Part shown: positions 1-64,000 of the stretch, one piece after another
How positions within the stretch are numbered: the first letter of the stretch is position 1
Layout: each line of letters opens with the position of its first letter
Origin: Escherichia coli
GTDB taxonomy: Bacteria; Pseudomonadota; Gammaproteobacteria; Enterobacterales; Enterobacteriaceae
Length of the DNA: 64,000 nucleotides
Assembly (NCBI RefSeq): GCF_002854065.1
Contig: NZ_CP024147.1
Strand: one strand, 5' to 3'
Notes under the pieces: generated by a model
What the model was told of the DNA's origin: nothing
Databases searched by the model: none
What the model saw: the letters and a program-made list of their open reading frames with translations, nothing else
Position numbers and translations under genes: made by a program

Positions 1-282
1 ACCACGCTGATACATTTCGATCACGATATCACAACCGCCTACCAGCTCGCCGTCAACCCACAGTTGCGGGAAGGTCGGCCAGTTAGCATATTTCGGCAGT
101 TCCGCACGAATGTCCGGATTCTGCAGAATATCAACATAGGCAAAACGTTCGCCACATGCGGCAAGCGCCTGGACTGCCTGGGCAGAGAAACCGCAGCTCG
201 GCAGTTTCGGTGAACCTTTCATGTACAGCAGGATCGGGTTTTCAGCAATCTGGCGTTGGATTTTTTCGATAGTGGTGCTCAT
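1..282 (-). CDS. grxD: Monothiol glutaredoxin Grx4, N-terminal 94 codons; the gene continues past the window start
   Basis: Reverse-strand translation from ATG (complement of 280-282) gives MSTTIEKIQRQIAENPILLYMKGSPKLPSCGFSAQAV... with the CGFS monothiol motif; the frame runs off the window edge. Confidence 0.9.
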   Translation of the reverse strand, partial: MSTTIEKIQRQIAENPILLYMKGSPKLPSCGFSAQAVQALAACGERFAYVDILQNPDIRAELPKYANWPTFPQLWVDGELVGGCDIVIEMYQRG

Positions 283-616
283 TGTCTTGCTTCCTCAAAC
301 TTCTTTACGGCAGTAATCTGACATTGTAGCGGGTCAGTGCGGCATCGGAAAATAACATTTTCATCACGCTTTTGCTATTTTATCCCTTTGCTCTATTTGT
401 TGCATTTCAAATGTTCGTTTCTTCCCTGATGCACGGCAAACTGGCGTATTTATGACCATTTTTAGCTTTCACTGCTGCATTTTTTTGCGCTCGCCAACGA
501 AACGTATTTTTTAACAATAAAAGCTATTAACTTTCTCTTCTTCTATGCATTAGAATCATCAAGTTTTGTAAATCAGACGCAGGCATGATAGACCTGCCTT
601 AACAGAGGGACGCTCA

Positions 617-1444
617 GTGGCGCGGATAAACCGTATTTCGATCACGCTCTGTGCTTTACTTTTTACCACCCTGCCTTTAACGCCTATGGCCCATGCTTCA
701 AAGCAAGCCAGGGAGAGTTCTGCTACCACTCATATCACCAAAAAAGCAGATAAAAAGAAAAGCACGGCAACCACCAAAAAGACCCAGAAAGCCAGCCAGA
801 AAACAGCGAAAAAAGCCGCCAGTAAAAGTACGACCAAAAGCAAAACCGCTTCTTCCGTTAAAAAATCTTCCATTACCGCTTCTAAAAACGCCAAAACTCG
901 CAGCAAACATACCGTCAATAAAACGGCCTCAGCCAGCTTTACCGAAAAGTGTACCAAACGTAAGGGCTATAAATCGCATTGTGTGAAAGTCAAAAATGCA
1001 GCGTCAGGAACCCTTGCCGACGCACACAAAGCGAAGGTGCAAAAAGCCACAAAAGTGGCAATGAATAAACTGATGCAGCAAATTGGTAAGCCATATCGTT
1101 GGGGTGGCAGCTCACCGCGTACCGGTTTTGATTGCAGCGGCCTGGTTTATTACGCTTATAAAGATTTGGTGAAAATTCGTATTCCGCGTACGGCGAATGA
1201 AATGTATCACCTGCGTGATGCAGCGCCAATCGAACGTAGTGAACTGAAAAACGGCGACCTGGTCTTTTTCCGTACTCAGGGACGCGGTACAGCCGATCAT
1301 GTCGGCGTATATGTCGGCAACGGCAAGTTTATTCAGTCACCGCGTACGGGTCAGGAAATTCAAATCACTTCTCTCAGTGAAGACTACTGGCAGCGCCACT
1401 ATGTTGGCGCTCGCCGGGTAATGACCCCAAAAACACTTCGCTAA
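617..1444 (+). CDS. mepH: NlpC/P60-family peptidoglycan DD-endopeptidase with signal peptide and Lys/Ser/Thr-rich linker
   Basis: 275-aa ORF with N-terminal signal peptide (LCALLFTTLPLTPMAHA) and C-terminal NlpC/P60 motifs (GFDCSGLVYYAY ... ADHVGVYVG); sits between grxD and sodB. Confidence 0.85.
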   Translation: MARINRISITLCALLFTTLPLTPMAHASKQARESSATTHITKKADKKKSTATTKKTQKASQKTAKKAASKSTTKSKTASSVKKSSITASKNAKTRSKHTVNKTASASFTEKCTKRKGYKSHCVKVKNAASGTLADAHKAKVQKATKVAMNKLMQQIGKPYRWGGSSPRTGFDCSGLVYYAYKDLVKIRIPRTANEMYHLRDAAPIERSELKNGDLVFFRTQGRGTADHVGVYVGNGKFIQSPRTGQEIQITSLSEDYWQRHYVGARRVMTPKTLR

Positions 1445-1450
1445 AACTTT

Positions 1451-1488
1451 ACCCTGTTGTTACGGCAACAGGGTAAGTTCATCTTTTG
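1451..1488 (+). terminator. Putative intrinsic terminator downstream of mepH
   Basis: Inverted repeat ACCCTGTTG / CAACAGGGT with a T-rich tract a few bases downstream. Confidence 0.4.
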
Positions 1489-1571
1489 TCTCACCTTTTA
1501 ATTTGCTACCCTATCCATACGCACAATAAGGCTATTGTACGTATGCAAATTAATAATAAAGGAGAGTAGCA

Positions 1572-2153
1572 ATGTCATTCGAATTACCTGCACTACCATA
1601 TGCTAAAGATGCTCTGGCACCGCACATTTCTGCGGAAACTATCGAGTATCACTACGGCAAGCATCATCAGACTTATGTCACTAACCTGAACAACCTGATT
1701 AAAGGTACCGCGTTTGAAGGTAAATCACTGGAAGAGATTATTCGCAGCTCTGAAGGTGGCGTATTCAACAACGCAGCTCAGGTCTGGAACCATACTTTCT
1801 ACTGGAACTGCCTGGCACCGAACGCCGGTGGCGAACCGACTGGAAAAGTCGCTGAAGCTATCGCCGCATCTTTTGGCAGCTTTGCCGATTTCAAAGCTCA
1901 GTTTACTGATGCAGCGATCAAAAACTTTGGTTCTGGCTGGACCTGGCTGGTGAAAAACAGCGATGGCAAACTGGCTATCGTTTCAACCTCTAACGCGGGT
2001 ACTCCACTGACCACCGATGCGACTCCGCTGCTGACCGTTGATGTCTGGGAACACGCATATTACATCGATTATCGCAATGCACGTCCTGGCTATCTGGAGC
2101 ACTTCTGGGCGCTGGTGAACTGGGAATTCGTAGCGAAAAATCTCGCTGCATAA
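1572..2153 (+). CDS. sodB: Iron superoxide dismutase
   Basis: 193-aa [39 protein letters not shown]... with Fe/Mn-SOD signature DVWEHAYY. Confidence 0.97.
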
Positions 2154-2265
2154 TAACTGATGGCAAATGCAGCATTGCCTGATGCGCTTCGCTTACCATG
2201 CCAACGCGGATGAGGCGTTAACAGCGCATTCGGCAAGATAAATCGCACGTTGTCAGCAACTGTAA

Positions 2266-2296
2266 CGCAGAAGGTTATCCTTCTGCGTTTTTGTTT
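2266..2296 (+). terminator. Intrinsic terminator of sodB
   Basis: Perfect stem CGCAGAAGG / CCTTCTGCG with TTAT loop, followed by TTTTTGTTT. Confidence 0.75.
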
Positions 2297-2298
2297 AA

Positions 2299-3468
2299 TT
2301 AGCTGTTAGCAACGCAAACTGTTTCAGGTTGTTTTCTGGCTGACATAAACACCAGCAATAATGCCAGTCCCGCGACAATCGCCCCCATCACCGGCACAAA
2401 GCTGTATCCCAGCCCAGCGGAAATTACCGCACCACCAGCGGCTGCTCCCAGCGCATTTCCAAGATTAAAGGCACCAATATTGACTGATGAAGACAGACCT
2501 GGCGCTTCACTGGCGACACGCATCACGCGCATCTGTAACGGCGGTACGACCGCAAAGGTTGCAGCGCCCCACACCACCATGCTAATAGCTGCGCCGAACT
2601 CATTGCGGGCCAGGAACGGGATTGCCAGCATAATCACCATCAGCAGCAACAAAAAGCCTTTCAACGTGCCGTTAACTGAACGATCTGCCAGTTTGCCGCC
2701 GAGATAGTTACCGATAGAGAATCCGACACCAATCAGCACCAGCATTGCCGTGACGAACACCGGTGTTGCGTGGGTAATACTTTGCAGTACCGGAGAGATA
2801 TAGGTGTAGAGAGTAAACATTGCACCAGCTCCCAGTACCGTCGTCAGCAATGCAGACAGCACCTGCGGACGCATTAATACCGCCAGCTCTTTTTTCACTT
2901 CAGGTCGTGCCCCTGCACCACCTTTAGGTAATGAGAAGAACAGACTTACCATTGAAATCACTCCCAGCCCCGCCGTTGCCAGAAATGACATCCGCCAGCC
3001 GATGGTTTCACCCAACCAGGTCGCCGCCGGCACGCCACCGATATTTGCCAGGGTTAACCCCATAAACATAGTGGCAACTGCGCTGGCCTGTTTATGTTTT
3101 GGCACCACGCTTGCAGCCACGACTGAACCCAAACCAAAAAATGCTCCATGATTCAGGCTGGTCAAAATGCGTGAAAGCATCAGGGTCATATAATCCGGCG
3201 CGATGGCGGAAAGTACGTTGCCGAGCGTGAAAATTGCCATCAGGAAAATCAACGCACTGCGGCGGGCACGATGAGAAAGTAGAAGCGTCATCAGCGGCGC
3301 GCCAACCATTACGCCAACTGCATAGGCACTGATTAACATTCCGGCAGCGGGAATCGAGACATCCACACCGCGCGCAATGACGGGCAACAAGCCCATTGGC
3401 GAGAACTCCGTTGTCCCGATACCAAACGCGCCAATCGCCAGCGCCAGCAACGGATAGTTAATTTTCAT
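2299..3468 (-). CDS. ydhP: MFS-family transporter
   Basis: 389-aa polytopic membrane ORF; gene order sodB-ydhP-purR. Confidence 0.85.
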   Translation of the reverse strand: MKINYPLLALAIGAFGIGTTEFSPMGLLPVIARGVDVSIPAAGMLISAYAVGVMVGAPLMTLLLSHRARRSALIFLMAIFTLGNVLSAIAPDYMTLMLSRILTSLNHGAFFGLGSVVAASVVPKHKQASAVATMFMGLTLANIGGVPAATWLGETIGWRMSFLATAGLGVISMVSLFFSLPKGGAGARPEVKKELAVLMRPQVLSALLTTVLGAGAMFTLYTYISPVLQSITHATPVFVTAMLVLIGVGFSIGNYLGGKLADRSVNGTLKGFLLLLMVIMLAIPFLARNEFGAAISMVVWGAATFAVVPPLQMRVMRVASEAPGLSSSVNIGAFNLGNALGAAAGGAVISAGLGYSFVPVMGAIVAGLALLLVFMSARKQPETVCVANS

Positions 3469-3632
3469 GCCTTATCTCCACCTCTTCGCGTCATTACGCG
3501 ATATTCATTAAAGTGGCGAAAGCATGCAGCAATCACAAAAAAATGAAAATAACAAAAAGAGAAAACACTTTTGCCATTTTGCTAACAAACAGGAAGGAGA
3601 TGCGAGGGAGAACGCGCTCCCTCGAGAGGAAA

Positions 3633-3722
3633 TCAGTGCAGCGCGGCAGTCAAACCCACGGCTACGATCAAACCGAGGACGATAATCGTTGTTACCAGTG
3701 AAAATTTAAGGTCGGTGCTCAT
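3633..3722 (-). CDS. ynhF: 29-aa single-helix small membrane protein
   Basis: Hand translation of the minus strand: ATG (complement 3720-3722) ... MSTDLKFSLVTTIIVLGLIVAVGLTAALH, stop at 3633-3635; AAGGAG Shine-Dalgarno 8 nt upstream. Too short for the ORF track. Confidence 0.7.
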   Translation of the reverse strand: MSTDLKFSLVTTIIVLGLIVAVGLTAALH

Positions 3723-3960
3723 CAAGTTTTCTCCTTTTTTATTACCACACAAAAAGTGATATTACGCATTTTTACACACTGTGATGAAAAAATCTCCCGT
3801 CATTTATAATGATAAGTGTTTTTACCACTTCCCCTTTTCGTCAAGATCGGCCAAAATTCCACGCTTACACTATTTGCGTACTGGCCATTGACCCCTTCCT
3901 GACGCTCCGTGTCGTTTTTCCGGCGTACCGCAACACTTTTGTTGTGCGTAAGGTGTGTAA

Positions 3961-3976
3961 AGGCAAACGTTTACCT
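3961..3976. promoter_or_regulatory. PurR operator O1 (PUR box) in the purR leader
   Basis: AGGCAAACGTTTACCT fits the PUR-box consensus ACGCAAACGTTTTCNT; 45 bp upstream of the purR start. Confidence 0.7.
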
Positions 3977-4020
3977 TGCGATTTTGCAGGAGCTGAAGTT
4001 AGGGTCTGGAGTGAAATGGA

Positions 4021-5046
4021 ATGGCAACAATAAAAGATGTAGCGAAACGAGCAAACGTTTCCACTACAACTGTGTCACACGTGATCAACAAAACACGTTT
4101 CGTCGCTGAAGAAACGCGCAACGCCGTGTGGGCAGCGATTAAAGAATTACACTACTCCCCTAGCGCGGTGGCGCGTAGCCTGAAGGTTAACCACACCAAG
4201 TCTATCGGTTTGCTGGCGACCAGCAGCGAAGCGGCCTATTTTGCCGAGATCATTGAAGCAGTTGAAAAAAATTGCTTCCAGAAAGGTTACACCCTGATTC
4301 TGGGCAATGCGTGGAATAATCTTGAGAAACAGCGGGCTTATCTGTCGATGATGGCGCAAAAACGCGTCGATGGTCTGCTGGTAATGTGTTCTGAGTACCC
4401 AGAGCCGTTGCTGGCGATGCTGGAAGAGTATCGCCATATCCCAATGGTGGTGATGGACTGGGGTGAAGCAAAAGCTGACTTCACCGATGCGGTCATTGAT
4501 AACGCGTTCGAAGGCGGCTACATGGCCGGGCGTTATCTGATAGAACGCGGCCATCGCGAAATCGGCGTTATCCCCGGCCCGCTGGAACGTAACACCGGCG
4601 CAGGCCGCCTTGCCGGTTTTATGAAGGCGATGGAAGAAGCGATGATCAAGGTGCCGGAAAGCTGGATTGTGCAGGGTGATTTTGAACCTGAATCCGGTTA
4701 TCGCGCCATGCAGCAAATCCTGTCGCAGCCGCATCGCCCTACTGCCGTCTTCTGTGGTGGCGATATCATGGCAATGGGCGCACTTTGTGCTGCTGATGAA
4801 ATGGGGCTGCGCGTCCCGCAGGATGTTTCGCTGATCGGTTATGATAACGTGCGCAACGCCCGCTATTTTACGCCGGCGCTGACCACGATCCATCAGCCAA
4901 AAGACTCGCTGGGTGAAACAGCGTTCAACATGCTGTTGGATCGTATCGTCAACAAACGTGAAGAACCGCAGTCCATTGAAGTGCATCCGCGCTTGATTGA
5001 ACGCCGCTCCGTGGCTGACGGCCCGTTCCGCGACTATCGTCGTTAA
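4021..5046 (+). CDS. purR: Purine repressor, LacI family
   Basis: 341-aa [39 protein letters not shown]... with LacI-type HTH. Confidence 0.97.
4049..4064. promoter_or_regulatory. PurR operator O2 inside the purR coding region
   Basis: GAGCAAACGTTTCCAC carries the GCAAACGTTT core, 88 bp downstream of O1, matching the known two-operator autoregulation layout. Confidence 0.6.
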
Positions 5047-5975
5047 TCACCCGTTGCGGGAGTCTCTTCCGGCTCCCGCAGCCACTCCTTATTCAGCGTC
5101 TCACTATCGCCGAGATACTCAAGCAACCAGGTTAACGCAGGCGACATATCATTTTGCTGCCATGTCAGACAACATGCCGAATCCGGAAAGGGGTTTTCCA
5201 GTTCTAATGCTACCCACTTCCCCTCATTAAGCCACGGTTTGGCGAAATGTGTTGGCACCATCCCTATGCATAATCCTGCCGAGATACAGGTTGCCGATGA
5301 TTCCCAGTCAGGCACGACAAGTCTTTTTTGGTTATCCAGCAACCAGGTAATACGCTTAGGTAGCGTTCGCGAGGTGTCTTCGCGCACCAACGACGGCCAG
5401 TTGCGCAACGTATCATCGCTGAACGGGCCATCCATCAACGCCAGCGGGTGATGGCTGGCAACAACGCAACTCCAGCTTAGCATCCCCATATCCCGGAAGG
5501 CATAACGACCGCCTACCGGAATCGCGCGTGTTGCGCCAATCGCCAGTTCCACGCGCCCGTCGGAAAGCGCATCCCAGACACCGTTGAACACTTCCTGAAA
5601 GACAAGAAGTTCGACATCATCAAAATGGCGATAAAAATCAACGATCATCTGCCGTGTACGTTCTGGCCTGACAATATTATCCACTGCAATAGCTAACTGA
5701 CCACGCCAGCCGTTCGCTATCTGCTGACATTGCTGGCGGGTGATCTGCATTTTTTTGACAACAGAGCGACCTTCTTTGAGAAACCACGCCCCGGCAGCGG
5801 TCAGTTCCACATCACGGTGACGTCGTTCAAACAGCGGCACCGCCAGCCACTCTTCCAGCTGACGTACGGTATAGCTGACCGCAGAAGGAACGCGATGCAA
5901 CTCCTGGGCTGCGGCACTAAAACTACCATTACGCGCTACCGCATCAACAACTTCGAGTGAATATTCTGACCACAT
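5043..5975 (-). CDS. punR: LysR-family transcriptional regulator
   Basis: 310-aa ORF with N-terminal LysR HTH ([27 protein letters not shown]); divergent from the punC transporter gene. Confidence 0.8.
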
Positions 5976-6087
5976 AGTCTGCCTGCAAAATTTTTGAAAC
6001 CAGTCATCAAATATTACCGTTTCACAACACTAATTTCACTCCCTACACTTTGCGGCGGTGTTTAATTGAGAGATTTAGAGAATATAC

Positions 6088-7299
6088 ATGCAACCTGGGA
6101 AAAGATTTTTAGTCTGGCTGGCGGGTTTGAGCGTACTCGGTTTTCTGGCAACCGATATGTATCTGCCTGCTTTCGCCGCCATACAGGCCGATCTGCAAAC
6201 GCCTGCGTCTGCTGTTAGTGCCAGCCTTAGTCTGTTCCTTGCCGGTTTTGCCGCAGCCCAGCTTCTGTGGGGGCCGCTTTCCGACCGTTATGGTCGTAAA
6301 CCGGTATTATTAATCGGCCTGACAATTTTTGCGTTAGGTAGTCTGGGGATGCTGTGGGTAGAAAACGCCGCTATGCTGCTGGTATTGCGTTTTGTACAAG
6401 CTGTGGGTGTCTGCGCCGCGGCGGTTATCTGGCAAGCGTTAGTGACGGATTATTATCCTTCACAGAAAGTTAACCGAATTTTTGCGACCATCATGCCGCT
6501 GGTGGGTCTATCTCCGGCCCTGGCTCCTCTGTTAGGAAGCTGGCTGCTGGTCCATTTTTCCTGGCAGGCGATTTTCGCCACCCTTTTTGCCATTACCGTG
6601 GTGCTGATTCTGCCTATTTTCTGGCTCAAACCCACGACGAAGGCCCGTAACAATAGTCAGGATGGTCTGACCTTTACCGACCTGCTACGTTCTAAAACCT
6701 ATCGCGGCAACGTGCTGATATACGCGGCCTGTTCAGCCAGTTTTTTTGCATGGCTGACCGGTTCACCGTTCATCCTTAGTGAAATGGGCTACAGCCCGGC
6801 AGTTATTGGTTTAAGTTATGTCCCGCAAACTATCGCGTTTCTGATTGGTGGTTATGGCTGTCGCGCCGCGCTGCAGAAATGGCAAGGCAAGCAGTTATTA
6901 CCGTGGTTGCTGGTGCTGTTTGCTGTCAGCGTCATTGCGACCTGGGCTGCGGGCTTCATTAGCCATGTGTCGCTGGTCGAAATCCTGATCCCATTCTGTG
7001 TGATGGCGATTGCCAATGGCGCGATCTACCCTATTGTTGTCGCCCAGGCGCTGCGTCCCTTCCCACACGCAACTGGTCGCGCCGCAGCGTTGCAGAACAC
7101 TCTACAACTGGGTCTGTGCTTCCTCGCAAGTCTGGTAGTTTCCTGGCTGATCAGTATCAGCACGCCATTGCTCACCACCACCAGCGTGATGTTATCAACA
7201 GTAGTGCTGGTCGCGCTGGGTTACATGATGCAACGTTGTGAAGAAGTTGGCTGCCAGAATCATGGCAATGCCGAAGTCGCTCATAGCGAATCACACTGA
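6088..7299 (+). CDS. punC: MFS transporter (purine nucleoside exporter)
   Basis: 403-aa polytopic membrane ORF, divergently paired with the LysR regulator. Confidence 0.8.
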
Positions 7300-7589
7300 T
7301 CTATATCGATATACTTATACTTAGGCTGCTAACAAAATTTTGTTGTATGATTGAAATTAGCGGCCTATACTAATTTCGAGTTGTTAAAGCTACGATAAAT
7401 ATTATGTTTTTACGGGGACAGGATCGTTCCCGACTCACTATGGATGGTCATTTCGGCAAGGGTTCCTCCTTTCCCTCTGTTCTACGTCGGATTATAGACT
7501 CGCGGTTTTTTCTGCGAGATTTCTCACAAAGCCCAAAAAGCGTCTACGCTGTTTTAAGGTTCTGATCACCGACCAGTGATGGAGAAACT

Positions 7590-8738
7590 ATGAGTTCATC
7601 GTGTATAGAAGAAGTCAGTGTACCGGATGACAACTGGTACCGTATCGCCAACGAATTACTTAGCCGTGCCGGTATAGCCATTAACGGTTCTGCCCCGGCG
7701 GATATTCGTGTGAAAAACCCCGATTTTTTTAAACGCGTTCTGCAAGAAGGCTCTTTGGGGTTAGGCGAAAGTTATATGGATGGCTGGTGGGAATGTGACC
7801 GACTGGATATGTTTTTTAGCAAAGTCTTACGCGCAGGTCTCGAGAACCAACTCCCCCATCATTTCAAAGACACGCTGCGTATTGCCGGCGCTCGTCTCTT
7901 CAATCTGCAGAGTAAAAAACGTGCCTGGATAGTCGGCAAAGAGCATTATGATTTGGGTAATGACTTGTTCAGCCGCATGCTTGATCCCTTCATGCAATAT
8001 TCCTGCGCTTACTGGAAAGATGCCGATAATCTGGAATCTGCCCAGCAGGCGAAGCTCAAAATGATTTGTGAAAAATTGCAGTTAAAACCAGGGATGCGCG
8101 TACTGGATATTGGCTGCGGCTGGGGCGGACTGGCGCACTACATGGCGTCTAATTATGACGTAAGCGTGGTTGGCGTCACCATTTCTGCCGAACAGCAAAA
8201 AATGGCTCAGGAACGCTGTGAAGGCCTGGATGTCACCATTTTGCTGCAAGATTATCGTGACCTGAACGACCAGTTTGATCGTATTGTTTCTGTGGGGATG
8301 TTCGAGCACGTCGGACCGAAAAATTACGATACCTATTTTGCGGTGGTGGATCGTAATTTGAAACCGGAAGGTATATTCCTGCTCCATACTATCGGTTCGA
8401 AAAAAACCGATCTGAATGTTGATCCCTGGATTAACAAATATATTTTTCCGAACGGTTGCCTGCCCTCTGTACGCCAGATTGCTCAATCCAGCGAACCCCA
8501 CTTTGTGATGGAAGACTGGCATAACTTCGGTGCTGATTACGATACTACGTTGATGGCGTGGTATGAACGATTCCTCGCCGCATGGCCAGAAATTGCGGAT
8601 AACTACAGTGAACGCTTTAAACGAATGTTTACCTATTATCTGAATGCCTGCGCAGGTGCTTTCCGCGCCCGTGATATTCAGCTCTGGCAGGTGGTGTTCT
8701 CACGCGGTGTTGAAAACGGCCTTCGAGTCGCTCGCTAA
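7590..8738 (+). CDS. cfa: Cyclopropane-fatty-acyl-phospholipid synthase
   Basis: 382-aa ORF with SAM-methyltransferase motif VLDIGCGWGGLA. Confidence 0.93.
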   Translation: MSSSCIEEVSVPDDNWYRIANELLSRAGIAINGSAPADIRVKNPDFFKRVLQEGSLGLGESYMDGWWECDRLDMFFSKVLRAGLENQLPHHFKDTLRIAGARLFNLQSKKRAWIVGKEHYDLGNDLFSRMLDPFMQYSCAYWKDADNLESAQQAKLKMICEKLQLKPGMRVLDIGCGWGGLAHYMASNYDVSVVGVTISAEQQKMAQERCEGLDVTILLQDYRDLNDQFDRIVSVGMFEHVGPKNYDTYFAVVDRNLKPEGIFLLHTIGSKKTDLNVDPWINKYIFPNGCLPSVRQIAQSSEPHFVMEDWHNFGADYDTTLMAWYERFLAAWPEIADNYSERFKRMFTYYLNACAGAFRARDIQLWQVVFSRGVENGLRVAR

Positions 8739-8748
8739 AGGCTATTCT

Positions 8749-8775
8749 ATCGCCCCCGCTCAGGGGGCGATTTCA
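8749..8775. terminator. Hairpin between convergent cfa and ribC, possible bidirectional terminator
   Basis: Perfect stem ATCGCCCCC / GGGGGCGAT with 5-nt loop; flanking T tracts are short. Confidence 0.45.
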
Positions 8776-8777
8776 GA

Positions 8778-9419
8778 TCAGGCTTCTGTACCTGGTTGAT
8801 TCATGGCATTTTCTCGTGCCGCCAGCACACGTTCTACCGTATCTACCACTGCCTGAGTTTGTGGATCGATTTCAATGTTGACGCGTGCGCCAAGTTTTTT
8901 CTTCCCAAGAGTCGTGCGTTCCAGTGTTTCCGGAATTAAATGGACGCAAAAACGCGTTGGCGTGACTTCGCCGACGGTCAGGCTAATACCGTCGATGCCA
9001 ATAAATCCTTTGTACAGGATATATTTCATCAACTGACTATCCTGGACTTTAAACCAGATCTGGCGATTATTTTCCGAGGTTAATATTTTCGCCACTTCAG
9101 CGGTGGTCATAATATGACCTGACATTAAGTGTCCGCCAATTTCATCACTGAATTTCGCCGCACGCTCAACGTTTACCCAATCCCCCACTTTTAAATCGCC
9201 AAGATTGGTAATGCGTAACGTTTCTTTCATCAGGTCAAAACTGACATGGTTGCCGTTAATTTCCGTCACGGTCAGGCAGCAACCGTTATGCGCCACGGAC
9301 GCACCGGTTTCCAGGCCGTCCAGCATGTGGTCGGGTAACTCCACCACATGCGTACGAAAATTTGGTTTCTCGTCAATCGACACCAGTTTTGCGGTGCCCT
9401 GTACAATCCCCGTAAACAT
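8778..9419 (-). CDS. ribC: Riboflavin synthase alpha subunit
   Basis: 213-aa [32 protein letters not shown]... with the duplicated lumazine-binding fold. Confidence 0.92.
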
Positions 9420-9612
9420 ACTTACAACTCCTGAAATCAGTTAAGACATTCTGTTCAGCACAATAGCAGGTGGCAAACGCCCTTACCAGTGAAGGGGTAA
9501 GAATGACTATTTTTTCACTGGAGAATTAATAAATCCTCGCTACAATAGACTGAATTTCCCCTGCTTCTTCTTTTTGCTGCCCATTCAGGCGGCTTTTTAG
9601 TCTCTCATATAA

Positions 9613-11007
<1,395 letters not shown>

Positions 11008-11016
11008 TAAAGACAA

Positions 11017-11050
11017 GGCGCAACCTTCACGGGTTGCGCCTGTATTTTTA
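11017..11050. terminator. Bidirectional intrinsic terminator between convergent mdtK and ydhQ
   Basis: Stem GGCGCAACC / GGTTGCGCC with T-rich runs on both strands. Confidence 0.65.
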
Positions 11051-12304
11051 CGCAGGCTGGAGCGTTGCGCCAATCCCGTCTTCGTCTGGCTGTAGTTTCA
11101 GTGCATTACACAGAGTTTGCCGACTGGCATCTGTTATCTCAACGCGTATATCCCCGGTAACTTCCCCTTTCACATTGATGAAGTCAGGTGAAATTTCTTT
11201 CGCACTGGTTTGCAGGCAAATCGCTCCCTCTCCGCGCAGGCGTTTCACTTTCAGTTGCACATGCGTTGCCGCACCAGTGATCAGCCACAGTTTTCCGCCA
11301 TTCAGATTGATGTTACCAATACTGAAAGTGACACTGTCACCTTTTACCGTACTGCCGTCGAGAATCAATACACCGCCCTGCTGTACAGTAATCGTTGATT
11401 GTTGCAGATCTGCGCCATAGCCAATAATCATTGAAGCGCCGTCCAGTAATGCAACACTCCCGGTCAGTTCAACCGGTGCGCGATCTTCCTCTACGACAAA
11501 ATTTTCGTCCGCGCTGGTGGGTGACAACAGGATCACTGTTCCACCTTGTATTACCGCATTTTCCAGCGTACCGGCATGCACTTCAGCCCGACCACCCACA
11601 TTAACGGACAGGTTTTGCGTCTTACCGGAACTGTAGAGCTGAAGACCATCCGTCCCCAGACGATAGATGGCTCCATTCTCAACAATAGTGTCAGAGTCTT
11701 CACCACCGAGATTATTCATGGTGCCACCAGCAAGCAACGTATCATTGGCTTTCCCCGCCAGCATAAAAACGCCGCCCTGATTAATCTCACAATTGCTGGC
11801 TTCCCCACCTGGATACACCAACAATTCACCACCTTCATCTACCACGACCGCTGAGGTTGTCCCATTGACCAACAGGCCGCCCTCTTGATCGAGAATAATT
11901 TTTTCCGCGCGATGGCCTTCCAGTACACGCAGGTTGCCGCCATTTTCCAGCAACAAACCGCAGGCATAACCTTTATCAACGCTGAATTCACCTTCGGGAT
12001 GGCGGCCATTAACCGTAGCGAGCGTAGAGAGACTAATTGCGCCTCCCTCGGACTGAACAATATCTGTGGCAATGGCACCGTCGCTGACCGATAGCGTGCC
12101 ATTGTTATCGTACTGTGTGCATTTGGCGATCCCACCGGTTGCCACTTTCAACCAGCCAGCCCCCGTGACCACGGTATTTTCGGCTCTTCCGCCAGCTTCA
12201 ACAATCAACTCGCCTTCAGTAAGTTGCGTCGCGCCAATGACCTCGCCGGTCTTAACAATTTGCACATTCCCGTCGCTCATCAAGTTTTTCGCATCAGATC
12301 CCAT
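11048..12304 (-). CDS. ydhQ: AIDA-type beta-helical repeat protein (adhesin-related) with no obvious signal peptide or beta-barrel
   Basis: 418-aa ORF with Gly-rich motifs recurring about every 19-20 residues (AGGRAENTVVTG, EGGLLVNGT, QGGVFMLAG, QGGVLILDG, NGGKLWLITG). Confidence 0.8.
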   Translation of the reverse strand: MGSDAKNLMSDGNVQIVKTGEVIGATQLTEGELIVEAGGRAENTVVTGAGWLKVATGGIAKCTQYDNNGTLSVSDGAIATDIVQSEGGAISLSTLATVNGRHPEGEFSVDKGYACGLLLENGGNLRVLEGHRAEKIILDQEGGLLVNGTTSAVVVDEGGELLVYPGGEASNCEINQGGVFMLAGKANDTLLAGGTMNNLGGEDSDTIVENGAIYRLGTDGLQLYSSGKTQNLSVNVGGRAEVHAGTLENAVIQGGTVILLSPTSADENFVVEEDRAPVELTGSVALLDGASMIIGYGADLQQSTITVQQGGVLILDGSTVKGDSVTFSIGNINLNGGKLWLITGAATHVQLKVKRLRGEGAICLQTSAKEISPDFINVKGEVTGDIRVEITDASRQTLCNALKLQPDEDGIGATLQPA

Positions 12305-12556
12305 GATTTATTCCTTTGCTGCATCTGTGTGCCTTTATTGCTACCTAAGTGTAAAGGCTACGGAGGATTTATCCACGACAGATTTGAGATGGTGGCAAAC
12401 AACTCTGTTTAAACTCTGATACACGAATTATTGGGTTGTATCAGATGTAAATGCGATCCTGAATAAAAATCGCCCTTGCAAATCAACAAAATATAGCCAA
12501 TTTGCTTAAAAGCTCTGCAAACGGTCGAAATAGCGCAGAAAATTACGTTTTGCCTC

Positions 12557-12585
12557 TTGCCACCTTCCCACTCTGCCGCTAATAT
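12557..12585 (+). promoter_or_regulatory. Putative sigma70 promoter for the valV-valW tRNA operon
   Basis: TTGCCA, 17-bp spacer, TAATAT, then GC-rich discriminator TCGTCCCC about 25 bp before the first tRNA; A/T-rich tract upstream. Confidence 0.45.
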
Positions 12586-12611
12586 TCGTCCCCGTTGTCA
12601 CCTACAACGTT

Positions 12612-12688
12612 GCGTTCATAGCTCAGTTGGTTAGAGCACCACCTTGACATGGTGGGGGTCGTTGGTTCGAGTCCAATTGAACGCACCA
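12612..12688 (+). tRNA. valV: tRNA-Val (anticodon GAC)
   Basis: 77-nt cloverleaf: acceptor GCGTTCA/TGAACGC, D-arm GCTCAGTTGGTTAGAGC, anticodon loop CTTGACATGG, T-arm GGTTCGAGTCC, 3' CCA. Confidence 0.95.
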
Positions 12689-12692
12689 TCCT

Positions 12693-12769
12693 GCGTCCGT
12701 AGCTCAGTTGGTTAGAGCACCACCTTGACATGGTGGGGGTCGGTGGTTCGAGTCCACTCGGACGCACCA
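12693..12769 (+). tRNA. valW: tRNA-Val (anticodon GAC), second copy
   Basis: 77-nt cloverleaf identical in core to valV but with acceptor stem GCGTCCG/CGGACGC; 4-nt spacer between the copies. Confidence 0.95.
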
Positions 12770-12800
12770 GATTTTCTTAATCTGGTCTTCTCCTTTTTCC
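12766..12800 (+). terminator. Intrinsic terminator after valW
   Basis: Stem ACCAGAT / ATCTGGT followed by CTTCTCCTTTTTCCC. Confidence 0.6.
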
Positions 12801-12876
12801 CTCTGCTTCTTCTCTGTATCCAATACGTTAAAAGATTTACACTGTCTTCGTATGCGTTATCAGAAGGAGAATCGCT

Positions 12877-13182
12877 ATGGCAACTTTGTTACAACTTCAT
12901 TTTGCTTTTAATGGCCCATTTGGCGACGCAATGGCTGAGCAGCTTAAACCACTTGCTGAGTCGATTAATCAGGAACCTGGTTTTCTGTGGAAGGTATGGA
13001 CAGAAAGTGAAAAGAACCACGAAGCCGGCGGGATCTACCTTTTCACTGATGAAAAAAGCGCCCTTGCCTATCTGGAAAAACACACTGCCCGACTGAAAAA
13101 TCTCGGCGTTGAGGAAGTTGTCGCCAAAGTTTTCGATGTCAATGAGCCACTGAGTCAAATCAATCAGGCAAAACTCGCCTGA
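12877..13182 (+). CDS. ydhR: Small conserved protein of unknown function
   Basis: 101-aa ORF with RBS GAAGGAG 6 nt before the ATG; position after the tRNA-Val pair. Confidence 0.8.
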
Positions 13183-13194
13183 CAGAATTTAATC

Positions 13195-13220
13195 AAGGGC
13201 GGTTAGCGCCCTTTTCATCC
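13195..13220 (+). terminator. Weak putative terminator after ydhR
   Basis: Short stem GGGCG / CGCCC followed by TTTTCATCC. Confidence 0.35.
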
Positions 13221-13307
13221 CTGTCTGAAATTTCTCAAATTCTAAAAATCTCAACCAAACTTATCTGATAACACTAAATTCGAAAGAATGCGTACAGGTA
13301 AGTAACA

Positions 13308-14912
13308 ATGAAAAAAATTGCTATTGTGGGTGCCGGGCCTACGGGGATCTACACCTTATTCTCGCTTCTACAGCAACAAACTCCACTTTCTATTTCTATC
13401 TTCGAGCAGGCTGGCGAGGCCGGTGTCGGGATGCCATACAGTGATGAGGAAAACTCAAAAATGATGCTGGCAAATATTGCCAGTATTGAAATACCACCGA
13501 TTTATTGTACGTATCTCGAATGGCTACAAAAGCAAGAAGCCAGCCATCTCCAGCGTTATGGCGTTAAAAAAGAAACCTTGCACGATCGTCATTTTTTACC
13601 GCGAATTCTGCTGGGCGAATATTTCCGCGATCAATTTTTACGATTAGTAGACCAGGCACGAAAGCAAAAATTTGCAGTGGCTGTTTATGAATCATGCCAG
13701 GTTACCGATCTGCAAATTACAAATGCTGGCGTCATGCTCGCTACAAATCAGGATTTACCCAGCGAGACGTTTGATTTAGCGGTGATTGCCACGGGTCACG
13801 TCTGGCCTGATGAAGAAGAAGCAACCCGAACGAATTTTCCCAGCCCGTGGTCAGGCCTGCTGGAAGCAAAGGTCGATGCGTGTAACGTGGGTATTATGGG
13901 AACATCCTTGAGCGGACTGGATGCGGCAATGGCAGTGGCTATTCAGCATGGTTCGTTCATTGAAGATGATAAACAACACGTCGTTTTTCACCGCGATAAC
14001 GCAAGTGAAAAGCTAAATATCACGTTGATGTCGCGCACGGGTATTTTACCCGAAGCCGATTTCTATTGCCCTATTCCCTACGAGCCCTTACACATCGTCA
14101 CCGATCAGGCATTAAATGCTGAGATTCAAAAAGGCGAATATGGCCTTTTGGATCGGGTATTTAGATTGATAGTAGAGGAAATCAAGTTTGCTGATCCAGA
14201 CTGGAGCCAACGCATAGCCTTAGAGAGCCTGAATGTCGATTCCTTTGCTCAAGCCTGGTTTGCCGAGCGCAAACAACGCGACCCATTTGACTGGGCAGAA
14301 AAAAATCTCCAAGAAGTCGAACACAATAAACGAGAAAAACATACTGTTCCCTGGCGTTATGTCATTCTGCGCCTGCATGAAGCAGTACAGGAAATTGTTC
14401 CACATCTGAATGAACACGACCATAAACGGTTCAGTAAAGGCCTTGCCCGGGTTTTCATAGATAATTATGCCGCAATCCCTTCAGAGTCTATTCGTCGGCT
14501 GCTGGCCTTACGTGAAGCGGGAATCATTCATATTCTCGCTCTCGGTGAAGACTACAAAATGGAAATTAACGAGTCGCGCACCGTCCTGAAAACGGAAGAC
14601 AACAGCTACTCGTTTGACGTTTTTATTGATGCCCGCGGGCAGCGTCCGCTTAAAGTGAAAGATATTCCTTTCCCTGGACTACGCGAACAATTACAGAAAA
14701 CAGGGGATGAAATCCCTGATGTTGGTGAAGATTATACGTTACAGCAACCCGAAGATATTCGTGGGCGCGTAGCGTTCGGCGCGTTGCCCTGGTTAATGCA
14801 CGACCAGCCTTTCGTTCAGGGACTTACGGCATGTGCAGAAATTGGTGAGGCGATGGCTCGGGCGGTCGTAAAACCTGCATCCCGTGCTCGTCGGCGTCTT
14901 TCGTTTGATTAA
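13308..14912 (+). CDS. ydhS: FAD/NAD(P)-binding protein of unknown function
   Basis: 534-aa ORF with N-terminal dinucleotide-binding motif IAIVGAGPTG. Confidence 0.8.
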   Translation: MKKIAIVGAGPTGIYTLFSLLQQQTPLSISIFEQAGEAGVGMPYSDEENSKMMLANIASIEIPPIYCTYLEWLQKQEASHLQRYGVKKETLHDRHFLPRILLGEYFRDQFLRLVDQARKQKFAVAVYESCQVTDLQITNAGVMLATNQDLPSETFDLAVIATGHVWPDEEEATRTNFPSPWSGLLEAKVDACNVGIMGTSLSGLDAAMAVAIQHGSFIEDDKQHVVFHRDNASEKLNITLMSRTGILPEADFYCPIPYEPLHIVTDQALNAEIQKGEYGLLDRVFRLIVEEIKFADPDWSQRIALESLNVDSFAQAWFAERKQRDPFDWAEKNLQEVEHNKREKHTVPWRYVILRLHEAVQEIVPHLNEHDHKRFSKGLARVFIDNYAAIPSESIRRLLALREAGIIHILALGEDYKMEINESRTVLKTEDNSYSFDVFIDARGQRPLKVKDIPFPGLREQLQKTGDEIPDVGEDYTLQQPEDIRGRVAFGALPWLMHDQPFVQGLTACAEIGEAMARAVVKPASRARRRLSFD

Positions 14913-14923
14913 AGGTAAAGCTA

Positions 14924-15736
14924 TCAGCACTCAACAAACTGATGCTGTTCATTAAGACGATAGCGGACTCCGGCTCGAATATTGTTTTCACCTTCAATGG
15001 CGACGGCGAAACGAACTCTTTCGCCGTCATGATATGCCAGTGCGGCGCTTCCTCCTGGCCCGAGAATAATTGAGTCGACCACGCCCGTGCTCACTACCGT
15101 TGAATTTTCACCGCTGGCAATGATGTGTACATTGTCGCCGCTGTTGACAATTTTGGCGTTTGCGCCAAAGCTGGCGATTTGCACCAGGTCACCATTACTG
15201 GCGACATGACATCGTTCACCCAATGTACAAACGCGTACTCGCATTCCGGTATTCGCAATCCGACTGCTATCTCCAGCGCTGCTTATCCGCGAAGAATTGC
15301 CGGTTACAGCAACCCGTGCGCGCTCACCGGAGCTGCCAATGTGACTGTTAAAGCCGACACTTCCAATCCGCACGCTATAACCCATACTGGCAATTTGTAC
15401 AGCATACCCAGCGGTTGCGATTCTGGCGTTATCCTCACAACAGCCGATGCGAGCATGATCGTCGCTGCGGGCAAACTGACTGCAAAATGCTCTCTCTCCG
15501 GGATCTGTGGCCAGTTTTTGCATAGAGGAAACTTCCTGATGCGCGAAGTTTTCATCCGCCAGCCATTTTTTCCACGCATACTCAACAAGACTCTCCGCCC
15601 AGTCCGTATATCCTTCCTCAATCAGTGCATGATGAATATCAGCATAACTACCGCCGCGCGGGAAATGGCGCAGGAACCAGCGATACATCACCGCTCCGAT
15701 ACGCCATTCTCGCAGGTCTGCTCGTGTAATGATCAT
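14924..15736 (-). CDS. ydhT: Nonapeptide-repeat protein, last gene of the ydhYVWXUT operon
   Basis: 270-aa ORF; residues about 102-218 are at least 13 tandem 9-residue units (YAVQIASMG, YSVRIGSVG, FNSHIGSSG, ...). Confidence 0.8.
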   Translation of the reverse strand: MIITRADLREWRIGAVMYRWFLRHFPRGGSYADIHHALIEEGYTDWAESLVEYAWKKWLADENFAHQEVSSMQKLATDPGERAFCSQFARSDDHARIGCCEDNARIATAGYAVQIASMGYSVRIGSVGFNSHIGSSGERARVAVTGNSSRISSAGDSSRIANTGMRVRVCTLGERCHVASNGDLVQIASFGANAKIVNSGDNVHIIASGENSTVVSTGVVDSIILGPGGSAALAYHDGERVRFAVAIEGENNIRAGVRYRLNEQHQFVEC

Positions 15737-15739
15737 TCG

Positions 15740-16525
15740 TTAGTGCCGGTGATAGCCATCGACCATGCTTTTAAAGGTTTCGTGTGGCGTACGCCCCGTG
15801 GTGCAAAGATAAAGATGACCGAAGATAAAAAAGAGGCTTATAAATGCCAGAGCAAAATGCGCCTGCAATAACCAGTATCTTACGCCAGGAAACACATCTC
15901 CCACGGCTTGCGGATAGAGACACAGCAGCCCCGTCAATAGTAACAACGGCAGCAATCCATACATGACACCAACATAGGCAACCTGCTGTAAGGGATTAAA
16001 TTTAGACTGGGTTGTTGCCGGGAAAGGATGTTCTTCCCCCTGCATAATGCCAAACAAATAAAATCGCGTTTGTTTTGCCGCCCGCTCCAGCCAACCCTGA
16101 CGACGAATGCGATAGTGGTGGCCATTACCCCCAACGGCATTGATCAGAACAAAGCCGTGCCAGCATGCCAGTAACAAAAATCCGCAAACTTCATGCACCG
16201 CAACCAGACTTTTAACCGCAGTTGCGCCCACCAGCGCAAAGTGATTTATCAGCCCACTTGCCAGCAACAATACAAAGAGTAACGCATTCGACCAGTGCCA
16301 TAATCTGACCGCTTTGCTGTAAAGATAAATCTTCTCACCATGATCGGTGGCTGATTTCTTCACGCCACGAGCACGAAGCAAGGCGTGCAGCCCCAGCACC
16401 AACCACATCCCAACCAGCAATACTCCGGCAATGATCAACCACACCGGCCAAAATTCGGGAGTGAACTGTGGCACATAGTTCGCTAACTGGCTCTGAAACT
16501 GTTCAGCATGTTGCGACGGGTTCAT
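15740..16525 (-). CDS. ydhU: PhsC/NrfD-like integral membrane cytochrome b-type subunit
   Basis: 261-aa polytopic ORF with conserved His in helices; 4-nt overlap with ydhX. Confidence 0.8.
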   Translation of the reverse strand: MNPSQHAEQFQSQLANYVPQFTPEFWPVWLIIAGVLLVGMWLVLGLHALLRARGVKKSATDHGEKIYLYSKAVRLWHWSNALLFVLLLASGLINHFALVGATAVKSLVAVHEVCGFLLLACWHGFVLINAVGGNGHHYRIRRQGWLERAAKQTRFYLFGIMQGEEHPFPATTQSKFNPLQQVAYVGVMYGLLPLLLLTGLLCLYPQAVGDVFPGVRYWLLQAHFALAFISLFFIFGHLYLCTTGRTPHETFKSMVDGYHRH

Positions 16526-17190
16526 ACATTTTCCTTTTTAATCAAATGTTGACCGAACCGGCGATACAGATGCGGTTTCCCGGCACCAGGTAGCTGATAT
16601 TGATAGTATTTATTATCCTGCAACCACACCTGAATTTCTGGGCTATCTTCGCGACCAAAGATCAATGCGTGTTCCGGGCAGGCGCTGACGCAAATGGGCG
16701 GAAAGCCTTTTGCCAGTCGGGACTCAGCGCAGAAATCACATTTATCTGCCACTTTAGTGACAGGGTTAAGGTAGCGAACCTGGTACGGACAAGCGCCAAT
16801 GCAATAACTGCAGCCGATGCACTGCGATTTTTCTACCCGCACGATCCCCTGCTCATCACGCCACGACGCCCCTGTCGGGCATACGTCGATGCACGGAGCA
16901 TCTTCGCAGTGCTGACATGACTGGCGAAAAAAGTGATACTGCGTTTCGTTGTCGTTATCGGTGACTGGAATGTGTGCTATCGATAAACGGCTTCCCTGAG
17001 CGGGGACGTGGTTAGTTTTACGGCATGCGCGGGCGCAAATATTACAGCCATTGCACCGTGACTCGTCATGAATCATGGCATACCGAACTTCCTTTTCTTG
17101 CCTCGTGTTCGCTAACAGAGAAGACGCAGAACCAGTAAAAAAGATTACTGTTCCCATCCCCAGAACAAATTTGCGTCGAGTGAAGGACAT
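16522..17190 (-). CDS. ydhX: Tat-exported 4Fe-4S ferredoxin-like subunit
   Basis: 222 aa from the internal Met (MSFTRRKFVLGMGTVIFFTGSASSLLA, twin-arginine signal); multiple CxxCxxCxxxCP clusters. The ORF-track start at 17241 is an unsupported extension. Confidence 0.8.
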   Translation of the reverse strand: MSFTRRKFVLGMGTVIFFTGSASSLLANTRQEKEVRYAMIHDESRCNGCNICARACRKTNHVPAQGSRLSIAHIPVTDNDNETQYHFFRQSCQHCEDAPCIDVCPTGASWRDEQGIVRVEKSQCIGCSYCIGACPYQVRYLNPVTKVADKCDFCAESRLAKGFPPICVSACPEHALIFGREDSPEIQVWLQDNKYYQYQLPGAGKPHLYRRFGQHLIKKENV

Positions 17191-17253
17191 CTGATTATCC
17201 CCTAATGCAGTGGCTGCAACTGTCCACCCTATCCATGACATCTCCCTGAAATT

Positions 17254-17901
17254 TCAGGGGTTCTGAAACTGCTCTACCTCGAACCATTCGCATAAGCCAT
17301 AAGCCTTGCCATAGGTCATAAATCGCTCGCTAAACAAGTACAACACCGCCGTCGATGACTCCACCTGCCGTATATCGGCATATTCAGGTGCAACATCCAT
17401 CGCGGCGATCGCGGCTTCAATCTGCGCTTCCTGGAAGTAATATGGCGCTTGCATCAGCATGGCGACTTTGTAAGGACGAGGATACGTCTGGCACTCAAAA
17501 CGAACGGCGTGTGCAATGGCGCGACAAATGTCCTGCTCCACAACTTGCAAAGACATCGCCGCGTAGTTTTCACTCATGGCCTGCGTTGAGTAATAGTAAT
17601 CATCCTGACTTCCCGTCATACAAGCGATATCCGCGTAGTCTCCGTTCTGCTTAATGCTTTCCAGCAAAACTGACAGTTCCTCTTCTGCAACTGAATAGGG
17701 TGGCGAGAGAAACACGGCGCGCGCCACCAGCTGCCCAGCCACAGAATGCTGGCGAATGAACTCTGCCAGGATTTCAGCCGGTTCTGGTTCGGTTACCGTA
17801 TCAACGGGGTGACGCATCCCCTGCAACCATTGCCGCTTCGCCTCGTCAACTTCGCTGACTTTCGCTAACGGCAATTCATCCTGATGGTTCATCTTACCCA
17901 T
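17254..17901 (-). CDS. ydhW: Operon protein of unknown function (possible maturation/chaperone factor)
   Basis: 215-aa ORF between ydhX and ydhV on the same strand. Confidence 0.75.
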   Translation of the reverse strand: MGKMNHQDELPLAKVSEVDEAKRQWLQGMRHPVDTVTEPEPAEILAEFIRQHSVAGQLVARAVFLSPPYSVAEEELSVLLESIKQNGDYADIACMTGSQDDYYYSTQAMSENYAAMSLQVVEQDICRAIAHAVRFECQTYPRPYKVAMLMQAPYYFQEAQIEAAIAAMDVAPEYADIRQVESSTAVLYLFSERFMTYGKAYGLCEWFEVEQFQNP

Positions 17902-17904
17902 TCC

Positions 17905-20091
<2,187 letters not shown>

Positions 20092-20504
20092 TCACCGCAT
20101 AACACACATTTCGAGGATTTTTTACTTTCGGTATTTACGGTGGCCATCATCCACGGGCATGCCGTAGTACAGGCGCTACAGCCAATACAACGTTTATGAT
20201 CGACGGTAATACAGCCTTCTTTCTGCTGCCAGGTAATCGCACCAATCGGGCAGACGTTCATGCATTGCGGCTCTTTGCATTGACGGCAGGTGTCCGCGGT
20301 ATAGTTGAGATCGCCATACAGGCCGCCGCCAGAGCCAACCCCGTTGTCGCCAAAGAAATAATTGCGATGGATTTTGATACGGGAGAAGAATGTCCCTACT
20401 GAGCCATCGTTGAAGTTGGTACAAGAGATTTCACAGCGGTGGCAACCCGTGCATCGCGCTCGCTGGGTCACCAGCTCCCCTTTGGGTGTATTTATCAACC
20501 CTAC

Positions 20505-20512
20505 TGTGCCGC
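20505..20512. repeat. IS1 target-site duplication, left copy (TGTGCCGC)
   Basis: Identical 8-mer immediately flanks both IS1 ends (20505-20512 and 21281-21288). Confidence 0.85.
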
Positions 20513-20567
20513 GGTGATGCTGCCAACTTACTGATTTAGTGTATGATGGTGTTTTTGAGGTGCTCCA

Positions 20568-20843
20568 GTGGCTTCTGTTTCTATCAGCTGTCCCTCCTGT
20601 TCAGCTACTGACGGGGTGGTGCGTAACGGCAAAAGCACTGCCGGACATCAGCGCTATCTCTGCTCTCACTGCCGTAAAACATGGCAACTGCAGTTCACTT
20701 ACACCGCTTCTCAACCCGGTACGCACCAGAAAATCATTGATATGGCCATGAATGGCGTTGGATGCCGGGCAACCGCCCGCATTATGGGCGTTGGCCTCAA
20801 CACGATTTTCCGCCATTTAAAAAACTCAGGCCGCAGTCGGTAA
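20568..20843 (+). CDS. insA: IS1 InsA (transposition repressor / N-terminal part of InsAB' transposase)
   Basis: 91-aa [46 protein letters not shown]... with zinc-finger-like Cys pairs. Confidence 0.95.
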
Positions 20844-21265
20844 CCTCGCGCATACAGCCGGGCAGTGACGTCATCGTCTGCGCGGAAATGGACGAACAGT
20901 GGGGATACGTCGGGGCTAAATCGCGCCAGCGCTGGCTGTTTTACGCGTATGACAGGCTCCGGAAGACGGTTGTTGCGCACGTATTCGGTGAACGCACTAT
21001 GGCGACGCTGGGGCGTCTTATGAGCCTGCTGTCACCCTTTGACGTGGTGATATGGATGACGGATGGCTGGCCGCTGTATGAATCCCGCCTGAAGGGAAAG
21101 CTGCACGTAATCAGCAAGCGATATACGCAGCGAATTGAGCGGCATAACCTGAATCTGAGGCAGCACCTGGCACGGCTGGGACGGAAGTCGCTGTCGTTCT
21201 CAAAATCGGTGGAGCTGCATGACAAAGTCATCGGGCATTATCTGAACATAAAACACTATCAATAA
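20762..21265 (+). CDS. insB: IS1 InsB (catalytic part of InsAB' transposase, made by -1 frameshift)
   Basis: 167-aa [19 protein letters not shown]...HYLNIKHYQ in the -1 frame relative to insA. Confidence 0.95.
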
Positions 21266-21280
21266 GTTGGAGTCATTACC

Positions 21281-21288
21281 TGTGCCGC
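21281..21288. repeat. IS1 target-site duplication, right copy (TGTGCCGC)
   Basis: Matches 20505-20512 exactly. Confidence 0.85.
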
Positions 21289-21631
21289 TATCAATATCTT
21301 CCTGTTTGCAACCCAAAAGTGACAGTAACGCAGGGGCAATTGTTAGACCAGCAAGGCCTTTTCCTGATATACGCAAGAATTCTAATCGCGTTAAGCCAAT
21401 ATCTAATAGTGGACGATCAACCGGGTTCATTTATTTCGCATCCTCTTCGCAAACACAGTGCTGACAATTCAGCAGCCTGATATTAAGCATTCAACTAATA
21501 CGCTGCTGACTCTGTCCTCAACACCAGATATTTTCCCTAACCCGATAGTGTATGAGAAAAGATTTAACGCCGATAAACTAATCCTTTATGGTTAGGAGAA
21601 AAAATAATGTGGTTATTCTGGGCTCTTAACA

Positions 21632-21645
21632 TTGATCATTATCAA
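21632..21645. promoter_or_regulatory. Consensus FNR site upstream of ydhY
   Basis: TTGATCATTATCAA is a perfect match to TTGAT-N4-ATCAA, in the AT-rich region about 200 bp upstream of the ydhY start. Confidence 0.6.
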
Positions 21646-21885
21646 TTAAAATTACAAAGCAAGAAATTATAAGTGAACTGATATTTATTATCATTTGAAA
21701 TGAATTTAACTTAAGCGACAATTATTTGTGACGGTCATTGCAGAAAATAAAAATAATATTATCGTTATAAATTAAAACACATATCGAAATTCGTATAATT
21801 TCAGCAGTTGTTATTTAGAATGATTAACTGGACCGCAACTGAAGCAAGAATATCAGGATGAAGCTTATCGCCTCATCCTGAATGG

Positions 21886-22095
21886 TCATTTTACCAGTGC
21901 GTTAATGACGGTTTCCATCGCCTGCTTTTCCAGCTCACTGCGCTGAATGCGTTTATTGGCTAATGCTGTACGTAATACGCCTGCGATAACAATATGCTTT
22001 GGTTCCTGCCCCAGATCGCGCATTTCCAGCACAACTTTACCGACAACTCTGCACATTTCTCGGTACAGTTCATCCTCTTTTGTCCGATTTCCCAT
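21886..22095 (-). CDS. fumD: Small fumarase D
   Basis: 69-aa ORF MGNRTKEDELYREMCRVVGKVVLEMRDLGQEPKHIVIAGVLRTALANKR...; position between ydhY and pykF. Confidence 0.8.
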   Translation of the reverse strand: MGNRTKEDELYREMCRVVGKVVLEMRDLGQEPKHIVIAGVLRTALANKRIQRSELEKQAMETVINALVK

Positions 22096-22409
22096 TCTTT
22101 ATACCTATTTATCATGCCAACTATCAGCATATATCAATCTAACCAATTAAACAAAAATCAAACAAAATCAGACAAATAACGCGATAAATTATTTTAACTG
22201 TAGCAATTGAGCGATGATGTATTTATACACCGGATGAACTTTCGCTTATCCTCACAGTGACAACCCCGGCACCAGACGTTGCGCAAACAGCGAAGTTTTT
22301 GCGTAACCTTTTCCCTGGAACGTTAAATCTTTGATAACAATTTATTGTCTAACAAGTTGTATATTTTTTGAAACGCTGTTTTTGTTTTCCTTTTGGATTA
22401 ATTTCAGCG

Positions 22410-22446
22410 TATAATGCGCGCCAATTGACTCTTGAATGGTTTCAGC
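22410..22446 (+). promoter_or_regulatory. Putative pykF promoter -10 (TATAAT) with downstream Cra-like operator
   Basis: TATAAT at 22410-22415; TGAATGGTTTCAGC at 22433-22446 resembles the Cra half-sites TGAAAC/GTTTCA. Confidence 0.4.
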
Positions 22447-22651
22447 ACTTTGGACTGTAGAACTCAACGACTCAAAAACAGGCACTCACGTTGGGCTGAG
22501 ACACAAGCACACATTCCTCTGCACGCTTTTTCGATGTCACCTATCCTTAGAGCGAGGCACCACCACTTTCGTAATACCGGATTCGCTTTCCGGCAGTGCG
22601 CCCAGAAAGCAAGTTTCTCCCATCCTTCTCAACTTAAAGACTAAGACTGTC

Positions 22652-24064
22652 ATGAAAAAGACCAAAATTGTTTGCACCATCGGACCGAAAACCGAATCTG
22701 AAGAGATGTTAGCTAAAATGCTGGACGCTGGCATGAACGTTATGCGTCTGAACTTCTCTCATGGTGACTATGCAGAACACGGTCAGCGCATTCAGAATCT
22801 GCGCAACGTGATGAGCAAAACTGGTAAAACCGCCGCTATCCTGCTTGATACCAAAGGTCCGGAAATCCGCACCATGAAACTGGAAGGCGGTAACGACGTT
22901 TCTCTGAAAGCTGGTCAGACCTTTACTTTCACCACTGATAAATCTGTTATCGGCAACAGCGAAATGGTTGCGGTAACGTATGAAGGTTTCACTACTGACC
23001 TGTCTGTTGGCAACACCGTACTGGTTGACGATGGTCTGATCGGTATGGAAGTTACTGCCATTGAAGGTAACAAAGTTATCTGTAAAGTGCTGAACAACGG
23101 CGACCTGGGTGAAAACAAAGGTGTGAACCTGCCTGGCGTTTCCATTGCCCTGCCAGCACTGGCTGAAAAAGACAAACAGGACCTGATCTTTGGTTGCGAA
23201 CAAGGCGTAGACTTTGTTGCTGCTTCCTTTATTCGTAAGCGTTCTGACGTTATCGAAATCCGTGAGCACCTGAAAGCGCACGGCGGCGAAAACATCCACA
23301 TCATCTCCAAAATCGAAAACCAGGAAGGCCTCAACAACTTCGACGAAATCCTCGAAGCCTCTGACGGCATCATGGTTGCGCGTGGCGACCTGGGTGTAGA
23401 AATCCCGGTAGAAGAAGTTATCTTCGCCCAGAAGATGATGATCGAAAAATGTATCCGTGCACGTAAAGTCGTTATCACTGCGACCCAGATGCTGGATTCC
23501 ATGATCAAAAACCCACGCCCGACTCGCGCAGAAGCCGGTGACGTTGCAAACGCCATCCTCGACGGTACTGACGCAGTGATGCTGTCTGGTGAATCCGCAA
23601 AAGGTAAATACCCGCTGGAAGCGGTTTCTATCATGGCGACCATCTGCGAACGTACCGACCGCGTGATGAACAGCCGTCTCGAGTTCAACAATGACAACCG
23701 TAAACTACGCATTACCGAAGCGGTATGCCGTGGTGCCGTTGAAACTGCTGAAAAACTGGATGCTCCGCTGATCGTGGTTGCTACCCAGGGCGGTAAATCT
23801 GCTCGCGCAGTACGTAAATACTTCCCGGATGCCACCATCCTGGCACTGACCACTAACGAAAAAACGGCTCATCAGTTGGTACTGAGCAAAGGCGTTGTGC
23901 CGCAGCTGGTTAAAGAGATCACTTCTACTGATGATTTCTACCGTCTGGGTAAAGAACTGGCTCTGCAGAGCGGTCTGGCACACAAAGGTGACGTTGTAGT
24001 TATGGTTTCTGGTGCACTGGTACCGAGCGGCACTACTAACACCGCATCTGTTCACGTCCTGTAA
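22652..24064 (+). CDS. pykF: Pyruvate kinase I
   Basis: 470 aa from [44 protein letters not shown]...; the ORF-track start at 22436 is an in-frame upstream extension with no stop. Confidence 0.97.
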
Positions 24065-24094
24065 TATTGCTTTTGTGAATTAATTTGTATATCG

Positions 24095-24120
24095 AAGCGC
24101 CCTGATGGGCGCTTTTTTTA
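24095..24120 (+). terminator. Intrinsic terminator of pykF
   Basis: Stem AAGCGCCC / GGGCGCTT with TGAT loop, followed by T7. Confidence 0.75.
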
Positions 24121-24300
24121 TTTAATCGATAACCAGAAGCAATAAAAAATCAAATCGGATTTCACTATATAATCTCACTTTATCTAAGATGAATCCGATG
24201 GAAGCATCCTGTTTTCTCTCAATTTTTTTATCTAAAACCCAGCGTTCGATGCTTCTTTGAGCGAACGATCAAAAATAAGTGCCTTCCCATCAAAAAAATA

Positions 24301-24330
24301 TTCTCAACATAAAAAACTTTGTGTAATACT
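24301..24330 (+). promoter_or_regulatory. Putative lpp promoter
   Basis: TTCTCA ... GTAATACT with 17-18 bp spacing, about 45 bp upstream of the lpp start; A-rich tract between. Confidence 0.4.
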
Positions 24331-24362
24331 TGTAACGCTACATGGAGATTAACTCAATCTAG

Positions 24363-24611
<249 letters not shown>

Positions 24612-24627
24612 TAGTACCTGTGAAGTG

Positions 24628-24658
24628 AAAAATGGCGCACATTGTGCGCCATTTTTTT
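24628..24658 (+). terminator. Intrinsic terminator of lpp
   Basis: Stem GGCGCAC / GTGCGCC followed by T7. Confidence 0.8.
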
Positions 24659-24673
24659 GTCTGCTATTTACCA

Positions 24674-25678
24674 CTACTGCGTCGCGCGTAACATATTCCC
24701 TTGCTCTGGTTCGCCATTCTGCGCTGACTCTACTGAAGGCGCATTGCTGGCTGTGGGAGTTGCTCCACTGCTCACCGCAACCGGATACCCTGCCCGACGA
24801 TACAACGCTTTATCGACTAACTTCTGATCTACAGCCTTATTGTCTTTAAATTGCGTAAAGCCTGCTGGCAGTGTGTATGGCATTGTCTGAACGTTCTGCT
24901 GTTCTTCTGCCGATAGTGGTCGATGTACTTCAACATAACGCATCCCGTTAGGCTCCACGGAATATTTCACCGGTTCGTTGATCACTTTCACCGGCGTTCC
25001 CGTCCGCACGCTGGAGAACAAGGCTTTAATATCCGGTGCATTCATGCGAATACACCCTGAACTAACGCGCAAACCGACGCTGTCCGGCGCACTGGTGCCA
25101 TGAATGAGGTATTCGCCATTACCATGCGCGAGGCGCAGTGCGTAACGTCCTAGTGGATTATTTGGCCCGGCAGGGACGACTGGCGGTAATTTAATGCCAC
25201 GCTCCAGCGAACGCTGACGAATGCCTGCCGTAGGCGTCCAGGTTGGGTTAGGGATTTTCTGCCCAACACGCGTTTCCATCACCGGCGTTTCCAGCCCCTG
25301 CAAACCAATACCAATCGGATAAACCTGCACGATATTTTCTCCCGGCGGATAATAATAAAGGCGCAGCTCTGCAAGGTTAACGATAATCCCCTGACGCGGC
25401 GCATCAGGTAATAACAGTTGCGAAGGAATAGTTATCGTCGTACCGGGTTTTGGCACCGGGGCGATAGTGTTATTGGCTTCAAGGATCAACATTGCCGCAG
25501 TATCAAAACGTCGGGCGATGGCCTGAAGGTTTTTATCCCCTTCCTGCACCGTATACGTTTGATTTTGCCCAACCAGTCGGCTTCCGGTTGGTGGTAGCGG
25601 ATAATCAACTGCCCAGGCAGCCTGGATGGCGCTAAAAGCGCCGATAAGCGTGAGTGTAAGCAAAGACGCGCGTTTCAT
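24674..25678 (-). CDS. ldtE: L,D-transpeptidase (YkuD domain, N-terminal signal peptide)
   Basis: 334-aa ORF with signal peptide and YkuD catalytic motif [20 protein letters not shown]. Confidence 0.85.
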
Positions 25679-25826
25679 TGTAAACCTCCTGTATTTGCCG
25701 GAGACTCACGCTGAAACGTCGGATGGCGCTTATGTTCACCTGAAACCGAAACACTCCTGTGCAGGTCAGTGTAAACATTGACCATCCGGCAATGTGAGCC
25801 AACCGGATGAAAGCTGTCCCTTTAGT

Positions 25827-26243
25827 TTAGCTAAGTGCAGCGGCTTTGGCGCGAATTGCGCGAATCATCGCTTCCAGACCTTGTGAACGAGATGGGGTGA
25901 GATGTTGGGTGAGCGCCATTTTTTCAAACCACGGACGCACATCGAAATTGACAATATCCTGCGGCATCATCTGATCGTAGAGAATAAAGACGACCGCAAT
26001 AAGCCCTTTCACAATCGCCGCATCGCTGTCGCCCTGCAATTCAATAATTCCCTGCGCATTCTGGCGCATGACAATCCACACCTGACTCTGGCAGCCCTGA
26101 ATGCTATTTTGTGGGCTTCTGTCTTCGTCGCGTAATTCTGGCAGACGCTGGCCCAGCTCAATAATGTAGAGATATTTCTCTTCCCAGTTGGCGCAGCGTA
26201 AAAAATTACGCAGCAATTTTTCTTTATCCGGCAATACAGCCAT
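25827..26243 (-). CDS. sufE: Cysteine desulfuration protein SufE
   Basis: 138-aa ORF, last gene of the co-directional suf cluster. Confidence 0.9.
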
Positions 26244-26255
26244 AGTGCCTCCCTG

Positions 26256-27476
26256 TTATCCCAGCAGACGGTGAATACGTTGTAATCCGGTCACCAGACG
26301 ATCCACTTCTTCATGGGTGTTATACATGGCCAGCGACGCCCGACACATCGCAGGGACGTTGTAATAGGCCATTAATGGCATAGCGCAGTGATGTCCGGTA
26401 CGCACAGCAATGCCGTAATTATCGAGAAAACTGCCAACATCATAGGCGTGGTGTTTACCGAGATTAAAAGCAATAACGCCAAGCCTGTTTTGTGGGCCAT
26501 AGAGAGTGAGATCCGGTACAGATTCCAGCTGTGATAGCGCGTAATGCATCAGATTCTGTTCATACTCGGCTATGTTATTAAGCCCCAGCGCCGAAACATA
26601 CTCCAGCGCCGCGCCAAGACCAATGATGCCCCCGGTATTGGGTGTACCGGCTTCAAACCGCCATGGTGCTTTGGTCCAGGTAGTGCCTTCACTCAGGCTG
26701 ACGGTGGCGATCATAGAACCGCCCCCTTCCCACGGCGGCATCTCCTGCAACAAGGCTTCTTTCACATAAAGAATGCCAATTCCGGTGGGGCCATACAGTT
26801 TATGCCCGGAGAACACGTAAAAGTCGCAATCCAGCGCCTGAACATCCACCGGATGATGCATCACCGCCTGAGCGCCATCCACCAGCACTTTTGCGCCATG
26901 CTGGTGCGCAAGCGTGATCATTTCCGCCAGTGGATTTTCTGTGCCAAGCACGTTGGAGACATGAGTAATTGCCAGCAGGCGAGTTTTCTCATCAAACAGC
27001 GTAGGCAGCGTCTCCAGTTGCAACGTACCGTCGGGATTGAGCGGGATCACACGCAGCTCTGCGCCAACGCGTGCGCAAAGCATCTGCCAGGGAACAATGT
27101 TAGCGTGGTGCTCCATCTGACTTATGATGATGTTATCGCCCGCCCGCACGTTGCTGTTGCCCCAGCTATTGGCGACCAGATTGATCCCTTCCGTCGTGCC
27201 GCGGACGAACACCAGCTCTTCTGCCGAACGGGCATTAATCAACAGCGATGCCCGCTTGCGCACGTTCTCCATTTTCTCGGTCGCCTGGGCGCTTAAGGTA
27301 TGAATACCACGATGCACCGCCGCGTAGCCATGACGATAAAACTCGGCCTCGGCGTCAATCACCTGGCTCGGTTTCTGCGCACTGGCGGCGCTGTCGAGAT
27401 AAGCCAGCGGCAAACCGTTTACCTCACGCGAAAGCACCGGAAAGTCGGCCCGCACTTTGTCGACGGAAAAAGTCAT
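26256..27476 (-). CDS. sufS: Cysteine desulfurase SufS (PLP-dependent)
   Basis: 406-aa ORF with class-V aminotransferase features ([13 protein letters not shown], active-site Cys in RTGHHCA). Confidence 0.93.
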
Positions 27477-28744
27477 CTTGCACCTCCTGGCAGCCGTTGA
27501 CCGATTCGGGCCAGCACCTGCTGTTTAAGCCCCTCATCACGCAGTGCTTCCGTCAGTTCGGCAGCAAAGGCGTAAATGATCATCTGCTGGGCATCCTGCT
27601 GATTGATCCCGCGCGAGCGCAGATAGAACATCTGTTCATCATCAATACGCCCCACCGTCGCGCCGTGGCTGCATTTCACATCATCTGCATAGATTTCCAG
27701 CTGCGGTTTCGTATCCACTTCCGCCAGTTTGCCCATCAGCAGATTATTGTTGGTCATCTGACCATCCGTTTTGATGGCGTGCTGCGCGACGTTGATCAAA
27801 CCGTTAAATACCGCGCGGCCTTTGTCGCTGACGATAGTTTTGTGCAACTGTCGGCTGTTACAAAAACCTTTATTGTGTTCCAGCCAGGTACGGGTATCAC
27901 ACACCTCGTTTTTCACCGGCATCGCCAGGCTATTGATCCGCAACATGCTGTTTTCGCCATTGAGTTGCGTACTGGTGTTGTGTCGTAACACTGCGCCACC
28001 CAGCAGGAAACTGTGGCTAAATGCGGTGGCATCGTCAGCCAGCAACAAATCGTTATGGGCAAAGTGGTGACTGAGCGGGTTTTCAAACGCCAGCTTGATA
28101 TGCTGCAAGTGGGCATTCGCTGCGACGTTGATAGTGAACCGTGCCCCGGTAAAATGACGAGCATCATTAAGGCTGACAAAATGTTCGATCACCGTTGCTT
28201 CGGCACCTTCCGCCAGATCCAGATGATGTCGGTAATGGGCAGTGTTCACCTCTTCACCTGCCACGCCCTGGGTGATATGCATTAACAGCAATGGCTTTGC
28301 CGGCCGTTGACCGCGCTTCACGGCGATATGCGTCACGCTTTGTGCCAGGCTTTCCGTCAAATGCAGAAACACTTCCGCCTGAATAGCGTCGGGTAACCCC
28401 TGACGGTCGTCGTTAATGCTCACTTCATATCCGCTGCCTTCAGTTGCATCGCTCAGCGCAGGCACGTAACGTCCATCGACAAACACCAGCCGCACGGCGT
28501 CTAACGTTAACGCTAAGGCATCACGCTGCTGTGGGGATATCTCCCCCGCAATGCTGACAAACTGGCTATTGGTCAGCCCTTCCAGCGGCGTATATTTCCA
28601 GTTTTCATGTTTACGTGTCGGCAGTCCGGTACGCAGCAATTGTTGTAAATGCTGTTGTGCTTGCGGGGAACGTTTCACCCCTTCAGCTTCAAACAAATGA
28701 TGCCACTGTTGCAGTGCGTTACTGCTGTTCGGTAAGCCAGCCAT
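27473..28744 (-). CDS. sufD: Fe-S cluster assembly protein SufD
   Basis: 423-aa ORF; 4-nt overlap with sufS and 26-nt overlap with sufC. Confidence 0.9.
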
Positions 28745-29465
28745 AACCCTGCTCCTCCAGTTGTTTGACCAACGTGAAATCGCCGGATTTCACAATTCGT
28801 CCCTGATATAGCACATGGACGTAATCAGGCTTGATGTAGTCGAGAATGCGTTGGTAGTGCGTAACAATGATGAATGAGCGCTTGCCGTCACGCAGCGAGT
28901 TCACGCCATCGGCAACCACTTTTAATGCGTCAATATCCAGCCCGGAGTCCGATTCATCAAGAATGCATAACCCCGGTTCCAGCACCGCCATTTGCAGAAT
29001 ATCGTTGCGCTTTTTCTCGCCGCCGGAAAAGCCAACGTTTACCGAACGGGTTAATAAATCTTCCGGCATCTTCAGGAGAGCGATTTTCTCTTCCATCAAA
29101 TCCTGAAAATCAAAGCGGTCGAGCGTTTCCTGGCCGCGATAGCTGCGCACCGCATTAAGTGCCGTTTGCAGGAAAAACTGGTTACTGACACCTGGAATCT
29201 CCACCGGATACTGGAAGGCCATAAAGATGCCTTCGCCTGCACGATCTTCCGGCGACAGTGCAAGCAAATCTTTGCCTTTGAACTCAACCGTGCCGCCCGT
29301 CACTTCATAATCTTCTCGCCCGGCAAGCGTTGCCGATAAGGTACTTTTGCCCGAACCGTTTGGCCCCATAATGGCGTGAACTTCGCCGGGACGAACGTCG
29401 AGGCTTAATCCACGCAGGATAGTTTTATCTTCCACGCTGACGTGTAAATCTTTAATACTTAACAT
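28719..29465 (-). CDS. sufC: Fe-S cluster assembly ATPase SufC
   Basis: 248-aa ORF with Walker A GPNGSGKST and ABC signature. Confidence 0.95.
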   Translation of the reverse strand: MLSIKDLHVSVEDKTILRGLSLDVRPGEVHAIMGPNGSGKSTLSATLAGREDYEVTGGTVEFKGKDLLALSPEDRAGEGIFMAFQYPVEIPGVSNQFFLQTALNAVRSYRGQETLDRFDFQDLMEEKIALLKMPEDLLTRSVNVGFSGGEKKRNDILQMAVLEPGLCILDESDSGLDIDALKVVADGVNSLRDGKRSFIIVTHYQRILDYIKPDYVHVLYQGRIVKSGDFTLVKQLEEQGYGWLTEQQ

Positions 29466-29474
29466 GTTTATTCC

Positions 29475-30962
29475 TTATCCGACGCTGTGTTCAAGACTGA
29501 TGGCGAGGAGTTTTTGTGCTTCAACGGCAAATTCCAGCGGCAGTTCTGAGAACACGTCTTTGCAGAAACCGTTAACAATCATCGAGATGGCGTCTTCTTC
29601 GCTGATCCCGCGTTGCAGGCAGTAAAACAGTTGATCTTCACCAATACGTGATGTCGTTGCCTCGTGCTCCAGTTGTGCGCTGTTATTGCGACATTCGACA
29701 TACGGGAAGGTATGCGCCCCACAATTAGCGCCAATCAGCATTGAGTCGCACTGAGTGAAATTGCGCGCATTGGTTGCCGTCGGCATGATTTTCACTAAGC
29801 CGCGATAACTGTTCTGACTATGTCCGGCAGAGATCCCTTTCGAGATAATGGTCGATTTGGTGTTTTTACCGATGTGGATCATCTTGGTGCCGGTATCAGC
29901 TTGCTGATGACCGCTGGTCAGCGCCACTGAGTAAAACTCACCAATGGAGTTATCGCCGCGCAAAATGCAGCTGGGATATTTCCACGTAATCGCTGACCCG
30001 GTTTCTGATTGCGTCCATGACATTTTGCTGTTTTTGCCTTCGCACAAAGCACGCTTGGTGACGAAGTTGAGAATACCGCCGGTGTTGTTATCGCCAGGGA
30101 ACCAGTTTTGTACCGTGGAATATTTCACCTCGGCGTTTTTATGGATGATGACTTCCACCACTGCCGCGTGCAACTGATAGCTGTCACGCACCGGAGCGGA
30201 ACAGCCTTCAATGTAGCTGACGTAGCTGTCTTCGTCGGCCACCAGAATGGTGCGCTCAAACTGCCCGGTTTTTTCCGCGTTAATGCGAAAATAGGTGGAA
30301 AGTTCCATCGGGCAGCGCACGCCTTTAGGCACATAAATAAACGTACCGTCAGAGGCTACCGCCGCATTAAGCGCGGCAAAGAAGTTGTCATTCCCCGGCA
30401 CCACGGTGCCGAGATATTTACGCACCAGTTCCGGGTGATCGTGGATCGCCTCACCAAAGGAACAGAAAATAATTCCCTGCTCCGCCAGTTTTTCGCGATA
30501 AGTAGTGGCAACCGAAACTGAGTCGAAAATGGCATCCACCGCCACCTCTTTGCCTTCCCGCACGGGAACGCCCAACTGCTCAAACGCCGCCTCCACCTCT
30601 TTACTTAAAAAGGCGTTCGCGCCAGTTTGCTGCACCGCGCCAGGTTCAGACGCGCAAGTGTCGTCACAATTACCGCACGATGGTGCTGAGTAGTAGCTGT
30701 AATCCTGATAATTCAGCTTGTCGTAGTGCGCTTTCAACCAGTGCGGTTCTTCCATCTCCAGCCATGCGCGATAGGCGTTTAGACGAAACTCCAGCATCCA
30801 CTCCGGCTCATTACGCTTCGCCGAAATTGCGCGCACCACCTCTTCGTTTATCCCCTTTGCCAGCTCATCGGTGGCTAACTGGGTGAAGAATCCTTCTTTA
30901 TAATTCAGCGGGCCGCCGGTCCAGGTTTTGACATCATCAGTTGCTTCAGTATTACGAGACAT
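29475..30962 (-). CDS. sufB: Fe-S cluster scaffold SufB
   Basis: 495 aa from [24 protein letters not shown]...; the ORF-track start at 31001 adds 13 residues that overlap the sufA 3' end. Confidence 0.93.
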
Positions 30963-30970
30963 AGTACCGC

Positions 30971-31339
30971 CTATACCCCAAAGCTTTCGCCACAGCCACA
31001 TTCATTCTGGGCTTTAGGGTTGTGAAATTTGAATATCTGATTAAGTCCTTCACGAACGAAATCGACTTCCGTGCCATCAATAAACGGCATCGCTTGCAGC
31101 GGGACAAACAGCTTCGCGCCGTCGTGTTCAAACAGCAGATCGTCTTTGTCCGGCTCGCTAACACTGTCGAGCACATAGCCAAAGCCCGCGCAGCCCGTTT
31201 GCTTCACACCTAAGCGCACGCCGACCATACCTGGCTGCTTTGCCACCAGCTCGCGGATGTGGACAGCGGCTGCGGGTGTCAGCGTTAAGCCTTGCCAGGC
31301 GAAATCCTGTGGATTAAAGGTTCCTGAATGCATGTCCAT
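30971..31339 (-). CDS. sufA: Fe-S cluster A-type carrier SufA
   Basis: 122-aa ORF with C-terminal CGCGESF motif; first gene of the sufABCDSE operon. Confidence 0.93.
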
Positions 31340-31383
31340 CGATTTACCTCACTTCATCGCTTTCAGCGTATAACAGCATGTTA

Positions 31384-31402
31384 GTGATAATGATTATCAG
31401 TT
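31384..31402. promoter_or_regulatory. Fur box in the suf promoter
   Basis: GTGATAATGATTATCAGTT matches the Fur consensus GATAATGATAATCATTATC; about 45-60 bp upstream of the sufA start. Confidence 0.65.
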
Positions 31403-31516
31403 CAACCCAGCAAACGCAGGGGCTTTACCGTAAAACATGCTTTTTGCCTGCTTTTAATAAGCATAGACCCTGATGTGTGGGTTAACAGGCACGCTAAGAA
31501 TTAGGTATCTCATTGT

Positions 31517-31536
31517 TAGATAATGATTATTATCTA
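31517..31536. promoter_or_regulatory. Second Fur-box-like inverted repeat in the distal suf control region
   Basis: TAGATAATGATTATTATCTA: 7-bp arms TAGATAA / TTATCTA around GATAAT-like hexamers, about 180-200 bp upstream of sufA. Confidence 0.35.
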
Positions 31537-31621
31537 AGGAGCATTAAGGCTGTGATGAAAAAGAAAAAGTTGTATTGAAAATGACTATTTAAGAGATAGG
31601 TAAAAAAGTGCAGCGTTCAGA

Positions 31622-31690
31622 AATAAGAAAACCCTTAAGTCTGTGCGACACAGGCTTAAGGGTTTCTACCCCATCCGGCGCTTATCTCCG
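31622..31690 (-). ncRNA. rydB: Probable small RNA RydB
   Basis: Minus-strand 17-bp hairpin (31629-31665, one A-C mismatch) followed by UUUUCUUAUUU, at the sufA-ydiH position where RydB is annotated in K-12; the 5' end is estimated. Confidence 0.4.
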
Positions 31691-31887
31691 GCACTCTCAG
31701 TGGCTTAGCTCTTGAAGGGGCGATAAGAATAATCTCATAAAGCTAACCCGCCGTTTTAACACAAACTGCGATTAGTATTATTTTTGAACAATATCAGGCG
31801 GGTAGATAAGCAGTATTAAGAAGGTCATCGAACCTGGACGGAGGTTAATCCAGGTCGATTTGGCGAACTTGCGGCATTAAGTCAGGA

Positions 31888-32076
31888 TCAATGCACGCCC
31901 AGACGCCAGGCAAAGTAGATTTCTTCTTTTAATTCAGCAGAAGAGAGAGTAAGCAGGTCAGCAAATTCAAGTTCTAGTTGTTTCAGACGTTTAAGATATT
32001 GGGCAGGTGAAAGATTGCTCTGGTCACGGCGTAAAAATTCAATGGCCAGCTGGGTGGGATCAAGTTGAGTAGACAT
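31888..32076 (-). CDS. ydiH: Small protein of unknown function
   Basis: 62 aa from MSTQLDPTQLAIEFLRRDQSNLSPAQYLKRL... with AGGA RBS; the ORF-track extension to 32157 lacks an RBS. Confidence 0.7.
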   Translation of the reverse strand: MSTQLDPTQLAIEFLRRDQSNLSPAQYLKRLKQLELEFADLLTLSSAELKEEIYFAWRLGVH

Positions 32077-32175
32077 AGCATCCTCGCTTTTAGACAAGAC
32101 CTGCACAGTATACCACCGTTTACTGTGCAGATAATGACCAAAAGCAATATGCGTCACACTTTTCTGGTGACAACG

Positions 32176-32586
32176 TCACAAAATGGCGGTCGTCAATCGT
32201 GACGAACAGCACAAACGCCCTTTCTCATCGAAGATTTCAATCTGCCAGACCTGGTGACGCGAACCGAGATGCAACGGTTTGCATACGCCGCGCACCCGCC
32301 CTTCTCGTGCCGAGCGGACATGGTTAGCATTGATTTCCAGACCAACCACTTTTTGCTCACCTTCGGTACATAAATAACCGGCAACGGAACCGATACTTTC
32401 GGCCAGTACCACGGATGCACCTCCATGTAGCAACCCGAAAAGCTGCTTTGTCCGCGAGTCTACTGGCATTGTCGCTTCAAGGGTGTCATCACCAATATGT
32501 TCAAAGCGAATATCCAGTAACCCCACCATGTTTCCTTCACCCATGGCATTCAGTGCTTCCAGGGTGATTTTTCGTTTCCATATCAT
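32176..32586 (-). CDS. menI: Hotdog-fold 1,4-dihydroxy-2-naphthoyl-CoA thioesterase
   Basis: 136-aa ORF with PaaI/YdiI-type motif HGGASVVLAESIGS. Confidence 0.85.
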   Translation of the reverse strand: MIWKRKITLEALNAMGEGNMVGLLDIRFEHIGDDTLEATMPVDSRTKQLFGLLHGGASVVLAESIGSVAGYLCTEGEQKVVGLEINANHVRSAREGRVRGVCKPLHLGSRHQVWQIEIFDEKGRLCCSSRLTTAIL

Positions 32587-35500
32587 TTAATAATCTCCAG
32601 TAAAGCCTGCACAGGATGGCGTACCCCCGTGCCTTCAACCCGTTTGACCTGACTACGGCAGGAATATCCGGTCGCCAGACAGCGGTTACGCGGCAGTCGC
32701 TGCATAGCCTGATGCCAGGATAACTCATAGATCCCGAGCGAATTTTTATGGTTTTTCGCTTCATGTCCGTAAGTCCCTGCCATGCCGCAGCAACCCACGC
32801 TGACATTTTCCAGTTTCGCGCCAAAACGGGCAAATATCGCGGCCCATTGTGCTGGCGCACCCGGCAAGGCGGTAACTTCGGTACAGTGACCAAAGAAATA
32901 CCATGATTCACCGCTGACTGTAGCCACTGGCTGTGACTCAAGTGCGCTTGCCAGCCATTCATTCGCCAGTAAGACGTTAAACTCGCCACGTTCCTCGCCC
33001 AGTGCCAGTTTATATTCATCGCGATAACAAAGTACCAGCGCCGGATCGACGCCTACCATTGGCATACCCAGCTTCGCCATACGGTTGAGGAAATCCGCCG
33101 TCTTTTTCGCCGTCTTCGCAAAACGATTAAGAAAACCTTTAATATGCTGGGCTTTGCCATTTGGCGAAAATGGCAGTAACACAGGCTGGAAACCTAATTT
33201 TTCGACCAGACGGACAAAATCCGCCACCACTTGCGCATCGTAATAGCTGGTAAAGGGGTCCTGCACCACCAACACCGTGCGCGCTTTCTGCTCTGCATTG
33301 AGAGCTTCAAGCTGTTCCAGCGTCATGTTTGCCGAGCGATGCCCCACCATTTGTTGTTGTAGCGAGGGGACCGACAGCAGCGGCAAATCAACCATGCCGA
33401 TATGTTTTTCCGAGAGTTTGCGCATCAGCGGCTGGTTAATGAAGAAGTTAAAGGTTTTCGGCGCGCGTGCCATCAGCGGTGCGTAGCTCTCGACCGTAGC
33501 GACGAGGTGGTCGCGCAGCGGACGTAAATAACGGGTGTGATAGAGCTGCAGGAAACGAGAGCGAAACTCCGGCACATCAATTTTGATGGGGCACTGGGTC
33601 GAACAAGCTTTACAGGCCAGACAGCCCGACATCGCCTCTTTGACTTCGTGTGAGAAGTCATATTCGCCTTTATTCGCATGCCAGCTATTGCGCGTGCGGG
33701 CAATTAACGTCCGCAAACTGACGCCGGATTCAGGCAGTTCTTGTTCCAGTTTGAGTGGATCAACGCCGCGATCCGCCAACAAACGCAGCCATTCACGCAC
33801 CAGCGTTGCGCGCCCTTTCGGTGAATGAATCCGGTTCTGGGTGATCTTCATCGACGGACACATCGGACTACGGGCATCAAAGTTGAAGCATAAACCGTTG
33901 CCGTTACACTCCATCGCACCGCGCCACTGCTGGCGTACCGCAATGGGGATCTGCCGATCGAATGTACCGCGCTTCACCGCGTCCACTTTCATCATCGGCG
34001 CATCGAGACCTTCTGGCGGGCAAATCTTCCCTGGGTTGAGTCGGTTATGCGGGTCAAATGCCGCTTTCACTTTGCGCAGTTCTGCAAAAAGTTCCTCACC
34101 GAAAAACGCCGGGCTGTATTCAGCGCGAAAACCTTTGCCGTGCTCGCCCCACAACAAACCACCGTATTTCGCAGTCAGCGCCACCACGTCATCAGAAATT
34201 TGCTTCATCAAAATCTCTTGTTGCGGATCGCACATATCCAGTGCCGGACGGACGTGCAACACCCCAGCATCGACATGACCAAACATGCCATAACTTAAGC
34301 CGTGGCTGTCGAGCAGCGCGCGAAATTCAGCAATATAATCGGCCAGATGTTCCGGCGGTACGCAGGTATCCTCAGCAAACGGAATTGGCTTAGCGGCACC
34401 TTTGGCATTGCCAAGCAGACCAACGGCTTTTTTGCGCATTGCATAGATACGTTCAACCCCCGCCAGCTCACGGCACACCTGCCAGCCGATGACACCTGCT
34501 TGATGACTGGCGATCAGCTCATCCAACCGCGCACAGAGTGCATTTACCCGCTCATCAATCAGCGCCTCATCATCACCAGCAAATTCCACAATGTTCAGCC
34601 CGAGCATCTCTTGGTCAGGCACATCGGTAATCAACTCGCTGACGGAATGCCAGACAATATCTTCCCGCGCCAGATTCAGCACTTTTGAGTCCACCGTCTC
34701 TACCGAAAGCGCCCGCGCCTCAACCATAAACGGCGCGTTACGCAGCGCAGAGTCAAAAGAGTCATATTTGACGTTCACCAGACGGCGCACTTTAGGCAAG
34801 CGCGTAATATCCAGCCGCGCTTCGGTAATAAAGGCCAGCGTCCCTTCTGAACCCGTCAGAATGCGCGTCAGGTCGAACTCGGTCATCTCATCGTTAAAGA
34901 CATGACGCAGATCGTAACCGGTAAGAAAGCGGTTAAGTTTGGGGAAGTTGTCGATAATTAACTGGCGTTGCTGACGGCAACGTTGATAAACCGTGTTATA
35001 AATTCGCCCGATTGCGGTATTGGTTTTACCCAGCGTTTCCGCCAGTTCGACGGGTAAAGGTTGCGTATCGAGAATATCGCCCCCCAACAACACCGCGCGT
35101 ACGCCAAGTACGTGATCTGACGTTTTGCCATAGACCAGCGATCCCTGACCGGATGCATCGGTATTGATCATCCCGCCGAGCGTTGCCCGGTTGCTGGTCG
35201 AAAGTTCTGGTGCAAAAAAGTAGCCGAACGGTTTCAGGTACTGATTGAGTTGGTCTTTTATCACCCCGGCCTCAACGCGCACCCAGCCCTCTTCAGGGTT
35301 AATTTCGATGATGCGGTTCATATGGCGGGACATATCAACAATAATCCCCTGGTTGAGCGCCTGACCGTTAGTGCCGGTGCCGCCGCCGCGGGGGGTAAAG
35401 ATCAGCGATGAATAGCGTTCCTGCGCGGCAAGACGGGCGATCAGCGCCACATCTGCGGTTGAACGCGGAAATACCACCGCATCGGGGAGAAGTTGGTAAA

Positions 35501-35639
35501 TACTGTTGTCGGTCGACATTGTCAGACGATCGGCATAACTTGTCGCCGTATCGCCGGTAAAACCTTGTTGCTCCAGCTCTTGCAAAAAATTAAGCACCAG
35601 TTGAACGACTCCGGGTGCCTGGGAAATCTGTGGAATCAT
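32583..35639 (-). CDS. ydiJ: Large FAD-linked oxidase / Fe-S oxidoreductase fusion (D-2-hydroxyglutarate dehydrogenase-like)
   Basis: 1018 aa from MIPQISQAPGVVQLV...; N-terminal FAD-binding PCMH domain, C-terminal CxxCxxC clusters. ORF-track start at 35711 is an unsupported extension. Confidence 0.85.
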   Translation of the reverse strand: MIPQISQAPGVVQLVLNFLQELEQQGFTGDTATSYADRLTMSTDNSIYQLLPDAVVFPRSTADVALIARLAAQERYSSLIFTPRGGGTGTNGQALNQGIIVDMSRHMNRIIEINPEEGWVRVEAGVIKDQLNQYLKPFGYFFAPELSTSNRATLGGMINTDASGQGSLVYGKTSDHVLGVRAVLLGGDILDTQPLPVELAETLGKTNTAIGRIYNTVYQRCRQQRQLIIDNFPKLNRFLTGYDLRHVFNDEMTEFDLTRILTGSEGTLAFITEARLDITRLPKVRRLVNVKYDSFDSALRNAPFMVEARALSVETVDSKVLNLAREDIVWHSVSELITDVPDQEMLGLNIVEFAGDDEALIDERVNALCARLDELIASHQAGVIGWQVCRELAGVERIYAMRKKAVGLLGNAKGAAKPIPFAEDTCVPPEHLADYIAEFRALLDSHGLSYGMFGHVDAGVLHVRPALDMCDPQQEILMKQISDDVVALTAKYGGLLWGEHGKGFRAEYSPAFFGEELFAELRKVKAAFDPHNRLNPGKICPPEGLDAPMMKVDAVKRGTFDRQIPIAVRQQWRGAMECNGNGLCFNFDARSPMCPSMKITQNRIHSPKGRATLVREWLRLLADRGVDPLKLEQELPESGVSLRTLIARTRNSWHANKGEYDFSHEVKEAMSGCLACKACSTQCPIKIDVPEFRSRFLQLYHTRYLRPLRDHLVATVESYAPLMARAPKTFNFFINQPLMRKLSEKHIGMVDLPLLSVPSLQQQMVGHRSANMTLEQLEALNAEQKARTVLVVQDPFTSYYDAQVVADFVRLVEKLGFQPVLLPFSPNGKAQHIKGFLNRFAKTAKKTADFLNRMAKLGMPMVGVDPALVLCYRDEYKLALGEERGEFNVLLANEWLASALESQPVATVSGESWYFFGHCTEVTALPGAPAQWAAIFARFGAKLENVSVGCCGMAGTYGHEAKNHKNSLGIYELSWHQAMQRLPRNRCLATGYSCRSQVKRVEGTGVRHPVQALLEIIK

Positions 35640-35740
35640 TATATTGACCCTTTCCTGCGGTCTGTGATGTAGGTCGATACACTGTTCTTTCAGGCGGCTG
35701 CAATAGCGCACAGAAAGGTGATGTTTATTTACTCTATGGA

Positions 35741-35858
35741 TTTCGAGTTGCAGGAAGGCGGCAAGCGAGTGAACTCCAGGAGCTTACAACAGTAAGTAAC
35801 TGGGGTGAACGAACGTAGCCGCAGCATATGCAACTTGAAATACGACGAGTAAATCGTT
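35741..35858. repeat. ERIC (IRU) enterobacterial repetitive intergenic element
   Basis: GTGAACTCCAGGAGCTTACAACAGTAAGTAACTGGGGTGAACGAACGTAGCCGCAGCATATGCAACTTGAAATACGACGAGTA closely matches the ERIC consensus; boundaries approximate. Confidence 0.55.
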
Positions 35859-36027
35859 TGCGTGTTGCCTGAGTTGTTGTACCACATTTTTTTCTAACAC
35901 GCCCATCAGAATTAAGGGCAGAATCGGCCTGTTAAAAACCGCTGAAATTGCTCATCATTATGCAGGTGAGTTTCGCGTGTTCACGTCGCGTCGACGATTT
36001 GACGCACAAAAAAGGTGAAAAGTAGTT

Positions 36028-37140
36028 ATGGTAAATGTTCGTCAGCCCAGGGATGTCGCACAAATTCTGCTTTCGGTGCTGTTTTTAGCCATCATGATTG
36101 TGGCATGTCTGTGGATTGTTCAACCCTTTATTCTCGGCTTTGCATGGGCCGGTACGGTGGTTATCGCCACCTGGCCGGTATTGTTACGTTTGCAAAAGAT
36201 CATGTTTGGCCGCCGCTCTCTCGCCGTTCTGGTTATGACGCTGTTATTAGTGATGGTGTTTATCATCCCTATTGCTTTGCTGGTTAACAGTATCGTCGAC
36301 GGCAGCGGCCCGCTTATTAAAGCCATTTCCAGCGGTGACATGACGTTACCCGATCTGGCGTGGCTTAATACCATTCCGGTGATTGGCGCGAAGCTGTATG
36401 CAGGCTGGCACAACTTGCTGGATATGGGGGGGACGGCGATCATGGCGAAAGTCCGCCCTTATATTGGTACCACCACCACCTGGTTCGTTGGGCAAGCGGC
36501 GCATATCGGGCGCTTTATGGTGCATTGTGCGCTGATGCTTCTCTTCAGTGCCCTGCTGTACTGGCGCGGTGAACAGGTGGCACAAGGCATTCGCCATTTT
36601 GCAACCCGTCTGGCAGGCGTTCGCGGAGATGCCGCCGTGCTGCTGGCGGCACAGGCTATCCGCGCGGTGGCGCTGGGTGTGGTGGTGACGGCGTTAGTAC
36701 AGGCAGTGCTTGGCGGTATCGGCCTCGCCGTATCCGGCGTACCTTATGCAACGTTGCTAACGGTGTTAATGATCCTCTCCTGCCTTGTCCAGCTTGGCCC
36801 GTTGCCGGTACTGATTCCGGCGATTATCTGGCTCTACTGGACCGGCGATACCACCTGGGGAACGGTATTGTTAGTGTGGAGCGGTGTGGTTGGCACGCTG
36901 GATAACGTCATCCGCCCAATGTTAATTCGCATGGGTGCCGATTTACCGCTGATCCTGATCCTCTCTGGCGTTATTGGTGGTTTGATTGCTTTCGGGATGA
37001 TCGGTCTGTTTATTGGTCCGGTTCTGTTAGCCGTTTCCTGGCGTCTGTTTGCCGCGTGGGTGGAAGAAGTCCCGCCGCCGACGGACCAACCGGAAGAAAT
37101 TCTCGAAGAACTTGGCGAAATCGAGAAACCGAATAAGTAA
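36028..37140 (+). CDS. ydiK: AI-2E (UPF0118) family membrane transporter
   Basis: 370-aa polytopic ORF with acidic C-terminal tail. Confidence 0.85.
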   Translation: MVNVRQPRDVAQILLSVLFLAIMIVACLWIVQPFILGFAWAGTVVIATWPVLLRLQKIMFGRRSLAVLVMTLLLVMVFIIPIALLVNSIVDGSGPLIKAISSGDMTLPDLAWLNTIPVIGAKLYAGWHNLLDMGGTAIMAKVRPYIGTTTTWFVGQAAHIGRFMVHCALMLLFSALLYWRGEQVAQGIRHFATRLAGVRGDAAVLLAAQAIRAVALGVVVTALVQAVLGGIGLAVSGVPYATLLTVLMILSCLVQLGPLPVLIPAIIWLYWTGDTTWGTVLLVWSGVVGTLDNVIRPMLIRMGADLPLILILSGVIGGLIAFGMIGLFIGPVLLAVSWRLFAAWVEEVPPPTDQPEEILEELGEIEKPNK

Positions 37141-37146
37141 TTTCTC

Positions 37147-37175
37147 ATCAGGCGGCTCTGCCGCCTGATTGTTAA
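37147..37175 (+). terminator. Hairpin after ydiK (weak terminator)
   Basis: Stem ATCAGGCGG / CCGCCTGAT, but little T-tract downstream. Confidence 0.35.
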
Positions 37176-37325
37176 CCACCGCTAATTGATATTTGCTTGC
37201 TCTTCCCCATATTTTCCTGCTTACCGCCATTCAGCTGGTAGTACCTGTCGCAAATTCTTTACAGTTTTTAAACTAATGAGACGAATCTGATCGACGCAAA
37301 AAGTCCGTATGCCTACTATTAGCTC

Positions 37326-37430
37326 ACGGTTATAAATCAACATATTGATTTATAAGCATGGAAATCCCCTGAGTGAAACAACGAATTGCTGTGTGTAGTC
37401 TTTGCCCATCTCCCACGATGGGCTTTTTTT
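37326..37430 (+). ncRNA. rprA: RprA small regulatory RNA
   Basis: Sequence ACGGTTATAAATCAACATATTGATTTATAAGCATGGAAATCCCCTGAGTGAAACAACGAATTGCTGTGTGTAGTCTTTGCCCATCTCCCACGATGGGCTTTTTTT matches RprA as I recall it, including the terminator hairpin and U-tail. Confidence 0.88.
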
Positions 37431-37568
37431 TAACATTTTTCCGCTTCGCTACCTCGCCCCTCACTCTTTCCAATAATGTTGCACAAGATACTGTGACTCT
37501 CTTCAAGCCGTCAGCAGGCTGATAATGTTATTTATATTTTATTGTTTATTTCATGCAGCCATTACACG

Positions 37569-37925
37569 ATGAACGCTTATGAACTCCAGGCACTCCGCCA
37601 TATTTTTGCCATGACTATTGATGAATGCGCGACCTGGATTGCCCAGACCGGTGACAGTGAAAGCTGGCGTCAGTGGGAAAATGGCAAATGCGCCATTCCT
37701 GATCGTGTAGTCGAGCAACTGTTGGCTATGCGTCAGCAACGAAAAAAACATCTTCATGCCATTATAGAGAAAATAAATAACCGCATCGGCAACAACACCA
37801 TGCGTTTTTTCCCCGACTTAACCGCGTTTCAACGTGTCTACCCGGATGGCAATTTTATTGACTGGAAGATCTATCAATCGGTAGCCGCTGAATTATATGC
37901 ACACGATCTGGAGCGGCTTTGTTAA
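37569..37925 (+). CDS. ydiL: Small protein of unknown function (DUF1870)
   Basis: 118 aa from MNAYELQALRHIFAMTIDECATWIAQ...; the ORF-track start at 37542 is an extension. Confidence 0.75.
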   Translation: MNAYELQALRHIFAMTIDECATWIAQTGDSESWRQWENGKCAIPDRVVEQLLAMRQQRKKHLHAIIEKINNRIGNNTMRFFPDLTAFQRVYPDGNFIDWKIYQSVAAELYAHDLERLC

Positions 37926-38024
37926 TTTCTCCACAAAAAGGAATTGTCGTTGTTACAACAATAATGAACGGATACTGACACAAAATCGCTACACTTTTTA
38001 AAGCACCTTTGCTAAGTAGAACCT

Positions 38025-39239
38025 ATGAAAAATCCCTATTACCCTACCGCACTTGGGTTGTATTTTAATTACCTGGTGCATGGTATGGGCGTCATTTTGA
38101 TGAGCCTGAATATGGCCTCGCTGGAGACACTTTGGCAGACTAATGCCGCGGGTGTCTCGATAGTTATCTCATCGCTGGGCATTGGTCGATTAAGTGTCTT
38201 GCTTTTTGCAGGATTATTATCCGATCGCTTTGGTCGCCGCCCTTTTATCATGCTCGGGATGTGCTGCTATATGGCCTTCTTTTTTGGCATCCTGCAGACC
38301 AATAACATCATTATTGCTTATGTTTTTGGCTTTCTGGCGGGAATGGCAAACAGTTTTCTCGATGCAGGCACTTATCCCAGTTTGATGGAAGCTTTTCCAC
38401 GCTCACCTGGGACAGCCAATATTTTAATTAAAGCATTTGTTTCCAGCGGACAATTTTTATTACCGCTAATCATTAGCCTGTTAGTGTGGGCTGAACTGTG
38501 GTTCGGTTGGTCCTTTATGATTGCTGCAGGCATTATGTTTATTAACGCTCTGTTTTTATACCGTTGTACGTTCCCACCCCATCCGGGTCGTCGCTTACCT
38601 GTCATAAAGAAAACCACCAGCTCTACGGAACATCGCTGTTCAATTATCGATTTAGCCAGTTATACCTTATATGGCTATATCTCAATGGCAACGTTTTATC
38701 TGGTTAGCCAGTGGCTGGCACAGTACGGACAATTTGTTGCAGGCATGTCATACACTATGTCGATCAAACTACTTAGTATCTACACCGTGGGTTCGCTGCT
38801 TTGTGTATTTATTACCGCTCCACTCATTCGTAATACCGTTCGCCCAACAACATTACTGATGCTGTACACCTTTATCTCATTTATTGCTCTGTTTACCGTC
38901 TGCCTGCATCCCACATTTTATGTGGTGATAATATTTGCTTTTGTCATTGGTTTTACCTCTGCTGGAGGTGTTGTGCAAATTGGCCTGACGTTAATGGCTG
39001 AACGTTTCCCCTACGCTAAAGGTAAAGCTACAGGTATCTATTACAGTGCGGGCAGTATTGCGACCTTTACTATTCCGTTGATTACGGCTCATCTGTCCCA
39101 AAGAAGTATTGCCGATATTATGTGGTTCGATACCGCCATCGCTGCCATCGGCTTTTTACTGGCACTGTTTATCGGCTTACGCAGCCGCAAAAAAACGCGG
39201 CATCACTCGCTAAAGGAAAATGTCGCTCCGGGTGGGTAA
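38025..39239 (+). CDS. ydiM: MFS transporter
   Basis: 404-aa 12-helix membrane ORF. Confidence 0.8.
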   Translation: MKNPYYPTALGLYFNYLVHGMGVILMSLNMASLETLWQTNAAGVSIVISSLGIGRLSVLLFAGLLSDRFGRRPFIMLGMCCYMAFFFGILQTNNIIIAYVFGFLAGMANSFLDAGTYPSLMEAFPRSPGTANILIKAFVSSGQFLLPLIISLLVWAELWFGWSFMIAAGIMFINALFLYRCTFPPHPGRRLPVIKKTTSSTEHRCSIIDLASYTLYGYISMATFYLVSQWLAQYGQFVAGMSYTMSIKLLSIYTVGSLLCVFITAPLIRNTVRPTTLLMLYTFISFIALFTVCLHPTFYVVIIFAFVIGFTSAGGVVQIGLTLMAERFPYAKGKATGIYYSAGSIATFTIPLITAHLSQRSIADIMWFDTAIAAIGFLLALFIGLRSRKKTRHHSLKENVAPGG

Positions 39240-39465
39240 TGCAATATTCTTTTCAGGTCATGCAAGATCTTACGGATAAATAACTCTTTCTGCGCTAACT
39301 AAGGAAAATCGCGATCAAAAACAAACTATGACATGCAATATTCCTGGAAACATAAACTTTATGCCATGTACCCAGGGAAAATCATCTTCAGTATAGTAAT
39401 TATGTAAACCGTCGGAGAACAATACGTACGGTAACGAAATAATCTTTCAGCAAGGAGCTGTGAAA

Positions 39466-40731
39466 ATGTCTCAAAATAAGGCTTTCAGCACGCCATTTAT
39501 CCTGGCTGTTCTTTGTATTTACTTCAGCTACTTCCTGCACGGCATTAGTGTTATTACGCTTGCCCAAAATATGTCATCTCTGGCGGAAAAGTTTTCCACT
39601 GACAACGCGGGCATTGCCTACTTAATTTCCGGTATCGGTTTGGGGCGATTGATCAGTATTTTATTCTTCGGTGTGATCTCCGATAAGTTTGGTCGTCGGG
39701 CGGTGATATTAATGGCAGTAATAATGTATCTGCTATTCTTCTTTGGTATTCCCGCTTGCCCGAATTTAACTCTCGCCTACGGTCTGGCAGTGTGCGTAGG
39801 TATCGCTAACTCAGCGCTGGATACGGGTGGCTACCCCGCGCTCATGGAATGCTTTCCGAAAGCCTCTGGTTCGGCGGTCATACTGGTTAAAGCGATGGTG
39901 TCATTCGGGCAAATGTTCTACCCAATGCTGGTGAGCTATATGTTGCTCAATAATATCTGGTACGGCTATGGGCTGATTATTCCGGGTATTCTGTTTGTAC
40001 TGATCACGCTGATGCTGTTGAAAAGCAAATTCCCCAGCCAGTTGGTGGACGCCAGCGTAGCTAATGAATTACCGCAAATGAACAGCAAACCGTTAGTCTG
40101 GCTGGAAGGTGTTTCATCGGTACTGTTCGGTGTAGTCGCATTCTCGACCTTTTATGTGATTGTGGTGTGGATGCCCAAATATGCGATGGCTTTTGCTGGT
40201 ATGTCAGAAGCTGAGGCATTAAAAACCATCTCTTATTACAGTATGGGCTCGTTGGTCTGTGTCTTTATTTTTGCCGCACTACTGAAAAAAATGGTCCGGC
40301 CCATCTGGGCTAATGTATTTAACTCTGCACTGGCAACAATAACAGCAGCCATTATCTACCTGTACCCTTCTCCACTGGTGTGTAATGCCGGCGCCTTTGT
40401 TATCGGTTTCTCAGCAGCTGGCGGCATTTTACAGCTCGGTGTTTCGGTCATGTCAGAGTTTTTCCCAAAAAGCAAAGCCAAAGTCACCAGTATTTATATG
40501 ATGATGGGTGGACTGGCTAACTTTGTTATTCCGCTGATTACCGGTTATCTGTCGAACATCGGCCTGCAATATATCATTGTTCTCGATTTTACTTTCGCGC
40601 TGCTGGCCCTGATTACCGCAATTATTGTTTTTATCCGCTATTACCGCGTTTTTATTATTCCTGAGAATGATGTGCGGTTTGGCGAGCGCAAATTTAGCAC
40701 CCGGTTAAACACAATTAAGCATAGAGGTTAA
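39466..40731 (+). CDS. ydiN: MFS transporter
   Basis: 421 aa from ATG at 39466 (AAGGAG 8 nt upstream); paralogous to ydiM. The GTG at 39460 is too close to the RBS. Confidence 0.8.
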
Positions 40732-40742
40732 AGGAGTTAATT

Positions 40743-41609
40743 ATGGATGTTACCGCAAAATACGAATTGATTGGGTTGATGGCTTATCCTATCCGCCACA
40801 GTTTATCGCCTGAAATGCAGAATAAAGCCTTAGAAAAAGCGGGATTGCCATTTACCTATATGGCCTTCGAAGTGGATAACGATAGCTTTCCCGGAGCAAT
40901 TGAAGGATTAAAAGCTCTAAAAATGCGCGGAACTGGTGTATCAATGCCGAACAAACAACTGGCGTGTGAATATGTTGATGAATTAACGCCAGCAGCCAAA
41001 CTGGTGGGTGCCATCAACACCATCGTTAATGATGATGGCTACCTGCGCGGCTATAACACCGACGGCACGGGCCATATTCGCGCCATTAAAGAGAGCGGTT
41101 TTGATATCAAAGGCAAAACAATGGTGCTGTTAGGGGCCGGAGGTGCCTCAACGGCGATTGGCGCGCAGGGGGCAATTGAAGGTTTAAAAGAAATTAAACT
41201 CTTTAACCGTCGGGATGAGTTCTTCGATAAAGCCCTCGCCTTCGCGCAGCGGGTTAACGAAAACACCGATTGTGTCGTCACGGTTACCGATCTCGCCGAT
41301 CAGCAAGCCTTTGCTGAAGCCCTGGCTTTCGCCGACATTTTAACCAATGGCACAAAAGTGGGTATGAACCCCCTTGAGAATGAATCATTGGTTAATGATA
41401 TCAGTCTGTTACATCCGGGACTGCTGGTCACTGAATGCGTGTATAACCCGCATATGACGAAGTTATTGCAGCAGGCGCAACAAGCTGGTTGCAAAACGAT
41501 TGATGGATACGGCATGTTGTTGTGGCAAGGGGCTGAACAGTTCACGTTATGGACTGGCAAAGATTTCCCTCTGGAATATGTTAAACAGGTCATGGGGTTC
41601 GGTGCCTGA
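40743..41609 (+). CDS. ydiB: Quinate/shikimate 5-dehydrogenase (NAD(P)-dependent)
   Basis: 288-aa ORF with shikimate-dehydrogenase fold motifs ([13 protein letters not shown] Rossmann). Confidence 0.88.
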
Positions 41610-41639
41610 CAGGCTGACCGCGTGCAGAAAGGGTAAAAA

Positions 41640-42398
41640 ATGAAAACCGTAACTGTAAAAGATCTCGTCATTGGTGCGGGCGCACCTAAAATCATCGTCT
41701 CGCTGATGGCGAAAGATATCGCCCGCGTGAAATCCGAAGCTCTCGCCTATCGTGAAGCGGACTTTGATATTCTGGAATGGCGTGTGGACCACTTTGCCGA
41801 CCTCTCCAATGTGGAGTCTGTCATGGCGGCAGCAAAAATTCTCCGTGAAACCATGCCAGAAAAACCGCTGCTGTTTACCTTCCGCAGTGCCAAAGAAGGC
41901 GGCGAGCAGGCGATTTCCACCGAGGCTTATATTGCACTCAATCGTGCAGCCATCGACAGCGGCCTGGTTGATATGATCGATCTGGAGTTATTTACCGGCG
42001 ATGATCAGGTTAAAGAAACCGTCGCCTACGCCCACGCGCATGATGTGAAAGTTGTCATGTCCAACCATGACTTCCATAAAACGCCGGAAGCCGAAGAAAT
42101 CATTGCCCGTCTGCGCAAAATGCAATCCTTCGACGCCGATATTCCTAAGATTGCGCTGATGCCGCAAAGTACCAGCGATGTGCTGACGTTGCTTGCCGCG
42201 ACCCTGGAGATGCAGGAGCAGTATGCCGATCGTCCAATCATCACGATGTCAATGGCAAAAACTGGCGTAATTTCTCGTCTGGCTGGTGAAGTATTTGGCT
42301 CGGCGGCAACTTTTGGTGCGGTAAAAAAAGCCTCTGCGCCAGGGCAAATCTCGGTAAATGATTTGCGCACAGTATTAACTATTTTACATCAGGCATAA
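41640..42398 (+). CDS. aroD: 3-dehydroquinate dehydratase type I
   Basis: 252-aa [55 protein letters not shown]... Confidence 0.93.
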
Positions 42399-42543
42399 GC
42401 AATAATATTTCGGCGGGAATATCCTCCCCCGCCGAACTAAAAAAAATATATTCAACCGTATTTAATAAAAATATTTCGTGAGTCTCTGTGCGCTAATTAT
42501 CCATCTGGCGTAGGGAAAATCACACCTGAATCAGGAATTAACA

Positions 42544-44139
42544 ATGAAACCTGTAAAACCACCTCGTATTAATGGACGAGTGCCGGTCCTGTCGGCACAG
42601 GAAGCGGTGAATTATATTCCCGACGAAGCAACACTTTGTGTGTTAGGCGCTGGCGGCGGTATTCTGGAAGCCACCACGTTAATTACTGCTCTTGCTGATA
42701 AATATAAACAGACTCAAACGCCACGTAATTTATCGATTATTAGTCCAACAGGGCTTGGCGATCGCGCCGACCGTGGTATTAGTCCGCTGGCGCAAGAAGG
42801 TCTGGTTAAATGGGCATTATGCGGTCACTGGGGACAATCGCCGCGTATTTCTGATCTCGCAGAACAAAATAAAATTATTGCTTATAACTATCCACAAGGT
42901 GTACTTACACAAACCTTACGCGCCGCCGCAGCCCACCAGCCTGGTATTATTAGTGATATTGGCATCGGGACATTTGTCGATCCACGCCAGCAAGGCGGCA
43001 AACTGAATGAAGTCACTAAAGAAGACCTGATTAAACTGGTCGAGTTTGATAACAAAGAATATCTCTATTACAAAGCGATTGCGCCAGATATCGCCTTCAT
43101 TCGCGCTACCACCTGCGACAGCGAAGGCTACGCCACTTTTGAAGATGAGGTGATGTATCTCGACGCATTGGTTATTGCCCAGGCGGTGCACAATAACGGC
43201 GGTATTGTGATGATGCAGGTGCAGAAAATGGTTAAGAAAGCCACGCTGCATCCTAAATCTGTCCGTATTCCGGGTTATCTGGTGGATATTGTGGTGGTCG
43301 ATCCGGATCAAACCCAACTGTATGGCGGTGCACCGGTTAACCGCTTTATTTCTGGTGACTTCACCCTTGATGACAGTACCAAACTTAGCCTGCCCCTAAA
43401 CCAACGTAAATTAGTTGCGCGGCGCGCATTATTCGAAATGCGTAAAGGCGCGGTGGGGAATGTCGGCGTCGGTATTGCTGACGGCATTGGCCTGGTCGCT
43501 CGGGAAGAAGGTTGTGCTGATGACTTTATTCTGACGGTAGAAACAGGTCCGATTGGCGGAATTACTTCACAGGGTATCGCCTTTGGCGCGAACGTGAATA
43601 CCCGCGCCATTCTGGATATGACGTCCCAGTTTGATTTTTATCACGGTGGTGGTCTGGATGTTTGTTATTTGAGTTTTGCTGAAGTCGACCAGCACGGTAA
43701 CGTCGGTGTGCATAAATTCAATGGTAAAATCATGGGCACTGGTGGATTTATTGATATCAGTGCCACTTCGAAGAAAATCGTTTTCTGCGGCACATTAACT
43801 GCGGGCAGTTTAAACACAGAAATTACCGACGGCAAATTAAATATCGTCCAGGAAGGACGGGTGAAGAAATTTATTCGGGAACTACCGGAAATTACTTTCA
43901 GCGGAAAAATCGCTCTCGAGCGAGGGCTGGATGTTCGTTATATCACTGAGCGCGCAGTATTCACGCTGAAAGAAGACGGCCTGCATTTAATCGAAATCGC
44001 CCCTGGCGTCGATTTACAAAAAGATATTCTCGACAAAATGGATTTCACCCCAGTAATTTCGCCAGAACTCAAACTGATGGACGAAAGATTATTTATCGAT
44101 GCGGCGATGGGTTTTGTCCTGCCTGAAGCGGCTCATTAA
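42544..44139 (+). CDS. ydiF: Fused alpha/beta family-I CoA-transferase
   Basis: 531-aa ORF with CoA-transferase glutamate-site region; immediately upstream of ydiO. Confidence 0.85.
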   Translation: MKPVKPPRINGRVPVLSAQEAVNYIPDEATLCVLGAGGGILEATTLITALADKYKQTQTPRNLSIISPTGLGDRADRGISPLAQEGLVKWALCGHWGQSPRISDLAEQNKIIAYNYPQGVLTQTLRAAAAHQPGIISDIGIGTFVDPRQQGGKLNEVTKEDLIKLVEFDNKEYLYYKAIAPDIAFIRATTCDSEGYATFEDEVMYLDALVIAQAVHNNGGIVMMQVQKMVKKATLHPKSVRIPGYLVDIVVVDPDQTQLYGGAPVNRFISGDFTLDDSTKLSLPLNQRKLVARRALFEMRKGAVGNVGVGIADGIGLVAREEGCADDFILTVETGPIGGITSQGIAFGANVNTRAILDMTSQFDFYHGGGLDVCYLSFAEVDQHGNVGVHKFNGKIMGTGGFIDISATSKKIVFCGTLTAGSLNTEITDGKLNIVQEGRVKKFIRELPEITFSGKIALERGLDVRYITERAVFTLKEDGLHLIEIAPGVDLQKDILDKMDFTPVISPELKLMDERLFIDAAMGFVLPEAAH

Positions 44140-44152
44140 CAGGAGTATCACG

Positions 44153-45304
44153 ATGGATTTTTCTTTAACTGAAGAACAAGAACTGCTGCTGGCCAGTATT
44201 CGCGAACTGATTACGACTAACTTTCCGGAAGAGTATTTCCGCACCTGCGATCAAAACGGGACATACCCGCGTGAATTTATGCGGGCACTGGCGGATAACG
44301 GTATTTCCATGCTTGGCGTGCCGGAAGAATTTGGTGGTATCCCTGCGGATTACGTCACCCAGATGCTGGCGCTGATGGAAGTGTCAAAATGCGGTGCTCC
44401 GGCATTTTTGATCACCAACGGTCAATGTATTCACAGTATGCGCCGTTTCGGTTCTGCAGAGCAGCTACGTAAAACGGCAGAAAGCACCCTGGAAACCGGC
44501 GACCCCGCCTATGCCCTGGCGTTGACGGAACCAGGTGCTGGCTCAGATAACAACAGCGCCACTACCACTTACACGCGTAAAAACGGCAAGGTTTACATCA
44601 ACGGACAGAAAACTTTTATTACCGGTGCGAAAGAGTACCCGTATATGCTGGTGCTGGCGCGCGATCCTGAACCGAAAGATCCCAAAAAAGCCTTCACCCT
44701 GTGGTGGGTCGACTCCAGTAAGCCCGGCATTAAGATTAACCCGCTGCATAAAATCGGCTGGCATATGCTCAGCACCTGCGAAGTCTATCTCGACAACGTG
44801 GAAGTTGAAGAGAGCGACATGGTGGGCGAAGAAGGAATGGGTTTCCTCAATGTGATGTACAACTTTGAGATGGAGCGCCTGATCAACGCCGCGCGCAGCA
44901 CCGGCTTTGCCGAGTGTGCCTTTGAAGATGCCGCCCGCTATGCCAACCAACGTATCGCTTTTGGTAAACCCATTGGTCATAACCAGATGATCCAGGAAAA
45001 ACTGGCGCTGATGGCGATTAAGATCGACAACATGCGCAACATGGTGCTGAAAGTAGCATGGCAAGCCGATCAGCATCAGTCACTGCGCACCAGCGCGGCG
45101 CTGGCAAAACTGTATTGCGCACGTACCGCAATGGAAGTCATTGATGATGCGATTCAAATCATGGGCGGTCTGGGCTATACCGATGAAGCGCGCGTCTCCC
45201 GCTTCTGGCGTGATGTCCGTTGTGAACGTATTGGCGGCGGTACAGACGAAATTATGATTTACGTAGCAGGTCGGCAAATCCTGAAAGACTATCAGAACAA
45301 ATAA
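44153..45304 (+). CDS. ydiO: Acyl-CoA dehydrogenase family protein
   Basis: 383 aa from MDFSLTEEQELLLASIRELI... (AGGAG RBS at 44141-44145); ACAD fold motifs. Confidence 0.85.
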   Translation: MDFSLTEEQELLLASIRELITTNFPEEYFRTCDQNGTYPREFMRALADNGISMLGVPEEFGGIPADYVTQMLALMEVSKCGAPAFLITNGQCIHSMRRFGSAEQLRKTAESTLETGDPAYALALTEPGAGSDNNSATTTYTRKNGKVYINGQKTFITGAKEYPYMLVLARDPEPKDPKKAFTLWWVDSSKPGIKINPLHKIGWHMLSTCEVYLDNVEVEESDMVGEEGMGFLNVMYNFEMERLINAARSTGFAECAFEDAARYANQRIAFGKPIGHNQMIQEKLALMAIKIDNMRNMVLKVAWQADQHQSLRTSAALAKLYCARTAMEVIDDAIQIMGGLGYTDEARVSRFWRDVRCERIGGGTDEIMIYVAGRQILKDYQNK

Positions 45305-45346
45305 TCTGCAGGCGGCGCAGCTTCTTAACAAACTGCGCCGCCAGAT

Positions 45347-46258
45347 TTACCCGGCAAGACTTACCGGTTGAGGAAATTCAGATAAGATTTCTTGTTCCGC
45401 AAAACAGTTTTTAAATTGCCTGCGGTAATCGCTGGGCGAACAACCGACATGGCGCAAAAACAGTTTGGCAAAGTGATCGACATTTTCATAACCCACACGC
45501 CAGGAGATCTCTGCCTGTGATAATTCAGTATTAGTGAGTAACCATTTCGCTTCCGTCATACGCCGTTGAATAACATAGTTAATAGGGGAAATACGATACT
45601 CTTTGGTAAATTCATGGCAAATATAACTGACGCTGGCACGAAATTTTTTCGATAACTGTTCTAAAGTGATTTTTTCGCGATAATTATTATTTAGATAGAA
45701 AAGAATATCTTTTATCAGAACATCTTTTTTAATATACCCCTGCTCCGAACGATAAGCATTTTTAAAGTTTTCGTAGTAAAGAATTGCTAATGTATAGGCA
45801 AATGCATCCCATAACGAAGATGTTTGGCTATTTTTACTTTGCGGCAAAATCACACTTAGCTCATTAAATAAGGTTTTAATGACTTCTTTTCCCTGCCCCG
45901 CGGCAATTACCGGACAAGAATGCGGTTGCAGTAGATGATTTTCCTCAGCCCCCTGAAACTGAAAGCCGTACAGCGCACAGGTACACGTCGTTGCCGGATC
46001 GTTAACGTCAGAGGCCACCGCATGCAGCCTGCCGCGTTCTATCACCACTATATCATCTGCATGCGCGACATATAACGAAGAATCGATGGTAAACCTTGCC
46101 ACCCCTTTCTTGACGTAAATCAGCTCGGTTTCATTGTCATGAACGTGATGTCCAGACTCCCATTTTGGATCATCGCTAAATGCAAAACGTGAAAGCCGTG
46201 GCGTTTTACCAGCGACAAACAGCGTTTCACTGGCATTATCAAAACAGCGTTGATACAT
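45347..46258 (-). CDS. ydiP: AraC-family transcriptional regulator
   Basis: 303-aa ORF with C-terminal AraC HTH; divergent from ydiQ. Confidence 0.8.
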   Translation of the reverse strand: MYQRCFDNASETLFVAGKTPRLSRFAFSDDPKWESGHHVHDNETELIYVKKGVARFTIDSSLYVAHADDIVVIERGRLHAVASDVNDPATTCTCALYGFQFQGAEENHLLQPHSCPVIAAGQGKEVIKTLFNELSVILPQSKNSQTSSLWDAFAYTLAILYYENFKNAYRSEQGYIKKDVLIKDILFYLNNNYREKITLEQLSKKFRASVSYICHEFTKEYRISPINYVIQRRMTEAKWLLTNTELSQAEISWRVGYENVDHFAKLFLRHVGCSPSDYRRQFKNCFAEQEILSEFPQPVSLAG

Positions 46259-46573
46259 GACAACCTCCCTATTCCATGAGCAAGCAAAAACAATATATGC
46301 CGGATAAAATACGGCGTGTATTGCGGTTATACAACCGCGTTTAGCGAGAGCTAAACAAGATTATTTACACTGAATGCAAGATTGTACGGTCATGGAATAA
46401 CTATATTGCCGCAAATTGCACTTTTGTTTTAGCGATCGCATTTTTTTTGCAAGATTGTTGGCAAGGAAAACAGCTTGCTCCGTCGAAAACCCCGCACCGC
46501 TATCGCACACTATTTTCAGGCCATTTTTACCTTCCATCGGAGATGGTTCCGTATGCGACTCACAGGAGAAATC

Positions 46574-47338
46574 ATGAAAATAATAACCTGCTTTAAGCTG
46601 GTGCCTGAAGAACAGGACATTGTTGTCACTCCAGAATACACCCTGAATTTCGACAATGCCGACGCCAAAATCAGCCAGTTCGATCTCAATGCCATTGAAG
46701 CTGCAAGCCAGCTTGCAACAGATGACGATGAGATAGCCGCGCTGACCGTTGGCGGCTCATTGTTGCAGAACTCGAAAGTGCGCAAAGACGTGCTATCCCG
46801 CGGGCCGCACAGCCTGTATATGGTGCAGGATGCACAACTTGAGCATGCACTGCCTCTCGATACCGCAAAAGCGCTGGCGGCAGCAGTTGAAAAGATCGGC
46901 TTCGATTTACTGATCTTTGGTGAAGGTTCCGGCGACCTTTATGCCCAGCAGGTTGGCTTGCTGGTCGGAGAAATTCTGCAACTTCCGGTGATTAATGCAG
47001 TGAGTGCTATTCAGCGTCAGGGCAATACACTGGTGATTGAACGCACGCTTGAAGATGACGTTGAAGTTATTGAACTCTCTGTTCCAGCCGTGCTCTGCGT
47101 CACCTCCGATATTAACGTGCCACGCATTCCTTCGATGAAAGCCATTCTCGGCGCGGGTAAAAAACCGGTAAATCAGTGGCAGGCAAGTGATATTGGCTGG
47201 AGCCAGAGCGCACCACTTGCTGAACTGACCGGCATTCGCGTACCGCCGCAAACAGAACGTAAGCACATCATTCTCGATAACGATTCGCCGGAGGCCATTG
47301 CCGAGCTGGCGGAACATCTGAAGAAAGCCCTGAACTGA
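46574..47338 (+). CDS. ydiQ: Electron-transfer flavoprotein beta subunit (FixA-like)
   Basis: 254 aa from MKIITCFKLVPEEQDIVV... (AGGAG RBS at 46565-46569); the ORF-track start at 46475 is an extension. Confidence 0.85.
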   Translation: MKIITCFKLVPEEQDIVVTPEYTLNFDNADAKISQFDLNAIEAASQLATDDDEIAALTVGGSLLQNSKVRKDVLSRGPHSLYMVQDAQLEHALPLDTAKALAAAVEKIGFDLLIFGEGSGDLYAQQVGLLVGEILQLPVINAVSAIQRQGNTLVIERTLEDDVEVIELSVPAVLCVTSDINVPRIPSMKAILGAGKKPVNQWQASDIGWSQSAPLAELTGIRVPPQTERKHIILDNDSPEAIAELAEHLKKALN

Positions 47339-47357
47339 AGCCTACGGAGAAGAAACG

Positions 47358-48296
47358 ATGAGTCAATTAAACAGCGTCTGGGTCTTTAGCGATAATCCTG
47401 AACGTTATGCTGAACTGTTTGGCGGCGCTCAGCAATGGGGCCAACAGGTGTATGCCATTGTACAAAATACCGACCAGGTGCAGACAGTTATGCCTTATGG
47501 TCCAAAATGTATTTATGTTCTTGAGCAAAACGACGCGCTGCAACGCACTGAAAATTACGCCGAAAGCATTGCTGCTCTGCTGAAAGATAAACACCCCGCT
47601 ATGTTGCTACTGGCCGCGACGAAACGTGGTAAAGCTCCGGCAGCACGGTTAAGTGTGCAACTGAATGCGGCGCTGGTGAACGATGCCACGGCGGTGGATA
47701 TTGTCGATGGTCACATTTGCGCCGAACACCGGATGTATGGCGGGTTAGCGTTCGCTCAGGAAAAGATCAACAGCTCGCTAGCGATCATTACCCTTGCACC
47801 CGGTGTTCAGGAACCGTGCACCAGTGATACCTCTCATCAGTGCCCGACAGAAACGGTACCTTATGTTGCTCCGCGTCATGAAATTCTCTGTCGCGAGCGC
47901 CGTGCGAAAGCGGCAAGCAGCGTGGACCTGAGCAAAGCAAAACGTGTGGTTGGCGTCGGTCGTGGTCTGGCAGCGCAGGATGACCTGAAAATGGTCCACG
48001 AACTGGCGGCGGTGCTGAATGCTGAAGTCGGCTGTTCACGTCCAATTGCCGAAGGCGAGAACTGGATGGAGCGTGAACGTTATATCGGTGTCTCCGGCGT
48101 GTTGCTGAAATCCGATCTCTACCTGACGCTGGGGATCTCCGGGCAGATCCAACATATGGTTGGCGGCAACGGCGCAAAAGTGATTGTCGCCATCAATAAA
48201 GATAAAAATGCGCCAATCTTCAACTATGCCGACTACGGTCTGGTGGGCGATATCTACAAAGTCGTCCCTACCCTGATTAGCCAGTTGAGCCGCTAA
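47358..48296 (+). CDS. ydiR: Electron-transfer flavoprotein alpha subunit (FixB-like)
   Basis: 312-aa ORF with ETF-alpha FAD-binding C-terminal domain. Confidence 0.85.
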   Translation: MSQLNSVWVFSDNPERYAELFGGAQQWGQQVYAIVQNTDQVQTVMPYGPKCIYVLEQNDALQRTENYAESIAALLKDKHPAMLLLAATKRGKAPAARLSVQLNAALVNDATAVDIVDGHICAEHRMYGGLAFAQEKINSSLAIITLAPGVQEPCTSDTSHQCPTETVPYVAPRHEILCRERRAKAASSVDLSKAKRVVGVGRGLAAQDDLKMVHELAAVLNAEVGCSRPIAEGENWMERERYIGVSGVLLKSDLYLTLGISGQIQHMVGGNGAKVIVAINKDKNAPIFNYADYGLVGDIYKVVPTLISQLSR

Positions 48297-48351
48297 TTCC
48301 CCTTTCAACCACATCTCCCGCTGTAAACGCAGCGGGAAGGGAGCATAACGC

Positions 48352-49641
48352 ATGTCGGATGACAAATTTGATGCCATTGTGGTCGGTGCGGGCGTTGCTG
48401 GTAGCGTTGCCGCACTGGTCATGGCACGAGCCGGGCTGGATGTCCTGGTGATAGAACGCGGCGACAGTGCCGGATGTAAAAACATGACCGGCGGGCGTCT
48501 TTATGCCCACACACTTGAAGAGATTATTCCAGGCTTTGCAGCATCAGCGCCGGTAGAACGCAAGGTCACACGCGAGAAAATCTCCTTCTTAACCGAAGAG
48601 AGCGCCGTTACCCTCGATTTTCACCGCGAGCAACCAGATGTTCCGCAACACGCATCTTATACCGTATTGCGTAATCGTCTGGACCCGTGGTTGATGGAAC
48701 ATGCCGAGCAGGCGGGCGCACAGTTTATCCCGGGAGTTCGCGTCGATGCGCTGGTTCGTGAAGGAAACAAGGTCACTGGCGTCCAGGCTGGGGATGATAT
48801 TCTCGAAGCGAATGTGGTGATTCTGGCTGATGGCGTTAACTCGATGCTTGGCCGTTCGCTGGGAATGGTTCCCGCTTCCGATCCGCATCATTACGCTGTT
48901 GGTGTTAAAGAGGTTATTGGCCTCACACCAGAACAGATCAACGATCGCTTTAATATTACGGGCGAGGAAGGTGCCGCCTGGCTGTTTGCCGGTTCCCCTT
49001 CTGACGGCCTGATGGGTGGCGGATTCCTCTATACCAATAAGGATTCCATATCGTTGGGGCTGGTTTGTGGATTGGGTGATATCGCCCATGCGCAAAAAAG
49101 CGTGCCGCAAATGCTGGAAGATTTTAAACAACACCCCGCCATTCGCCCGCTGATTAGCGGCGGCAAGTTGCTTGAATATTCCGCGCATATGGTGCCGGAA
49201 GGCGGTCTGGCAATGGTGCCGCAACTGGTTAACGAGGGCGTGATGATCGTTGGTGACGCCGCAGGCTTCTGCCTGAATTTGGGTTTTACGGTCCGCGGCA
49301 TGGATTTAGCCATTGCATCGGCTCAGGCTGCCGCCACAACGGTGATCGCCGCCAAAGAACGCGCGGATTTCTCCGCCAGCAGTCTTGCGCAATACAAACG
49401 TGAGCTGGAACAAAGTTGTGTTATGCGCGATATGCAGCATTTTCGCAAGATCCCGACGCTGATGGAAAATCCGCGCCTGTTTAGTCAGTATCCGCGCATG
49501 GTCGCCGACATCATGAACGATATGTTCACCATTGACGGCAAACCAAACCAGCCGGTACGCAAAATGATCATGGGACACGCGAAGAAAATTGGGCTGATCA
49601 ACTTGCTGAAAGATGGCATTAAGGGAGCAACCGCGCTATGA
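48352..49641 (+). CDS. ydiS: ETF:quinone oxidoreductase-like FAD flavoprotein (FixC-like)
   Basis: 429-aa ORF with N-terminal GxGxxG (VVGAGVAGSVAA). Confidence 0.85.
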   Translation: MSDDKFDAIVVGAGVAGSVAALVMARAGLDVLVIERGDSAGCKNMTGGRLYAHTLEEIIPGFAASAPVERKVTREKISFLTEESAVTLDFHREQPDVPQHASYTVLRNRLDPWLMEHAEQAGAQFIPGVRVDALVREGNKVTGVQAGDDILEANVVILADGVNSMLGRSLGMVPASDPHHYAVGVKEVIGLTPEQINDRFNITGEEGAAWLFAGSPSDGLMGGGFLYTNKDSISLGLVCGLGDIAHAQKSVPQMLEDFKQHPAIRPLISGGKLLEYSAHMVPEGGLAMVPQLVNEGVMIVGDAAGFCLNLGFTVRGMDLAIASAQAAATTVIAAKERADFSASSLAQYKRELEQSCVMRDMQHFRKIPTLMENPRLFSQYPRMVADIMNDMFTIDGKPNQPVRKMIMGHAKKIGLINLLKDGIKGATAL

Positions 49642-49931
49642 GCCAGAACGCTACGGTTAACGTCGACATCAAATTAGGCGTCAATAAATTCCATGTTGAT
49701 GAGGGCCACCCGCATATCATTTTGGCGGCAAATCCCGATATCAATGAATTCCGTAAATTAATGAAAGCCTGCCCTGCCGGACTTTATAAGCAGGATGATG
49801 CCGGCAACATTCATTTTGATTCCGCCGGTTGTCTGGAGTGCGGCACCTGTCGGGTGCTGTGCGGTAACACTATTCTCGAACAGTGGCAATATCCCGCAGG
49901 CACCTTCGGTATTGATTTTCGCTACGGCTAA
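49638..49931 (+). CDS. ydiT: Ferredoxin-like protein (FixX-like)
   Basis: 97-aa ORF with Cys cluster CPAGLY...CLECGTCRVLC; 4-nt overlap with ydiS. Confidence 0.85.
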   Translation: MSQNATVNVDIKLGVNKFHVDEGHPHIILAANPDINEFRKLMKACPAGLYKQDDAGNIHFDSAGCLECGTCRVLCGNTILEQWQYPAGTFGIDFRYG

Positions 49932-51253
49932 TCATGCATCCCACAGGCCCGCATCTCGGGCCTGATGTTCTGTTTCGAGAGTCCAAAATGAAAGTGACAT
50001 TAACGTTTAACGAACAACGTCGTGCGGCGTATCGTCAGCAAGGGCTATGGGGCGATGCTTCGCTGGCCGATTACTGGCAGCAGACCGCTCGTGCGATGCC
50101 AGACAAAATTGCCGTGGTCGATAATCATGGAGCATCGTACACCTATAGCGCGCTCGATCACGCCGCGAGCTGTCTGGCAAACTGGATGTTAGCGAAGGGT
50201 ATTGAATCAGGCGATCGCATCGCATTTCAACTGCCAGGCTGGTGTGAATTTACCGTTATCTATCTTGCCTGCCTGAAAATCGGTGCGGTTTCCGTACCGC
50301 TGTTGCCTTCCTGGCGGGAAGCAGAACTGGTATGGGTGCTTAATAAGTGTCAGGCAAAAATGTTCTTTGCACCGACGTTGTTTAAACAAACGCGTCCGGT
50401 AGATTTAATCCTGCCGCTGCAAAATCAGCTTCCACAACTACAACAAATTGTCGGCGTGGACAAACTGGCTCCCGCCACCTCTTCCCTCTCATTAAGTCAG
50501 ATTATCGCCGACAATACCCCACTGACCACGGCGATAACGACCCACGGCGATGAATTAGCCGCGGTGCTGTTTACCTCCGGAACCGAGGGCCTGCCAAAGG
50601 GCGTGATGCTTACGCATAACAATATTCTCGCCAGTGAGCGGGCTTATTGCGCGCGGCTGAATCTGACCTGGCAGGATGTCTTTATGATGCCTGCGCCACT
50701 CGGCCACGCAACGGGCTTTCTGCATGGCGTAACAGCACCATTTTTGATTGGTGCTCGCAGCGTGTTGTTAGATATTTTCACTCCTGATGCGTGTCTCGCG
50801 CTGCTTGAGCAGCAGCGTTGCACCTGTATGCTCGGCGCAACGCCGTTTGTCTATGATCTTTTGAATTTACTAGAGAAACAACCCGCAGACCTTTCAGCGC
50901 TGCGCTTCTTTCTTTGCGGCGGTACCACAATCCCCAAAAAAGTGGCGCGTGAATGCCAGCAGCGCGGCATTAAATTATTAAGTGTTTATGGTTCCACAGA
51001 AAGTTCGCCGCATGCGGTGGTGAATCTCGATGATCCTTTGTCGCGCTTTATGCACACCGATGGTTACGCTGCCGCAGGTGTAGAGATTAAAGTGGTCGAT
51101 GACGCACGCAAGACCTTACCGCCAGGTTGCGAAGGTGAAGAAGCCTCGCGTGGCCCCAATGTGTTTATGGGGTATTTTGATGAACCTGAATTAACCGCCC
51201 GAGCCCTGGATGAAGAAGGCTGGTATTACAGCGGCGATCTCTGCCGTATGGAT

Positions 51254-51262
51254 GAAGCTGGC
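51254..51262. repeat. IS1 target-site duplication, left copy (GAAGCTGGC)
   Basis: Identical 9-mer at 51254-51262 and 52031-52039 flanking the IS1. Confidence 0.9.
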
Positions 51263-51317
51263 GGTGATGCTGCCAACTTACTGATTTAGTGTATGATGGT
51301 GTTTTTGAGGTGCTCCA

Positions 51318-51593
51318 GTGGCTTCTGTTTCTATCAGCTGTCCCTCCTGTTCAGCTACTGACGGGGTGGTGCGTAACGGCAAAAGCACTGCCGGACATCA
51401 GCGCTATCTCTGCTCTCACTGCCGTAAAACATGGCAACTGCAGTTCACTTACACCGCTTCTCAACCCGGTACGCACCAGAAAATCATTGATATGGCCATG
51501 AATGGCGTTGGATGCCGGGCAACCGCCCGCATTATGGGCGTTGGCCTCAACACGATTTTCCGCCATTTAAAAAACTCAGGCCGCAGTCGGTAA
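51318..51593 (+). CDS. insA: IS1 InsA
   Basis: 91-aa ORF identical to the copy A InsA. Confidence 0.95.
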
Positions 51594-52015
51594 CCTCGCG
51601 CATACAGCCGGGCAGTGACGTCATCGTCTGCGCGGAAATGGACGAACAGTGGGGATACGTCGGGGCTAAATCGCGCCAGCGCTGGCTGTTTTACGCGTAT
51701 GACAGGCTCCGGAAGACGGTTGTTGCGCACGTATTCGGTGAACGCACTATGGCGACGCTGGGGCGTCTTATGAGCCTGCTGTCACCCTTTGACGTGGTGA
51801 TATGGATGACGGATGGCTGGCCGCTGTATGAATCCCGCCTGAAGGGAAAGCTGCACGTAATCAGCAAGCGATATACGCAGCGAATTGAGCGGCATAACCT
51901 GAATCTGAGGCAGCACCTGGCACGGCTGGGACGGAAGTCGCTGTCGTTCTCAAAATCGGTGGAGCTGCATGACAAAGTCATCGGGCATTATCTGAACATA
52001 AAACACTATCAATAA
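51512..52015 (+). CDS. insB: IS1 InsB
   Basis: 167-aa ORF identical to the copy A InsB. Confidence 0.95.
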
Positions 52016-52030
52016 GTTGGAGTCATTACC

Positions 52031-52039
52031 GAAGCTGGC
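52031..52039. repeat. IS1 target-site duplication, right copy (GAAGCTGGC)
   Basis: Matches 51254-51262 exactly. Confidence 0.9.
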
Positions 52040-52436
52040 TATATAAAAATAACCGGGCGCAAGAAAGATATTATTGTCCGCGGCGGCGAAAATATTAGCA
52101 GCCGTGAAGTGGAAGATATTTTATTACAGCATCCTAAAATTCACGATGCTTGTGTGGTTGCAATGCCCGATGAACGCTTAGGTGAACGTTCATGCGCTTA
52201 TGTCGTGCTGAAAGCACCGCATCATTCATTATCGCTGGAAGATGTAGTGGCTTTTTTTAGCCGTAAACGGGTCGCAAAATATAAATACCCTGAACATATC
52301 GTGGTAATCGAAAAACTACCGCGCACTGCCTCAGGTAAAATACAAAAGTTTTTGTTAAGAAAAGATATTATGCGGCGATTAACGCAGGATGTCTGTGAAG
52401 AGATTGAATAAGTTTCATCTTCGGGGGTCACATAAC

Positions 52437-52477
52437 CCCGGCGACAAAACGCCGCCGGGTATTTATTTTATTTCTTC
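52437..52477 (+). terminator. Putative intrinsic terminator after fadK, overlapping the ppsA stop
   Basis: Stem CCCGGCG / CGCCGGG followed by TATTTATTTTATTTCTT. Confidence 0.5.
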
Positions 52478-54846
52478 AGTTCAGCCAGGCTTAACCAGGT
52501 TTGCACCACGGTGTCCGGATTCAGAGACAGGCTATCGATCCCCTCTTCCATCAACCATGCGGCAAAATCTTCGTGGTCGGACGGACCCTGACCGCAAATC
52601 CCGACATATTTGCCCTGTTTCTTCGCGGCACGAATCGCCATCGACAGCAGTGCTTTCACCGCATCGTTGCGCTCATCGAACAATTCAGACACCACGCCGG
52701 AGTCACGATCCAGACCGAGCGCCAGCTGCGTCATATCGTTTGAGCCAATTGAGAAGCCGTCGAAATATTCGAGGAACTGCTCGGCCAGCAAGGCGTTGGA
52801 CGGGATTTCACACATCATGATGATTTTCAGCCCGTTCTCACCACGCTTCAGCCCCTGACGCGCCAGTTCCTCAACCACCGCTTTCGCCTGATCTACGGTA
52901 CGCACGAACGGGATCATGATCTCAACGTTGGTCAGCCCCATGTCGTTGCGCACACGTTTCACTGCTTCGCACTCCAGCGCGAAACAGTCGCGGAAGCTGT
53001 CGGAAACATAGCGGCCCGCGCCACGGAAGCCGAGCATCGGGTTCTCTTCATCTGGCTCGTAACGCTCACCACCGACCAGGTTGGCATATTCGTTCGATTT
53101 AAAATCAGAGAGCCGGACAATGACGCGCTTCGGATAAAACGCGGCACCCAGCGTCGCGATCCCTTCAGTCAGACGACCAACGTAAAATTCACGCGGAGAA
53201 TCAAAACCTTTCATCATCTCGCGGATTTCGTTTTGCAACTGCGGTTCCTGATCGTCAAACTCAAGCAGTGCGCGTGGGTGGACGCCAATCATACGGTTGA
53301 TGATAAATTCCAGACGCGCAAGTCCCACGCCTTCGTTCGGCAGACAGGCGAAGTCGAAAGCTCGGTCCGGGTTACCGACGTTCATCATCACTTTCAACGG
53401 CAGATCCGGCATCGTTTCTACGCTGGAGCTTTTCACGCTAAATTCCAGCAACTCCGCATAGACGTAACCGGTATCACCTTCGGCACAAGAAACAGTGACG
53501 TTCTCACCGTCTTTCATCCGTTCTGTTGCATCACCACAGCCCACTACCGCCGGAATGCCCAGTTCACGAGCGATGATCGCCGCGTGACAGGTACGACCGC
53601 CACGGTTGGTGACGATGGCAGATGCTTTCTTCATGATCGGTTCCCAGTCCGGGTCGGTCATGTCAGTGACCAGCACGTCACCAGGTTCGATGCGGTTCAT
53701 TTCGCTGATGTCATGGATGACTTTCACCGGACCCGCACCGATGCGATGACCGATAGCACGGCCTTCGGCGATAATCTTACCCTGTGAATGCAGCGTATAA
53801 CGCTCCATGACCTGACCGCGTGAGCGCACGGTTTCCGGACGCGCCTGCACAATGAACAGTTTGCCGGTGTGGCCATCTTTCGCCCACTCAATATCCATCG
53901 GGCGACCGTAGTGTTTCTCAATTTGTACGGCCTGTTTTGCCAGTTCCTGCACTTCTTCGTTGGTCAGCGAGAAGATGTCACGCTGTTCCTGCGGTACGTC
54001 TTCGATTTTAACCTGCTTGCCGTGCTCCTGGGTCGGCGCGTAAACCATGCGGATTTTTTTCGACCCCATGGTGCGGCGCACGATAGCCGGGCGATTCGCC
54101 GCCAGTGTCGGTTTATGCACGTAAAACTCATCCGGGTTAACCGCACCCTGCACGACCATCTCACCAAGGCCCCATGCGGAAGTGATAAACACCACCTGGT
54201 CAAAGCCGGATTCGGTATCAATGGAGAACATCACGCCAGATGATGCGAGGTCAGAGCGCACCATCCGTTGAACACCAGCGGAGAGCGCCACACCACGGTG
54301 ATCGTAACCCTGGTGCACACGATAAGAGATGGCGCGATCGTTAAACAGAGAAGCAAATACATGTTTCACTGCCACGAGAACGGCGTCAAAACCCTGAACG
54401 TTGAGGAAGGTTTCCTGCTGACCGGCAAAAGAAGCGTCCGGCATATCTTCTGCGGTGGCGGAGGAGCGCACCGCAAAAGAGGCGTTTTCGTCATCGGCGG
54501 AAAGCTGTGCATAGGCTTCGCGGATGGCGTTTTCCAGCTCAGGCTGGAAGGGAGTGTCGATAATCCACTGGCGGATTTGCGTGCCCGCTTTCGCAAGCTG
54601 AGTAACATCGTCAATATCCGTTTTATCCAGCAGTTCATAAATGCGCTGGTTTACGCCGCTTTGGTCCAGAAACTGGTTAAACGCGTCGGCGGTTGTGGCG
54701 AAACCATTCGGAACGGAAACACCCATTCCGGAAAGGTTAGTAATCATTTCACCCAGGGAGGCATTTTTGCCCCCAACCCTGTCTACATCATTCATGCCGA
54801 GTTGGTTATACCAAAGCACCAGCGGTGACGAGCCATTGTTGGACAT
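52468..54846 (-). CDS. ppsA: Phosphoenolpyruvate synthase
   Basis: 792-aa [37 protein letters not shown]... with PEP-utilising phosphohistidine domain. Confidence 0.96.
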
Positions 54847-54933
54847 CGAACAATCCTTTTGTGATAAATGAACGGTTTGAGAAACACATTTCTGCGCATT
54901 TATCTTTGCATATTTAACCGGATGAAAAAAACG

Positions 54934-54948
54934 GTGAATCGTTCAAGC
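54934..54948. promoter_or_regulatory. Putative Cra activator site upstream of ppsA
   Basis: GTGAATCGTTCAAGC has a good TGAATC left half-site, about 90 bp upstream of the ppsA start. Confidence 0.4.
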
Positions 54949-55178
54949 AAATATATTTTTTTACTTTTTAAGACTGATCCCAGCGTTGCGCAAACCTGCT
55001 CTCTTCGACAATTTCCACATAAACCATCGGTATAAACGAAACCATAAAAATGAAATGCTGTTTTCATAAAAAATAAAATTGAAGGTTCATTTTATAAACC
55101 AGACATAACGTTCTACGCTTCTGTGCGTTTTTAATTTATGCTTTCATAGAATTATGTCTGCATCACGGGAAGAACAAA

Positions 55179-56012
55179 ATGGATAATGCTGTTGATCGCC
55201 ACGTTTTTTATATTTCTGATGGTACGGCAATAACTGCGGAGGTATTAGGACACGCAGTAATGTCACAATTTCCCGTCACTATCAGCAGCATCACGCTGCC
55301 GTTTGTCGAAAATGAGAGCCGTGCACGGGCAGTGAAGGATCAGATTGACGCAATTTATCACCAGACAGGCGTGCGCCCGCTGGTCTTCTACTCCATCGTG
55401 TTGCCGGAGATTCGCGCCATCATCTTGCAAAGTGAAGGTTTTTGCCAGGATATCGTTCAGGCGCTGGTTGCCCCGCTACAACAAGAGATGAAACTGGATC
55501 CAACGCCGATTGCTCATCGTACCCATGGCCTTAACCCTAATAATCTCAATAAATATGATGCGCGCATTGCGGCGATTGATTACACCCTCGCCCACGATGA
55601 CGGCATTTCGTTGCGCAATCTGGACCAGGCTCAGGTGATCCTGCTCGGTGTTTCTCGCTGTGGTAAAACCCCCACCAGTCTGTATCTGGCAATGCAGTTT
55701 GGTATCCGCGCGGCAAACTACCCCTTTATTGCCGACGATATGGATAATCTGGTGCTACCCGCGTCGCTCAAACCGCTTCAGCATAAATTGTTCGGCCTGA
55801 CTATCGACCCGGAACGTCTGGCGGCGATTCGCGAGGAACGTCGGGAGAACAGTCGCTATGCCTCGCTTCGTCAGTGCAGGATGGAAGTCGCGGAAGTGGA
55901 AGCCTTGTACCGTAAAAATCAGATCCCGTGGATTAACAGTACCAATTATTCGGTAGAAGAGATTGCCACCAAGATCCTCGATATCATGGGCCTTAGTCGC
56001 CGAATGTACTAG
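55179..56012 (+). CDS. ppsR: PEP synthase regulatory protein (bifunctional kinase/pyrophosphorylase)
   Basis: 277-aa ORF with P-loop-like [11 protein letters not shown]; divergent from ppsA. Confidence 0.9.
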
Positions 56013-56025
56013 AGAACTAGTGCAT
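56006..56025. promoter_or_regulatory. TrpR operator of aroH
   Basis: GTACTAGAGAACTAGTGCAT matches the Trp-repressor operator half-sites CTAG-N4-CTAG; overlaps the ppsR stop codon. Confidence 0.7.
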
Positions 56026-56168
56026 TAGCTTATTTTTTTGTTATCATGCTAACCACCCGGCGAGGTGTGACACACCTCGCACTTGAAATCAGCAGCGATT
56101 GGTTTATCGTGATGCGCATCACTTCCCGGCAGTCCTGCCGTAGAAGCAACAAATTTCTGAGACTTGTA

Positions 56169-57215
56169 ATGAACAGAACTGACGAACTCCGTACTGCGCG
56201 TATTGAGAGCCTGGTAACGCCCGCCGAACTCGCGCTACGGTATCCCGTAACGCCTGGAGTCGCCACCCATGTCACCGACTCCCGCCGCAGAATTGAAAAA
56301 ATACTGAATGGTGAAGATAAGCGACTGTTGGTCATTATTGGCCCCTGCTCGATCCACGATCTCACCGCTGCAATGGAGTACGCCACCCGTCTGCAGTCGC
56401 TGCGCAACCAGTACCAGTCACGGCTGGAAATCGTAATGCGCACCTATTTTGAAAAACCACGAACTGTTGTCGGCTGGAAAGGACTAATCTCCGATCCAGA
56501 TTTAAACGGCAGCTATCGGGTAAATCACGGTCTGGAGCTGGCGCGCAAATTACTTTTACAGGTAAATGAGCTGGGCGTCCCAACCGCGACCGAGTTCCTC
56601 GATATGGTGACCGGTCAGTTTATTGCTGATTTAATCAGTTGGGGCGCGATTGGCGCACGTACTACCGAAAGTCAGATCCACCGTGAAATGGCTTCGGCAC
56701 TCTCCTGTCCGGTAGGTTTTAAAAATGGTACCGATGGCAACACGCGGATTGCTGTGGATGCTATCCGCGCAGCCCGCGCCAGCCATATGTTCCTCTCGCC
56801 AGACAAAAATGGTCAGATGACCATCTATCAGACCAGCGGCAACCCGTATGGCCACATTATTATGCGTGGCGGCAAAAAACCGAATTATCATGCCGATGAT
56901 ATCGCCGCAGCCTGCGATACGCTGCACGAGTTTGATTTACCTGAACATCTGGTGGTGGATTTCAGCCACGGTAACTGCCAGAAGCAGCACCGTCGCCAGT
57001 TAGAAGTTTGTGAGGATATTTGTCAGCAAATTCGCAATGGCTCTACGGCGATTGCTGGAATTATGGCGGAAAGTTTCCTGCGCGAAGGAACGCAAAAAAT
57101 CGTCGGCAGTCAGCCGCTCACTTACGGTCAATCCATTACCGACCCGTGTCTGGGCTGGGAAGATACCGAACGCCTGGTCGAAAAACTCGCCTCTGCGGTA
57201 GATACCCGCTTCTGA
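56169..57215 (+). CDS. aroH: Tryptophan-sensitive DAHP synthase
   Basis: 348 aa from MNRTDELRTARIESLVTPAELALRYP...; the ORF-track start at 56046 runs through the operator region. Confidence 0.95.
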   Translation: MNRTDELRTARIESLVTPAELALRYPVTPGVATHVTDSRRRIEKILNGEDKRLLVIIGPCSIHDLTAAMEYATRLQSLRNQYQSRLEIVMRTYFEKPRTVVGWKGLISDPDLNGSYRVNHGLELARKLLLQVNELGVPTATEFLDMVTGQFIADLISWGAIGARTTESQIHREMASALSCPVGFKNGTDGNTRIAVDAIRAARASHMFLSPDKNGQMTIYQTSGNPYGHIIMRGGKKPNYHADDIAAACDTLHEFDLPEHLVVDFSHGNCQKQHRRQLEVCEDICQQIRNGSTAIAGIMAESFLREGTQKIVGSQPLTYGQSITDPCLGWEDTERLVEKLASAVDTRF

Positions 57216-57304
57216 ATGCGTGCCCATTCCTGACGGGATGGGCATTTCTGCGCAACTTGTTGTCTTCTCAACACATTACTGCTTGCTCTGGTCAGCCATA
57301 ATAT

Positions 57305-57323
57305 TGATAATAAGAATCATTGT
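57305..57323. promoter_or_regulatory. Fur-box-like site upstream of ydiE
   Basis: TGATAATAAGAATCATTGT resembles the Fur consensus; 24 bp upstream of the ydiE start. Confidence 0.5.
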
Positions 57324-57346
57324 TATATCAATTATTATTAATTTTT

Positions 57347-57538
57347 ATGCGTTATACGGATAGCAGAAAACTCACGCCTGAAACGGATGCCAATCACAAG
57401 ACCGCTTCCCCGCAGCCTATTCGGCGAATTTCCAGCCAGACACTGTTAGGTCCGGATGGCAAACTGATTATCGATCATGACGGGCAAGAATATCTGCTCC
57501 GTAAAACTCAGGCTGGCAAGCTGCTGTTGACCAAGTAG
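57347..57538 (+). CDS. ydiE: HemP-family small protein
   Basis: 63 aa from [28 protein letters not shown]...; the ORF-track start at 57320 lies inside the putative Fur box. Confidence 0.75.
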
Positions 57539-57541
57539 CCT

Positions 57542-59017
<1,476 letters not shown>

Positions 59018-59040
59018 TTAAACACCAGCAAACAGGAGGG

Positions 59041-59754
59041 TTATCGCTGAACCAACGTCGTTATCTGATTTATAGGAACGGCAGGCCACAGGCATCCCTG
59101 GAGAGCATGGAAATCGAAGGGGGTAATCTGTGCCAATATTTCTGCCGTATCAATGCCCCCCGCGATGATGCAATTGCAACAAGGGGAAATTTGCGCCTGG
59201 ATCGCACGAATAAACGGTTCGAAGGAGCGGTGCGTGATTTGTTGCTGAATAAAACTTTTATCCAGCATGACGCGGGTGAAAAGACCATCAAAAACCGCTT
59301 TCATTGTGCTATTGCCTGCTCCCAAATTACCTAACACAAGGGGATACACTTGCGATAAGGATAAAAGACCGCGATTATCTTTTCCTTCATTGAGATGCGG
59401 GTAATTCTCATTAATCAACAGTTCAATAAACGGATATTTTAATAGTTCGCCTGCGTAATTATCCCTGTCTAATAATAATGTAGCCACTTGTGGCGTTAAA
59501 TTAAGCCAGGCAAAGAGTTTATGTTGAATAAAAAAATGTTGGCATGATTTTAGTAATTCCAACTGCTCTGAAAATAATTGCCAATGTTGCTCCTCGGTAA
59601 GTTGCGCTATAACCCGACTCGTCGGGATACGCACCGTGCCATCTTCACTGGAGAAATGGGTAATTAACTCAACGCCGACAAGGACTTGCTGGTTATCTCT
59701 TATCGGCAGGAAATAGCAATCAGAATGATAAAGATTCTCCAAAAAAATCTTCAT
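59041..59754 (-). CDS. ydiV: Degenerate EAL-domain anti-FlhD4C2 factor
   Basis: 237-aa ORF; position between selO and nlpC. Confidence 0.8.
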   Translation of the reverse strand: MKIFLENLYHSDCYFLPIRDNQQVLVGVELITHFSSEDGTVRIPTSRVIAQLTEEQHWQLFSEQLELLKSCQHFFIQHKLFAWLNLTPQVATLLLDRDNYAGELLKYPFIELLINENYPHLNEGKDNRGLLSLSQVYPLVLGNLGAGNSTMKAVFDGLFTRVMLDKSFIQQQITHRSFEPFIRAIQAQISPCCNCIIAGGIDTAEILAQITPFDFHALQGCLWPAVPINQITTLVQR

Positions 59755-60000
59755 GGTAACCGTCCCTCTCGAAGGATGTTTTTCAGTATCCGGCTAAAAG
59801 GGATGAGGCCATAAGACATAACAATTACAGAAGGAGTAACTTTCATTTGTTCCATGTTAACCACTTTTTCAGGGGTCCTTTTTTTAGATTATCCTGATTA
59901 TAAACGAATAATCCATTTACGGAATTTTTGTCTGCAAAATACTACTGTATTCTGGAGTAAATGGACGGCGATGTATCATCGCCGTCCAATTTTCGACATA

Positions 60001-60465
60001 CTAGATTCGTCTCGCCTGCCAGAAATTTTTCTGCCAATAGACATTATCAAGTGAGGAACGCATCACTCCCTTGCTGGTAGAGGCGTGGATAAATTGGTTG
60101 TTGGTATCGTAAATACCTACATGCAAACCATTTTGTCCGGAACCCGTTTTGAAAAAGACCAGGTCACCAGGCAGCAACTCGTCTTTATCAATTTGCGTGC
60201 CGATAGAGGCTTGTTCTTTGGTTTCTCGGGGCAGCTGCAAATCGAAACGATCGCGCATCGTCACAACCACAAATCCCGAACAGTCCACACCGCGCCGCGT
60301 CATGCCACCATAACGATACGGCGTGCCATGCCAGCTTTGTAGCTGGTCGTTCAAACCGGCAATAACGGTAATCGAATCAGAAAGTCTGGCATTTGGCGGC
60401 GGTGCTTTATGGTGGCTACACCCGGCCAGAAACAGTGCTGTGATCAAAATAAGGCAGAAACGCAT
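60001..60465 (-). CDS. nlpC: NlpC/P60-family lipoprotein
   Basis: 154-aa ORF with lipobox LAGC and Cys-His peptidase motifs (VDCSGFVV ... LHVGIY). Confidence 0.9.
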   Translation of the reverse strand: MRFCLILITALFLAGCSHHKAPPPNARLSDSITVIAGLNDQLQSWHGTPYRYGGMTRRGVDCSGFVVVTMRDRFDLQLPRETKEQASIGTQIDKDELLPGDLVFFKTGSGQNGLHVGIYDTNNQFIHASTSKGVMRSSLDNVYWQKNFWQARRI

Positions 60466-60542
60466 TCCGTACGGTTCCTCTGTTTTTTATTCTTGCATTA
60501 ATTTAGCGTCGTAATTACCCGATTTTCAAGATACTAATGAAA

Positions 60543-61292
60543 TCAGATGGTCGAAATCAGCATTCTGTGACCTTCGATATCCAGACGGCGAAAATTCATC
60601 CCATAGGCCTGCGCCAGATTTGGCGGCGTGAGCACCTCTTCTCTGCGTCCACTGGCCAGCATTTTTCCACCTTTTAGCAACCACGCCCGATGCGCATGAC
60701 GCAATGTGTGGTTGAGATCGTGACTGCTCATCACAATCGCCAGTCCTTGCTGACACAGCGCGCTCAGAATTTTGTCTAACGCACTTTGTTGCGCAACATC
60801 AAGACTGTTCATCGGCTCATCAAGAAGCAGCAATTGGCCTGCGGGATTGGCTTGTGGTGTGATTTGCAGCACCACCGCAGCAAGACGTACGCGTTGCCAT
60901 TCACCGCCGGAAAGTTGATTGGTGCTACGTCCGAGTTTGTCATCAAGAGCCAGCGCCCCTGCGACATCATTCAGTAGTTCGGTACGCGTTTTATCGTGCT
61001 GATGCAGTGTCAGGTAGTGCCAGACCGGCATTGCAAACGGCGGCGTCTGCTGTTGTGAAAGATAGGCGCGATGCAGCGCGAGTTTTGTTGCGGACCATGC
61101 TTCCAGTGGTTGCCCCGCGAACTGAATGCTTCCCTTACCGCTGGTCATTCCGGCCATTCGCGCCAGTAAGGTACTCTTACCCGCGCCATTCGGCCCCACC
61201 AGGTGCAGGATCTCCCCAGCCCGAACCTCGCCAGAAAGCGGCCCCAGGCGGGTAGATTCCGCAACATCCTGTAACTGCATCACAATAGACAT
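60543..61292 (-). CDS. btuD: Vitamin B12 ABC importer ATPase
   Basis: 249-aa ORF with Walker [10 protein letters not shown] and LSGGEWQR signature. Confidence 0.93.
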
Positions 61293-61843
61293 TATTTTGC
61301 CAACGCCAGTTTAATGCTTTCCATCACAATGGGATCTTCCGGCGTCATATCCGGGGAAAAACGCTGGATGACCAATCCGTCCCTGCCAACTAAAAATTTC
61401 TCAAAATTCCATAAAATATCATCAGGGTACAGCGGTGCACGACCTTTGCTGACCATACGGGCATAGAATCCGCTCTCTTCCGGCGCGACTGCGGTCGGCG
61501 CTGCGGCAATCAATTTTTGATACAGCGGATGGCGTCCTTCGCCATTAACTTCAATCTTACTGAACATCGGGAACGTCACCCCCCATGTGGTGGTACAGTA
61601 AGTTTTAATCTCTTCATCGCTGCCCGGTTCTTGTTCCAGAAACTGGTTGCACGGGAATCCCAGCACCACAAAACCTCGATCGGCCCAGGCTTTCTGAATA
61701 TTCTCCAACTGCTCATATTGCGGCGTTAAGCCACACTTTGAGGCGACATTGACAATCAACAGCACATTACCGGCGTACTTCTCCAGCGTGGTCACTTCAC
61801 CGTCGATATCTTTCACTACGGTCGTCAGAATGGAATCTTGCAT
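61292..61843 (-). CDS. btuE: Glutathione-peroxidase homologue
   Basis: 183-aa ORF with GPx motifs ([17 protein letters not shown]); 1-nt overlap with btuD. Confidence 0.92.
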
Positions 61844-61905
61844 CGTTTCTCCTGGGTGTGGTCAGTAAAAATCTTAGCTTTTAATCATAGACCGTCTTTT
61901 TGCGG

Positions 61906-62886
61906 CTAACGTCCTGCTTTTAACAATAACCAGATAAACACCGGCGCACCCAACGTTGCGGTGACCACGCCAATAGGCAGCTCTGCGGCAGCTAATGCCA
62001 GGCGCGCTACAATATCGGCCAGCAGCAATGCGCTCGCCCCTGCCAGCGCGCAGCCGGGAAGTAATACGCGATGATCGGTTAAACCACACAACCGAATAAT
62101 ATGTGGGATCACCAGACCAATAAAGCCGATAGCACCCGCCAGCGCCACACTGACGCCAACCATCCAGCCGGTCGCTGCCACCAGCACATTGCGCCAGAAC
62201 CACAGGGGTAAACCCAGTTGCCGCGCCGAGATCTCGCCAAGTGCTAACATATTCATCGGCCTGGACTGACAACAGATCCACAACAACACGGGGATCAATG
62301 CCAGCATCAGCCAGCTTTGCCGCCAGTCTACGCCGCCAAAACCGCCCATCATCCAGTACATCAGCTGACGTAAATCAACGGAGGTGGAAAAGTAGATAGC
62401 CCACGTCATTAGTGCGCTACAGATAATCCCTAATGCAACGCCAGCCAGCAATAACCGACTGGTCGAAAGATGACGACGGGCGAAACGTAAGAGTATTAAA
62501 GTGATGATAAGCGCGCCAGCAATCGCACACAGCCCTAGCGCCCAGTTGGGGAGTTGCCCTTGCCCAAGCAATACCGCGGCGATAAGCCCCACGCCTGCGC
62601 CGTTAGAGACGCCAAGTAGTCCAGGTTCTGCCAGAGGATTTTCAAACAACGCCTGCATTACAGCGCCGGATATAGCCAGCGCCGCACCAACCAGCAATAC
62701 AGCCAGCGTACGTGGCAGGCGAATTTGCCAGACGAACAGTTCGCCACGAGGAGAAAACCAGTCACCTGGCGAAATCCATTGTTCACCGGCGCAAAGGCTT
62801 AAGAGAAGCGCCAGCAGCATCAAAACTGACAGGCATAATAACCAGCGAATATTTTGTCGCTGTTGTTGGCGGGCAAGTGTCAGCAT
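61906..62886 (-). CDS. btuC: Vitamin B12 ABC importer permease
   Basis: 326-aa polytopic ORF of the FecCD permease family. Confidence 0.92.
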
Positions 62887-62945
62887 GGTATCCGTTCTGC
62901 TGAAGTGTCATGGCGTTGATTTTACGGTGACTCTTCGACAGTGAA

Positions 62946-62975
62946 AAGAAAAAAGGCCGCAGAGCGGCCTTTTTA
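62946..62975. terminator. Bidirectional intrinsic terminator downstream of ihfA
   Basis: Stem GGCCGC / GCGGCC flanked by an A-run upstream and T-run downstream. Confidence 0.6.
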
Positions 62976-62986
62976 GTTAGATCAGA

Positions 62987-63286
62987 TTACTCGTCTTTGG
63001 GCGAAGCGTTTTCGACCCGGCTTTTTAACTTCTGCCCGGGTCTGAAGGTCACCACGCGCCGTGCTGTAATGGGAATATCCTCGCCCGTTTTCGGGTTACG
63101 TCCCGGGCGTTGATTCTTATCACGCAGATCGAAGTTACCAAAACCAGAGAGTTTCACCTGTTCGCCGTTTTCCAGAGCGCGACGGATCTCTTCGAAAAAC
63201 AGTTCAACCAGTTCTTTGGCATCCCGCTTGCTAAGCCCAAGCTTATCAAACAGATATTCTGACATTTCAGCTTTTGTAAGCGCCAT
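62987..63286 (-). CDS. ihfA: Integration host factor alpha subunit
   Basis: 99-aa [55 protein letters not shown]... Confidence 0.97.
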
Positions 63287-63290
63287 AGGT

Positions 63291-64000
<710 letters not shown>

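Follow-up and report, generated by a model that had tools for sequence, protein, structure and literature searches.

A long hairpin followed by a U-rich tract lies on the minus strand between sufA and ydiH in the stretch of Escherichia coli DNA analysed here (64,000 nucleotides, hereafter the window), where the small RNA RydB is annotated in K-12. The locus raises the question of whether this hairpin is the 3' end of RydB, a terminator that the finished RNA no longer carries, or a structure with another role. The reading that we favor, with a probability of roughly 70%, is that it is the Rho-independent terminator of rydB and is cut off the mature RNA.

The hairpin and the RydB core

The features discussed below are the following:

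31629..31665, minus strand: long hairpin (direct reading, inverted-repeat search and folding; conservation and covariation across 24 species; present once per E. coli genome)
31621..31631, minus strand: U-rich tract UUUUCUUAUUU (direct reading), where the primary transcript would be released
31661, minus strand: predominant 3' end of RydB in vivo (Term-seq of Adams et al., 2021; supplementary file 1 of PMC7815308)
31661..31721, minus strand: RydB RNA, a 61-nt match to Rfam RF00118 (81.6 bits, E = 9e-18, full model 1-61)
31666..31733, minus strand: rydB (b4430), the 68-nt K-12 MG1655 annotation (1764713-1764780) mapped onto the window
31675..31691, minus strand: P3 stem-loop of RydB, the small hairpin CCGGAGAUAAGCGCCGG (Rfam alignment)
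31729..31737, minus strand: putative extended -10 element of rydB, TGAGATTAT (direct reading and conservation)
31339-30971: sufA (list of open reading frames)

Two hairpins, one small and one long, are present in the minus-strand sequence, which reads, in order, GCCGGAGAUAAGCGCCGG AUGGGG UAG AAACCCUUAAGCCUGUG UCG CACAGACUUAAGGGUUU UCUUAUUUC. The long hairpin is made of a 5' arm AAACCCUUAAGCCUGUG (31665-31649), a UCG loop (31648-31646) and a 3' arm CACAGACUUAAGGGUUU (31645-31629), all on the minus strand, and the inverted-repeat search delimited identical arms of 17 nt, 94% complementary and separated by 3 nt. Its stem had been described in the first-pass annotation as one of 17 bp; the 17-nt arms are there, and they form 16 Watson-Crick pairs around one C31654·A31640 mismatch, with a G31666·U31628 pair that could lengthen the stem. 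The tail UUUUCUUAUUU of that description is also present, with the correction that its first three U belong to the 3' arm, where they can pair with the AAA at the stem base, and that the minus-strand sequence beyond the arm is UCUUAUUUC (31628-31620). Likewise the small hairpin CCGGAGAUAAGCGCCGG occupies 31691-31675, so that the end coordinate formerly given for it (31690) drops its first C. The 51-nt segment of the long hairpin folds at -22.0 kcal/mol, compared with -7.6 +/- 2.6 kcal/mol for 200 dinucleotide shuffles (z = -5.66; 0/200 as good), and only ~3 inverted repeats in the window, this one included, combine a length of 15 nt or more with a short loop and a complementarity of 90% or more. 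Across 4978 E. coli genomes the median number of copies is 1 and the highest 2, and among 121 loci the hairpin was found only beside the RydB core.

The 241 nucleotides aligned to K-12 MG1655 (31560-31800; window coordinate = NC_000913.3 coordinate - 1733047) are identical to it, and the alignment to the Rfam RydB model that had been called for as a check gives 81.6 bits, compared with a gathering score of 50 bits. The proposed RydB position, between sufA and ydiH on the minus strand, is therefore correct by the model match, by sequence and by synteny. In the Rfam model P1 (CCCC/GGGG) pairs 31720-31717 with 31672-31669, the base of P2 (GCU/AGU) pairs 31709-31707 with 31695-31693, and P3 is CCGGAG-AUAAG-CGCCGG, written in upper case (highly conserved) in the Rfam consensus; an 8-nt tail UAGAAACC after P1 completes the match to 31661. 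RNAalifold applied to 35 diverse family members recovers P1, P2 and P3, the same helices as Rfam, with compensatory changes in all 5 predicted P1 pairs (including an added G31721·U31668), and the distal part of P2, which varies in length, also covaries. The long hairpin begins 3 nt past P1 and lies outside the K-12 rydB coordinates, and the Rfam model overlaps ~5 nt of it; RydB (RF00118, b4430) is thus the K-12 RNA in locus, strand and sequence, whereas the hairpin, bar these ~5 nt, belongs to its 3' flank or precursor. The span drawn in the first-pass annotation (31622-31690) contains P3, the 3' strand of P1 and the hairpin but only the 3' third of RydB (the Rfam match covers only 31661-31690 of it), and its guessed 5' end has to be moved, since the core and the 5' end lie upstream, the latter at ~31721 according to Rfam and promoter conservation.

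The start of rydB appears to be marked by the putative extended -10 element TGAGATTAT. A TGnGAtnAT block upstream of the RydB core is conserved from Escherichia to Pantoea, and a comparison of 103 distinct upstream regions shows a -10-like nAnnnT peak whose end is 7 nt upstream of the first G of P1. These patterns place the probable transcription start at ~31721, in agreement with Rfam, in which case the K-12 annotated 5' end (31733) would fall inside the -10 element. The Cappable-seq supplements contain no match to a rydB start in either coordinate system.

The coordinates of rydB differ between resources: 68 nt in K-12, 61 nt in Rfam and Term-seq, and 105 nt in Salmonella LT2 (Sittka 2008, PMC2515195). 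The Salmonella length corresponds to core, hairpin and U-tract together, which in E. coli (31721 to 31621) amount to 101 nt. rydB has also been listed with a Rho-independent terminator by RepRanger (PMC12306157). Existing annotations or catalogues already include both the gene and the terminator beside it, and the present case is a sighting of a known locus. The PGAP annotation of the E. coli RefSeq genomes (H1-H35) has no feature over rydB or the hairpin; only the K-12 MG1655 record annotates rydB.

Probable termination at the hairpin and the 3' end of RydB

The anatomy of the long hairpin is that of a Rho-independent terminator, with a stable stem followed directly by the U-rich UUUUCUUAUUU. 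A d'Aubenton-Carafa-type discriminant, calculated for the CCC…GGG stem with the tail UUUUCUUAUUUCUGA, gives +12.8 for the minus strand and -42.7 for the plus strand. The minus-strand terminator anatomy that had been proposed for this site thus stands on the stem of -22 kcal/mol, the U-rich tail and a discriminant that is positive on that strand only, and a bidirectional terminator was rejected on the plus-strand tail CTACCCC and its negative score. A simple consensus terminator scan of 31200-32200 made no call at the hairpin, which it probably missed because no stem mismatch was allowed; no other terminator-like site was found between ydiH and sufA. The length of the stem and its A/U-rich base count against the terminator reading, and the U-tract is broken, with only 4 consecutive U, three of which are able to pair with the A-tract.

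At the level of the family, 74 of the 102 RydB-family loci with enough flank carry a hairpin of -13 kcal/mol or better together with a T-run, which makes a terminator directly after the core a family-wide feature; the T-run starts 31-88 nt (median 46) past P3, and in sequence these terminators bear no relation to the E. coli hairpin. Like the Rho-independent terminators of enterobacterial sRNA genes, the rydB hairpin is a stable stem-loop with a U-rich run, strand-specific, placed right after a short RNA gene and maintained by compensatory changes. Unlike them, it has an unusually long stem (17-18 positions) with an A/U-rich base, an internal mismatch and an interrupted U-run, and it is missing from the accumulating RNA, for which it therefore cannot act as an Hfq-binding 3' module of the kind typical of base-pairing sRNAs.

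The position at which RydB ends in vivo was taken from published Term-seq data, in which the 3' end at MG1655 1764708 (-) is classed as "primary, rydB" (Adams et al., 2021, PMC7815308). It is supported by 2.17 and 4.14 million reads on two sheets, among at least 3 rydB entries, a level comparable to the tRNA aspV peak (PMC7815308). Nowhere in 1764600-1764699, a range that takes in the U-tract, do the same tables list a 3' end. RydB therefore ends …GGGGUAGAAACC-3', 8 nt past P1 and 5 nt into the 5' arm, exactly at the end of the Rfam model, and the annotated K-12 3' end is 5 nt short of it. The accumulating RydB is a 61-nt RNA without the long hairpin. RydB was reportedly ~60 nt long in the Northern blots of Wassarman et al. 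in 2001, which matches this RNA. The implied reading that the hairpin forms the 3' end of RydB has consequently to be given up: with the dominant end at 31661 and the hairpin outside the annotated and mature RNA, it can be at most the terminator of a precursor and not the 3' end of the accumulating sRNA. If the hairpin terminates transcription, it must be removed afterwards; that the tables show no 3' end in the U-tract speaks against termination there unless the precursor is assumed to be short-lived.

From these data we infer that termination occurs at the U-tract and that the 3' end of RydB arises by processing of a longer transcript. RNA polymerase would start at ~G31721 from the extended -10 promoter TGAGATTAT, transcribe the 53-nt three-helix RydB core and then the hairpin, and be released in the U-rich tract at ~31625-31621, giving a primary transcript of ~100 nt. 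The same hairpin would also stop read-through from ydiH, keeping transcription out of the suf promoter region just downstream. By itself the hairpin is of little consequence; its behavior, including the insulation of the suf promoter, would be that of an ordinary terminator. After termination the hairpin would be removed in E. coli so that the abundant RNA ends at C31661, and two routes of removal can be proposed. In one of them the cut would fall within the stem, as in an RNase III-type staggered cut with the C-G pairs 31662/31632 and 31661/31633 between the two sites. In the other an endonuclease would cut first, and a 3' exonuclease would then trim the end until halted by the compact core. 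A 3' exonuclease halted at a stable helix would leave an overhang such as 8 nt.

The site of the RydB 3' end has U at +2 and +3 and partly fits the RNase E uridine ruler (Chao 2017), but it is located in a stem. Regarding published cleavage data, rydB is not mentioned in the text of Altuvia 2018 (PMC6212723), rydB, sufA and ydiH are all missing from the supplementary text of Gordon 2017, the supplements of the p19 study have rydB only in an expression table with no cleavage site, and the RNase E map of Chao 2017 contains no RydB.

Two further pairings were considered and set aside. One joins the RydB 5' segment CCUUCAAG to CUUAAGGG in the 3' arm of the hairpin, and by a rough estimate ~2-3 such 7-of-8 matches are expected by chance. 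The other appears in the minimum-free-energy fold of a 116-nt precursor, where the P3 loop GAGAUAAG (31688-31681) pairs with the U-tract CUUAUUUC (31627-31620); it is probably a chance pairing because it is not conserved in Salmonella or in most Citrobacter tails.

Conservation of the hairpin and alternative roles

Conservation was examined with the P3 sequence as an exact search string in one genome per species, which yielded ~106 RydB-like cores, all in Enterobacterales; P3 being the search string, its constancy in these 106 copies is uninformative on conservation. About 15 further matches to the string are chance occurrences in coding DNA of other phyla. The same hairpin follows the RydB core in 24 species of Escherichia, Citrobacter, Salmonella, Silvania and Leclercia. 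When these are aligned over 18 pairs, 94% of the cells are paired and 6 pairs have changed on both sides (for example U-A to C-G, C-G to U-A and G-C to A-U); the covariation score was reached by 0/500 shuffles, and in a control with slid 3' partners the pairing falls to 21-65%. Half of the 24 species have no pair at the mismatch position, and the other half have U-A, G-C or A-U there. The lower stem (GRAACCCUUAAG / CUUAAGGGUUUU) is nearly invariant in sequence across the five genera and the GGG-UUUU junction is invariant in the 24 species, whereas the loop, the upper stem and the DNA past the T-run diverge. Core and hairpin also behave as a unit: in S. diarizonae and C. braakii ~2 kb of extra DNA separates the two from sufA, and in Citrobacter werkmanii and Citrobacter sp. 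FP75 ~2 kb separates them from ydiH.

In four suf-linked loci (L102 of C. koseri, L013 and L066 of Citrobacter spp. and L064 of Pseudenterobacter) the AACCCUUAAG hairpin is replaced by a different hairpin of 14-19 bp, followed in 3/4 of them by a poor U-tract. That Citrobacter koseri and two further Citrobacter species have another long hairpin here, with a poor U-tract, hints that a long stem may have been kept rather than termination as such.

This last observation bears on the main alternative, itself unlikely, in which the hairpin would serve mainly in processing, such as by being an RNase III substrate that sets the RydB 3' end, with termination weak or incidental and the polymerase often continuing. 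Such a role would account for a dominant 3' end within the stem, for the sequence conservation of the lower stem in five genera beyond what pairing demands, and for the other 14-19-bp stems without a good U-tract in C. koseri and Citrobacter sp. R56 and Awk4; a 2-nt staggered cut, with two C-G pairs between the sites, would also fit the in vivo RNase III rule (Altuvia et al., 2018, PMC6212723). On the other hand, the stem has just 3-4 bp beneath the putative cut, compared with the ~22 bp normally spanned by RNase III, the invariant GGG-UUUU junction is what would be expected of a terminator, and the cut site also agrees in part with the uridine ruler of RNase E (U at +2 and +3; Chao 2017). The absence of rydB, sufA and ydiH from the supplementary text of Gordon 2017, and of rydB from all but the expression table of the p19 study, also argues against it. 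It is quite unlikely that the hairpin is instead kept as the functional 3' end of a classical base-pairing RydB of ~100 nt with a terminator stem and a U-tail. The 105-nt length tabulated for Salmonella (PMC2515195) and the general knowledge that most enterobacterial sRNAs end at their terminator would agree with a retained hairpin, but Term-seq puts the end at 31661 and lists none in the U-tract, the 68-nt K-12 gene and the 61-nt Rfam match both finish ahead of the stem or at its very beginning, no more than 4 U follow one another in the U-tail, and RydB is enriched only 2.5-fold in Hfq co-immunoprecipitation (PMC2515195) and is listed as Hfq-independent (PMC3933206).

A riboswitch-like arrangement, with the RydB core as leader and the hairpin as expression platform controlling read-through into sufABCDSE, appears very unlikely. 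It would explain why a terminator stands after a covarying three-helix core with highly conserved joining regions, both oriented like sufA, and some paralogues without a detectable terminator do lie 50-250 nt upstream of genes for OsmC, a PrpA-like phosphatase and an MscS-type channel. Nevertheless, no alternative (antiterminator) pairing is evident, sufA is preceded by a 282-nt spacer with Fur-box-like sequences in which the suf operon has its own promoter, S. diarizonae and C. braakii carry ~2 kb of inserted DNA between the hairpin and sufA, a short RNA accumulates at tRNA-like levels, and the OsmC-linked copies have a sigma-S-like -10 (GCGTCTATACTTA) between the core and the ATG. Finally, the notion that the hairpin is a chance palindrome or a dispersed repeat of the REP/BIME type is hardly credible; it is a near-perfect intergenic inverted repeat of the sort that RepRanger-type tools pick up, yet the copy number (median 1 in the 4978 E. 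coli genomes) is not that of a many-copy REP/BIME element, and its occurrence only beside the RydB core in the 121 loci, its folding z-score of -5.66 and its covariation in 24 species speak against both. The terminator of a processed rydB precursor remains the preferred reading.

The nature of RydB and the surrounding DNA

A tentative and rather doubtful proposal is that RydB is a very abundant, 3'-processed, Hfq-independent structured RNA, perhaps protein- or ligand-binding and not a classical base-pairing sRNA, and that the lower stem is a dedicated maturation signal, beyond its part in the terminator, that sets the 3' end 8 nt past P1. RNase P M1 RNA is a stable RNA made from a precursor whose terminator is removed. 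RydB resembles it in being abundant and highly structured and in having its mature 3' end upstream of a terminator hairpin, and differs from it in that the RydB precursor and its processing pathway are putative. The 3' module of Hfq-type sRNAs was not found in RydB: the mature end at 31661 precedes the stem, there are only 4 consecutive U and the Hfq enrichment is weak. That the accumulating RNA is without terminator stem and U-tail argues against giving RydB the standard treatment of Hfq-dependent sRNAs in target prediction. An effect on rpoS is the sole function reported for RydB in the literature consulted, and it has no known targets or transcription factors (PMC11230228). In Salmonella it is among the most strongly ppGpp-repressed sRNAs, together with SsrA and SsrS (PMC3963941).

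The ~106 places in Enterobacterales at which the RydB core occurs (loci within L002-L121, for example L027, L035, L042, L034, L099, L032, L056 and L083) often include 2-3 paralogues per genome, and ~28 copies have no detectable terminator. Copies outside the suf locus recur upstream of genes for a PrpA-like metallophosphatase in Pantoea, Erwinia and Atlantibacter (the Atlantibacter copy is beside SraC/RyeA-SdsR), OsmC in Rouxiella and Serratia, an MscS-type channel in Mangrovibacter and a LysR regulator in Pantoea and Erwinia. Of 15 divergent copies scanned, 14 reach the Rfam gathering score (the exception is L006), which indicates that the breadth of the family is already captured by Rfam.

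In the immediate neighborhood, the product of ydiH was confirmed as YdiH by Pfam PF15930, and menI is also among the neighbors. Between menI and ydiH, at 32086-32145, there is an imperfect inverted repeat of 28 nt with 79% complementarity and a 4-nt spacer. The suf genes are iron-regulated, and two Fur-box-like palindromes, GATAATAATCATTATC and GATAATCATTATC, at 31534-31519 and 31398-31386 (-) between the hairpin and sufA, fit this regulation; a promoter-like site at 31556-31529 overlaps the first of them (31534-31519). Elsewhere in the window, other Rfam matches at 3630-4020 (-), 37326-37433 (+), 62887-63045 (-), 12612-12766 (+) and 12731-12893 (-) correspond to STnc550, RprA, STnc540, two tRNAs and "HPnc0260 antisense RNA", the last of which overlaps the second tRNA with its 3' end, on the opposite strand.

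Follow-up and report, generated by a model that had tools for sequence, protein, structure and literature searches.

The segment from position 35728 to position 35853 is a complete, ordinary full-length ERIC (IRU) element, which lies in the spacer between the divergent genes ydiJ and ydiK of Escherichia coli. The best explanation overall, and one in which we place high confidence, is that a member of the ERIC family inserted in the ydiJ-ydiK control region. This divergent control region is 388 bp long in the window (i.e., the whole stretch of 64,000 nucleotides that was analysed), and its features are given below, with the basis of each assignment in brackets.

Start codon ending at 35639, minus strand: ydiJ, D-2-hydroxyglutarate dehydrogenase (annotation)
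35640-35666, minus strand: 27 nt from the ydiJ start codon to the insertion point, carrying the ydiJ ribosome-binding region (alignments)
35667-35727, no strand: "orphan" segment of about 58-61 bp, part of the same indel but not ERIC (absent from the short allele)
35728-35853, plus strand, in the orientation of the published consensus: complete ERIC (IRU) element, 126 bp (end-to-end paralogue homology, nhmmer, consensus)
35728-35734, plus strand: left terminal inverted repeat TTTACTC, family consensus TATACTC (alignments)
35769-35811, plus strand: central conserved core, the ERIC1R/ERIC2 primer region at the hairpin tip (38/44 match, one gap)
35847-35853, plus strand: right terminal inverted repeat GAGTAAA, family consensus GAGTATA (alignments, inverted repeat I1)
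35854-36027, no strand: conserved regulatory block of the spacer, context and not repeat (alignments)
Start at 36028, plus strand: ydiK, AI-2E family transporter (annotation)

E. coli O157:H7 genomes contain the spacer and its flanks at 100% identity. In the O157:H7 region and in K-12 alike, the neighbours are annotated as ydiJ on the minus strand and ydiK on the plus strand, in agreement with the divergent ydiJ-ydiK location given in the earlier note. The same ERIC copy is found in K-12 MG1655, which carries the long form of the spacer (see below); the ERICs there and at ybhI-ybhJ are unannotated in RefSeq. RprA is encoded downstream of ydiK.

Membership in the ERIC family was assessed by comparison with other copies. 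A blastn search of 5426 complete E. coli genomes, using positions 35727-35856 as the query, revealed a median of 11 ERIC places per genome (range 2-17). In genomes without the ydiJ-ydiK copy, the best matches are paralogues that share 84-88% identity with query positions 1-128 (E values of 1e-29 to 1e-35). With the ERIC family consensus, nhmmer recovered the ydiJ-ydiK copy at E = 5.8e-24, and neither this search nor one for the primer core detected a second ERIC copy in the 64 kb window. The 44-nt core query, built from the two ERIC-PCR primers (both sequences of the pair co-occur in 233 papers), aligns on the plus strand at 38 of its 44 positions with one gap. Exact and 3-mismatch searches with the same core gave no match, owing to a 1-nt deletion. 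The assignment to ERIC/IRU is thus upheld by the end-to-end paralogue homology, the primer core and the nhmmer score. The earlier note had also described the match to the consensus as close; this holds in the sense that 109 of 127 positions (86%) are identical to the local family consensus, with the qualification that the 1-nt deletion shortens the CCCC run.

The limits of the element are set at both ends by an alignment with three fetched paralogues (ybhJ-ybhI, yeiL-psuT and yeiS-preT), in which the homology spans TATACTC to GAGTATA, with unrelated sequence on either side. Similarity to other ERIC copies does reach both ends of the element. The span 35741-35858 previously proposed for it did contain the repeat, but it began 13 nt too late on the left and ran 5 nt too far on the right, so that the left terminal repeat was lost and five flanking bases were added. 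In the left terminal repeat, position 2 is changed from A to T, and a matching change is present in the right repeat (column 3/127). The terminal TA of the 7-bp repeats has thus mutated symmetrically in this copy, and the pairing of the terminal repeats is therefore kept.

These data leave practically no probability that the element is a chance palindrome, a repeat of another family (REP/BIME) or an intrinsic terminator. It has in common with such sequences its palindromic shape only, whereas its homology to ERIC runs from end to end at E values of 1e-29 or better; it measures 126 bp as opposed to the 20-40 bp of REP elements (PMC3733652); and it lacks the T-run of a terminator, the terminator scan being empty. 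The paralogue matches, the boundary alignment and nhmmer refute all three of these readings.

The ERIC family, also called IRU or RU-1, has been known since 1990-91, and the ydiJ-ydiK copy is a known kind of repeat (Sharples & Lloyd 1990; Hulton et al. 1991; Wilson & Sharp 2006, cited in PMC2229807 and PMC3184786). Family members are 127 bp long (PMC2229807, PMC3184786), carry 7-bp terminal inverted repeats with TA at the termini and give rise to a long stem-loop RNA; no transposase of their own is known, and they are treated as non-autonomous mobile elements (PMC2229807, PMC3184786, PMC10969869). Like the other members, the 126-bp copy described here is an imperfect palindrome with a conserved central core and 7-bp terminal inverted repeats; it is intergenic, belongs to a multi-copy set in E. 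coli, is polymorphic in presence and absence among strains, and falls within the 84-88% identity range noted above. It differs from them in having one base fewer in the CCCC run, in the paired change of its terminal repeats, in the lack of a readable TA duplication, and in the 175 bp that separate its filled and empty alleles, since an unrelated segment of 61 bp accompanies it.

The capacity of the element to form a hairpin is evident from its sequence. The 26-nt inverted repeat I1 has its arms at positions 35727-35752 and 35829-35854, and RNA of the plus strand folds into a single long hairpin of -55.2 kcal/mol (z = -7.7), a value attained by 0 of 200 shuffled sequences. RNA of the minus strand folds less stably (-37 kcal/mol, z = -3.6). 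The consensus hairpin of the family, derived from 12 copies in Escherichia, Enterobacter, Buttiauxella, Yersinia and others, consists of 33 pairs, eight of which show compensatory changes; the TTTACTC/GAGTAAA termini of the present copy represent one of these paired changes. In 10 of 11 ERIC copies, RNA in the published orientation is the more stable of the two.

No Rfam family matches the ydiJ-ydiK ERIC at threshold. Two models give full-length, sub-threshold matches on the plus strand, namely V_AS5 (RF02818; 38.7 bits, E = 3e-7), which aligns to 35727-35849, and Ysr49 (RF02766; 26.6 bits), which aligns to 35727-35892. Both have the same long-hairpin architecture as the element, and, together with the very stable plus-strand fold, they could be taken to indicate an independent ERIC-derived sRNA gene. 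We consider such a gene very improbable. The scores are far under the gathering thresholds (96 bits for V_AS5 and 95 bits for Ysr49), so that the ydiJ-ydiK copy is no member of either family; V_AS5 and Ysr49 evidently describe ERIC-like hairpins of Vibrio and Yersinia, and similarity to them would hence be expected of any ERIC copy. In addition, there is no promoter-like or terminator-like signal beside the element, and 22% of strains lack it. Elsewhere in the window, above-threshold Rfam matches were obtained for STnc550 (3630-4020, minus strand), rydB (31661-31721, minus strand) and STnc540 (62887-63045, minus strand), and HPnc0260 (12731-12893, minus strand) overlaps the second of two tRNA genes located at 12612-12766.

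Two open reading frames overlap the element, one of 52 codons (35729-35887, minus strand) and one of 25 codons (35718-35795, plus strand), and ORFs in ERIC copies have been noted by reviews (PMC2229807, PMC10969869). The 52-codon frame is open in all six long alleles examined, but nearly all of the substitutions among these six alleles alter the amino acid (11 variable residues), and there is no sign of purifying selection on the product. The frame is still open because few changes have occurred, and it is absent from the short allele, which is the ancestral one. A small protein encoded here is exceedingly unlikely, and we rejected this reading in view of the nearly uniform non-synonymous changes.

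The ydiJ-ydiK site is dimorphic in E. coli. The long allele, in which the spacer is 388 bp and contains the ERIC, occurs in 4255 genomes, and the short allele, with a spacer of 213 bp and no ERIC, occurs in 1168 genomes, each of them covering a junction-spanning probe in full. The two alleles account for 5423 of the 5426 genomes, and no intermediate alleles were seen among them. Presence and absence thus vary between strains, as the earlier note had stated, with 78% of the 5423 complete genomes filled and about 22% empty. Genomes with the short allele include a Nissle 1917 derivative and O25b:H4-ST131, which we take to belong to phylogroup B2. Short-allele strains of the Nissle/ST131/MS7163 type (e.g., H87, H88 and H93-H98) have 3-4 ERIC places detectable with this blastn query, as opposed to 10-14 in most other genomes, which suggests a difference between lineages in ERIC content or conservation.

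The polarity of the dimorphism was assessed in 80 loci, collected as YdiK relatives in species-representative genomes. Seven Citrobacter species have a ydiJ-ydiK spacer of 213 bp, and in many other genera its length is about 196-213 bp. The short allele of E. coli also keeps a motif, GAGAG(A)TTAATCG, that resembles the Citrobacter spacer (GTG-ATGAGAGATTAATCG in the short allele, compared to GTGTGTTGTGAGAGTTAATCG in C. amalonaticus) and is absent from the long allele; the short allele is therefore no deletion derivative of the long one. Judged by this equal length and similar motif, the empty allele is the ancestral state. Within the genus, E. albertii, E. whittamii, Escherichia sp. E1V33 and SCPM-O-B-8794 possess the long allele with identical junctions, and Escherichia sp. 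MOD1-EC7003 possesses the short one. The genome deposited as "Escherichia coli SCPM-O-B-8794" (L010, NZ_JAATUR010000015.1) is about 30% divergent from O157/K-12 at 4-fold sites, and it therefore resembles a cryptic Escherichia clade; its label looks wrong.

The difference between the long and short alleles is 175 bp and not 126 bp. To the left of the ERIC, the long allele contains the orphan segment, which stands in for about 7 bp of the ancestral spacer, is single-copy, and is found in exactly the 4255 long-allele genomes. No match to the orphan was found elsewhere in the E. coli genomes (E <= 10), in the ERIC HMM, in the extra DNA beside the ERIC of Enterobacter sp. JUb54 (see below) or, outside Escherichia, in the 80 enterobacterial ydiK loci. 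Its comparison with the ERIC on either strand gave no significant similarity, as 363-428 of 500 shuffles score as well. These similarity searches spoke against the orphan as a degenerate half of an ERIC, as some other repeat and as the product of a local duplication. The orphan matches the left flank of the ybhJ-ybhI ERIC at 14/18 positions, which is no better than other chance alignments. Within E. coli the orphan is more variable than the ERIC, being up to about 10% divergent, in 1670 genomes.

The right junction of the insert (GAGTA|AATCG) is compatible, give or take 1 nt, with insertion at the TA of GATTAATCG, but it is the only junction that is, and no TA target duplication is readable at the ends of the element, where the flanks are TT...AA. 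As the indel comprises 175 bp, and not 126-129 bp, it does not represent a clean single ERIC insertion.

On this evidence, the ERIC landed in the sole poorly conserved stretch of a compact divergent control region, where a spacer of about 10 bp separates the ribosome-binding region of ydiJ from the conserved regulatory block. It arrived together with, or adjoining, the 61-bp single-copy orphan, either by insertion in an Escherichia ancestor or by later spread among Escherichia lineages through recombination, and the ancestral empty allele still segregates in about 22% of E. coli. On the ydiJ side of the insertion point, positions 35640-35666 are invariant across all Escherichia alleles compared, and the minus strand upstream of the ydiJ ATG reads AGGAAAGGG. 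On the ydiK side, the block at 35854-36027 is common to the long and short alleles and to Citrobacter, Salmonella and Enterobacter, and it diverges by 0-0.6% within E. coli-like genomes. Its left part (35854-35900), which adjoins the insertion point on the right, contains the sequence TTGTTGTAyCACATTTTTTTCT, strongly conserved in Escherichia, Citrobacter, Salmonella and Enterobacter. Regulation of ydiJ and/or ydiK probably acts through this shared sequence, and TCACATTT in it is, by resemblance, a candidate CRP half-site.

Since the empty allele leaves just 37 bp from the ydiJ ATG to the conserved block, the ydiJ promoter would have to lie in that block, and the variable spacer would then be located at, or just past, the transcription start of ydiJ. 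With the promoter in the block, the ERIC and the orphan would probably belong to the 5' leader of the ydiJ(-menI) mRNA, transcribed in the antisense, more weakly folding orientation. Scans of the long and short spacers for sigma-70 promoters and for intrinsic terminators detected neither, and no ydiJ transcription start was found in the literature and supplements searched; a ydiJI operon is listed (PMC3946193). Any influence of the insert on the expression of ydiJ would most likely be small or neutral.

In Yersinia, ERICs located downstream of a gene affect the stability of co-transcribed mRNAs in an orientation-dependent manner (PMC2229807, PMC3184786, PMC10969869), and this effect acts via an RNase E site according to De Gregorio et al. 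2005, as summarised in PMC2229807 and PMC10969869. The Yersinia copies and the present one are of the same repeat family, with the same long hairpin and an orientation-dependent asymmetry in RNA stability. The former, however, are located downstream of or between co-oriented genes, and the latter is located between divergent genes, with no co-oriented gene upstream of it. Both of its neighbours point away from the ERIC, which can therefore sit only in a 5' leader, and the Yersinia mechanism, in which the ERIC is downstream of the gene, does not transfer directly to the ydiJ-ydiK site.

The divergence of the insert was compared with that of its surroundings, both within E. coli and between Escherichia species.

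O157 versus K-12: ERIC 3.2%; orphan 6.6%; ERIC plus orphan 4.3%; conserved block 0%; 4-fold sites about 4%
Between Escherichia species: ERIC plus orphan 4-7%; 4-fold sites 26-45% (more than 150 nt into the genes)

The divergence of the insert within E. coli fits weak or no constraint, whereas the low values between species could mean purifying selection rather than neutrality. The latter comparison bears on the possibility that the ERIC and the orphan were co-opted as a cis-regulatory leader of ydiJ, acting on mRNA stability or ribosome access and selected in Escherichia. In addition to the low between-species divergence and the precedent of altered mRNA stability in Yersinia, a 15-nt stretch of the left ERIC arm shows 80% complementarity with the ribosome-binding region of ydiJ (I2), and the minimum-energy and centroid folds of the 266-nt leader both contain pairing between the orphan and the initiation region of ydiJ. 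These pairings are suggestive, but neither is supported statistically, the fold of the whole leader being no better than those of shuffled sequences (z = -1.3). Moreover, change in the insert within E. coli equals or exceeds the synonymous rate, the orphan reaches 10% divergence in 1670 genomes, and 22% of E. coli lack the insert altogether. On balance, we regard co-option as unlikely.

The low between-species divergence also forms part of a wider trough centred on the spacer (window positions 35490-36180, compared with L008-L012). In the first 50 codons of ydiJ and ydiK, 4-fold sites diverge by 4-10% between Escherichia species, compared to 26-45% further in. The trough is not specific to the insert, because it extends over the initial 150 nt of both genes and also appears in the lineages with the empty allele; it is weaker in Citrobacter and Salmonella pairs. 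A mosaic structure is visible at the locus (e.g., in E1V33), which fits recombination. We read the trough as the result of some local constraint combined with the exchange of segments among Escherichia lineages, two contributions that the data do not separate, rather than of selection on the ERIC.

The insertion of an ERIC, which remains our preferred account of the Escherichia spacer, has counterparts in other lineages, and the site has repeatedly tolerated inserted DNA. Enterobacter sp. JUb54 carries an independent ERIC in the same orientation, also with extra DNA on its left (L046, 2213-2339), and Enterobacter genomosp. O carries an independent one in the opposite orientation, which adds 125 bp relative to its relatives (L053, 2203-2329, minus strand). 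Isolate 18061 contains two ERIC copies in the ydiJ-ydiK spacer (L055, 2090-2215 and 2330-2456), and Citrobacter amalonaticus S646 contains an ERIC interrupted by about 85 bp of inserted sequence (L025, 2144-2222 plus 2308-2346). In Salmonella arizonae and diarizonae, an unrelated extra sequence of 50 bp is located in the spacer at the insertion spot. The label of L055, "Chryseobacterium sp. 18061" (CACSKA010000003.1), looks wrong, as the ydiJ-ydiK locus is enterobacterial and its YdiK is 83% identical to the E. coli protein. ERICs are also found directly downstream of ydiK in Buttiauxella izardii (L073, 3922-4044, minus strand) and Yersinia aldovae (L087, 3620-3743, plus strand), in the spacer that holds RprA in E. 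coli.

The variable spacer has thus been occupied by ERICs on at least five independent occasions and in both orientations, and three of the independent ERICs sit a few bases or fewer from the Escherichia site. In the 477 kb of fetched loci, six ERIC events were counted inside the ydiJ-ydiK spacer versus two elsewhere (binomial p of about 0.003, although the events are few and these copies had also served to train the model). It is conceivable, but doubtful, that the variable spacer to the left of the conserved AATCGTTTGCG block is a preferred ERIC landing site in several enterobacterial genera and that the Escherichia ERIC and orphan have been retained, or passed repeatedly from species to species, because they act as a leader module that tunes the expression of ydiJ.

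The practical value of these results for annotation lies in the corrected ERIC boundary (35728-35853), with little importance beyond annotation. For E. coli, the ydiJ-ydiK ERIC provides a quantified presence/absence marker. The unusually low divergence of the insert between species might interest those who study recombination in Escherichia, and the reuse of the same few bases by independent ERICs might interest those who work on bacterial MITEs.

Follow-up and report, generated by a model that had tools for sequence, protein, structure and literature searches.

The ydi fatty-acid cluster of Escherichia coli with fadK cut by IS1, and its probable non-bifurcating electron chain to quinone

The ydi genes have already been described as a proposed anaerobic beta-oxidation module in E. 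coli and Salmonella, and work by Gulevich (2016) and, in Salmonella, by Bronner (2018) is said to have taken this module as its subject. The sets ydiFO, ydiQRST and fadK have been presented as an anaerobic beta-oxidation system which needs an external electron acceptor (PMC3967523), and anaerobic use of butyrate with electron acceptors requires ydiQRSTD in Salmonella (PMC9530198, PMC6249985). In engineered strains, butyrate formation changed little when ydiO was deleted or overexpressed (PMC13126070). A 2022 review still found experimental evidence for YdiQR lacking, doubted any anaerobic specificity of FadK and noted that a fadD fadK double mutant does not use fatty acids (PMC9329746); the original prediction was thus fair in calling the electron path not settled.

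Further described systems are close to the ydi set. The E. coli caiTABCDE/fixABCX set is paralogous (CaiA-YdiO 48%, FixA-YdiQ 57%, FixB-YdiR 43%, FixC-YdiS 61% and FixX-YdiT 63% identity) and has the same A-B-C-X order and divergent arrangement. The two sets differ in the CoA-transferase (family I YdiF against caiB, annotated as gamma-butyrobetainyl-CoA:carnitine CoA-transferase), in the regulator (AraC-type YdiP against CaiF) and in the proposed direction, which is oxidation for ydi and reduction, in carnitine respiration, for cai/fix; unlike cai, the ydi cluster has no transporter or hydratase gene. The bifurcating FixABCX of Azotobacter vinelandii and EtfABCX of Thermotoga maritima (PDB 7KOE) share with ydi four homologous subunits, including the quinone-linked C subunit. 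The ETF and ETF:ubiquinone oxidoreductase (ETF-QO) of mitochondria and proteobacteria follow the logic proposed for ydi, from an acyl-CoA dehydrogenase (ACAD) through a one-FAD ETF, one [4Fe-4S] cluster and FAD to quinone, but ydi has its Fe-S domain on a protein of its own, YdiT.

The following features were located in the window, that is, the whole stretch of 64,000 nucleotides of E. coli DNA which was analysed.

42544-52411: ydiF-ydiO, ydiP and ydiQRST-fadK cluster, with curated protein-family models for every gene
42544-44139, plus strand: ydiF, intact, family I acyl-CoA:acetate/3-ketoacid CoA-transferase, 531 aa (Pfam CoA_trans, 2e-49)
44153-45304, plus strand: ydiO, intact, acyl-CoA dehydrogenase / enoyl-CoA reductase, 383 aa (NCBIfam PRK12341, 786.7 bits, cutoff 537; three ACAD Pfam domains)
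45347-46258, minus strand: ydiP, AraC-family regulator, 303 aa (Pfam AraC_binding/Cupin_2 and HTH_18)
46259-46573, no strand: ydiP-ydiQ divergent control region, 315 bp, unusually conserved
46574-47338, plus strand: ydiQ, ETF small (beta, FixA-like) subunit, 254 aa (NCBIfam PRK12342, 499 bits, cutoff 338)
47358-48296, plus strand: ydiR, ETF large (alpha, FixB-like) subunit, 312 aa (NCBIfam PRK11916, 685 bits, cutoff 528; Pfam ETF and ETF_alpha)
48352-49641, plus strand: ydiS, FixC-type FAD flavoprotein, 429 aa (NCBIfam PRK10015, 973 bits, cutoff 466)
49638-49931, plus strand: ydiT, FixX-type ferredoxin-like protein, 97 aa (best match the FixX model, 144 bits, below its 166-bit cutoff)
49988-51262, plus strand: fadK 5' fragment, codons 1-425, adenylation domain (NCBIfam PRK06087 profile positions 1-425 of 548; Pfam AMP-binding)
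51254-51262 (left) and 52031-52039 (right), no strand: 9-bp target-site duplication GAAGCTGGC flanking IS1
51263-52030, plus strand (as fadK): IS1, 768 bp (Pfam Zn_ribbon_InsA and HTH_Tnp_IS1)
51318-51593 and 51512-52015, plus strand, within IS1: insA and the insB frame, respectively
52031-52411, plus strand: fadK 3' fragment, codons 423-548, hinge and C-terminal domain (PRK06087 profile positions 449-547; Pfam AMP-binding_C)
52437-52473, plus strand: terminator-like hairpin (CCCGGCG, 9-nt loop, CGCCGGG) with a T-rich tail after it, read directly from the sequence

The gene set named in the original prediction (YdiF, YdiO, YdiQ/YdiR, YdiS, YdiT and FadK) was recovered completely, and the divergent AraC regulator YdiP was indeed found on the opposite strand, 315 bp from ydiQ; ydiP is convergent with ydiO and is an existing annotation in E. 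coli genomes. Gene order and orientation were those of the K-12 cluster (b1694-b1701), at 98.3% nucleotide identity; each protein differed by 1-7 amino acids, and the aroD-ydiF spacer by a 3-bp length change (145 against 142 bp). Of 5426 complete E. coli genomes, 5345 (about 98%) carried a match to 80% or more of the locus at a single place, and the window was colinear with K-12, so the grouping is not a matter of chance. The locus is the known E. coli ydi fatty-acid cluster, with fadK cut by IS1; it is real but ordinary. The spacing of the ydi genes, with a gap of 13 bp from ydiF to ydiO and a 4-bp overlap of ydiS and ydiT, was compatible with co-transcription in a putative operon structure. 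Promoter and terminator scans of the locus gave matches at chance level only; the hairpin, which sits between the convergent fadK and ppsA, was absent from the terminator scan list, presumably because its loop is longer than 8 nt.

The ydiP-ydiQ control region showed no difference from K-12 or from strain 914033 and was at least 99% identical in 5248 of 5366 genomes, while equal-length flanking coding segments reached this level in only 824 of 5355 and 1006 of 5367 genomes. Against a 91%-identical Escherichia, the region was 3.5% divergent and the genes 5.8-11.8%. An exact 11-mer direct repeat, TGCAAGATTGT, is present at 46375-46385 and 46448-46458. YdiP is likely a local regulator acting on this divergent region.

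We consider that the ydi locus is probably a conserved short/medium-chain acyl-CoA oxidation module with a non-bifurcating chain to quinone. A fatty acid would be activated by the ligase FadK or the CoA-transferase YdiF, and YdiO would take two electrons off the acyl-CoA; these would be taken up by the one electron-transfer FAD of YdiQ/YdiR and reach the FAD of YdiS by way of one [4Fe-4S] of YdiT, and YdiS would hand them on to the membrane quinone pool, which feeds the anaerobic terminal reductases. With its presumed cofactor content, direction of flow and quinone acceptor, such a chain would have the logic of a split ETF and ETF:quinone oxidoreductase pair, not that of the NADH-dependent bifurcating FixABCX/EtfABCX. 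At its entry, YdiF matched the structures of the 'putative enzyme ydiF' (PDB 2AHU/2AHV/2AHW) over its full length with 1187 bits and differed from K-12 by 3 aa, and the nearest solved-structure relatives of YdiO were short-chain ACADs. At its exit, the oxidative chain was supported by YdiS, which carries the ubiquinone-binding domain of ETF-QO (Pfam ETFQO_UQ-bd, 3e-9) and matched pig ETF-QO (2GMH, 1.2e-24) as well as 7KOE chain C (5.7e-71).

The original prediction had drawn a parallel with Fix-type ETF systems, and the homology of the ydi proteins to the Fix set (43-63%) held. The same A-B-C-X gene set occurs in the FixABCX/EtfABCX complexes, the top PDB matches of YdiQ and YdiR were group 2 subunits (CarD, LctB/C and C. 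difficile Etf), and YdiQRST has been treated in the metabolic-engineering literature as the ETF/ferredoxin partners of YdiO, all of which would suit a complex that bifurcates or confurcates electrons, like clostridial Bcd-EtfAB or Azotobacter FixABCX. In such a complex a second FAD of YdiQR would oxidise NADH and split the electron pair, one branch leading to enoyl-CoA or quinone and the other to a low-potential ferredoxin or flavodoxin. However, when YdiQ and YdiR were aligned to reference ETFs and checked for this bifurcating FAD site, all three group 2 signatures were missing: in YdiQ the RxGV motif was not present, with FDNA in its place, and the GxxSPTxV loop, which wraps the bifurcating flavin in group 2 ETFs, was deleted (a 7-residue insertion with GSPTxV is missing), while YdiR had a His at the position of the RPxFGG arginine, a residue that T. 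maritima cannot do without for bifurcation. The partner-recognition loop and the region of the electron-transfer FAD (GISGQIQH, CSRP) were conserved. The nucleotide-binding stretch AQQVG of YdiQ looked nearer to TAQVGP of group 2 than to group 1.

Leave-one-out profile scoring against the three ETF groups likewise placed both subunits outside group 2. YdiQ scored 63, 107 and 149 bits on the group 1, 2 and 3 profiles, as compared with 220-352 bits for true group 2 small subunits on the group 2 profile and about 350 bits for true group 1 small subunits; YdiR scored 188 bits on the group 2 profile, where true large subunits scored 374-473, and 127 bits on that of group 1, so that neither is a group 1 ETF of the mitochondrial/proteobacterial kind. 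Identity to group 2 subunits was only 23-31%. The group 3 profile gave the top score for both, inside the range of its own members, but group 3 is a heterogeneous set of ETFs, most of which are uncharacterised, and loss of the group 2 motifs is therefore no proof that a second flavin is absent. YdiT matched the T. maritima EtfX (7KOE chain D, 2.3e-14) and lacked three of the four Cys of one EtfX cluster (the first Cys group in the alignment), leaving ligands for one [4Fe-4S] only; it has 5 Cys, K-12 FixX 4, and the two-cluster EtfX 9. The E. coli FixA/B, too, have lost the group 2 signatures. The bifurcation implied by the Fix-type parallel thus did not stand, and we regard a bifurcating ydi complex as improbable.

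Because the ydi set is a paralogue of CaiA-FixABCX, its chain could in principle also carry electrons the other way, from quinol through YdiS/YdiT and YdiQR to a YdiO that reduces an enoyl-CoA-type substrate, which might be an unsaturated acid activated by YdiF/FadK and sensed by YdiP. CaiA, the closest characterised paralogue, is a reductase, which speaks against the oxidative reading; the crotonobetainyl-CoA dehydrogenase CaiA was also the runner-up family model for YdiO (452 bits), and all four Fix paralogues are 43-63% identical to their ydi counterparts. A CoA-transferase, a ligase and an AraC-type sensor of its own would fit a dedicated substrate pathway, and the lack of any FNR or CRP consensus in the ydiP-ydiQ control region is in keeping with a reductive module. 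On the other hand, the dependence of ydiQRSTD-mediated butyrate use in Salmonella on external electron acceptors points to oxidation, E. coli fadK supports growth on fatty acids in a fadD mutant, and YdiO was of little effect as a crotonyl-CoA reductase in vivo. We thus hold a reductive respiratory module to be unlikely, and prefer the oxidative chain.

The original prediction was also right about the disruption of fadK. Compared with K-12, the gene was split at codon 425/426 by the 768-bp IS1, the terminal inverted repeats of which matched at 18 of 23 positions. The 5' frame reads into IS1 and stops at 51287-51289 after adding 8 foreign residues, and the 3' fragment is cut off from the promoter and start codon; when IS1 and one copy of the duplication were removed in silico, the frame was restored to an intact 548-aa FadK with no stops. 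The K-12 annotation carries an alternative fadK start at 49934. The same fadK site has been hit by IS1 insertion in other lineages too.

One could read the loss of fadK as the mark of a disused pathway, the whole module being a decaying remnant in the source lineage with its other genes drifting to pseudogenes. The insertion appears fixed in the lineage, a second IS1, 768/768 identical to the fadK copy, disrupts ydhY in the same window, and the exact YdiR variant was indexed in 131 blocks of an assembly collection; of the six YdiR-variant loci listed, four lie on draft contigs that break off at the fadK/IS1 junction. Along the window branch, ydiR had 4 nonsynonymous to 1 synonymous changes, as against 3 to 22 in the six other genes; among the four lineage-specific substitutions of YdiR is L94P, which alters a conserved Leu. 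Against decay, the seven genes other than fadK were all of full length and free of stops and frameshifts, at a dN/dS of 0.01-0.37 against K-12 (0.01 for ydiO), no lineage-specific amino-acid change was found in ydiO, ydiP, ydiQ or ydiT, the control region was unchanged, and acyl-CoA could still be supplied through YdiF and FadD. Decay of the whole module therefore appears very doubtful.

Set alongside by description, the orthologous butyrate utilisation operon ydiQRSTD of Salmonella enterica (ydiD being fadK) is deleted or degraded in host-restricted serovars, whereas the loss in the source strain is confined to an IS1 in the ligase gene. Since the C-terminal domain of FadK has been cut off by IS1, the ligase route is dead in the source strain, and YdiF, like all other parts of the module, is intact.

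The gene content of the locus at 42544-52411 was determined from the ORF listing, a megablast search against 5,426 complete E. coli genomes and curated family models, and all three were concordant.

Genes of the locus, with coordinates, strand and the evidence for each
42544-44139, + strand, ydiF: full-length match to the solved E. coli YdiF structure 2AHU
44153-45304, + strand, ydiO: NCBIfam model passed well above cutoff
45347-46258, - strand, ydiP: ORF, megablast and family models
46574-47338, + strand, ydiQ: NCBIfam PRK12342, 499 bits (cutoff 338)
47358-48296, + strand, ydiR: NCBIfam PRK11916, 685 bits (cutoff 528)
48352-49641, + strand, ydiS: NCBIfam PRK10015, 973 bits (cutoff 466)
49638-49931, + strand, ydiT: FixX model, 144 bits, under the 166-bit cutoff
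49988 onward, ending at 52411, + strand, fadK: NCBIfam model well above cutoff, split by IS1

YdiQ, YdiR and YdiS exceeded the cutoffs of the enterobacterial YdiQRST/FixABCX paralogue family (PRK12342, PRK11916, PRK10015, PRK15449), and the A-B-C-X gene order adjoining an ACAD-family gene was present. The curated NCBIfam search found no YdiT-specific family model for YdiT, which matched FixX only. In 5345 of the 5426 complete E. coli genomes, one place matched at least 80% of the locus, and K-12 was colinear with the whole 64-kb window at 98.3-99.1% identity. Since the family models, the YdiF structure match, the presence in so many genomes and the K-12 colinearity all agreed, the predicted gene set was taken as confirmed.

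The original prediction likened this cluster to a FixABCX-type electron-transfer module, and it named the bifurcating-type FAD site of YdiQ/YdiR, the small and large ETF subunits, as one point on which that reading would turn. Reference small and large subunits carrying the Garcia Costas group labels G1-G5 were taken from the supplement of PMC10734219 and aligned with YdiQ/YdiR and with FixA/FixB of K-12; no YdiQR or FixAB of E. coli is among these references, so the group assignment of these proteins is our own. Two FAD per heterodimer together with NADH dehydrogenase activity are a feature of group 2 ETFs (PMC5861303), and three conserved motifs around the bifurcating FAD have been defined, namely RxGV, GxxSPTxV and RPxFGG (PMC10734219). 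In T. maritima their landmarks are Arg38 (RxGV), Pro239 and Val242 (GxxSPTxV, which wraps the bifurcating FAD) and the RPxFGG arginine R140, which is essential for ferredoxin reduction (PMC10734219). The RxGV columns, which read R-(E/D/Q)-G-V in 8/8 group 2 references, were F-D-N-A in YdiQ and F-S-K-A in K-12 FixA. The GxxSPTxV loop carried a 7-residue deletion with no SPT in both YdiQ and FixA, the same as in group 1 (canonical) ETFs. In the RPxFGG region, YdiR had E-H-R-M-Y-G-G and FixB K-H-M-V-Y-G-G, with His in the Arg column; a one-residue shift of the YdiR alignment is conceivable, and for FixB no shift restored the motif. The region of the electron-transfer FAD (CSRP..., GISGQIQH) and the partner-recognition loop were conserved in the alignment.

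The two subunits were also placed by leave-one-out profile scoring of the ETF groups.

Leave-one-out profile scores of YdiQ and YdiR against ETF groups, in bits
YdiQ: G1 63, G2 107 (106.5), G3 149; left-out G2 members on the G2 profile, 220-352
YdiR: G1 127, G2 188, G3 210; left-out G2 members on the G2 profile, 374-473

Left-out members of group 1 scored 348-362 bits on the small-subunit profile against 63 bits for YdiQ, so YdiQ does not belong to group 1; the 127 bits of YdiR came from a group 1 profile built from two sequences only and are indicative only. The group 3 scores of both subunits lay within the range of group 3 members. Judged by sequence, the bifurcating reading of YdiQR is not supported, since the absence of the bifurcating-type FAD motifs is the very outcome that the original prediction had listed as counting against it. 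A bifurcating complex is thus a less likely reading, given a YdiQR without RxGV, GxxSPTxV and the RPxFGG Arg and with group 2 scores (107 and 188 bits) far below those of true members.

The partner proteins were inspected for their cofactor ligands. YdiS matched T. maritima EtfC at 5.7e-71 and pig ETF-QO (2GMH) at 1.2e-24, and it contained the Pfam domains DAO/FAD_binding_3 and ETFQO_UQ-bd (3e-9). When YdiT was aligned to T. maritima EtfX, the first cysteine group was missing; YdiT has 5 Cys (CP + CxxCxxCxxxC), K-12 FixX has 4, and EtfX, with its two [4Fe-4S] clusters, has 9 in two groups. The ligands for two [4Fe-4S] clusters, a trait of the X subunit in bifurcating holoenzymes, were therefore not found in YdiT, and those of the split-form ETF:quinone oxidoreductase were found in YdiS (FAD fold and UQ domain) and YdiT (four Cys, one [4Fe-4S]). 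Between them, YdiS and YdiT are predicted to supply what a split ETF-QO needs to bind its cofactors, with FAD, one cluster and a quinone site, because of the ETF-QO and UQ-domain matches of YdiS and the single Cys group of YdiT. YdiO carried the N-terminal, middle and C-terminal ACAD domains (Pfam PF02771, PF02770 and PF00441), all over cutoff, and matched at least 38 solved ACADs at E<=1e-40. By eye, YdiO and CaiA both had Gly at the catalytic-Glu position of MCAD/SCAD and a Glu (in M-E-R-L) at the position of the isovaleryl-CoA dehydrogenase base; this is a lead only.

The likeness to Fix proteins was clear when the comparison was made with the E. coli carnitine set: YdiO shared 48% identity with CaiA, YdiQ 57% with FixA, YdiR 43% with FixB, YdiS 61% with FixC and YdiT 63% with FixX, and the group 2 features were lost in the carnitine Fix set as in YdiQRST. 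"FixABCX-like" thus holds for the carnitine paralogues (43-63% identity for the Fix proteins) but not, given the motif loss, in the sense of the bifurcating Fix complex of nitrogen fixation. The earlier interpretation is thus supported in part: its likeness to Fix systems stands, and the bifurcating parallel that it implied is not supported.

A non-bifurcating YdiO-YdiQRST chain is the best-supported reading, in which we infer the cofactor content, the direction of flow and the operon structure. Acyl-CoA would be formed by FadK or YdiF and oxidized by YdiO, whose electrons would pass to the electron-transfer FAD of YdiQR, from there through the [4Fe-4S] cluster of YdiT to the FAD of YdiS, and finally to the quinone pool and anaerobic terminal reductases. 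The main rival of this reading, prompted by the paralogy with CaiA-FixABCX, is a reversed, reductive role of the module on some substrate, in the manner of that system.

Much of this frame is familiar: both literature and annotation already cover the cluster, the role proposed for it and its paralogy with Fix, and as a discovery the locus is of little importance. An anaerobic β-oxidation pathway composed of ydiFO, ydiQRST and fadHIJK, requiring an external electron acceptor and degraded in extraintestinal Salmonella, has been described (PMC3967523). According to reviews that cite Bronner 2018, anaerobic butyrate use by S. Typhimurium depends on ydiQRSTD and has been lost in S. Typhi. A whole-word literature search found no dedicated biochemical study of YdiR, YdiS or YdiT. 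The original remark on an unsettled electron path was fair, since a 2022 review states that experimental evidence for YdiQR function is still lacking (PMC9329746). The same review questions the anaerobiosis-specificity of FadK and reports that no FadR or CRP control of fadK was found.

Gene spacing would fit two operons, ydiFO and ydiQRST-fadK. The spacings were 13 bp for ydiF-ydiO, 19 bp for ydiQ-ydiR, 55 bp for ydiR-ydiS, a 4-bp overlap for ydiS-ydiT, and 56 bp or 2 bp for ydiT-fadK by choice of the fadK start; PMC9962212 tabulates ydiQRST-fadK as a transcription unit. When 42300-52600 was scanned for promoter and terminator consensus sequences, 12 hits were counted against a shuffle expectation of 12.3 and 14 against 13.0, and since these counts are at chance level, they say nothing for or against this operon structure. 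Two hairpins lie around fadK.

Hairpins flanking fadK
49944-49964: GC-rich hairpin CAGGCCCGCATCTCGGGCCTG, between ydiT and the start of the 548-aa fadK (spacer 49932-49987)
52437-52473: terminator-like hairpin with a T-rich tail, 3' of fadK, from reading the sequence

The NCBIfam FadK model aligned from residue 1 of the shorter (548-aa) form. The K-12 annotation starts fadK farther upstream, with the ATG at 49934, for a protein of 566 aa; this start places the first of these hairpins inside the coding sequence. The 55-bp ydiR-ydiS spacer (48297-48351) showed 0 differences from a 91%-identical Escherichia and contained a 9-bp hairpin (CCCGCUGU.../...GCAGCGGG) immediately 5' of the ribosome-binding site of ydiS; the segment 48290-48360 folded with z = -2.6.

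The 315-bp divergent spacer between ydiP and ydiQ (46259-46573) was identical in K-12 and strain 914033 and at least 99% identical in 5248 of 5366 genomes (98%), a level that equal-length flanking coding segments reached in only 824/5355 and 1006/5367 genomes (15-19%). Against the 91%-identical Escherichia, it was 3.5% divergent, compared with 5.8-11.8% for the genes and 24.8% for the aroD-ydiF spacer. An exact 11-mer direct repeat, TGCAAGATTGT, was present at 46375 and 46448, 73 bp apart; the exact-pattern scan for the pair, with one genome per species, found it in Escherichia only, plus a few chance matches in unrelated MAGs. The whole region folded on the + strand with z = -3.3, mainly from three hairpins near its ydiP end (46292-46356), and no excess RNA structure was seen in the 147 nt preceding ydiQ (z = +1.3). 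Scanned against Rfam at E<=1, 41500-53000 returned one chance snoRNA-like match only and none in this spacer, where the best matches to the FNR and CRP consensus also had at least 2 mismatches. A 58-aa minus-strand ORF at 46361-46537 is called by some pipelines. We propose that the spacer is a densely used regulatory region, with the TGCAAGATTGT repeats as candidate YdiP sites.

The prediction that FadK is disrupted was borne out. From a read of 51200-52480 and a script check, a 768-bp IS1 in the same orientation as fadK occupied 51263-52030, with InsA/InsB reading frames, InsA Pfam domains, terminal inverted repeats matching at 18/23 positions and, on its two sides (51254-51262 and 52031-52039), identical copies of the 9-bp duplication GAAGCTGGC; it thus had all the marks of IS1 (~768 bp, inverted repeats, insA/insB frames, an 8-9 bp target duplication). 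Removal of IS1 and one duplicate copy restored a 548-aa FadK without stops, differing from K-12 at 5 residues. As interrupted, the frame yields 425 residues of FadK followed by 8 from the IS1 end; the adenylation and C-terminal domains are both present, parted by IS1 and so departing from the contiguous ANL-type layout. Since the detached 3' fragment carries the hinge together with the C-terminal domain (Pfam AMP-binding_C), the FadK ligase should be inactive in this strain. A polar effect downstream is not expected because the gene that follows fadK, ppsA, is convergent with it.

Unrelated E. coli strains also carry IS1 in fadK, at the identical site and in the same direction, and in comparison locus L003 it spans 2600-3367. 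A 200-nt probe of the fadK/IS1 junction found a place covering at least 80% of it in 7 of 5426 genomes. Because strain VTB97420v carries an IS1 variant (760/768 identical), a SNP in the target duplication and flanks of 97.7% identity, the data suggest a hot spot at which IS1 inserts repeatedly, and not shared descent. A second IS1 at 20513-21280, 768/768 identical to the fadK copy, is inserted in ydhY with an 8-bp duplication, TGTGCCGC; ydhY heads the ydhYVWXUT oxidoreductase operon, and a perfect FNR consensus, TTGATCATTATCAA, lies just upstream at 21632-21645.

The nearest complete E. coli genome was only 99.2% identical over the locus. The assembly collection indexed the exact YdiR variant in 131 blocks, and among the six loci listed four ended at the fadK/IS1 junction. 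These findings, together with the two identical gene-disrupting IS1 copies, fit a clonal lineage that is rich in IS1 and lies outside the set of E. coli genomes, such as Shigella. In GCA_900449015.1, which has the same YdiR variant and fadK::IS1 (locus L007, 1188-2699), ydiF is called at 503 aa vs 531 aa and ppsA in two pieces, which suggests either that decay has gone further in a close relative or that the assembly contains errors.

That the whole module is a decaying remnant appears less likely. The seven other genes (ydiF, O, P, Q, R, S and T) were full length, with dN/dS values vs K-12 of 0.01-0.37. Changes on the window branch, polarized using K-12, strain 914033 and the 91%-identical Escherichia, were 4 nonsynonymous to 1 synonymous in ydiR and 3 to 22 in the six other ydi genes together (hypergeometric p ~0.006 for the ydiR excess, hand calculation). 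The ydiR substitutions were A41V, A43T, L94P and A305T, and L94P hits a Leu conserved in most reference ETFs in the alignment. The pattern hints weakly at relaxed constraint, in ydiR only.

It is improbable, in our estimate, that the enterobacterial YdiQRST/E. coli-FixABCX clade forms a distinct kind of ETF-quinone system (for example, a reversible quinol:enoyl-CoA oxidoreductase chain or one with an unconventional second cofactor), in which the ETF is group 3-like, the X subunit has a single cluster and the second nucleotide site is remodeled, with its expression governed by an unrecognized element in the nearly invariant ydiP-ydiQ region. The extreme conservation of that region marks a defined target for regulatory work. 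The fadK::IS1 lesion parallels the reported loss of ydiQRSTD (butyrate utilization) in host-restricted Salmonella, and by this analogy the disruption of fadK may plausibly be a marker of niche change in this IS1-rich lineage. For the module itself, the sequence test counts against the often-assumed bifurcating YdiO-YdiQRST model, which is relevant to users of reverse β-oxidation.

Follow-up and report, generated by a model that had tools for sequence, protein, structure and literature searches.

IS1 is described as leaving target duplications of 8 or 9 bp and as preferring AT-rich regions, with no clear motif at its insertion sites (PMC5009759). C6-C8 fatty acids are the best substrates of the K-12 FadK enzyme. 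Loss of fadK alone still allows growth on every fatty acid, since FadD suffices, and only the fadD fadK double mutant fails to grow; even the anaerobic role of the enzyme is doubtful (PMC9329746). In the paper library searched, no paper joins fadK and IS1, with or without Shigella. Here we describe an IS1 insertion in fadK within a 64,000-nucleotide stretch of Escherichia coli DNA (hereafter the window), and compare it with the same locus in other E. coli genomes.

The inserted element occupies positions 51263 to 52030 on the plus strand and is 768 bp long, with its left inverted repeat facing the 5' end of fadK. The first-pass annotation had described it as identical to another IS1 located earlier in the window and as flanked by a 9-bp target duplication. 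Both points held: the two copies agree at 768 of 768 positions, and GAAGCTGGC stands as a perfect 9-bp repeat at 51254-51262, where it encodes E-A-G of fadK codons 423-425, and at 52031-52039. The fadK coding sequence runs ...ATG GAT GAA GCT GGC up to the left end of IS1; the right end, ...AAGTTGGAGTCATTACC, stops at 52030, and GAA GCT GGC TAT ATA AAA follows directly as fadK resumes. In the 64-kb window GAAGCTGGC occurs four times versus 0.66 expected, and two of these four copies adjoin the ends of IS1 exactly, where the chance of a 9-bp match at a fixed position is ~4e-6.

The terminal inverted repeats of the element, annotated on the plus strand as GGTGATGCTGCCAACTTACTGAT at 51263-51285 on the left and as the reverse complement GGTAATGACTCCAACTTATTGAT at 52008-52030 on the right, are imperfect, with 18 of 23 positions matching, and the left one is overlapped by a promoter-like site at 51270-51297. 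Between them, on the same strand, lie insA (51318-51593; 91 aa), which encodes the zinc-ribbon and helix-turn-helix inhibitor, or N-terminal transposase part, and the insB' reading frame (51512-52015) for the catalytic part of the transposase. The two are joined by AAAAAAC (A6C) at 51569-51575, a -1 programmed frameshift motif, and both transposase frames are intact. Against NF033558 (IS1 family transposase) the InsB' part scored 143.8 bits (cutoff 100), and the InsA part 90 bits, covering model positions 1-81; in a draft assembly (L008), the same insA ORF carries the Pfam domains Zn_ribbon_InsA and HTH_Tnp_IS1. The element thus combines the 768-bp length, ~23-bp inverted repeats, insA/insB' A6C frameshift, NF033558 match and 9-bp duplication of the IS1 family. 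RefSeq annotates the copy in strain CUWW06, which has the identical sequence, as 'IS1-like element IS1B family transposase, programmed frameshift', and 'programmed frameshift' is likewise annotated on equivalent IS1 copies.

Removing IS1 and one copy of the duplication in silico restored a single uninterrupted ORF, of 566 aa from an in-frame upstream ATG at 49934 or of 548 aa from MKVTL, the RefSeq start. The restored protein matched the NF004758 equivalog (medium-chain fatty-acid--CoA ligase, FadK) at 1091 bits, well above the cutoff of 736, over positions 1-547 of 548. Pfam places AMP-binding (PF00501) at 31-397 and AMP-binding_C (PF13193) at 448-525, and the break falls in the segment between these domains, after residue 443 in the 566-aa numbering, which is residue 425 in the 548-aa numbering. 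In a structure search, homology spanning both domains linked restored FadK to many members of its adenylate-forming superfamily with solved structures, with no structure of FadK itself among the matches. These results bear out the first-pass annotation, which had named fadK as the target, put the break after codon 425 (right in the 548-aa numbering, as the in silico excision confirmed) and held that the AMP-binding domain is separated from the C-terminal lid. The downstream fragment is in the correct frame, and RefSeq records of the same insertion list 'fadK ... incomplete' together with an 'AMP-binding enzyme' fragment.

As found in the window, fadK is split, with AMP-binding and AMP-binding_C on separate fragments, and would not give a full-length match to NF004758. 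The 5' fragment (49988-51262, plus strand) holds codons 1-425 in the 548-aa numbering. Its ORF reads eight codons into IS1 (GDAANLLI) as far as a stop codon at 51287-51289, giving a product of 433 aa, 425 from FadK plus 8. The 3' fragment (52031-52411, plus strand) holds codons 423-548 and the stop codon and carries GRKKD, AMP-binding_C and PRTASGK. It lacks its own ATG, the sole listed ORF start being a GTG at 52109. We take GRKKD (432-436) to be the hinge motif and PRTASGK the catalytic-lysine motif, both in the C-terminal fragment, and the gene is presumably cut ~10 residues upstream of the structural hinge. With both motifs on the other fragment, the 433-aa product should be catalytically dead. 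The N-terminal piece is missing the C-terminal domain in full, along with the presumed hinge motif and catalytic lysine of this enzyme class, and the allele would for that reason be null, i.e. a pseudogene.

The 3' fragment is also in frame with insB', with only the transposase stop between them (...IKHYQ*VGVITEAGYIKITGRKKD, window 52013-52039). This shared frame is probably a coincidence, with a 1-in-3 chance of arising; read-through at the TAA stop codon, if it occurs, would yield a transposase-FadK C-terminal fusion. A search for promoter-like sites gave none pointing outward from the right end of IS1, and an outward IS1 promoter driving the 3' fragment was rejected as a candidate, the only promoter-like site on the plus strand lying in the left inverted repeat.

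Upstream of fadK, on the same strand, lie ydiF, ydiO, ydiQ, ydiR, ydiS and ydiT, with ydiP on the opposite strand. Full-length matches to the expected family models were obtained for ydiO, ydiQ, ydiR, ydiS and ydiT; the family match of ydiF fell below the cutoff (388 bits vs 750), and ydiP had no match in the family-model search. On the other side ppsA (52468-54846, minus strand) is convergent with fadK, whose stop codon is at 52409-52411, and the order ydiQRST-fadK with ppsA convergent is also annotated in RefSeq relatives. Direct damage is confined to fadK, and no downstream gene is affected, because ppsA is convergent and fadK is the last gene of its cluster. The first-pass annotation was therefore right to regard fadK as the last gene of ydiQRST-fadK and the only one directly hit.

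Taken together, these findings are best explained by a simple IS1 transposition into fadK codons 423-425 that created a null allele, inherited in one E. coli lineage, at a site next to AT-rich DNA; we put the probability of this reading at roughly 93%. A single transposition event would have duplicated the 9-bp target and split the gene, leaving a C-terminal piece with neither a promoter nor a start codon of its own. IS1 would have chosen the site through its preference for positions beside AT-rich DNA, the same 9 bp being reused in other lineages, and the insertion would then have been inherited within one E. coli lineage. The structure of the insertion, the in-frame restoration, the independent assemblies, the recurrence and the derived deletions of the relatives are direct observations; loss of FadK enzyme activity from this allele would follow from the missing C-terminal domain, and a mild phenotype and AT-richness as the cause of the hot spot are likewise inferred.

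The derived deletions are seen in the closest relatives. Two RefSeq complete genomes, CUWW06 (wastewater, Thailand) and 100416 (stool, Gambia), are ~100% identical to the window over the 12 kb downstream of the insertion, and in both the IS1 is identical at 768 of 768 positions and the right junction is the same as in the window. Their left IS1 ends are joined to sequence at window positions 44088 and 44125, respectively, in the last ydiF codons, and there is no target duplication. The two genomes have lost different segments, of 7174 and 7137 bp, each comprising the end of ydiF, then ydiO, ydiP, ydiQRST and the first 425 fadK codons. One junction kept, the other fused and no duplication are the marks of an IS1-associated adjacent deletion, and they are found in the two relatives, not in the window. 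The endpoints in ydiF lie 37 bp apart (loci L025 and L026), the first cut falling at the start of TTATTTATCGATG. By this comparison the window represents the ancestral, pre-deletion state of the lineage, with an insertion older than the deletions of the relatives. The deletions may have come about through intramolecular transposition of IS1 or through recombination with a second copy that was present transiently; both routes are discussed in PMC5009759, where deletions are explained by local hopping.

IS1-bounded deletions were also found in other strains. In QDFD216 an analogous event gives the order aroD / IS1 / fadK from nt 1000, and MIN9 and 50EVAW have match statistics identical to those of QDFD216, the one genome of the three that was inspected. 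In ET76 the order is ydiF' / IS1 / last 363 nt of fadK, and EC6 and ES1 share the match statistics of ET76, again the only one inspected.

We queried the junctions against 5426 RefSeq complete E. coli genomes, a set that does not include the source genome. IS1 was present at the exact same 9 bp in seven strains, in the same orientation in LST200A, VTB97420v, 20377 and 22919 and in the opposite orientation in RM14721, PRO_A-1462 and EC20-4B-2. The duplication in those seven strains is GAGGCTGGC, as against GAAGCTGGC in the window, and their IS1 copies differ from that of the window at 8 to 47 positions. Over the 2.3-kb flanks these strains are separated by 16-69 SNPs from the window and from each other, except for 20377 and 22919, which form an identical pair. 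On a conservative count, these differences point to at least six independent E. coli hits on the same 9 bp, in both orientations and by different IS1 variants. Five draft assemblies (L008, L011, L013, L014 and L016), 1.2-2% diverged, encode the same truncated product, and one protein with a different haplotype (P0008) ends in ...DEAGGDAANLL.

IS1 has also used another exact site, TGTGAAGA(G), in the final codons of fadK (nt 1630-1638, ~window 52394-52402); insertions there, in both orientations, come from three unrelated E. coli genomes (loci L002, L031 and L032). Two of these three genomes are still annotated with a complete fadK. Single IS1 hits in the 3' third of fadK were found at nt 1175, 1280, 1308 and 1486.

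Recurrence might also come from natural selection favoring the loss of fadK or the ydi cluster, rather than from IS1 target preference, but we consider this unlikely. Many lineages have independently lost fadK function or the ydiF-fadK block through IS1, as selection would have it: the tile containing the site is wholly absent in 25 of the 5426 complete genomes, and 23 more keep the 3' tile without the 5' tiles. Selection would, however, scatter insertions over the whole gene, whereas the 400-bp tile centred on the site is broken in 32 genomes and the upstream tiles in 6 (nt 1-400) and 0 (nt 501-900). Nor would selection direct the six or more independent events to the very same 9 bp in both orientations, or favor a second exact site, TGTGAAGA(G), in the last codons, where little function is lost; and the site is intact in ~99% of the complete genomes. 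The two explanations, selection and target preference, are not mutually exclusive.

Target preference, the reading we favor, fits the local composition. The insertion site adjoins TATATAAAAATAACC, in which 13 of 15 positions are A+T and which is among the AT-richest 15-mers of the gene, and the deletion endpoint in QDFD216 adjoins the other AT-richest tract of fadK. AT-richness as the cause of the hot spot would agree with the described IS1 preference, the relation being one of correlation. An IHF site was considered as a cause and dropped: no match to the IHF consensus WATCAANNNNTTR with at most one mismatch was found within 100 bp of the site. In strains with many IS1 copies, IS1 often lies close to other genes: as a control, the ydhY junction query returned 16 genomes with IS1 nearby; regional IS1 recurrence alone is therefore unremarkable, and only the exact-site reuse and the contrast between tiles count. 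We consider it quite likely that GARGCTGGC (fadK codons 423-425, directly 5' of TATATAAAAATAA) is a nucleotide-precise IS1 hot spot, seeding recurrent IS1-bounded loss of ydiF-ydiO-ydiP-ydiQRST-fadK. If true, IS1 could choose its targets with much greater site specificity than the textbook 'AT-rich region, no motif' allows, and a local DNA feature would make this metabolic cluster structurally fragile.

The IS1 load at first hinted at a Shigella origin for the window, a reading we dropped because the exact truncated product is deposited under E. coli (AUJ98220.1) and CUWW06 and 100416, the nearest complete genomes, are E. coli. Partial FadK proteins from Shigella (among P0004 and P0017-P0021) were seen as well. 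Those from Shigella dysenteriae end at residue 432 (...YIKITGR) and stop at contig edges, and those mostly from Shigella sonnei begin at about residues 444-453, also at contig edges. This suggests that repeats, probably insertion sequences, cause contig breaks within the same ~80-bp stretch of fadK in Shigella, at positions other than the site in the window.

That the split gene still works, either because the N-terminal fragment reassembles with a separately translated C-terminal one or because a new role has been acquired, is very improbable. Such residual function would draw on the fact that both fragments are otherwise undamaged with the frame preserved, on a 100-aa GTG-initiated ORF (52109-52411) that covers AMP-binding_C, and on the 3' fragment being in frame with insB', where a trace of read-through insB'-fadK 3' fusion behind the single TAA is possible. 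The GTG ORF, however, begins past GRKKD and so lacks the hinge, and the right IS1 end offers no outward promoter-like site. Moreover, the entire N-terminal part, along with ydiO-ydiT, is gone from close relatives, and other lineages have comparable deletions, which argues that nothing is being maintained; equivalent alleles are recorded as pseudogenes in RefSeq. The null allele remains the reading we adopt.

Independent assemblies bear on whether the insertion is real. The exact 433-aa truncated product was found in 68 blocks of the assembly collection and is also GenBank AUJ98220.1, encoded on a 4,639,454-bp E. coli contig; a look-up of the 451-aa long-form truncated ORF gave no match, whereas the 433-aa form did match. 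One locus (L017; GCA_900449015.1, 4.74-Mb contig) is 99.94% identical to the window over the whole fadK'-IS1-'fadK arrangement, and four others (L009, L010, L012 and L015) differ from the window by 1-2 bases on contigs that end inside IS1, as is expected of short-read contigs at a repeat. IS1 is a multi-copy element, with at least 40 matches in the closest complete genomes, and the identity of the two copies in the window makes them error-prone for assemblers; yet the idea that a repeated IS1 was misplaced in a fadK that is really intact is scarcely credible in view of the perfect 9-bp duplication around the element, the truncated product in dozens of independent assemblies, the contigs L008 and L017, which cross the complete IS1 and have fadK sequence to its left and right, and the right junction that is identical in two complete genomes. 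At positions 3360-5740 of L017, ppsA is called as three separate ORFs, the DNA being 99.94% identical to the window with two gaps; these most likely reflect indel errors of that assembly and not biology.

The sister IS1 (20513-21280, plus strand) is flanked by an 8-bp duplication, TGTGCCGC, at 20505-20512 and 21281-21288, and the first 39 bases of IS1 have exactly two matches in the window, at 20513 and 51263, both on the plus strand. This copy splits a 208-aa minus-strand ferredoxin-like ORF that is annotated as ydhY in RefSeq relatives. ydhY is presumably the first gene of the E. coli K-12 ydhYVWXUT cluster, and the insertion in it, unlike the one in fadK, might have polar effects on five genes downstream. 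The exact ydhY junction occurs in no complete RefSeq genome, the two relatives that share the fadK copy included. The two identical copies lie in direct orientation and enclose ~30 kb of ordinary chromosome (20513-52030), in which we take the large ORFs to fit the E. coli K-12 order from pykF through the suf operon to fadK'. Homologous recombination between the copies could readily delete or duplicate this 30-kb segment. No exchange between the copies has yet taken place, because each keeps its own duplication. Identical copies lying 30 kb apart in direct orientation might suggest a composite transposon or the product of an IS1-IS1 rearrangement in place of separate insertions, a notion that we dismiss in that the copies are flanked by separate duplications, TGTGCCGC around copy 1 and GAAGCTGGC around copy 2, that excising each restores a normal gene (ydhY and fadK), and that the closest relatives share the fadK copy while the exact ydhY junction is in no complete genome of the collection.

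For the strain, a simple insertion of this kind means one fewer acyl-CoA synthetase and a further example of gene decay in an IS1-rich E. coli lineage. By analogy, the phenotype of fadK::IS1 would be mild, and is probably nil or subtle and silent while fadD, a gene outside the window, is intact; we expect this because fadK single mutants grow via FadD (PMC9329746). Such a phenotype matches the ease with which the locus has been lost in several lineages. The window captures an intact intermediate, in which the insertion came first and the ~7-kb IS1-bounded deletion followed in the relatives. Exact-site reuse and this insertion-then-deletion series are of mild interest to insertion-sequence researchers, and the reused site is a convenient natural test case for IS1 target choice. 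Because the exact site is reused across the species, fadK::IS1 is an unreliable marker of shared ancestry in strain typing.

Set against known systems, this is an ordinary pseudogene created by IS1 insertion, and RefSeq already annotates equivalent alleles. The copy in the window is like the known IS1A, IS1B and IS1R isoforms of E. coli, Shigella and plasmids in size, ends, reading frames, frameshift and duplication, with no structural difference. Against the IS1A-type copies that other strains carry at this fadK site or close to it, it shows 7-10 differences; against isoforms further removed, IS1X2-type copies among them, it shows 34-48. The RefSeq fadK::IS1 alleles of the seven strains share with it the gene, the 9-bp target and the break, and four of the seven share its IS1 orientation; they are annotated as 'fadK incomplete', IS1 and an 'AMP-binding enzyme' fragment. 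Their flanking haplotypes lie 38-60 SNPs per 2300 bp from that of the window, and the events are independent. With respect to IS1-associated adjacent deletions, whether classical IS1-promoted ones or the outcome of recombination between a resident copy and one newly inserted nearby, CUWW06 and 100416 display the expected signature, and the window, which itself has no deletion, is the intact precursor. Finally, reuse of one site in both orientations resembles the hot spots of IS186 (GGGG(N6/7)CCCC) and IS5 (YTAR), as for IS186 in menC and fimA (PMC5009759). Unlike those elements, IS1 is described without a motif beyond AT-richness (PMC5009759), and the few sites here are too few to derive one.

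Follow-up and report, generated by a model that had tools for sequence, protein, structure and literature searches.

Overlap of the aroH TrpR operator with the 3′ end of ppsR in Escherichia coli and other Enterobacteriaceae

The 20-mer GTACTAGAGAACTAGTGCAT, located at positions 56006-56025 of the 64 kb stretch of Escherichia coli DNA analysed here (the window), is very probably the classical TrpR operator of the aroH promoter P1, with its left half written in the end of the upstream ppsR gene, in an arrangement that would be an innovation of the Enterobacteriaceae. The aroH TrpR operator is already known and catalogued, and its overlap with ppsR is evident from standard annotation; what is new here is the freezing of a codon and a stop codon in ppsR, the family-specific origin of the operator, and the presence of a conserved, operator-free second promoter (P2).

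The operator and its overlap with ppsR

The ppsR gene (ydiA; 55179-56012, plus strand) encodes a protein of 277 aa which ends in RRMY, with a TAG stop codon at 56010-56012, and is followed on the same strand by aroH (56169-57215), encoding the Trp-sensitive DAHP synthase, the start codon of which is the ATG at 56169, not 56170 (protein start MNRTDEL). Between the annotated ppsR and aroH genes, GTACTAGAGAACTAGTGCAT is present in a single copy at exactly 56006-56025. In the window sequence the end of ppsR reads ...CGC CGA ATG TAC TAG, then AGAACTAGTGCAT, and in the 55700-56400 region ATG TAC TAG is followed by AGAACTAGTGCATTAGCTTATTTTTTTGTTATCATGC. The first base of the 20-mer is the third base (G) of the penultimate ppsR codon ATG, and since it then takes in all of TAC and TAG, 7 of the 20 operator bases lie within the ppsR coding sequence, stop codon included. 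This dual-use segment (56006-56012, plus strand), consisting of the last base of Met276, the Tyr277 codon TAC and the TAG stop, forms the left half-site GTACTAG. The coordinates, with the coding sequence ending at 56012, therefore confirmed the original prediction that the 20-mer overlaps the last ppsR codons and the stop codon.

The operator is an 18-bp imperfect palindrome, GTACTAGAGAACTAGTGC (56006-56023, dyad at 56014.5), with two CTAG motifs at a spacing of 8 bp (56009-12 and 56017-20), the left one being composed of the C of the Tyr codon TAC and the TAG stop. It agrees with the idealised trp operator in 15 of 18 positions, and is thus related to GNACTAGTTNACTAGTNC in the manner of the TrpR operator class; the downstream gene, aroH, belongs to tryptophan/aromatic metabolism and the host is E. 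coli, whereas the trpR gene itself is located outside the 64 kb window. A search of the whole window with the idealised palindrome GTACTAGTTAACTAGTAC, allowing up to 3 mismatches, gave a single match at 56006-56023, and the control search gave matches in 0 of 100 dinucleotide shuffles. An inverted-repeat search also revealed a near-motif, TTAG (56025-28), 8 bp beyond the right CTAG, which together with the operator would form a possible tandem TrpR site. Such a third near-motif would fit the title of the paper by Kumamoto et al.

The region 55900-56200 is identical to that of E. coli K-12 MG1655 (window positions are converted to NC_000913.3 coordinates by adding 1,732,266), and the ppsR-aroH segment is annotated in this way in 5,421 of the 5,426 complete E. 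coli genomes in RefSeq. Regulation of aroH by TrpR is stated in PMC5343134 and PMC8265036, and the aroH operator papers (Kumamoto 1987, Klig 1988, Grove & Gunsalus 1987) are cited in passages of PMC7518442 and PMC8265036. TrpR binding at the 20-mer is here taken from the literature, with the contact boundaries based on these citations. Our literature search gave nothing usable on ChIP evidence for TrpR at aroH, and found no paper commenting on the overlap of the operator with ppsR.

Promoters and leader of aroH

Transcription start sites (TSS) were obtained from a single SMRT-Cappable-seq dataset (PMC6131387, Supplementary Data 2), with coordinates accurate to ±1 nt. The aroH P1 promoter (56019-56054, plus strand) has its TSS at 56054 ± 1 (MG1655 1788320), 7 nt past the −10 sequence TATCAT (56042-47), which is preceded by a T-run (56033-39) and an extended −10 TG (56039-40). 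The −35-like sequence AGTGCA (56019-24) is located beneath the right half-site and is weak, with a 2/6 match to the consensus; P1 was missed by a simple promoter scan, and its −10 is partly conserved in an alignment of 76 regions (see below).

With the TSS at 56054, the operator spans approximately −48 to −31, on the −35 region, with the dyad at about −39.5, as expected for the classical aroH operator. The anatomy of the 20-mer and its place over the −35 of the mapped start are both in agreement with its assignment as the TrpR operator of aroH, as was originally predicted. The accompanying proposal that promoter and operator are both embedded in the 3′ end of ppsR was upheld for 7 nt of the operator, but is overstated for the promoter, because the −35-like hexamer, the TG and the −10 are all past the stop codon. 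The mechanism supported here is an ordinary one, promoter occlusion: tryptophan-bound TrpR would contact both CTAG motifs, centred some 39.5 bp ahead of the P1 TSS, and by covering the weak −35 would block the binding of RNA polymerase.

The second promoter, P2 (56083-56117, plus strand), consists of TTGAAA (56083-88), a 16-nt spacer and TATCGT (56105-10), with the TSS at 56117 ± 1 (MG1655 1788383), 7 nt past this promoter-like site (56083-56110), which was independently found by the simple promoter scan. The P2 hexamers are near-invariant in 76 species, exceed those of P1 in conservation, and are also retained in the operator-free genera Serratia, Yersinia, Erwinia and Pantoea. Since P2 is located about 100 bp downstream of the operator, it should be free of TrpR occlusion, and is thus predicted to allow aroH to be expressed independently of TrpR.

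Centred on the P2 start is the palindrome GTGATGCGCATCAC (56109-56122), which contains a CRP-like core GTGAT-N4-ATCAC. Its half-sites GTGAT and ATCAC hardly vary over the range from Escherichia to Yersinia and Pantoea, whereas the central 4 nt do and there are no compensatory changes, which suggests a protein site; GTGATGCGCATCAC is therefore a candidate site for a regulator of the CRP type (TGTGAT-N4-ATCACA), although it is also FNR-like. The GTGAT-N4-ATCAC pattern was not enriched in the window (3 observed versus 2.6 expected), no link between CRP and aroH was found in the literature search, and a RegulonDB-derived network lists TrpR as the sole input to aroH.

A perfect 10-bp hairpin, GCGAGGUGUG/CACACCUCGC, is located in the P1 transcript, 6 nt from its 5′ end (56060-56080, plus strand; arms GCGAGGTGTG/CACACCTCGC), with a predicted energy of −15.6 kcal/mol. 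In Enterobacter-like species it is replaced by a G+C-rich hairpin (CGGGGCG..CGCCCCG), which suggests that a 5′-terminal stem-loop is conserved in the P1 transcript, possibly with a role in mRNA stability. A further leader hairpin, CGGCAG-tc-CTGCCG (56127-56140), is small and positioned approximately 30 nt upstream of the aroH ATG, with one pair changed from G-C to A-U in 6 species and another from C-G to U-A in 1. No Rfam families were detected in the region 54800-57400 at E values up to 1.

Conservation of the overlap in Enterobacteriaceae

A scan of a genome collection with PpsR gave 80 species-level loci, all from Enterobacteriaceae and with 90-100% protein identity. The overlap was kept in 77 of 81 Enterobacteriaceae species, comprising 76 of the 80 scan loci and Klebsiella, and in these 76 loci the operator offset was constant, beginning 4 nt ahead of the stop codon in the arrangement ATG-TAC-TA(A/G)-N4-CTAGTNC. 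The non-identical regions from the ppsR stop to the aroH ATG were aligned (76 regions, from 75 scan species and the window), and had a mean column identity of 61%, with ATGTACTA and the right-hand CTAG being invariant.

The terminal Tyr codon of ppsR was TAC in all 76 species, which are related by descent and hence do not represent 76 independent events, while both codons occurred at every one of the eight remaining conserved Tyr positions in ppsR (345 TAT to 395 TAC in total). The stop codon was TAA in 62 and TAG in 14 of the 76 species, and never TGA. Judging from this codon usage, the bases shared with the operator appear to lock the ppsR Tyr codon to TAC and its stop codon to TAA or TAG. 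The four exceptions are natural experiments which uncouple the operator from the stop codon. In a MAG (L033) the operator is lost, ppsR ends in TAT-TAG and aroH is 361 bp away, while Intestinirhabdus alba (L036) has the sequence ATG-TAT-CAA-TAA, giving a one-codon C-terminal extension (MYQ-stop); the left half-site is lost or altered in both, and both have TAT. In Enterobacter sp. ENT03 (L070) a 24-bp insertion has shifted the complete operator 24 bp downstream, and in Kosakonia sacchari (L040) ppsR and aroH are separated by about 1.6 kb.

These data also bear on the alternative that the 20-mer is a chance palindrome at a gene end, without any regulatory role. A gene ending in ...TAC TAG does yield one CTAG unaided, but a comparable match was absent from all 100 shuffles, the site is invariant across genera within flanking intergenic DNA of only 61% mean column identity, it is correctly positioned over the −35 of a mapped TSS, and aroH is an accepted TrpR target. 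Conservation and position together effectively refute a chance origin, the probability of which we consider negligible.

Origin of the operator

The gene order ppsA<- ->ppsR ->aroH was found in all six additional loci examined (Klebsiella and five non-Enterobacteriaceae genera), and only the Klebsiella locus has an overlapping operator, GTACTAACACACTAGTAC. No operator was found in Serratia, Yersinia, Dickeya, Erwinia or Pantoea, where the best operator-like score was at most 10/18. The last ppsR codons in these five genera are TTC, TTT, TAT, TAC and TAC, and the stop codons are TGA, TAA, TAA, TGA and TGA, respectively. This absence agrees with the RegPrecise distribution described in PMC5343134, which limits the regulation of aroH by TrpR to a small number of close Enterobacterales.

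The C-terminus of PpsR is RRMY in Klebsiella, Shimwellia, Mixta, Erwinia and Dickeya, RRMF in Serratia and Yersinia, and RSMY in Pantoea; because ends of the RRMY type are also present outside the Enterobacteriaceae, the C-terminus is older than the operator. The P2 block is likewise conserved in four of the five outgroup genera (Serratia, Yersinia, Erwinia and Pantoea), where TTGAAT...TATTGT, GTGATCGCCATCAC, CCCGGTATTCCTGCCG and the ribosome-binding region follow each other in that order. Hairpins past the ppsR stop codon in Erwinia and Pantoea were considered as terminators and rejected, as they are stable but lack U-tracts.

The most economical reading, based on the genomes of the five outgroup genera, is that P2 is the older promoter and that P1 and the operator were added in the Enterobacteriaceae lineage. 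P2 would then be the ancestral aroH promoter, operator-free to date, while P1 and the TrpR operator would have been assembled behind ppsR and upstream of P2 in an ancestor of the Enterobacteriaceae, with the ATG-TAC-TAA of ppsR recruited as a ready-made left half-site, GTACTA(G/A).

The window also contains ppsA (PEP synthetase) next to ppsR (its regulator) and aroH (a PEP-consuming DAHP synthase), together spanning 52468-57215. The ppsA-ppsR-aroH order is kept in Enterobacteriaceae, Yersiniaceae, Pectobacteriaceae and Erwiniaceae, a hint that the supply of PEP and the first step of the aromatic pathway may be functionally connected.

Transcription through the ppsR-aroH junction

The TSS of ppsR is at 55148 ± 1 (plus strand; MG1655 1787414), downstream of a −10-like TATGCT (55137-42), and SMRT-Cappable-seq lists a "novel" b1703|b1704 transcript from this TSS, a ppsR|aroH co-transcript which traverses the operator. 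The predicted ppsR read-through is thus supported by a reported co-transcript with aroH, and neither of two 3′-end maps lists an end at the palindrome: no plus-strand end near MG1655 1788300 was present among those listed in the Term-seq data of Adams 2021 or in TRS 2023, with the caveat that ppsR is weakly expressed. TRS 2023 does list the aroH terminator, at 1789512-16, and the TERMITe tables have no entry for either ppsR or aroH. Lacking an efficient terminator here, ppsR would allow some of its transcripts to run on into aroH.

A different reading of the palindrome is that, in RNA, it and the T-run also constitute the intrinsic terminator of ppsR. The ppsR RNA can be read as terminator-like at 56003-56039 (plus strand), as AAUGUACUAG-AGAA-CUAGUGCAUU followed by AGC-UUAUUUUUUU, which would place the stop codon within the 5′ arm. 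A ribosome at this position would then tune termination, and hence read-through into aroH. This is the sole terminator-like match in 54800-57400, with a hairpin of −11 kcal/mol (z −3.5), or of −13.7 kcal/mol in a form having two extra G-C pairs which bring the stem up to UUAUUUUUUU; the z values lie between about −3 and −3.5. The U-tract UUAUUUUUUU follows the stem after a 3-nt gap, or adjoins it if these two G-C pairs form across the internal loop. An RNA covering ppsR alone, some 890 nt in length, could moreover have escaped SMRT-Cappable-seq, because the libraries were size-selected for at least 1 kb. However, the stem is AT-rich, with only 3 of 10 pairs being G-C, the T-run is restricted to Escherichia, Citrobacter and Salmonella, the hairpin pairs show no compensatory change in RNAalifold, and the reported co-transcript passes through the site. 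As the 3′-end datasets also have no end listed at the palindrome (Adams 2021, TRS), we have downgraded this reading and consider it unlikely. Selection at the RNA level on the operator hairpin was rejected, as RNAalifold found no compensatory pairs.

The original prediction further suggested that ppsR read-through and TrpR occupancy could interact, which is plausible by analogy with the lacI/O3 system. TrpR bound to tryptophan might halt polymerases near the end of ppsR, with the stop codon still some 20 nt away, which would give a stop-less ppsR mRNA, tmRNA tagging and less PpsR when tryptophan is plentiful, and would also keep the ppsR promoter from expressing aroH independently of TrpR; in turn, strong ppsR transcription might dislodge TrpR. 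The geometry would allow for this, with the upstream edge of the operator (56006) 4 nt ahead of the stop codon of a co-oriented gene and ppsR transcription reaching and passing the operator in SMRT-Cappable-seq. There is precedent in the end of lacI, where LacI bound to O3 causes truncation of the lacI mRNA and SsrA tagging (PMC3711431 citing Abo 2000), and in GalR and dCas9 blocks within coding sequences, which cause transcript release and trans-translation (preprint 10.64898/2026.05.06.723219). No 3′ ends were found at ~55985-55995 among those listed, in datasets with conditions and depth ill suited for their detection, a search for reports on ppsR 3′ ends, PpsR tagging or PpsR levels in relation to tryptophan or trpR gave none, and recruitment of the half-site fully explains the overlap without such a function. 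As a small, rapidly exchanging dimer that is not known to have a looping partner, TrpR is expected to be a weak roadblock. We therefore regard a block of this kind as very unlikely; if true, it would tie the level of PpsR, the PEP-synthetase regulator, and read-through into aroH to tryptophan supply, and would represent a second natural case of the lacI/O3 type, linking PEP supply with aromatic biosynthesis in Enterobacteriaceae.

Two further features were noted at the flanks. An abundant antisense RNA 3′ end is located within ppsR (window ~55382, minus strand; MG1655 1787648; Adams et al. 2021), and could derive from a promoter on the minus strand, within the ppsR-aroH junction or close to it. 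Directly 3′ of aroH is a hairpin, GCCCAUUCC...GGAAUGGGC (window ~57213-57250), and this aroH-ydiE hairpin appears to be a bidirectional terminator, because TRS places 3′ ends on both strands (1789479 on the minus and 1789512-16 on the plus strand).

Implications

As the operator of aroH is textbook knowledge, the overall significance of these findings is low. The locus does provide a clear case from nature in which a regulatory site selects the synonymous codon and the stop codon of a neighbouring gene, with TAC and TAA/TAG frozen in Enterobacteriaceae and free in the sister families, as well as an example of a repressor-controlled new promoter stacked upstream of an older, operator-free one. 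In practice, synonymous recoding or stop codon replacement at the end of ppsR is an edit of the aroH operator. Genome recoding from TAG to TAA would, by inference, change CTAG to CTAA, and is probably tolerated because TAA is the natural stop codon in most other genera, while a change of the ppsR stop codon to TGA would be riskier for the operator than TAA. The TrpR-independent routes to aroH, via P2 and via ppsR read-through, are relevant to the engineering of aromatic-pathway flux.

Comparison with known systems

The TrpR operators of E. coli are those of trpLEDCBA, trpR, mtr, aroL and aroH, and the site described here is the aroH member. Like the others it is an imperfect palindrome of 18-20 bp with a pair of CTAG motifs 8 bp apart, which lies across a core element of the promoter and regulates a gene of the tryptophan/aromatic pathway. 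The operators differ in the element covered, with the trp operator covering the −10 and the trpR operator the start site, whereas that of aroH covers the −35. The distinctive feature of the aroH operator is that its left half-site consists of coding sequence and stop codon of the upstream gene.

The transcription of aroH resembles that of the extended operons described with SMRT-Cappable-seq, as aroH is likewise transcribed both by promoters of its own and within a longer ppsR-aroH RNA. Since 34% of RegulonDB operons were found to be extended in that study (PMC6131387), the ppsR-aroH read-through is by itself unremarkable.

In both lacI/O3 and ppsR-aroH, an upstream gene that is co-oriented and transcribed into the repressor site of a downstream promoter shares its 3′ end with that site. 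In lacI/O3, roadblock, truncated RNA and tagging have been demonstrated, and depend on the LacI loop between O1 and O3, whereas no loop partner is known for the aroH operator. Furthermore, the repressor in lacI/O3 blocks its own gene, while ppsR is unrelated to its would-be blocker TrpR.

What the first reader, a model, noticed from the sequence alone, without database searches (positions are those of the whole stretch)
57305..57323. Fur-like box immediately upstream of the HemP-like ydiE
TGATAATAAGAATCATTGT lies 24 bp before the ydiE start. HemP-family proteins are typically iron-regulated, so this is a plausible Fur-repressed small gene. The longer ORF-track start would sit inside the site.
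Basis: partly seen in the sequence, partly recalled or inferred. Interest (0 to 1): 0.25.

Follow-up and report, generated by a model that had tools for sequence, protein, structure and literature searches.

The report
Known Fur operator of E. coli ydiE
The 19-base sequence is a real, strongly conserved binding site for the iron-sensing repressor Fur in front of the small HemP-family gene ydiE, but this regulation has already been predicted, measured and mapped in E. coli and Salmonella, so the finding is correct and ordinary.

Summary
TGATAATAAGAATCATTGT is at 57305-57323. The ydiE/hemP ATG is at 57347, and the alternative TTG start (57320) lies inside the site. The site matches the 19-bp Fur consensus at 15/19 (register 57306-57324), with a second 14/19 match shifted by 6 bp. 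About 0.13 such matches are expected per shuffled window. In 13 syntenic aroH-hemP-selO spacers from Escherichia, Citrobacter and Salmonella, 18 of the 19 bases are invariant, while the rest of the spacer is only 46-61% identical between genera.

Gao et al. 2023 place ydiE in the core Fur regulon of nine E. coli strains. Their W3110 ChIP-exo peak maps to window 57315-57327 and was called only under iron-replete conditions. ydiE rises 4.7- to 280-fold in Δfur in eight of the nine strains. Earlier work predicted the site and showed Fe-Fur-dependent expression in E. coli and Salmonella.

The most likely mechanism is that Fe2+-Fur occludes a σ70 promoter whose −10 (GATAAT, 57306-57311) lies inside the box. 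This assignment is inferred, because I found no mapped transcription start. Novelty: already known. Interest is low.

The parts
57305..57323 (+). The best 19-bp register is 57306-57324 (15/19). In 7-1-7 form it reads TGATAAT-A-AGAATCA at 57305-57319.
   Evidence: 18/19 positions are invariant in 13 orthologous spacers. The W3110 Fur ChIP-exo peak P67 maps to 57315-57327.
57300..57318 (+). Overlapping second Fur-consensus register, shifted by 6 bp (AATATTGATAATAAGAATC, 14/19). This is typical of hexamer-array Fur operators.
   Evidence: seen in all orthologues at 13-15/19.
57283..57288 (+). Inferred −35 element TTGCTC (promoter model A). CTTG at 57282-57285 is invariant, and C at 57286 is kept in 12 of 13 orthologues.
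   Evidence: It sits 17 bp upstream of GATAAT in 13/13 sequences. No TSS data were found, so this is an inference.
57306..57311 (+). Inferred −10 element GATAAT (5/6 to TATAAT), lying inside the Fur box. The predicted transcription start is about 57318-57320.
   Evidence: model A conserved in 13/13. The alternative, model B from Shimada 2014 (TTGATA 57304-57309, 16 bp, TATCAA 57326-57331), has a −10 that is not conserved outside Escherichia (1-3/6). Either way the box overlaps core promoter elements.
57331..57341 (+). Second conserved AT-rich block (ATTATTATTAA) between the box and the ATG. It could be an extension of the Fur hexamer array or part of a Shine-Dalgarno-less translation initiation region.
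   Evidence: 7 of 11 positions invariant, the other four kept in 10-12 of the 13 sequences; 12-13/19 to the Fur consensus. Function not tested.
57347..57538 (+). ydiE / hemP coding sequence: 63 aa, Pfam HemP PF10636, identical to the protein in PDB 4YNX. This is the regulated gene.
57221..57243 (+). Conserved GC-rich hairpin just after the aroH stop codon, probably the aroH terminator. It would separate ydiE transcription from aroH.
   Evidence: MFE −20.9 kcal/mol for the folded 50-nt stretch 57213-57262, z −3.4. GGGATGGGC is conserved in the alignment. The terminator scan did not call it because the U tract is weak.

Best explanation
The site is the Fur operator of the monocistronic ydiE (hemP) gene. 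When iron is sufficient, Fe2+-Fur dimers bind the 19-bp box, and probably the adjacent AT-rich hexamers as well. The box overlaps the core σ70 promoter, most likely covering its −10 hexamer GATAAT (57306-57311) and the transcription start, so RNA polymerase is excluded and ydiE stays off. When iron is scarce Fur loses its metal and leaves the DNA. The promoter needs no activator and fires, producing the 63-aa HemP-family protein.

Shown: the sequence match, the conservation, in-vivo Fur occupancy under iron-replete conditions, and Δfur de-repression (the last two from published data). Inferred: the exact −35/−10 assignment, the transcription start, and occlusion as the mode of repression.
For: Sequence: 15/19 plus an overlapping 14/19 match to the Fur consensus. 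This is rare by chance: 0.13 expected per window, and 10 of 5000 shuffles of the spacer reach it.

Footprint: in 13 syntenic aroH-hemP-selO loci (synteny), 20 of 22 columns across 57304-57325 are invariant, against 15 of 74 in the rest of the spacer (Fisher p=2e-9). Identity outside the box is 46-61% between genera. The single variable position, G57314, is T in most Citrobacter and Salmonella sequences, which raises their match to 16/19.

Within E. coli, 5342 of 5426 complete genomes keep the 35-mer around the site with at most two changes, and 4129 keep it exactly.

Published binding: Fur ChIP-exo peaks are assigned to ydiE in MG1655 (P53), W3110 (P67) and BL21 (P50). All are labelled 'R', meaning iron-replete only, and intergenic, and the MG1655 peak is also marked as present in Seo et al.. 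W3110 P67 maps to window 57315-57327, with 9 of its 13 bases inside the 19-mer.

Published expression: the Δfur log2 fold change for ydiE is +2.87 in MG1655, +8.14 in W3110, and +2.2 to +7.1 in six other strains. ydiE is in the core regulon and in both Fur iModulons. Salmonella Δfur gives 7.4-fold. Egg-white iron restriction induces it about 4-fold. Prior in-silico prediction and Fe2+-Fur-dependent expression are summarised.

Promoter: RpoD holoenzyme alone binds this spacer in genomic SELEX, and TTGC(T/C)N-17-GATAAT is conserved in 13/13 sequences. aroH changes by −0.48 (MG1655) and +0.54 (W3110) in Δfur, while ydiE rises 7- to 280-fold, so ydiE has its own promoter.

Analogy: Yersinia hemP operons are Fur-repressed from promoters about 42 bp upstream of hemP, and in phem-2 the Fur box lies at the −10 motif.
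Against: No transcription start site for ydiE was found in the supplements I could read, so the overlap of the box with the −10 is inferred. The generic promoter scan did not call a + strand promoter here, because TTGCTC is only 3/6 to the −35 consensus. Shimada 2014 proposed different hexamers.

In BL21, ydiE goes down rather than up in Δfur (−1.10) even though the box is identical and a Fur peak is present.

The spacer is also flagged as an H-NS binding site, so Fur may not be the only protein there.

I have seen no footprint or EMSA on this exact DNA. The ChIP-exo 13-bp 'peak' is offset about 6 bp to the 3' side of the motif centre.
Confidence: 0.93

Rival explanations
1. Fur represses ydiE from this box, but the promoter is the one proposed by Shimada et al.: −35 TTGATA (57304-57309), a 16-bp spacer, and −10 TATCAA (57326-57331). 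Fur would then cover the −35 and the spacer rather than the −10 and the start site.
For: This is the published hexamer assignment for the RpoD-SELEX peak in the spacer. TTGATA matches the −35 consensus at 5/6 and is invariant.
Against: The hexamers were assigned computationally. TATCAA lacks the near-universal final T. The −10 position is not conserved outside Escherichia (1-3/6 in Citrobacter and Salmonella). The TTGATA conservation is already explained by the Fur box. Model A has an independently conserved CTTGC 17 bp upstream of GATAAT.
Confidence: 0.2
2. The match is incidental. On this view it is simply an AT-rich promoter or H-NS-bound stretch, and iron regulation of ydiE is indirect.
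For: The surrounding 57 nt are only 19% GC. Shimada et al. flag an H-NS site in this spacer. −10-like GATAAT hexamers resemble Fur half-sites by nature.
Against: Even shuffles of the AT-rich 57-mer alone reach 15/19 only 38 times in 5000. The exact 19-mer, not just its AT content, is invariant across three genera. Fur ChIP-exo peaks sit on it in several strains and only when iron is replete. Δfur de-represses the gene.
Confidence: 0.03
3. The box mainly controls something other than ydiE. Candidates are a Fur roadblock on aroH read-through, or the minus-strand promoter-like site (ATAACA-17-TATTAT, 57326 to 57298) that would drive an antisense RNA into the aroH 3' end.
For: The only hit of the generic promoter scan in this region is on the minus strand and overlaps the box. 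The aroH terminator hairpin has a weak U tract.
Against: aroH changes little in Δfur and not consistently in direction (−0.48 in MG1655, +0.54 in W3110), while ydiE rises 7- to 280-fold. The minus-strand match is 9/12, and about 0.6 such sites are expected by chance in the region. No antisense transcript is reported, and no Rfam family lies here.
Confidence: 0.04

Closest known systems
E. coli ydiE (b1705) Fur site as published: Gao et al. 2023 NAR (PMC10164565), flagged there as also found by Seo et al.; earlier predictions and expression data summarised in PMC3136457
   Same: It is the same locus and the same sequence. MG1655, W3110 and BL21 have the identical 19-mer. The ChIP-exo peak falls on it. 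Binding is iron-replete only and the gene is de-repressed in Δfur.
   Different: Nothing of substance. The window's strain differs from K-12 at two spacer positions outside the box (57237 and 57274).
Salmonella enterica ydiE (STM1346) Fur-repressed promoter (Troxell et al. 2011, PMC3212961, citing Tsolis 1995 and Bjarnason 2003)
   Same: It is the orthologous gene in the same aroH-hemP-selO context. The core is nearly the same, GATAATAATAATCATTGTG (16/19). It is de-repressed 7.4-fold in Δfur.
   Different: The N-terminal third of the protein and the rest of the spacer have diverged (46% identity outside the box).
Yersinia enterocolitica hemP promoter of the hemPRSTUV hemin-uptake operon (Stojiljkovic & Hantke 1992; Jaworska et al. 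2018, PMC6158557)
   Same: A HemP-family small protein gene sits directly behind a Fur-repressed promoter about 42 bp upstream of its start. In phem-2 the Fur box lies at the −10 motif. Here the box starts 41 nt before the ATG and contains the inferred −10.
   Different: In Yersinia, hemP is the first gene of a heme receptor/transport operon. Here ydiE is monocistronic, lying between aroH and a convergent selO, with no heme-uptake genes nearby.
sufA Fur box in the same window (31380-31404)
   Same: It is a classical Fur operator upstream of an iron-responsive operon. It matches the consensus (16/19), has an adjacent ChIP-exo peak (W3110 P66 = window 31402-31414) and shows strong Δfur de-repression.
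   Different: It is a closer match to the consensus and serves a promoter also known to integrate other regulators (from general knowledge, not tested here). It controls a six-gene operon.

Membership tests
Fur operator (classical E. coli 'Fur box') | Sequence resembling the 19-bp palindromic consensus GATAATGATAATCATTATC / overlapping 7-1-7 inverted repeats | tested here: met
   15/19 at 57306-57324 and 14/19 in the −6 register. By direct reading, TGATAAT-A-AGAATCA matches the 7-1-7 form at 12/14. It scores 10/13 (57305-57319) and 11/13 (57311-57325) against the ChIP-exo-derived motif TGAnAATnATTcTCA. Chance expectation is 0.13 per window.
Fur operator (classical E. coli 'Fur box') | Position overlapping the core promoter of the regulated gene | tested here: inconclusive
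   The box overlaps core elements in both candidate promoters: the −10 in model A, and the −35 plus spacer in model B. RpoD holoenzyme binds this spacer in vitro. No mapped TSS was found.
Fur operator (classical E. coli 'Fur box') | Evolutionary conservation of the site relative to flanking non-coding DNA | tested here: met
   20 of 22 columns are invariant, against 15 of 74 outside the box (p=2e-9), in 13 syntenic loci from three genera. The site is kept in 5342 of 5426 E. coli genomes.
Fur operator (classical E. coli 'Fur box') | Occupancy by Fur in vivo or in vitro, dependent on iron | not testable with these tools
   Taken from published data. ChIP-exo peaks are reported in MG1655, W3110 and BL21, under the iron-replete condition only. 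I mapped the W3110 peak onto the site.
Fur operator (classical E. coli 'Fur box') | Fur- and iron-dependent expression of the downstream gene | not testable with these tools
   Taken from published data. Δfur log2FC is +2.2 to +8.1 in 8 of 9 E. coli strains and −1.1 in BL21. Salmonella gives 7.4-fold. Iron restriction induces the gene.
HemP/HmuP family (Pfam PF10636) for the downstream gene | Match to the HemP domain model above the curated threshold | tested here: met
   56.8 bits against a cut-off of 25, E=2e-15, residues 27-63, covering the full model 1-37. NCBIfam equivalog NF007559 scores 136 bits.
HemP/HmuP family (Pfam PF10636) for the downstream gene | Small protein (<90 aa) without a canonical DNA-binding domain | tested here: met
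   63 aa, with only the HemP domain found. The family is described this way in PMC11442138.
HemP/HmuP family (Pfam PF10636) for the downstream gene | Linkage to a heme uptake or utilisation operon that it regulates | tested here: not met
   ydiE is flanked by aroH and a convergent selO in Escherichia, Citrobacter and Salmonella. No heme receptor or transporter gene is adjacent. YdiE is a family member by sequence, but the family's usual role cannot be assumed for it.
HemP/HmuP family (Pfam PF10636) for the downstream gene | Heme binding and regulatory activity | not testable with these tools
   A crystal structure exists (4YNX, 'Uncharacterized protein YdiE'). I found no functional data for E. 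coli YdiE in the held literature.

The most novel reading that the evidence does not exclude
The operator itself is not new. The most novel reading my evidence leaves open concerns what it controls. ydiE is a Fur-controlled, stand-alone HemP-family gene kept in the same aroH-selO slot in Escherichia, Citrobacter and Salmonella, with no linked heme-uptake genes. It might therefore encode an iron- or heme-responsive regulator with an unknown target outside heme uptake. The conserved, Shine-Dalgarno-less AT-rich leader (57331-57341) could add a second, post-transcriptional layer of control. The sign reversal in BL21 Δfur could also reflect a real strain-specific rewiring linked to the T-to-A change at 57302.
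Probability: 0.12. Interest if true: 0.4.

Novelty: already known. Interest (0 to 1): 0.1.

Why it matters
This confirms that a reader working from sequence alone can pick out a genuine transcription-factor operator. The biology itself is textbook Fur repression and is already recorded for this gene in genome-wide Fur studies. What remains open is modest: the exact promoter and transcription start of ydiE, why BL21 behaves differently, and what a stand-alone HemP-family protein does in bacteria where it is not linked to heme-uptake genes.

Tried and rejected
(1) I first assumed the window started at position 1 of the CUWW06 stretch I had fetched, and so placed the window's best Fur match (31380-31398) upstream of lpp, 'unbound' in ChIP-exo. 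A blastn check showed that mapping was off by about 7-8 kb. The site is the known sufA Fur box, and the W3110 suf peak maps next to it.

(2) I looked for a mapped ydiE transcription start in the supplements of three papers (PMC4676285, PMC7815308, PMC10301672). Nothing was held or listed.

(3) I tried to read Bjarnason 2003 and Tsolis 1995 directly. Neither is held, so they are cited only through PMC3212961.

(4) The consensus search with at most 3 mismatches misses the site, which has 4. I redid the scan with my own script.

(5) The generic promoter and terminator scan found no + strand promoter and no terminator here. I relied instead on conservation and an RNA fold.

(6) Rfam finds no RNA family in the spacer, so an RNA-element explanation was dropped.

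(7) My first translation coordinates were off by one and were corrected.

(8) I ran no further search on distant HemP homologues, because the literature already documents Fur control of hemP genes elsewhere.

Full report
**What is in the sequence**

The window is an E. coli chromosomal segment. The 701 bases around the finding match 5422 of 5426 complete E. coli genomes, and RefSeq annotates them as aroH, hemP (K-12 name ydiE, b1705) and a convergent selO.

The string TGATAATAAGAATCATTGT is at 57305-57323. The ydiE ATG is at 57347, so the ATG starts 24 nt after the last base of the site. The TTG that opens the longer ORF (57320-57322) lies inside the site.

The ATG is the accepted start for three reasons:
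- NCBI's equivalog model covers residues 1-63 of 63.
- The protein crystallised as PDB 4YNX starts at MRYTD and is identical to the window's protein.
- The in-frame extension upstream of the ATG is not conserved outside Escherichia.

YdiE matches Pfam HemP (PF10636) at E=2e-15 over residues 27-63.

**Is the match more than chance?**

Against the classical Fur consensus GATAATGATAATCATTATC, the best register (57306-57324) matches at 15/19. A second register 6 bp upstream (57300-57318) matches at 14/19, which is the overlapping-hexamer pattern typical of Fur sites. With 4 mismatches the site falls just outside the 3-mismatch tool search.

In 300 dinucleotide-preserving shuffles of the window, matches of >=15/19 occur 0.13 times per window. 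A 15/19 match appears in 10 of 5000 shuffles of the 131-nt spacer. It appears in 38 of 5000 shuffles of only the very AT-rich (19% GC) 57-mer around the site. AT-richness alone therefore does not explain it.

As an internal control, the other top hits of the same scans in this window fall at places where Fur ChIP-exo peaks are published:
- the sufA Fur box (31380-31404, 16/19);
- a palindrome upstream of ydhY (21679-21693);
- a site in the first codons of ydiV (59721-59740).

**Phylogenetic footprint**

One scan of the species-representative genome collection returned 12 usable loci: four other Escherichia lineages, six Citrobacter, and Salmonella arizonae and diarizonae. All are syntenic, with aroH upstream on the same strand and selO converging downstream.

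In the alignment of the upstream regions, ATTGATAATAA[G/T/A]AATCATTGT is present in every sequence. Across 57304-57325, 20 of 22 columns are invariant, against 15 of 74 in the remaining spacer (Fisher p=2e-9). Identity to the window outside the box is only 46-61% in Citrobacter and Salmonella. The single variable base (G57314) is T in most non-Escherichia sequences, which raises their match to 16/19.

Within E. coli, 5342 of 5426 genomes keep the 35-mer around the site with at most two changes, and 4129 keep it exactly.

**What is already published**

Gao et al. [quoted passage not shown] Their Dataset 2 lists these peaks:

| Strain | Peak | Coordinates | Label |
|---|---|---|---|
| MG1655 | P53 | 1787605-1787617 | ydiE, intergenic, 'R', also in Seo et al. 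|
| W3110 | P67 | 1791295-1791307 | ydiE, intergenic, 'R' |
| BL21 | P50 | 1733997-1734009 | ydiE, intergenic, 'R' |

'R' means the peak was called only under iron-replete conditions.

I fetched the W3110 record and mapped P67 to window 57315-57327. Nine of its 13 bases lie inside the 19-mer.

Their expression tables give ydiE log2(Δfur/WT) of +2.87 in MG1655 and +8.14 in W3110. Six further strains range from +2.2 to +7.1, and BL21 gives −1.10.

Other published evidence:
- Troxell et al. 2011 (PMC3212961) found Salmonella ydiE 7.4-fold up in Δfur with a predicted Fur site. They cite earlier evidence from McHugh 2003, Bjarnason 2003 and Tsolis 1995, and Stojiljkovic & Hantke 1992 for Yersinia hemP.
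- The COLOMBOS paper (2011) notes that a Fur site at ydiE had been predicted by independent studies and that its transcription is Fe2+-Fur dependent.
- Iron restriction in egg white induces the Salmonella gene about 4-fold.

**How it most likely works**

The site is a simple Fur operator on the promoter of a monocistronic gene.

aroH ends at 57215 and is followed by a conserved GC-rich hairpin (57221-57243; MFE −20.9 kcal/mol for the 50-nt stretch folded, z −3.4). aroH changes little in Δfur while ydiE rises 7- to 280-fold. ydiE therefore has its own promoter. RpoD holoenzyme alone binds this spacer in genomic SELEX (Shimada 2014), so no activator seems to be needed.

Two hexamer assignments are possible:
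- **Model A.** The footprint favours −35 TTGCTC (57283-57288), a 17-bp spacer, and −10 GATAAT (57306-57311). CTTG at 57282-57285 is invariant and C57286 is kept in 12 of 13 sequences, and this conserved CTTGC lies 17 bp upstream of GATAAT in all 13 sequences. This puts the −10 and the predicted start (about 57318-57320) inside the box.
- **Model B.** Shimada's computational assignment is TTGATA-16-TATCAA. Its −10 lacks the final T and is not conserved outside Escherichia.

In either model Fur overlaps core promoter elements, so Fe2+-Fur should exclude RNA polymerase. I found no mapped transcription start, so this step is inferred.

The arrangement parallels Yersinia, where hemP operons are Fur-repressed from promoters about 42 bp upstream of hemP, and where in phem-2 the Fur box lies at the −10 motif.

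**Comparison with known families**

As an operator, this is the published ydiE Fur site. K-12 and BL21 carry the identical 19-mer.

As a gene, YdiE is a HemP/HmuP family member by sequence and size. It fails one usual family trait, which is linkage to a heme-uptake operon. Family members elsewhere are small heme-binding proteins that activate heme-uptake genes transcriptionally or post-transcriptionally. No function is reported for E. coli YdiE in the literature I could search.

**Rivals**

- An incidental AT-rich or H-NS stretch is contradicted by the shuffles, by exact-sequence conservation and by the ChIP-exo data.
- Control of aroH read-through or of a minus-strand promoter-like site has no support from the expression data.
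- No Rfam family lies in the spacer.

**Unresolved**

- BL21 shows ydiE down in Δfur although a Fur peak is present and the box is identical. The only upstream difference from K-12 is T to A at 57302.
- The 25 nt before the ATG contain no Shine-Dalgarno-like purine run.
- A second conserved AT-rich block (57331-57341) has no assigned role.

**Verdict**

The finding is already known, interest is low, and nothing here is categorically new.

Noticed in passing
window 20513-21279 (flanks 20504-20512 and 21280-21288): An IS1 copy (InsA ORF 20568-20843, InsB' ORF 20762-21265) is flanked by 9-bp direct repeats CTGTGCCGC. It is absent from the otherwise 99.97%-identical strain CUWW06. It splits the ferredoxin-like gene ydhY, the first gene of the ydhYVWXUT operon, into fragments at 20028-20498 and 21200-21430 on the minus strand.
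   Followed up: partly
window 31380-31404: This is the best Fur-consensus match in the window (GTTAGTGATAATGATTATC, 16/19; TGATAATGATTATCA, 12/13). It lies 41-65 nt upstream of the sufA ATG (31339, minus strand) and is the known suf operon Fur box. The W3110 ChIP-exo peak P66 maps next to it, at 31402-31414.
   Followed up: yes
window 21679-21693: A near-perfect palindrome, TGATATTTATTATCA (11/13 to the ChIP-exo Fur motif), lies upstream of ydhY. Gao et al. list an intergenic Fur peak for the ydhY operon in BL21, and ydhY and ydhV drop strongly in W3110 Δfur (log2FC −7.3 and −5.4). In this strain the operon's first gene is interrupted by IS1.
   Followed up: partly
window 59721-59740 (inside the 5' end of ydiV/rflP; ATG at 59754, minus strand): A Fur-like site (14/19; TGATAAAGATTCTCC, 11/13) lies within the first dozen codons of the anti-FlhDC factor gene ydiV. 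Published Fur ChIP-exo peaks in W3110 (P68, mapping to window 59716-59728) and BL21 (P51) fall on it. The MG1655 peak P54 maps about 100 nt further upstream by my offset, which is inconsistent with its 'intragenic' label.
   Followed up: partly
window 57302 (BL21(DE3) NC_012971.2, L018 position ~185): BL21 is the only one of nine strains where ydiE goes down in Δfur (log2FC −1.10), despite a Fur peak at the same place and an identical 19-mer. Its only difference from K-12 in the 160 nt upstream of and across the start is T to A, 3 nt 5' of the box. The cause is unknown.
   Followed up: partly
window 57536-57544: The ydiE stop codon (57536-57538) and the stop codon of the convergent selO (57542-57544, minus strand) are only 3 nt apart, so their 3' ends must overlap. 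The pair ydiE-selO is listed by ExcludonFinder. selO (ydiU) also rises in W3110 Δfur (log2FC +1.6).
   Followed up: no
window 57322-57346: No Shine-Dalgarno-like purine run precedes the ydiE ATG. The leader is almost pure A/T and includes a conserved block, ATTATTATTAA, at 57331-57341. Some Citrobacter orthologues have GAG or GAA 5-7 nt before their ATG.
   Followed up: no
window 3630-4020, 12612-12893, 31661-31721, 37326-37433, 62887-63045: Rfam hits above the gathering score: STnc550 (−), two tRNAs (RefSeq annotates tRNA-Val) with an overlapping HPnc0260 antisense-family hit (−), rydB (−), RprA (+) and STnc540 (−).
   Followed up: no
window ~42738-53999: The window carries about 7.2 kb between ydiF and ppsA that its near-identical relative CUWW06 lacks, judged from coordinate arithmetic on the blastn blocks. 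I did not examine the content; K-12 has the ydiO-fadK genes there, from general knowledge.
   Followed up: no
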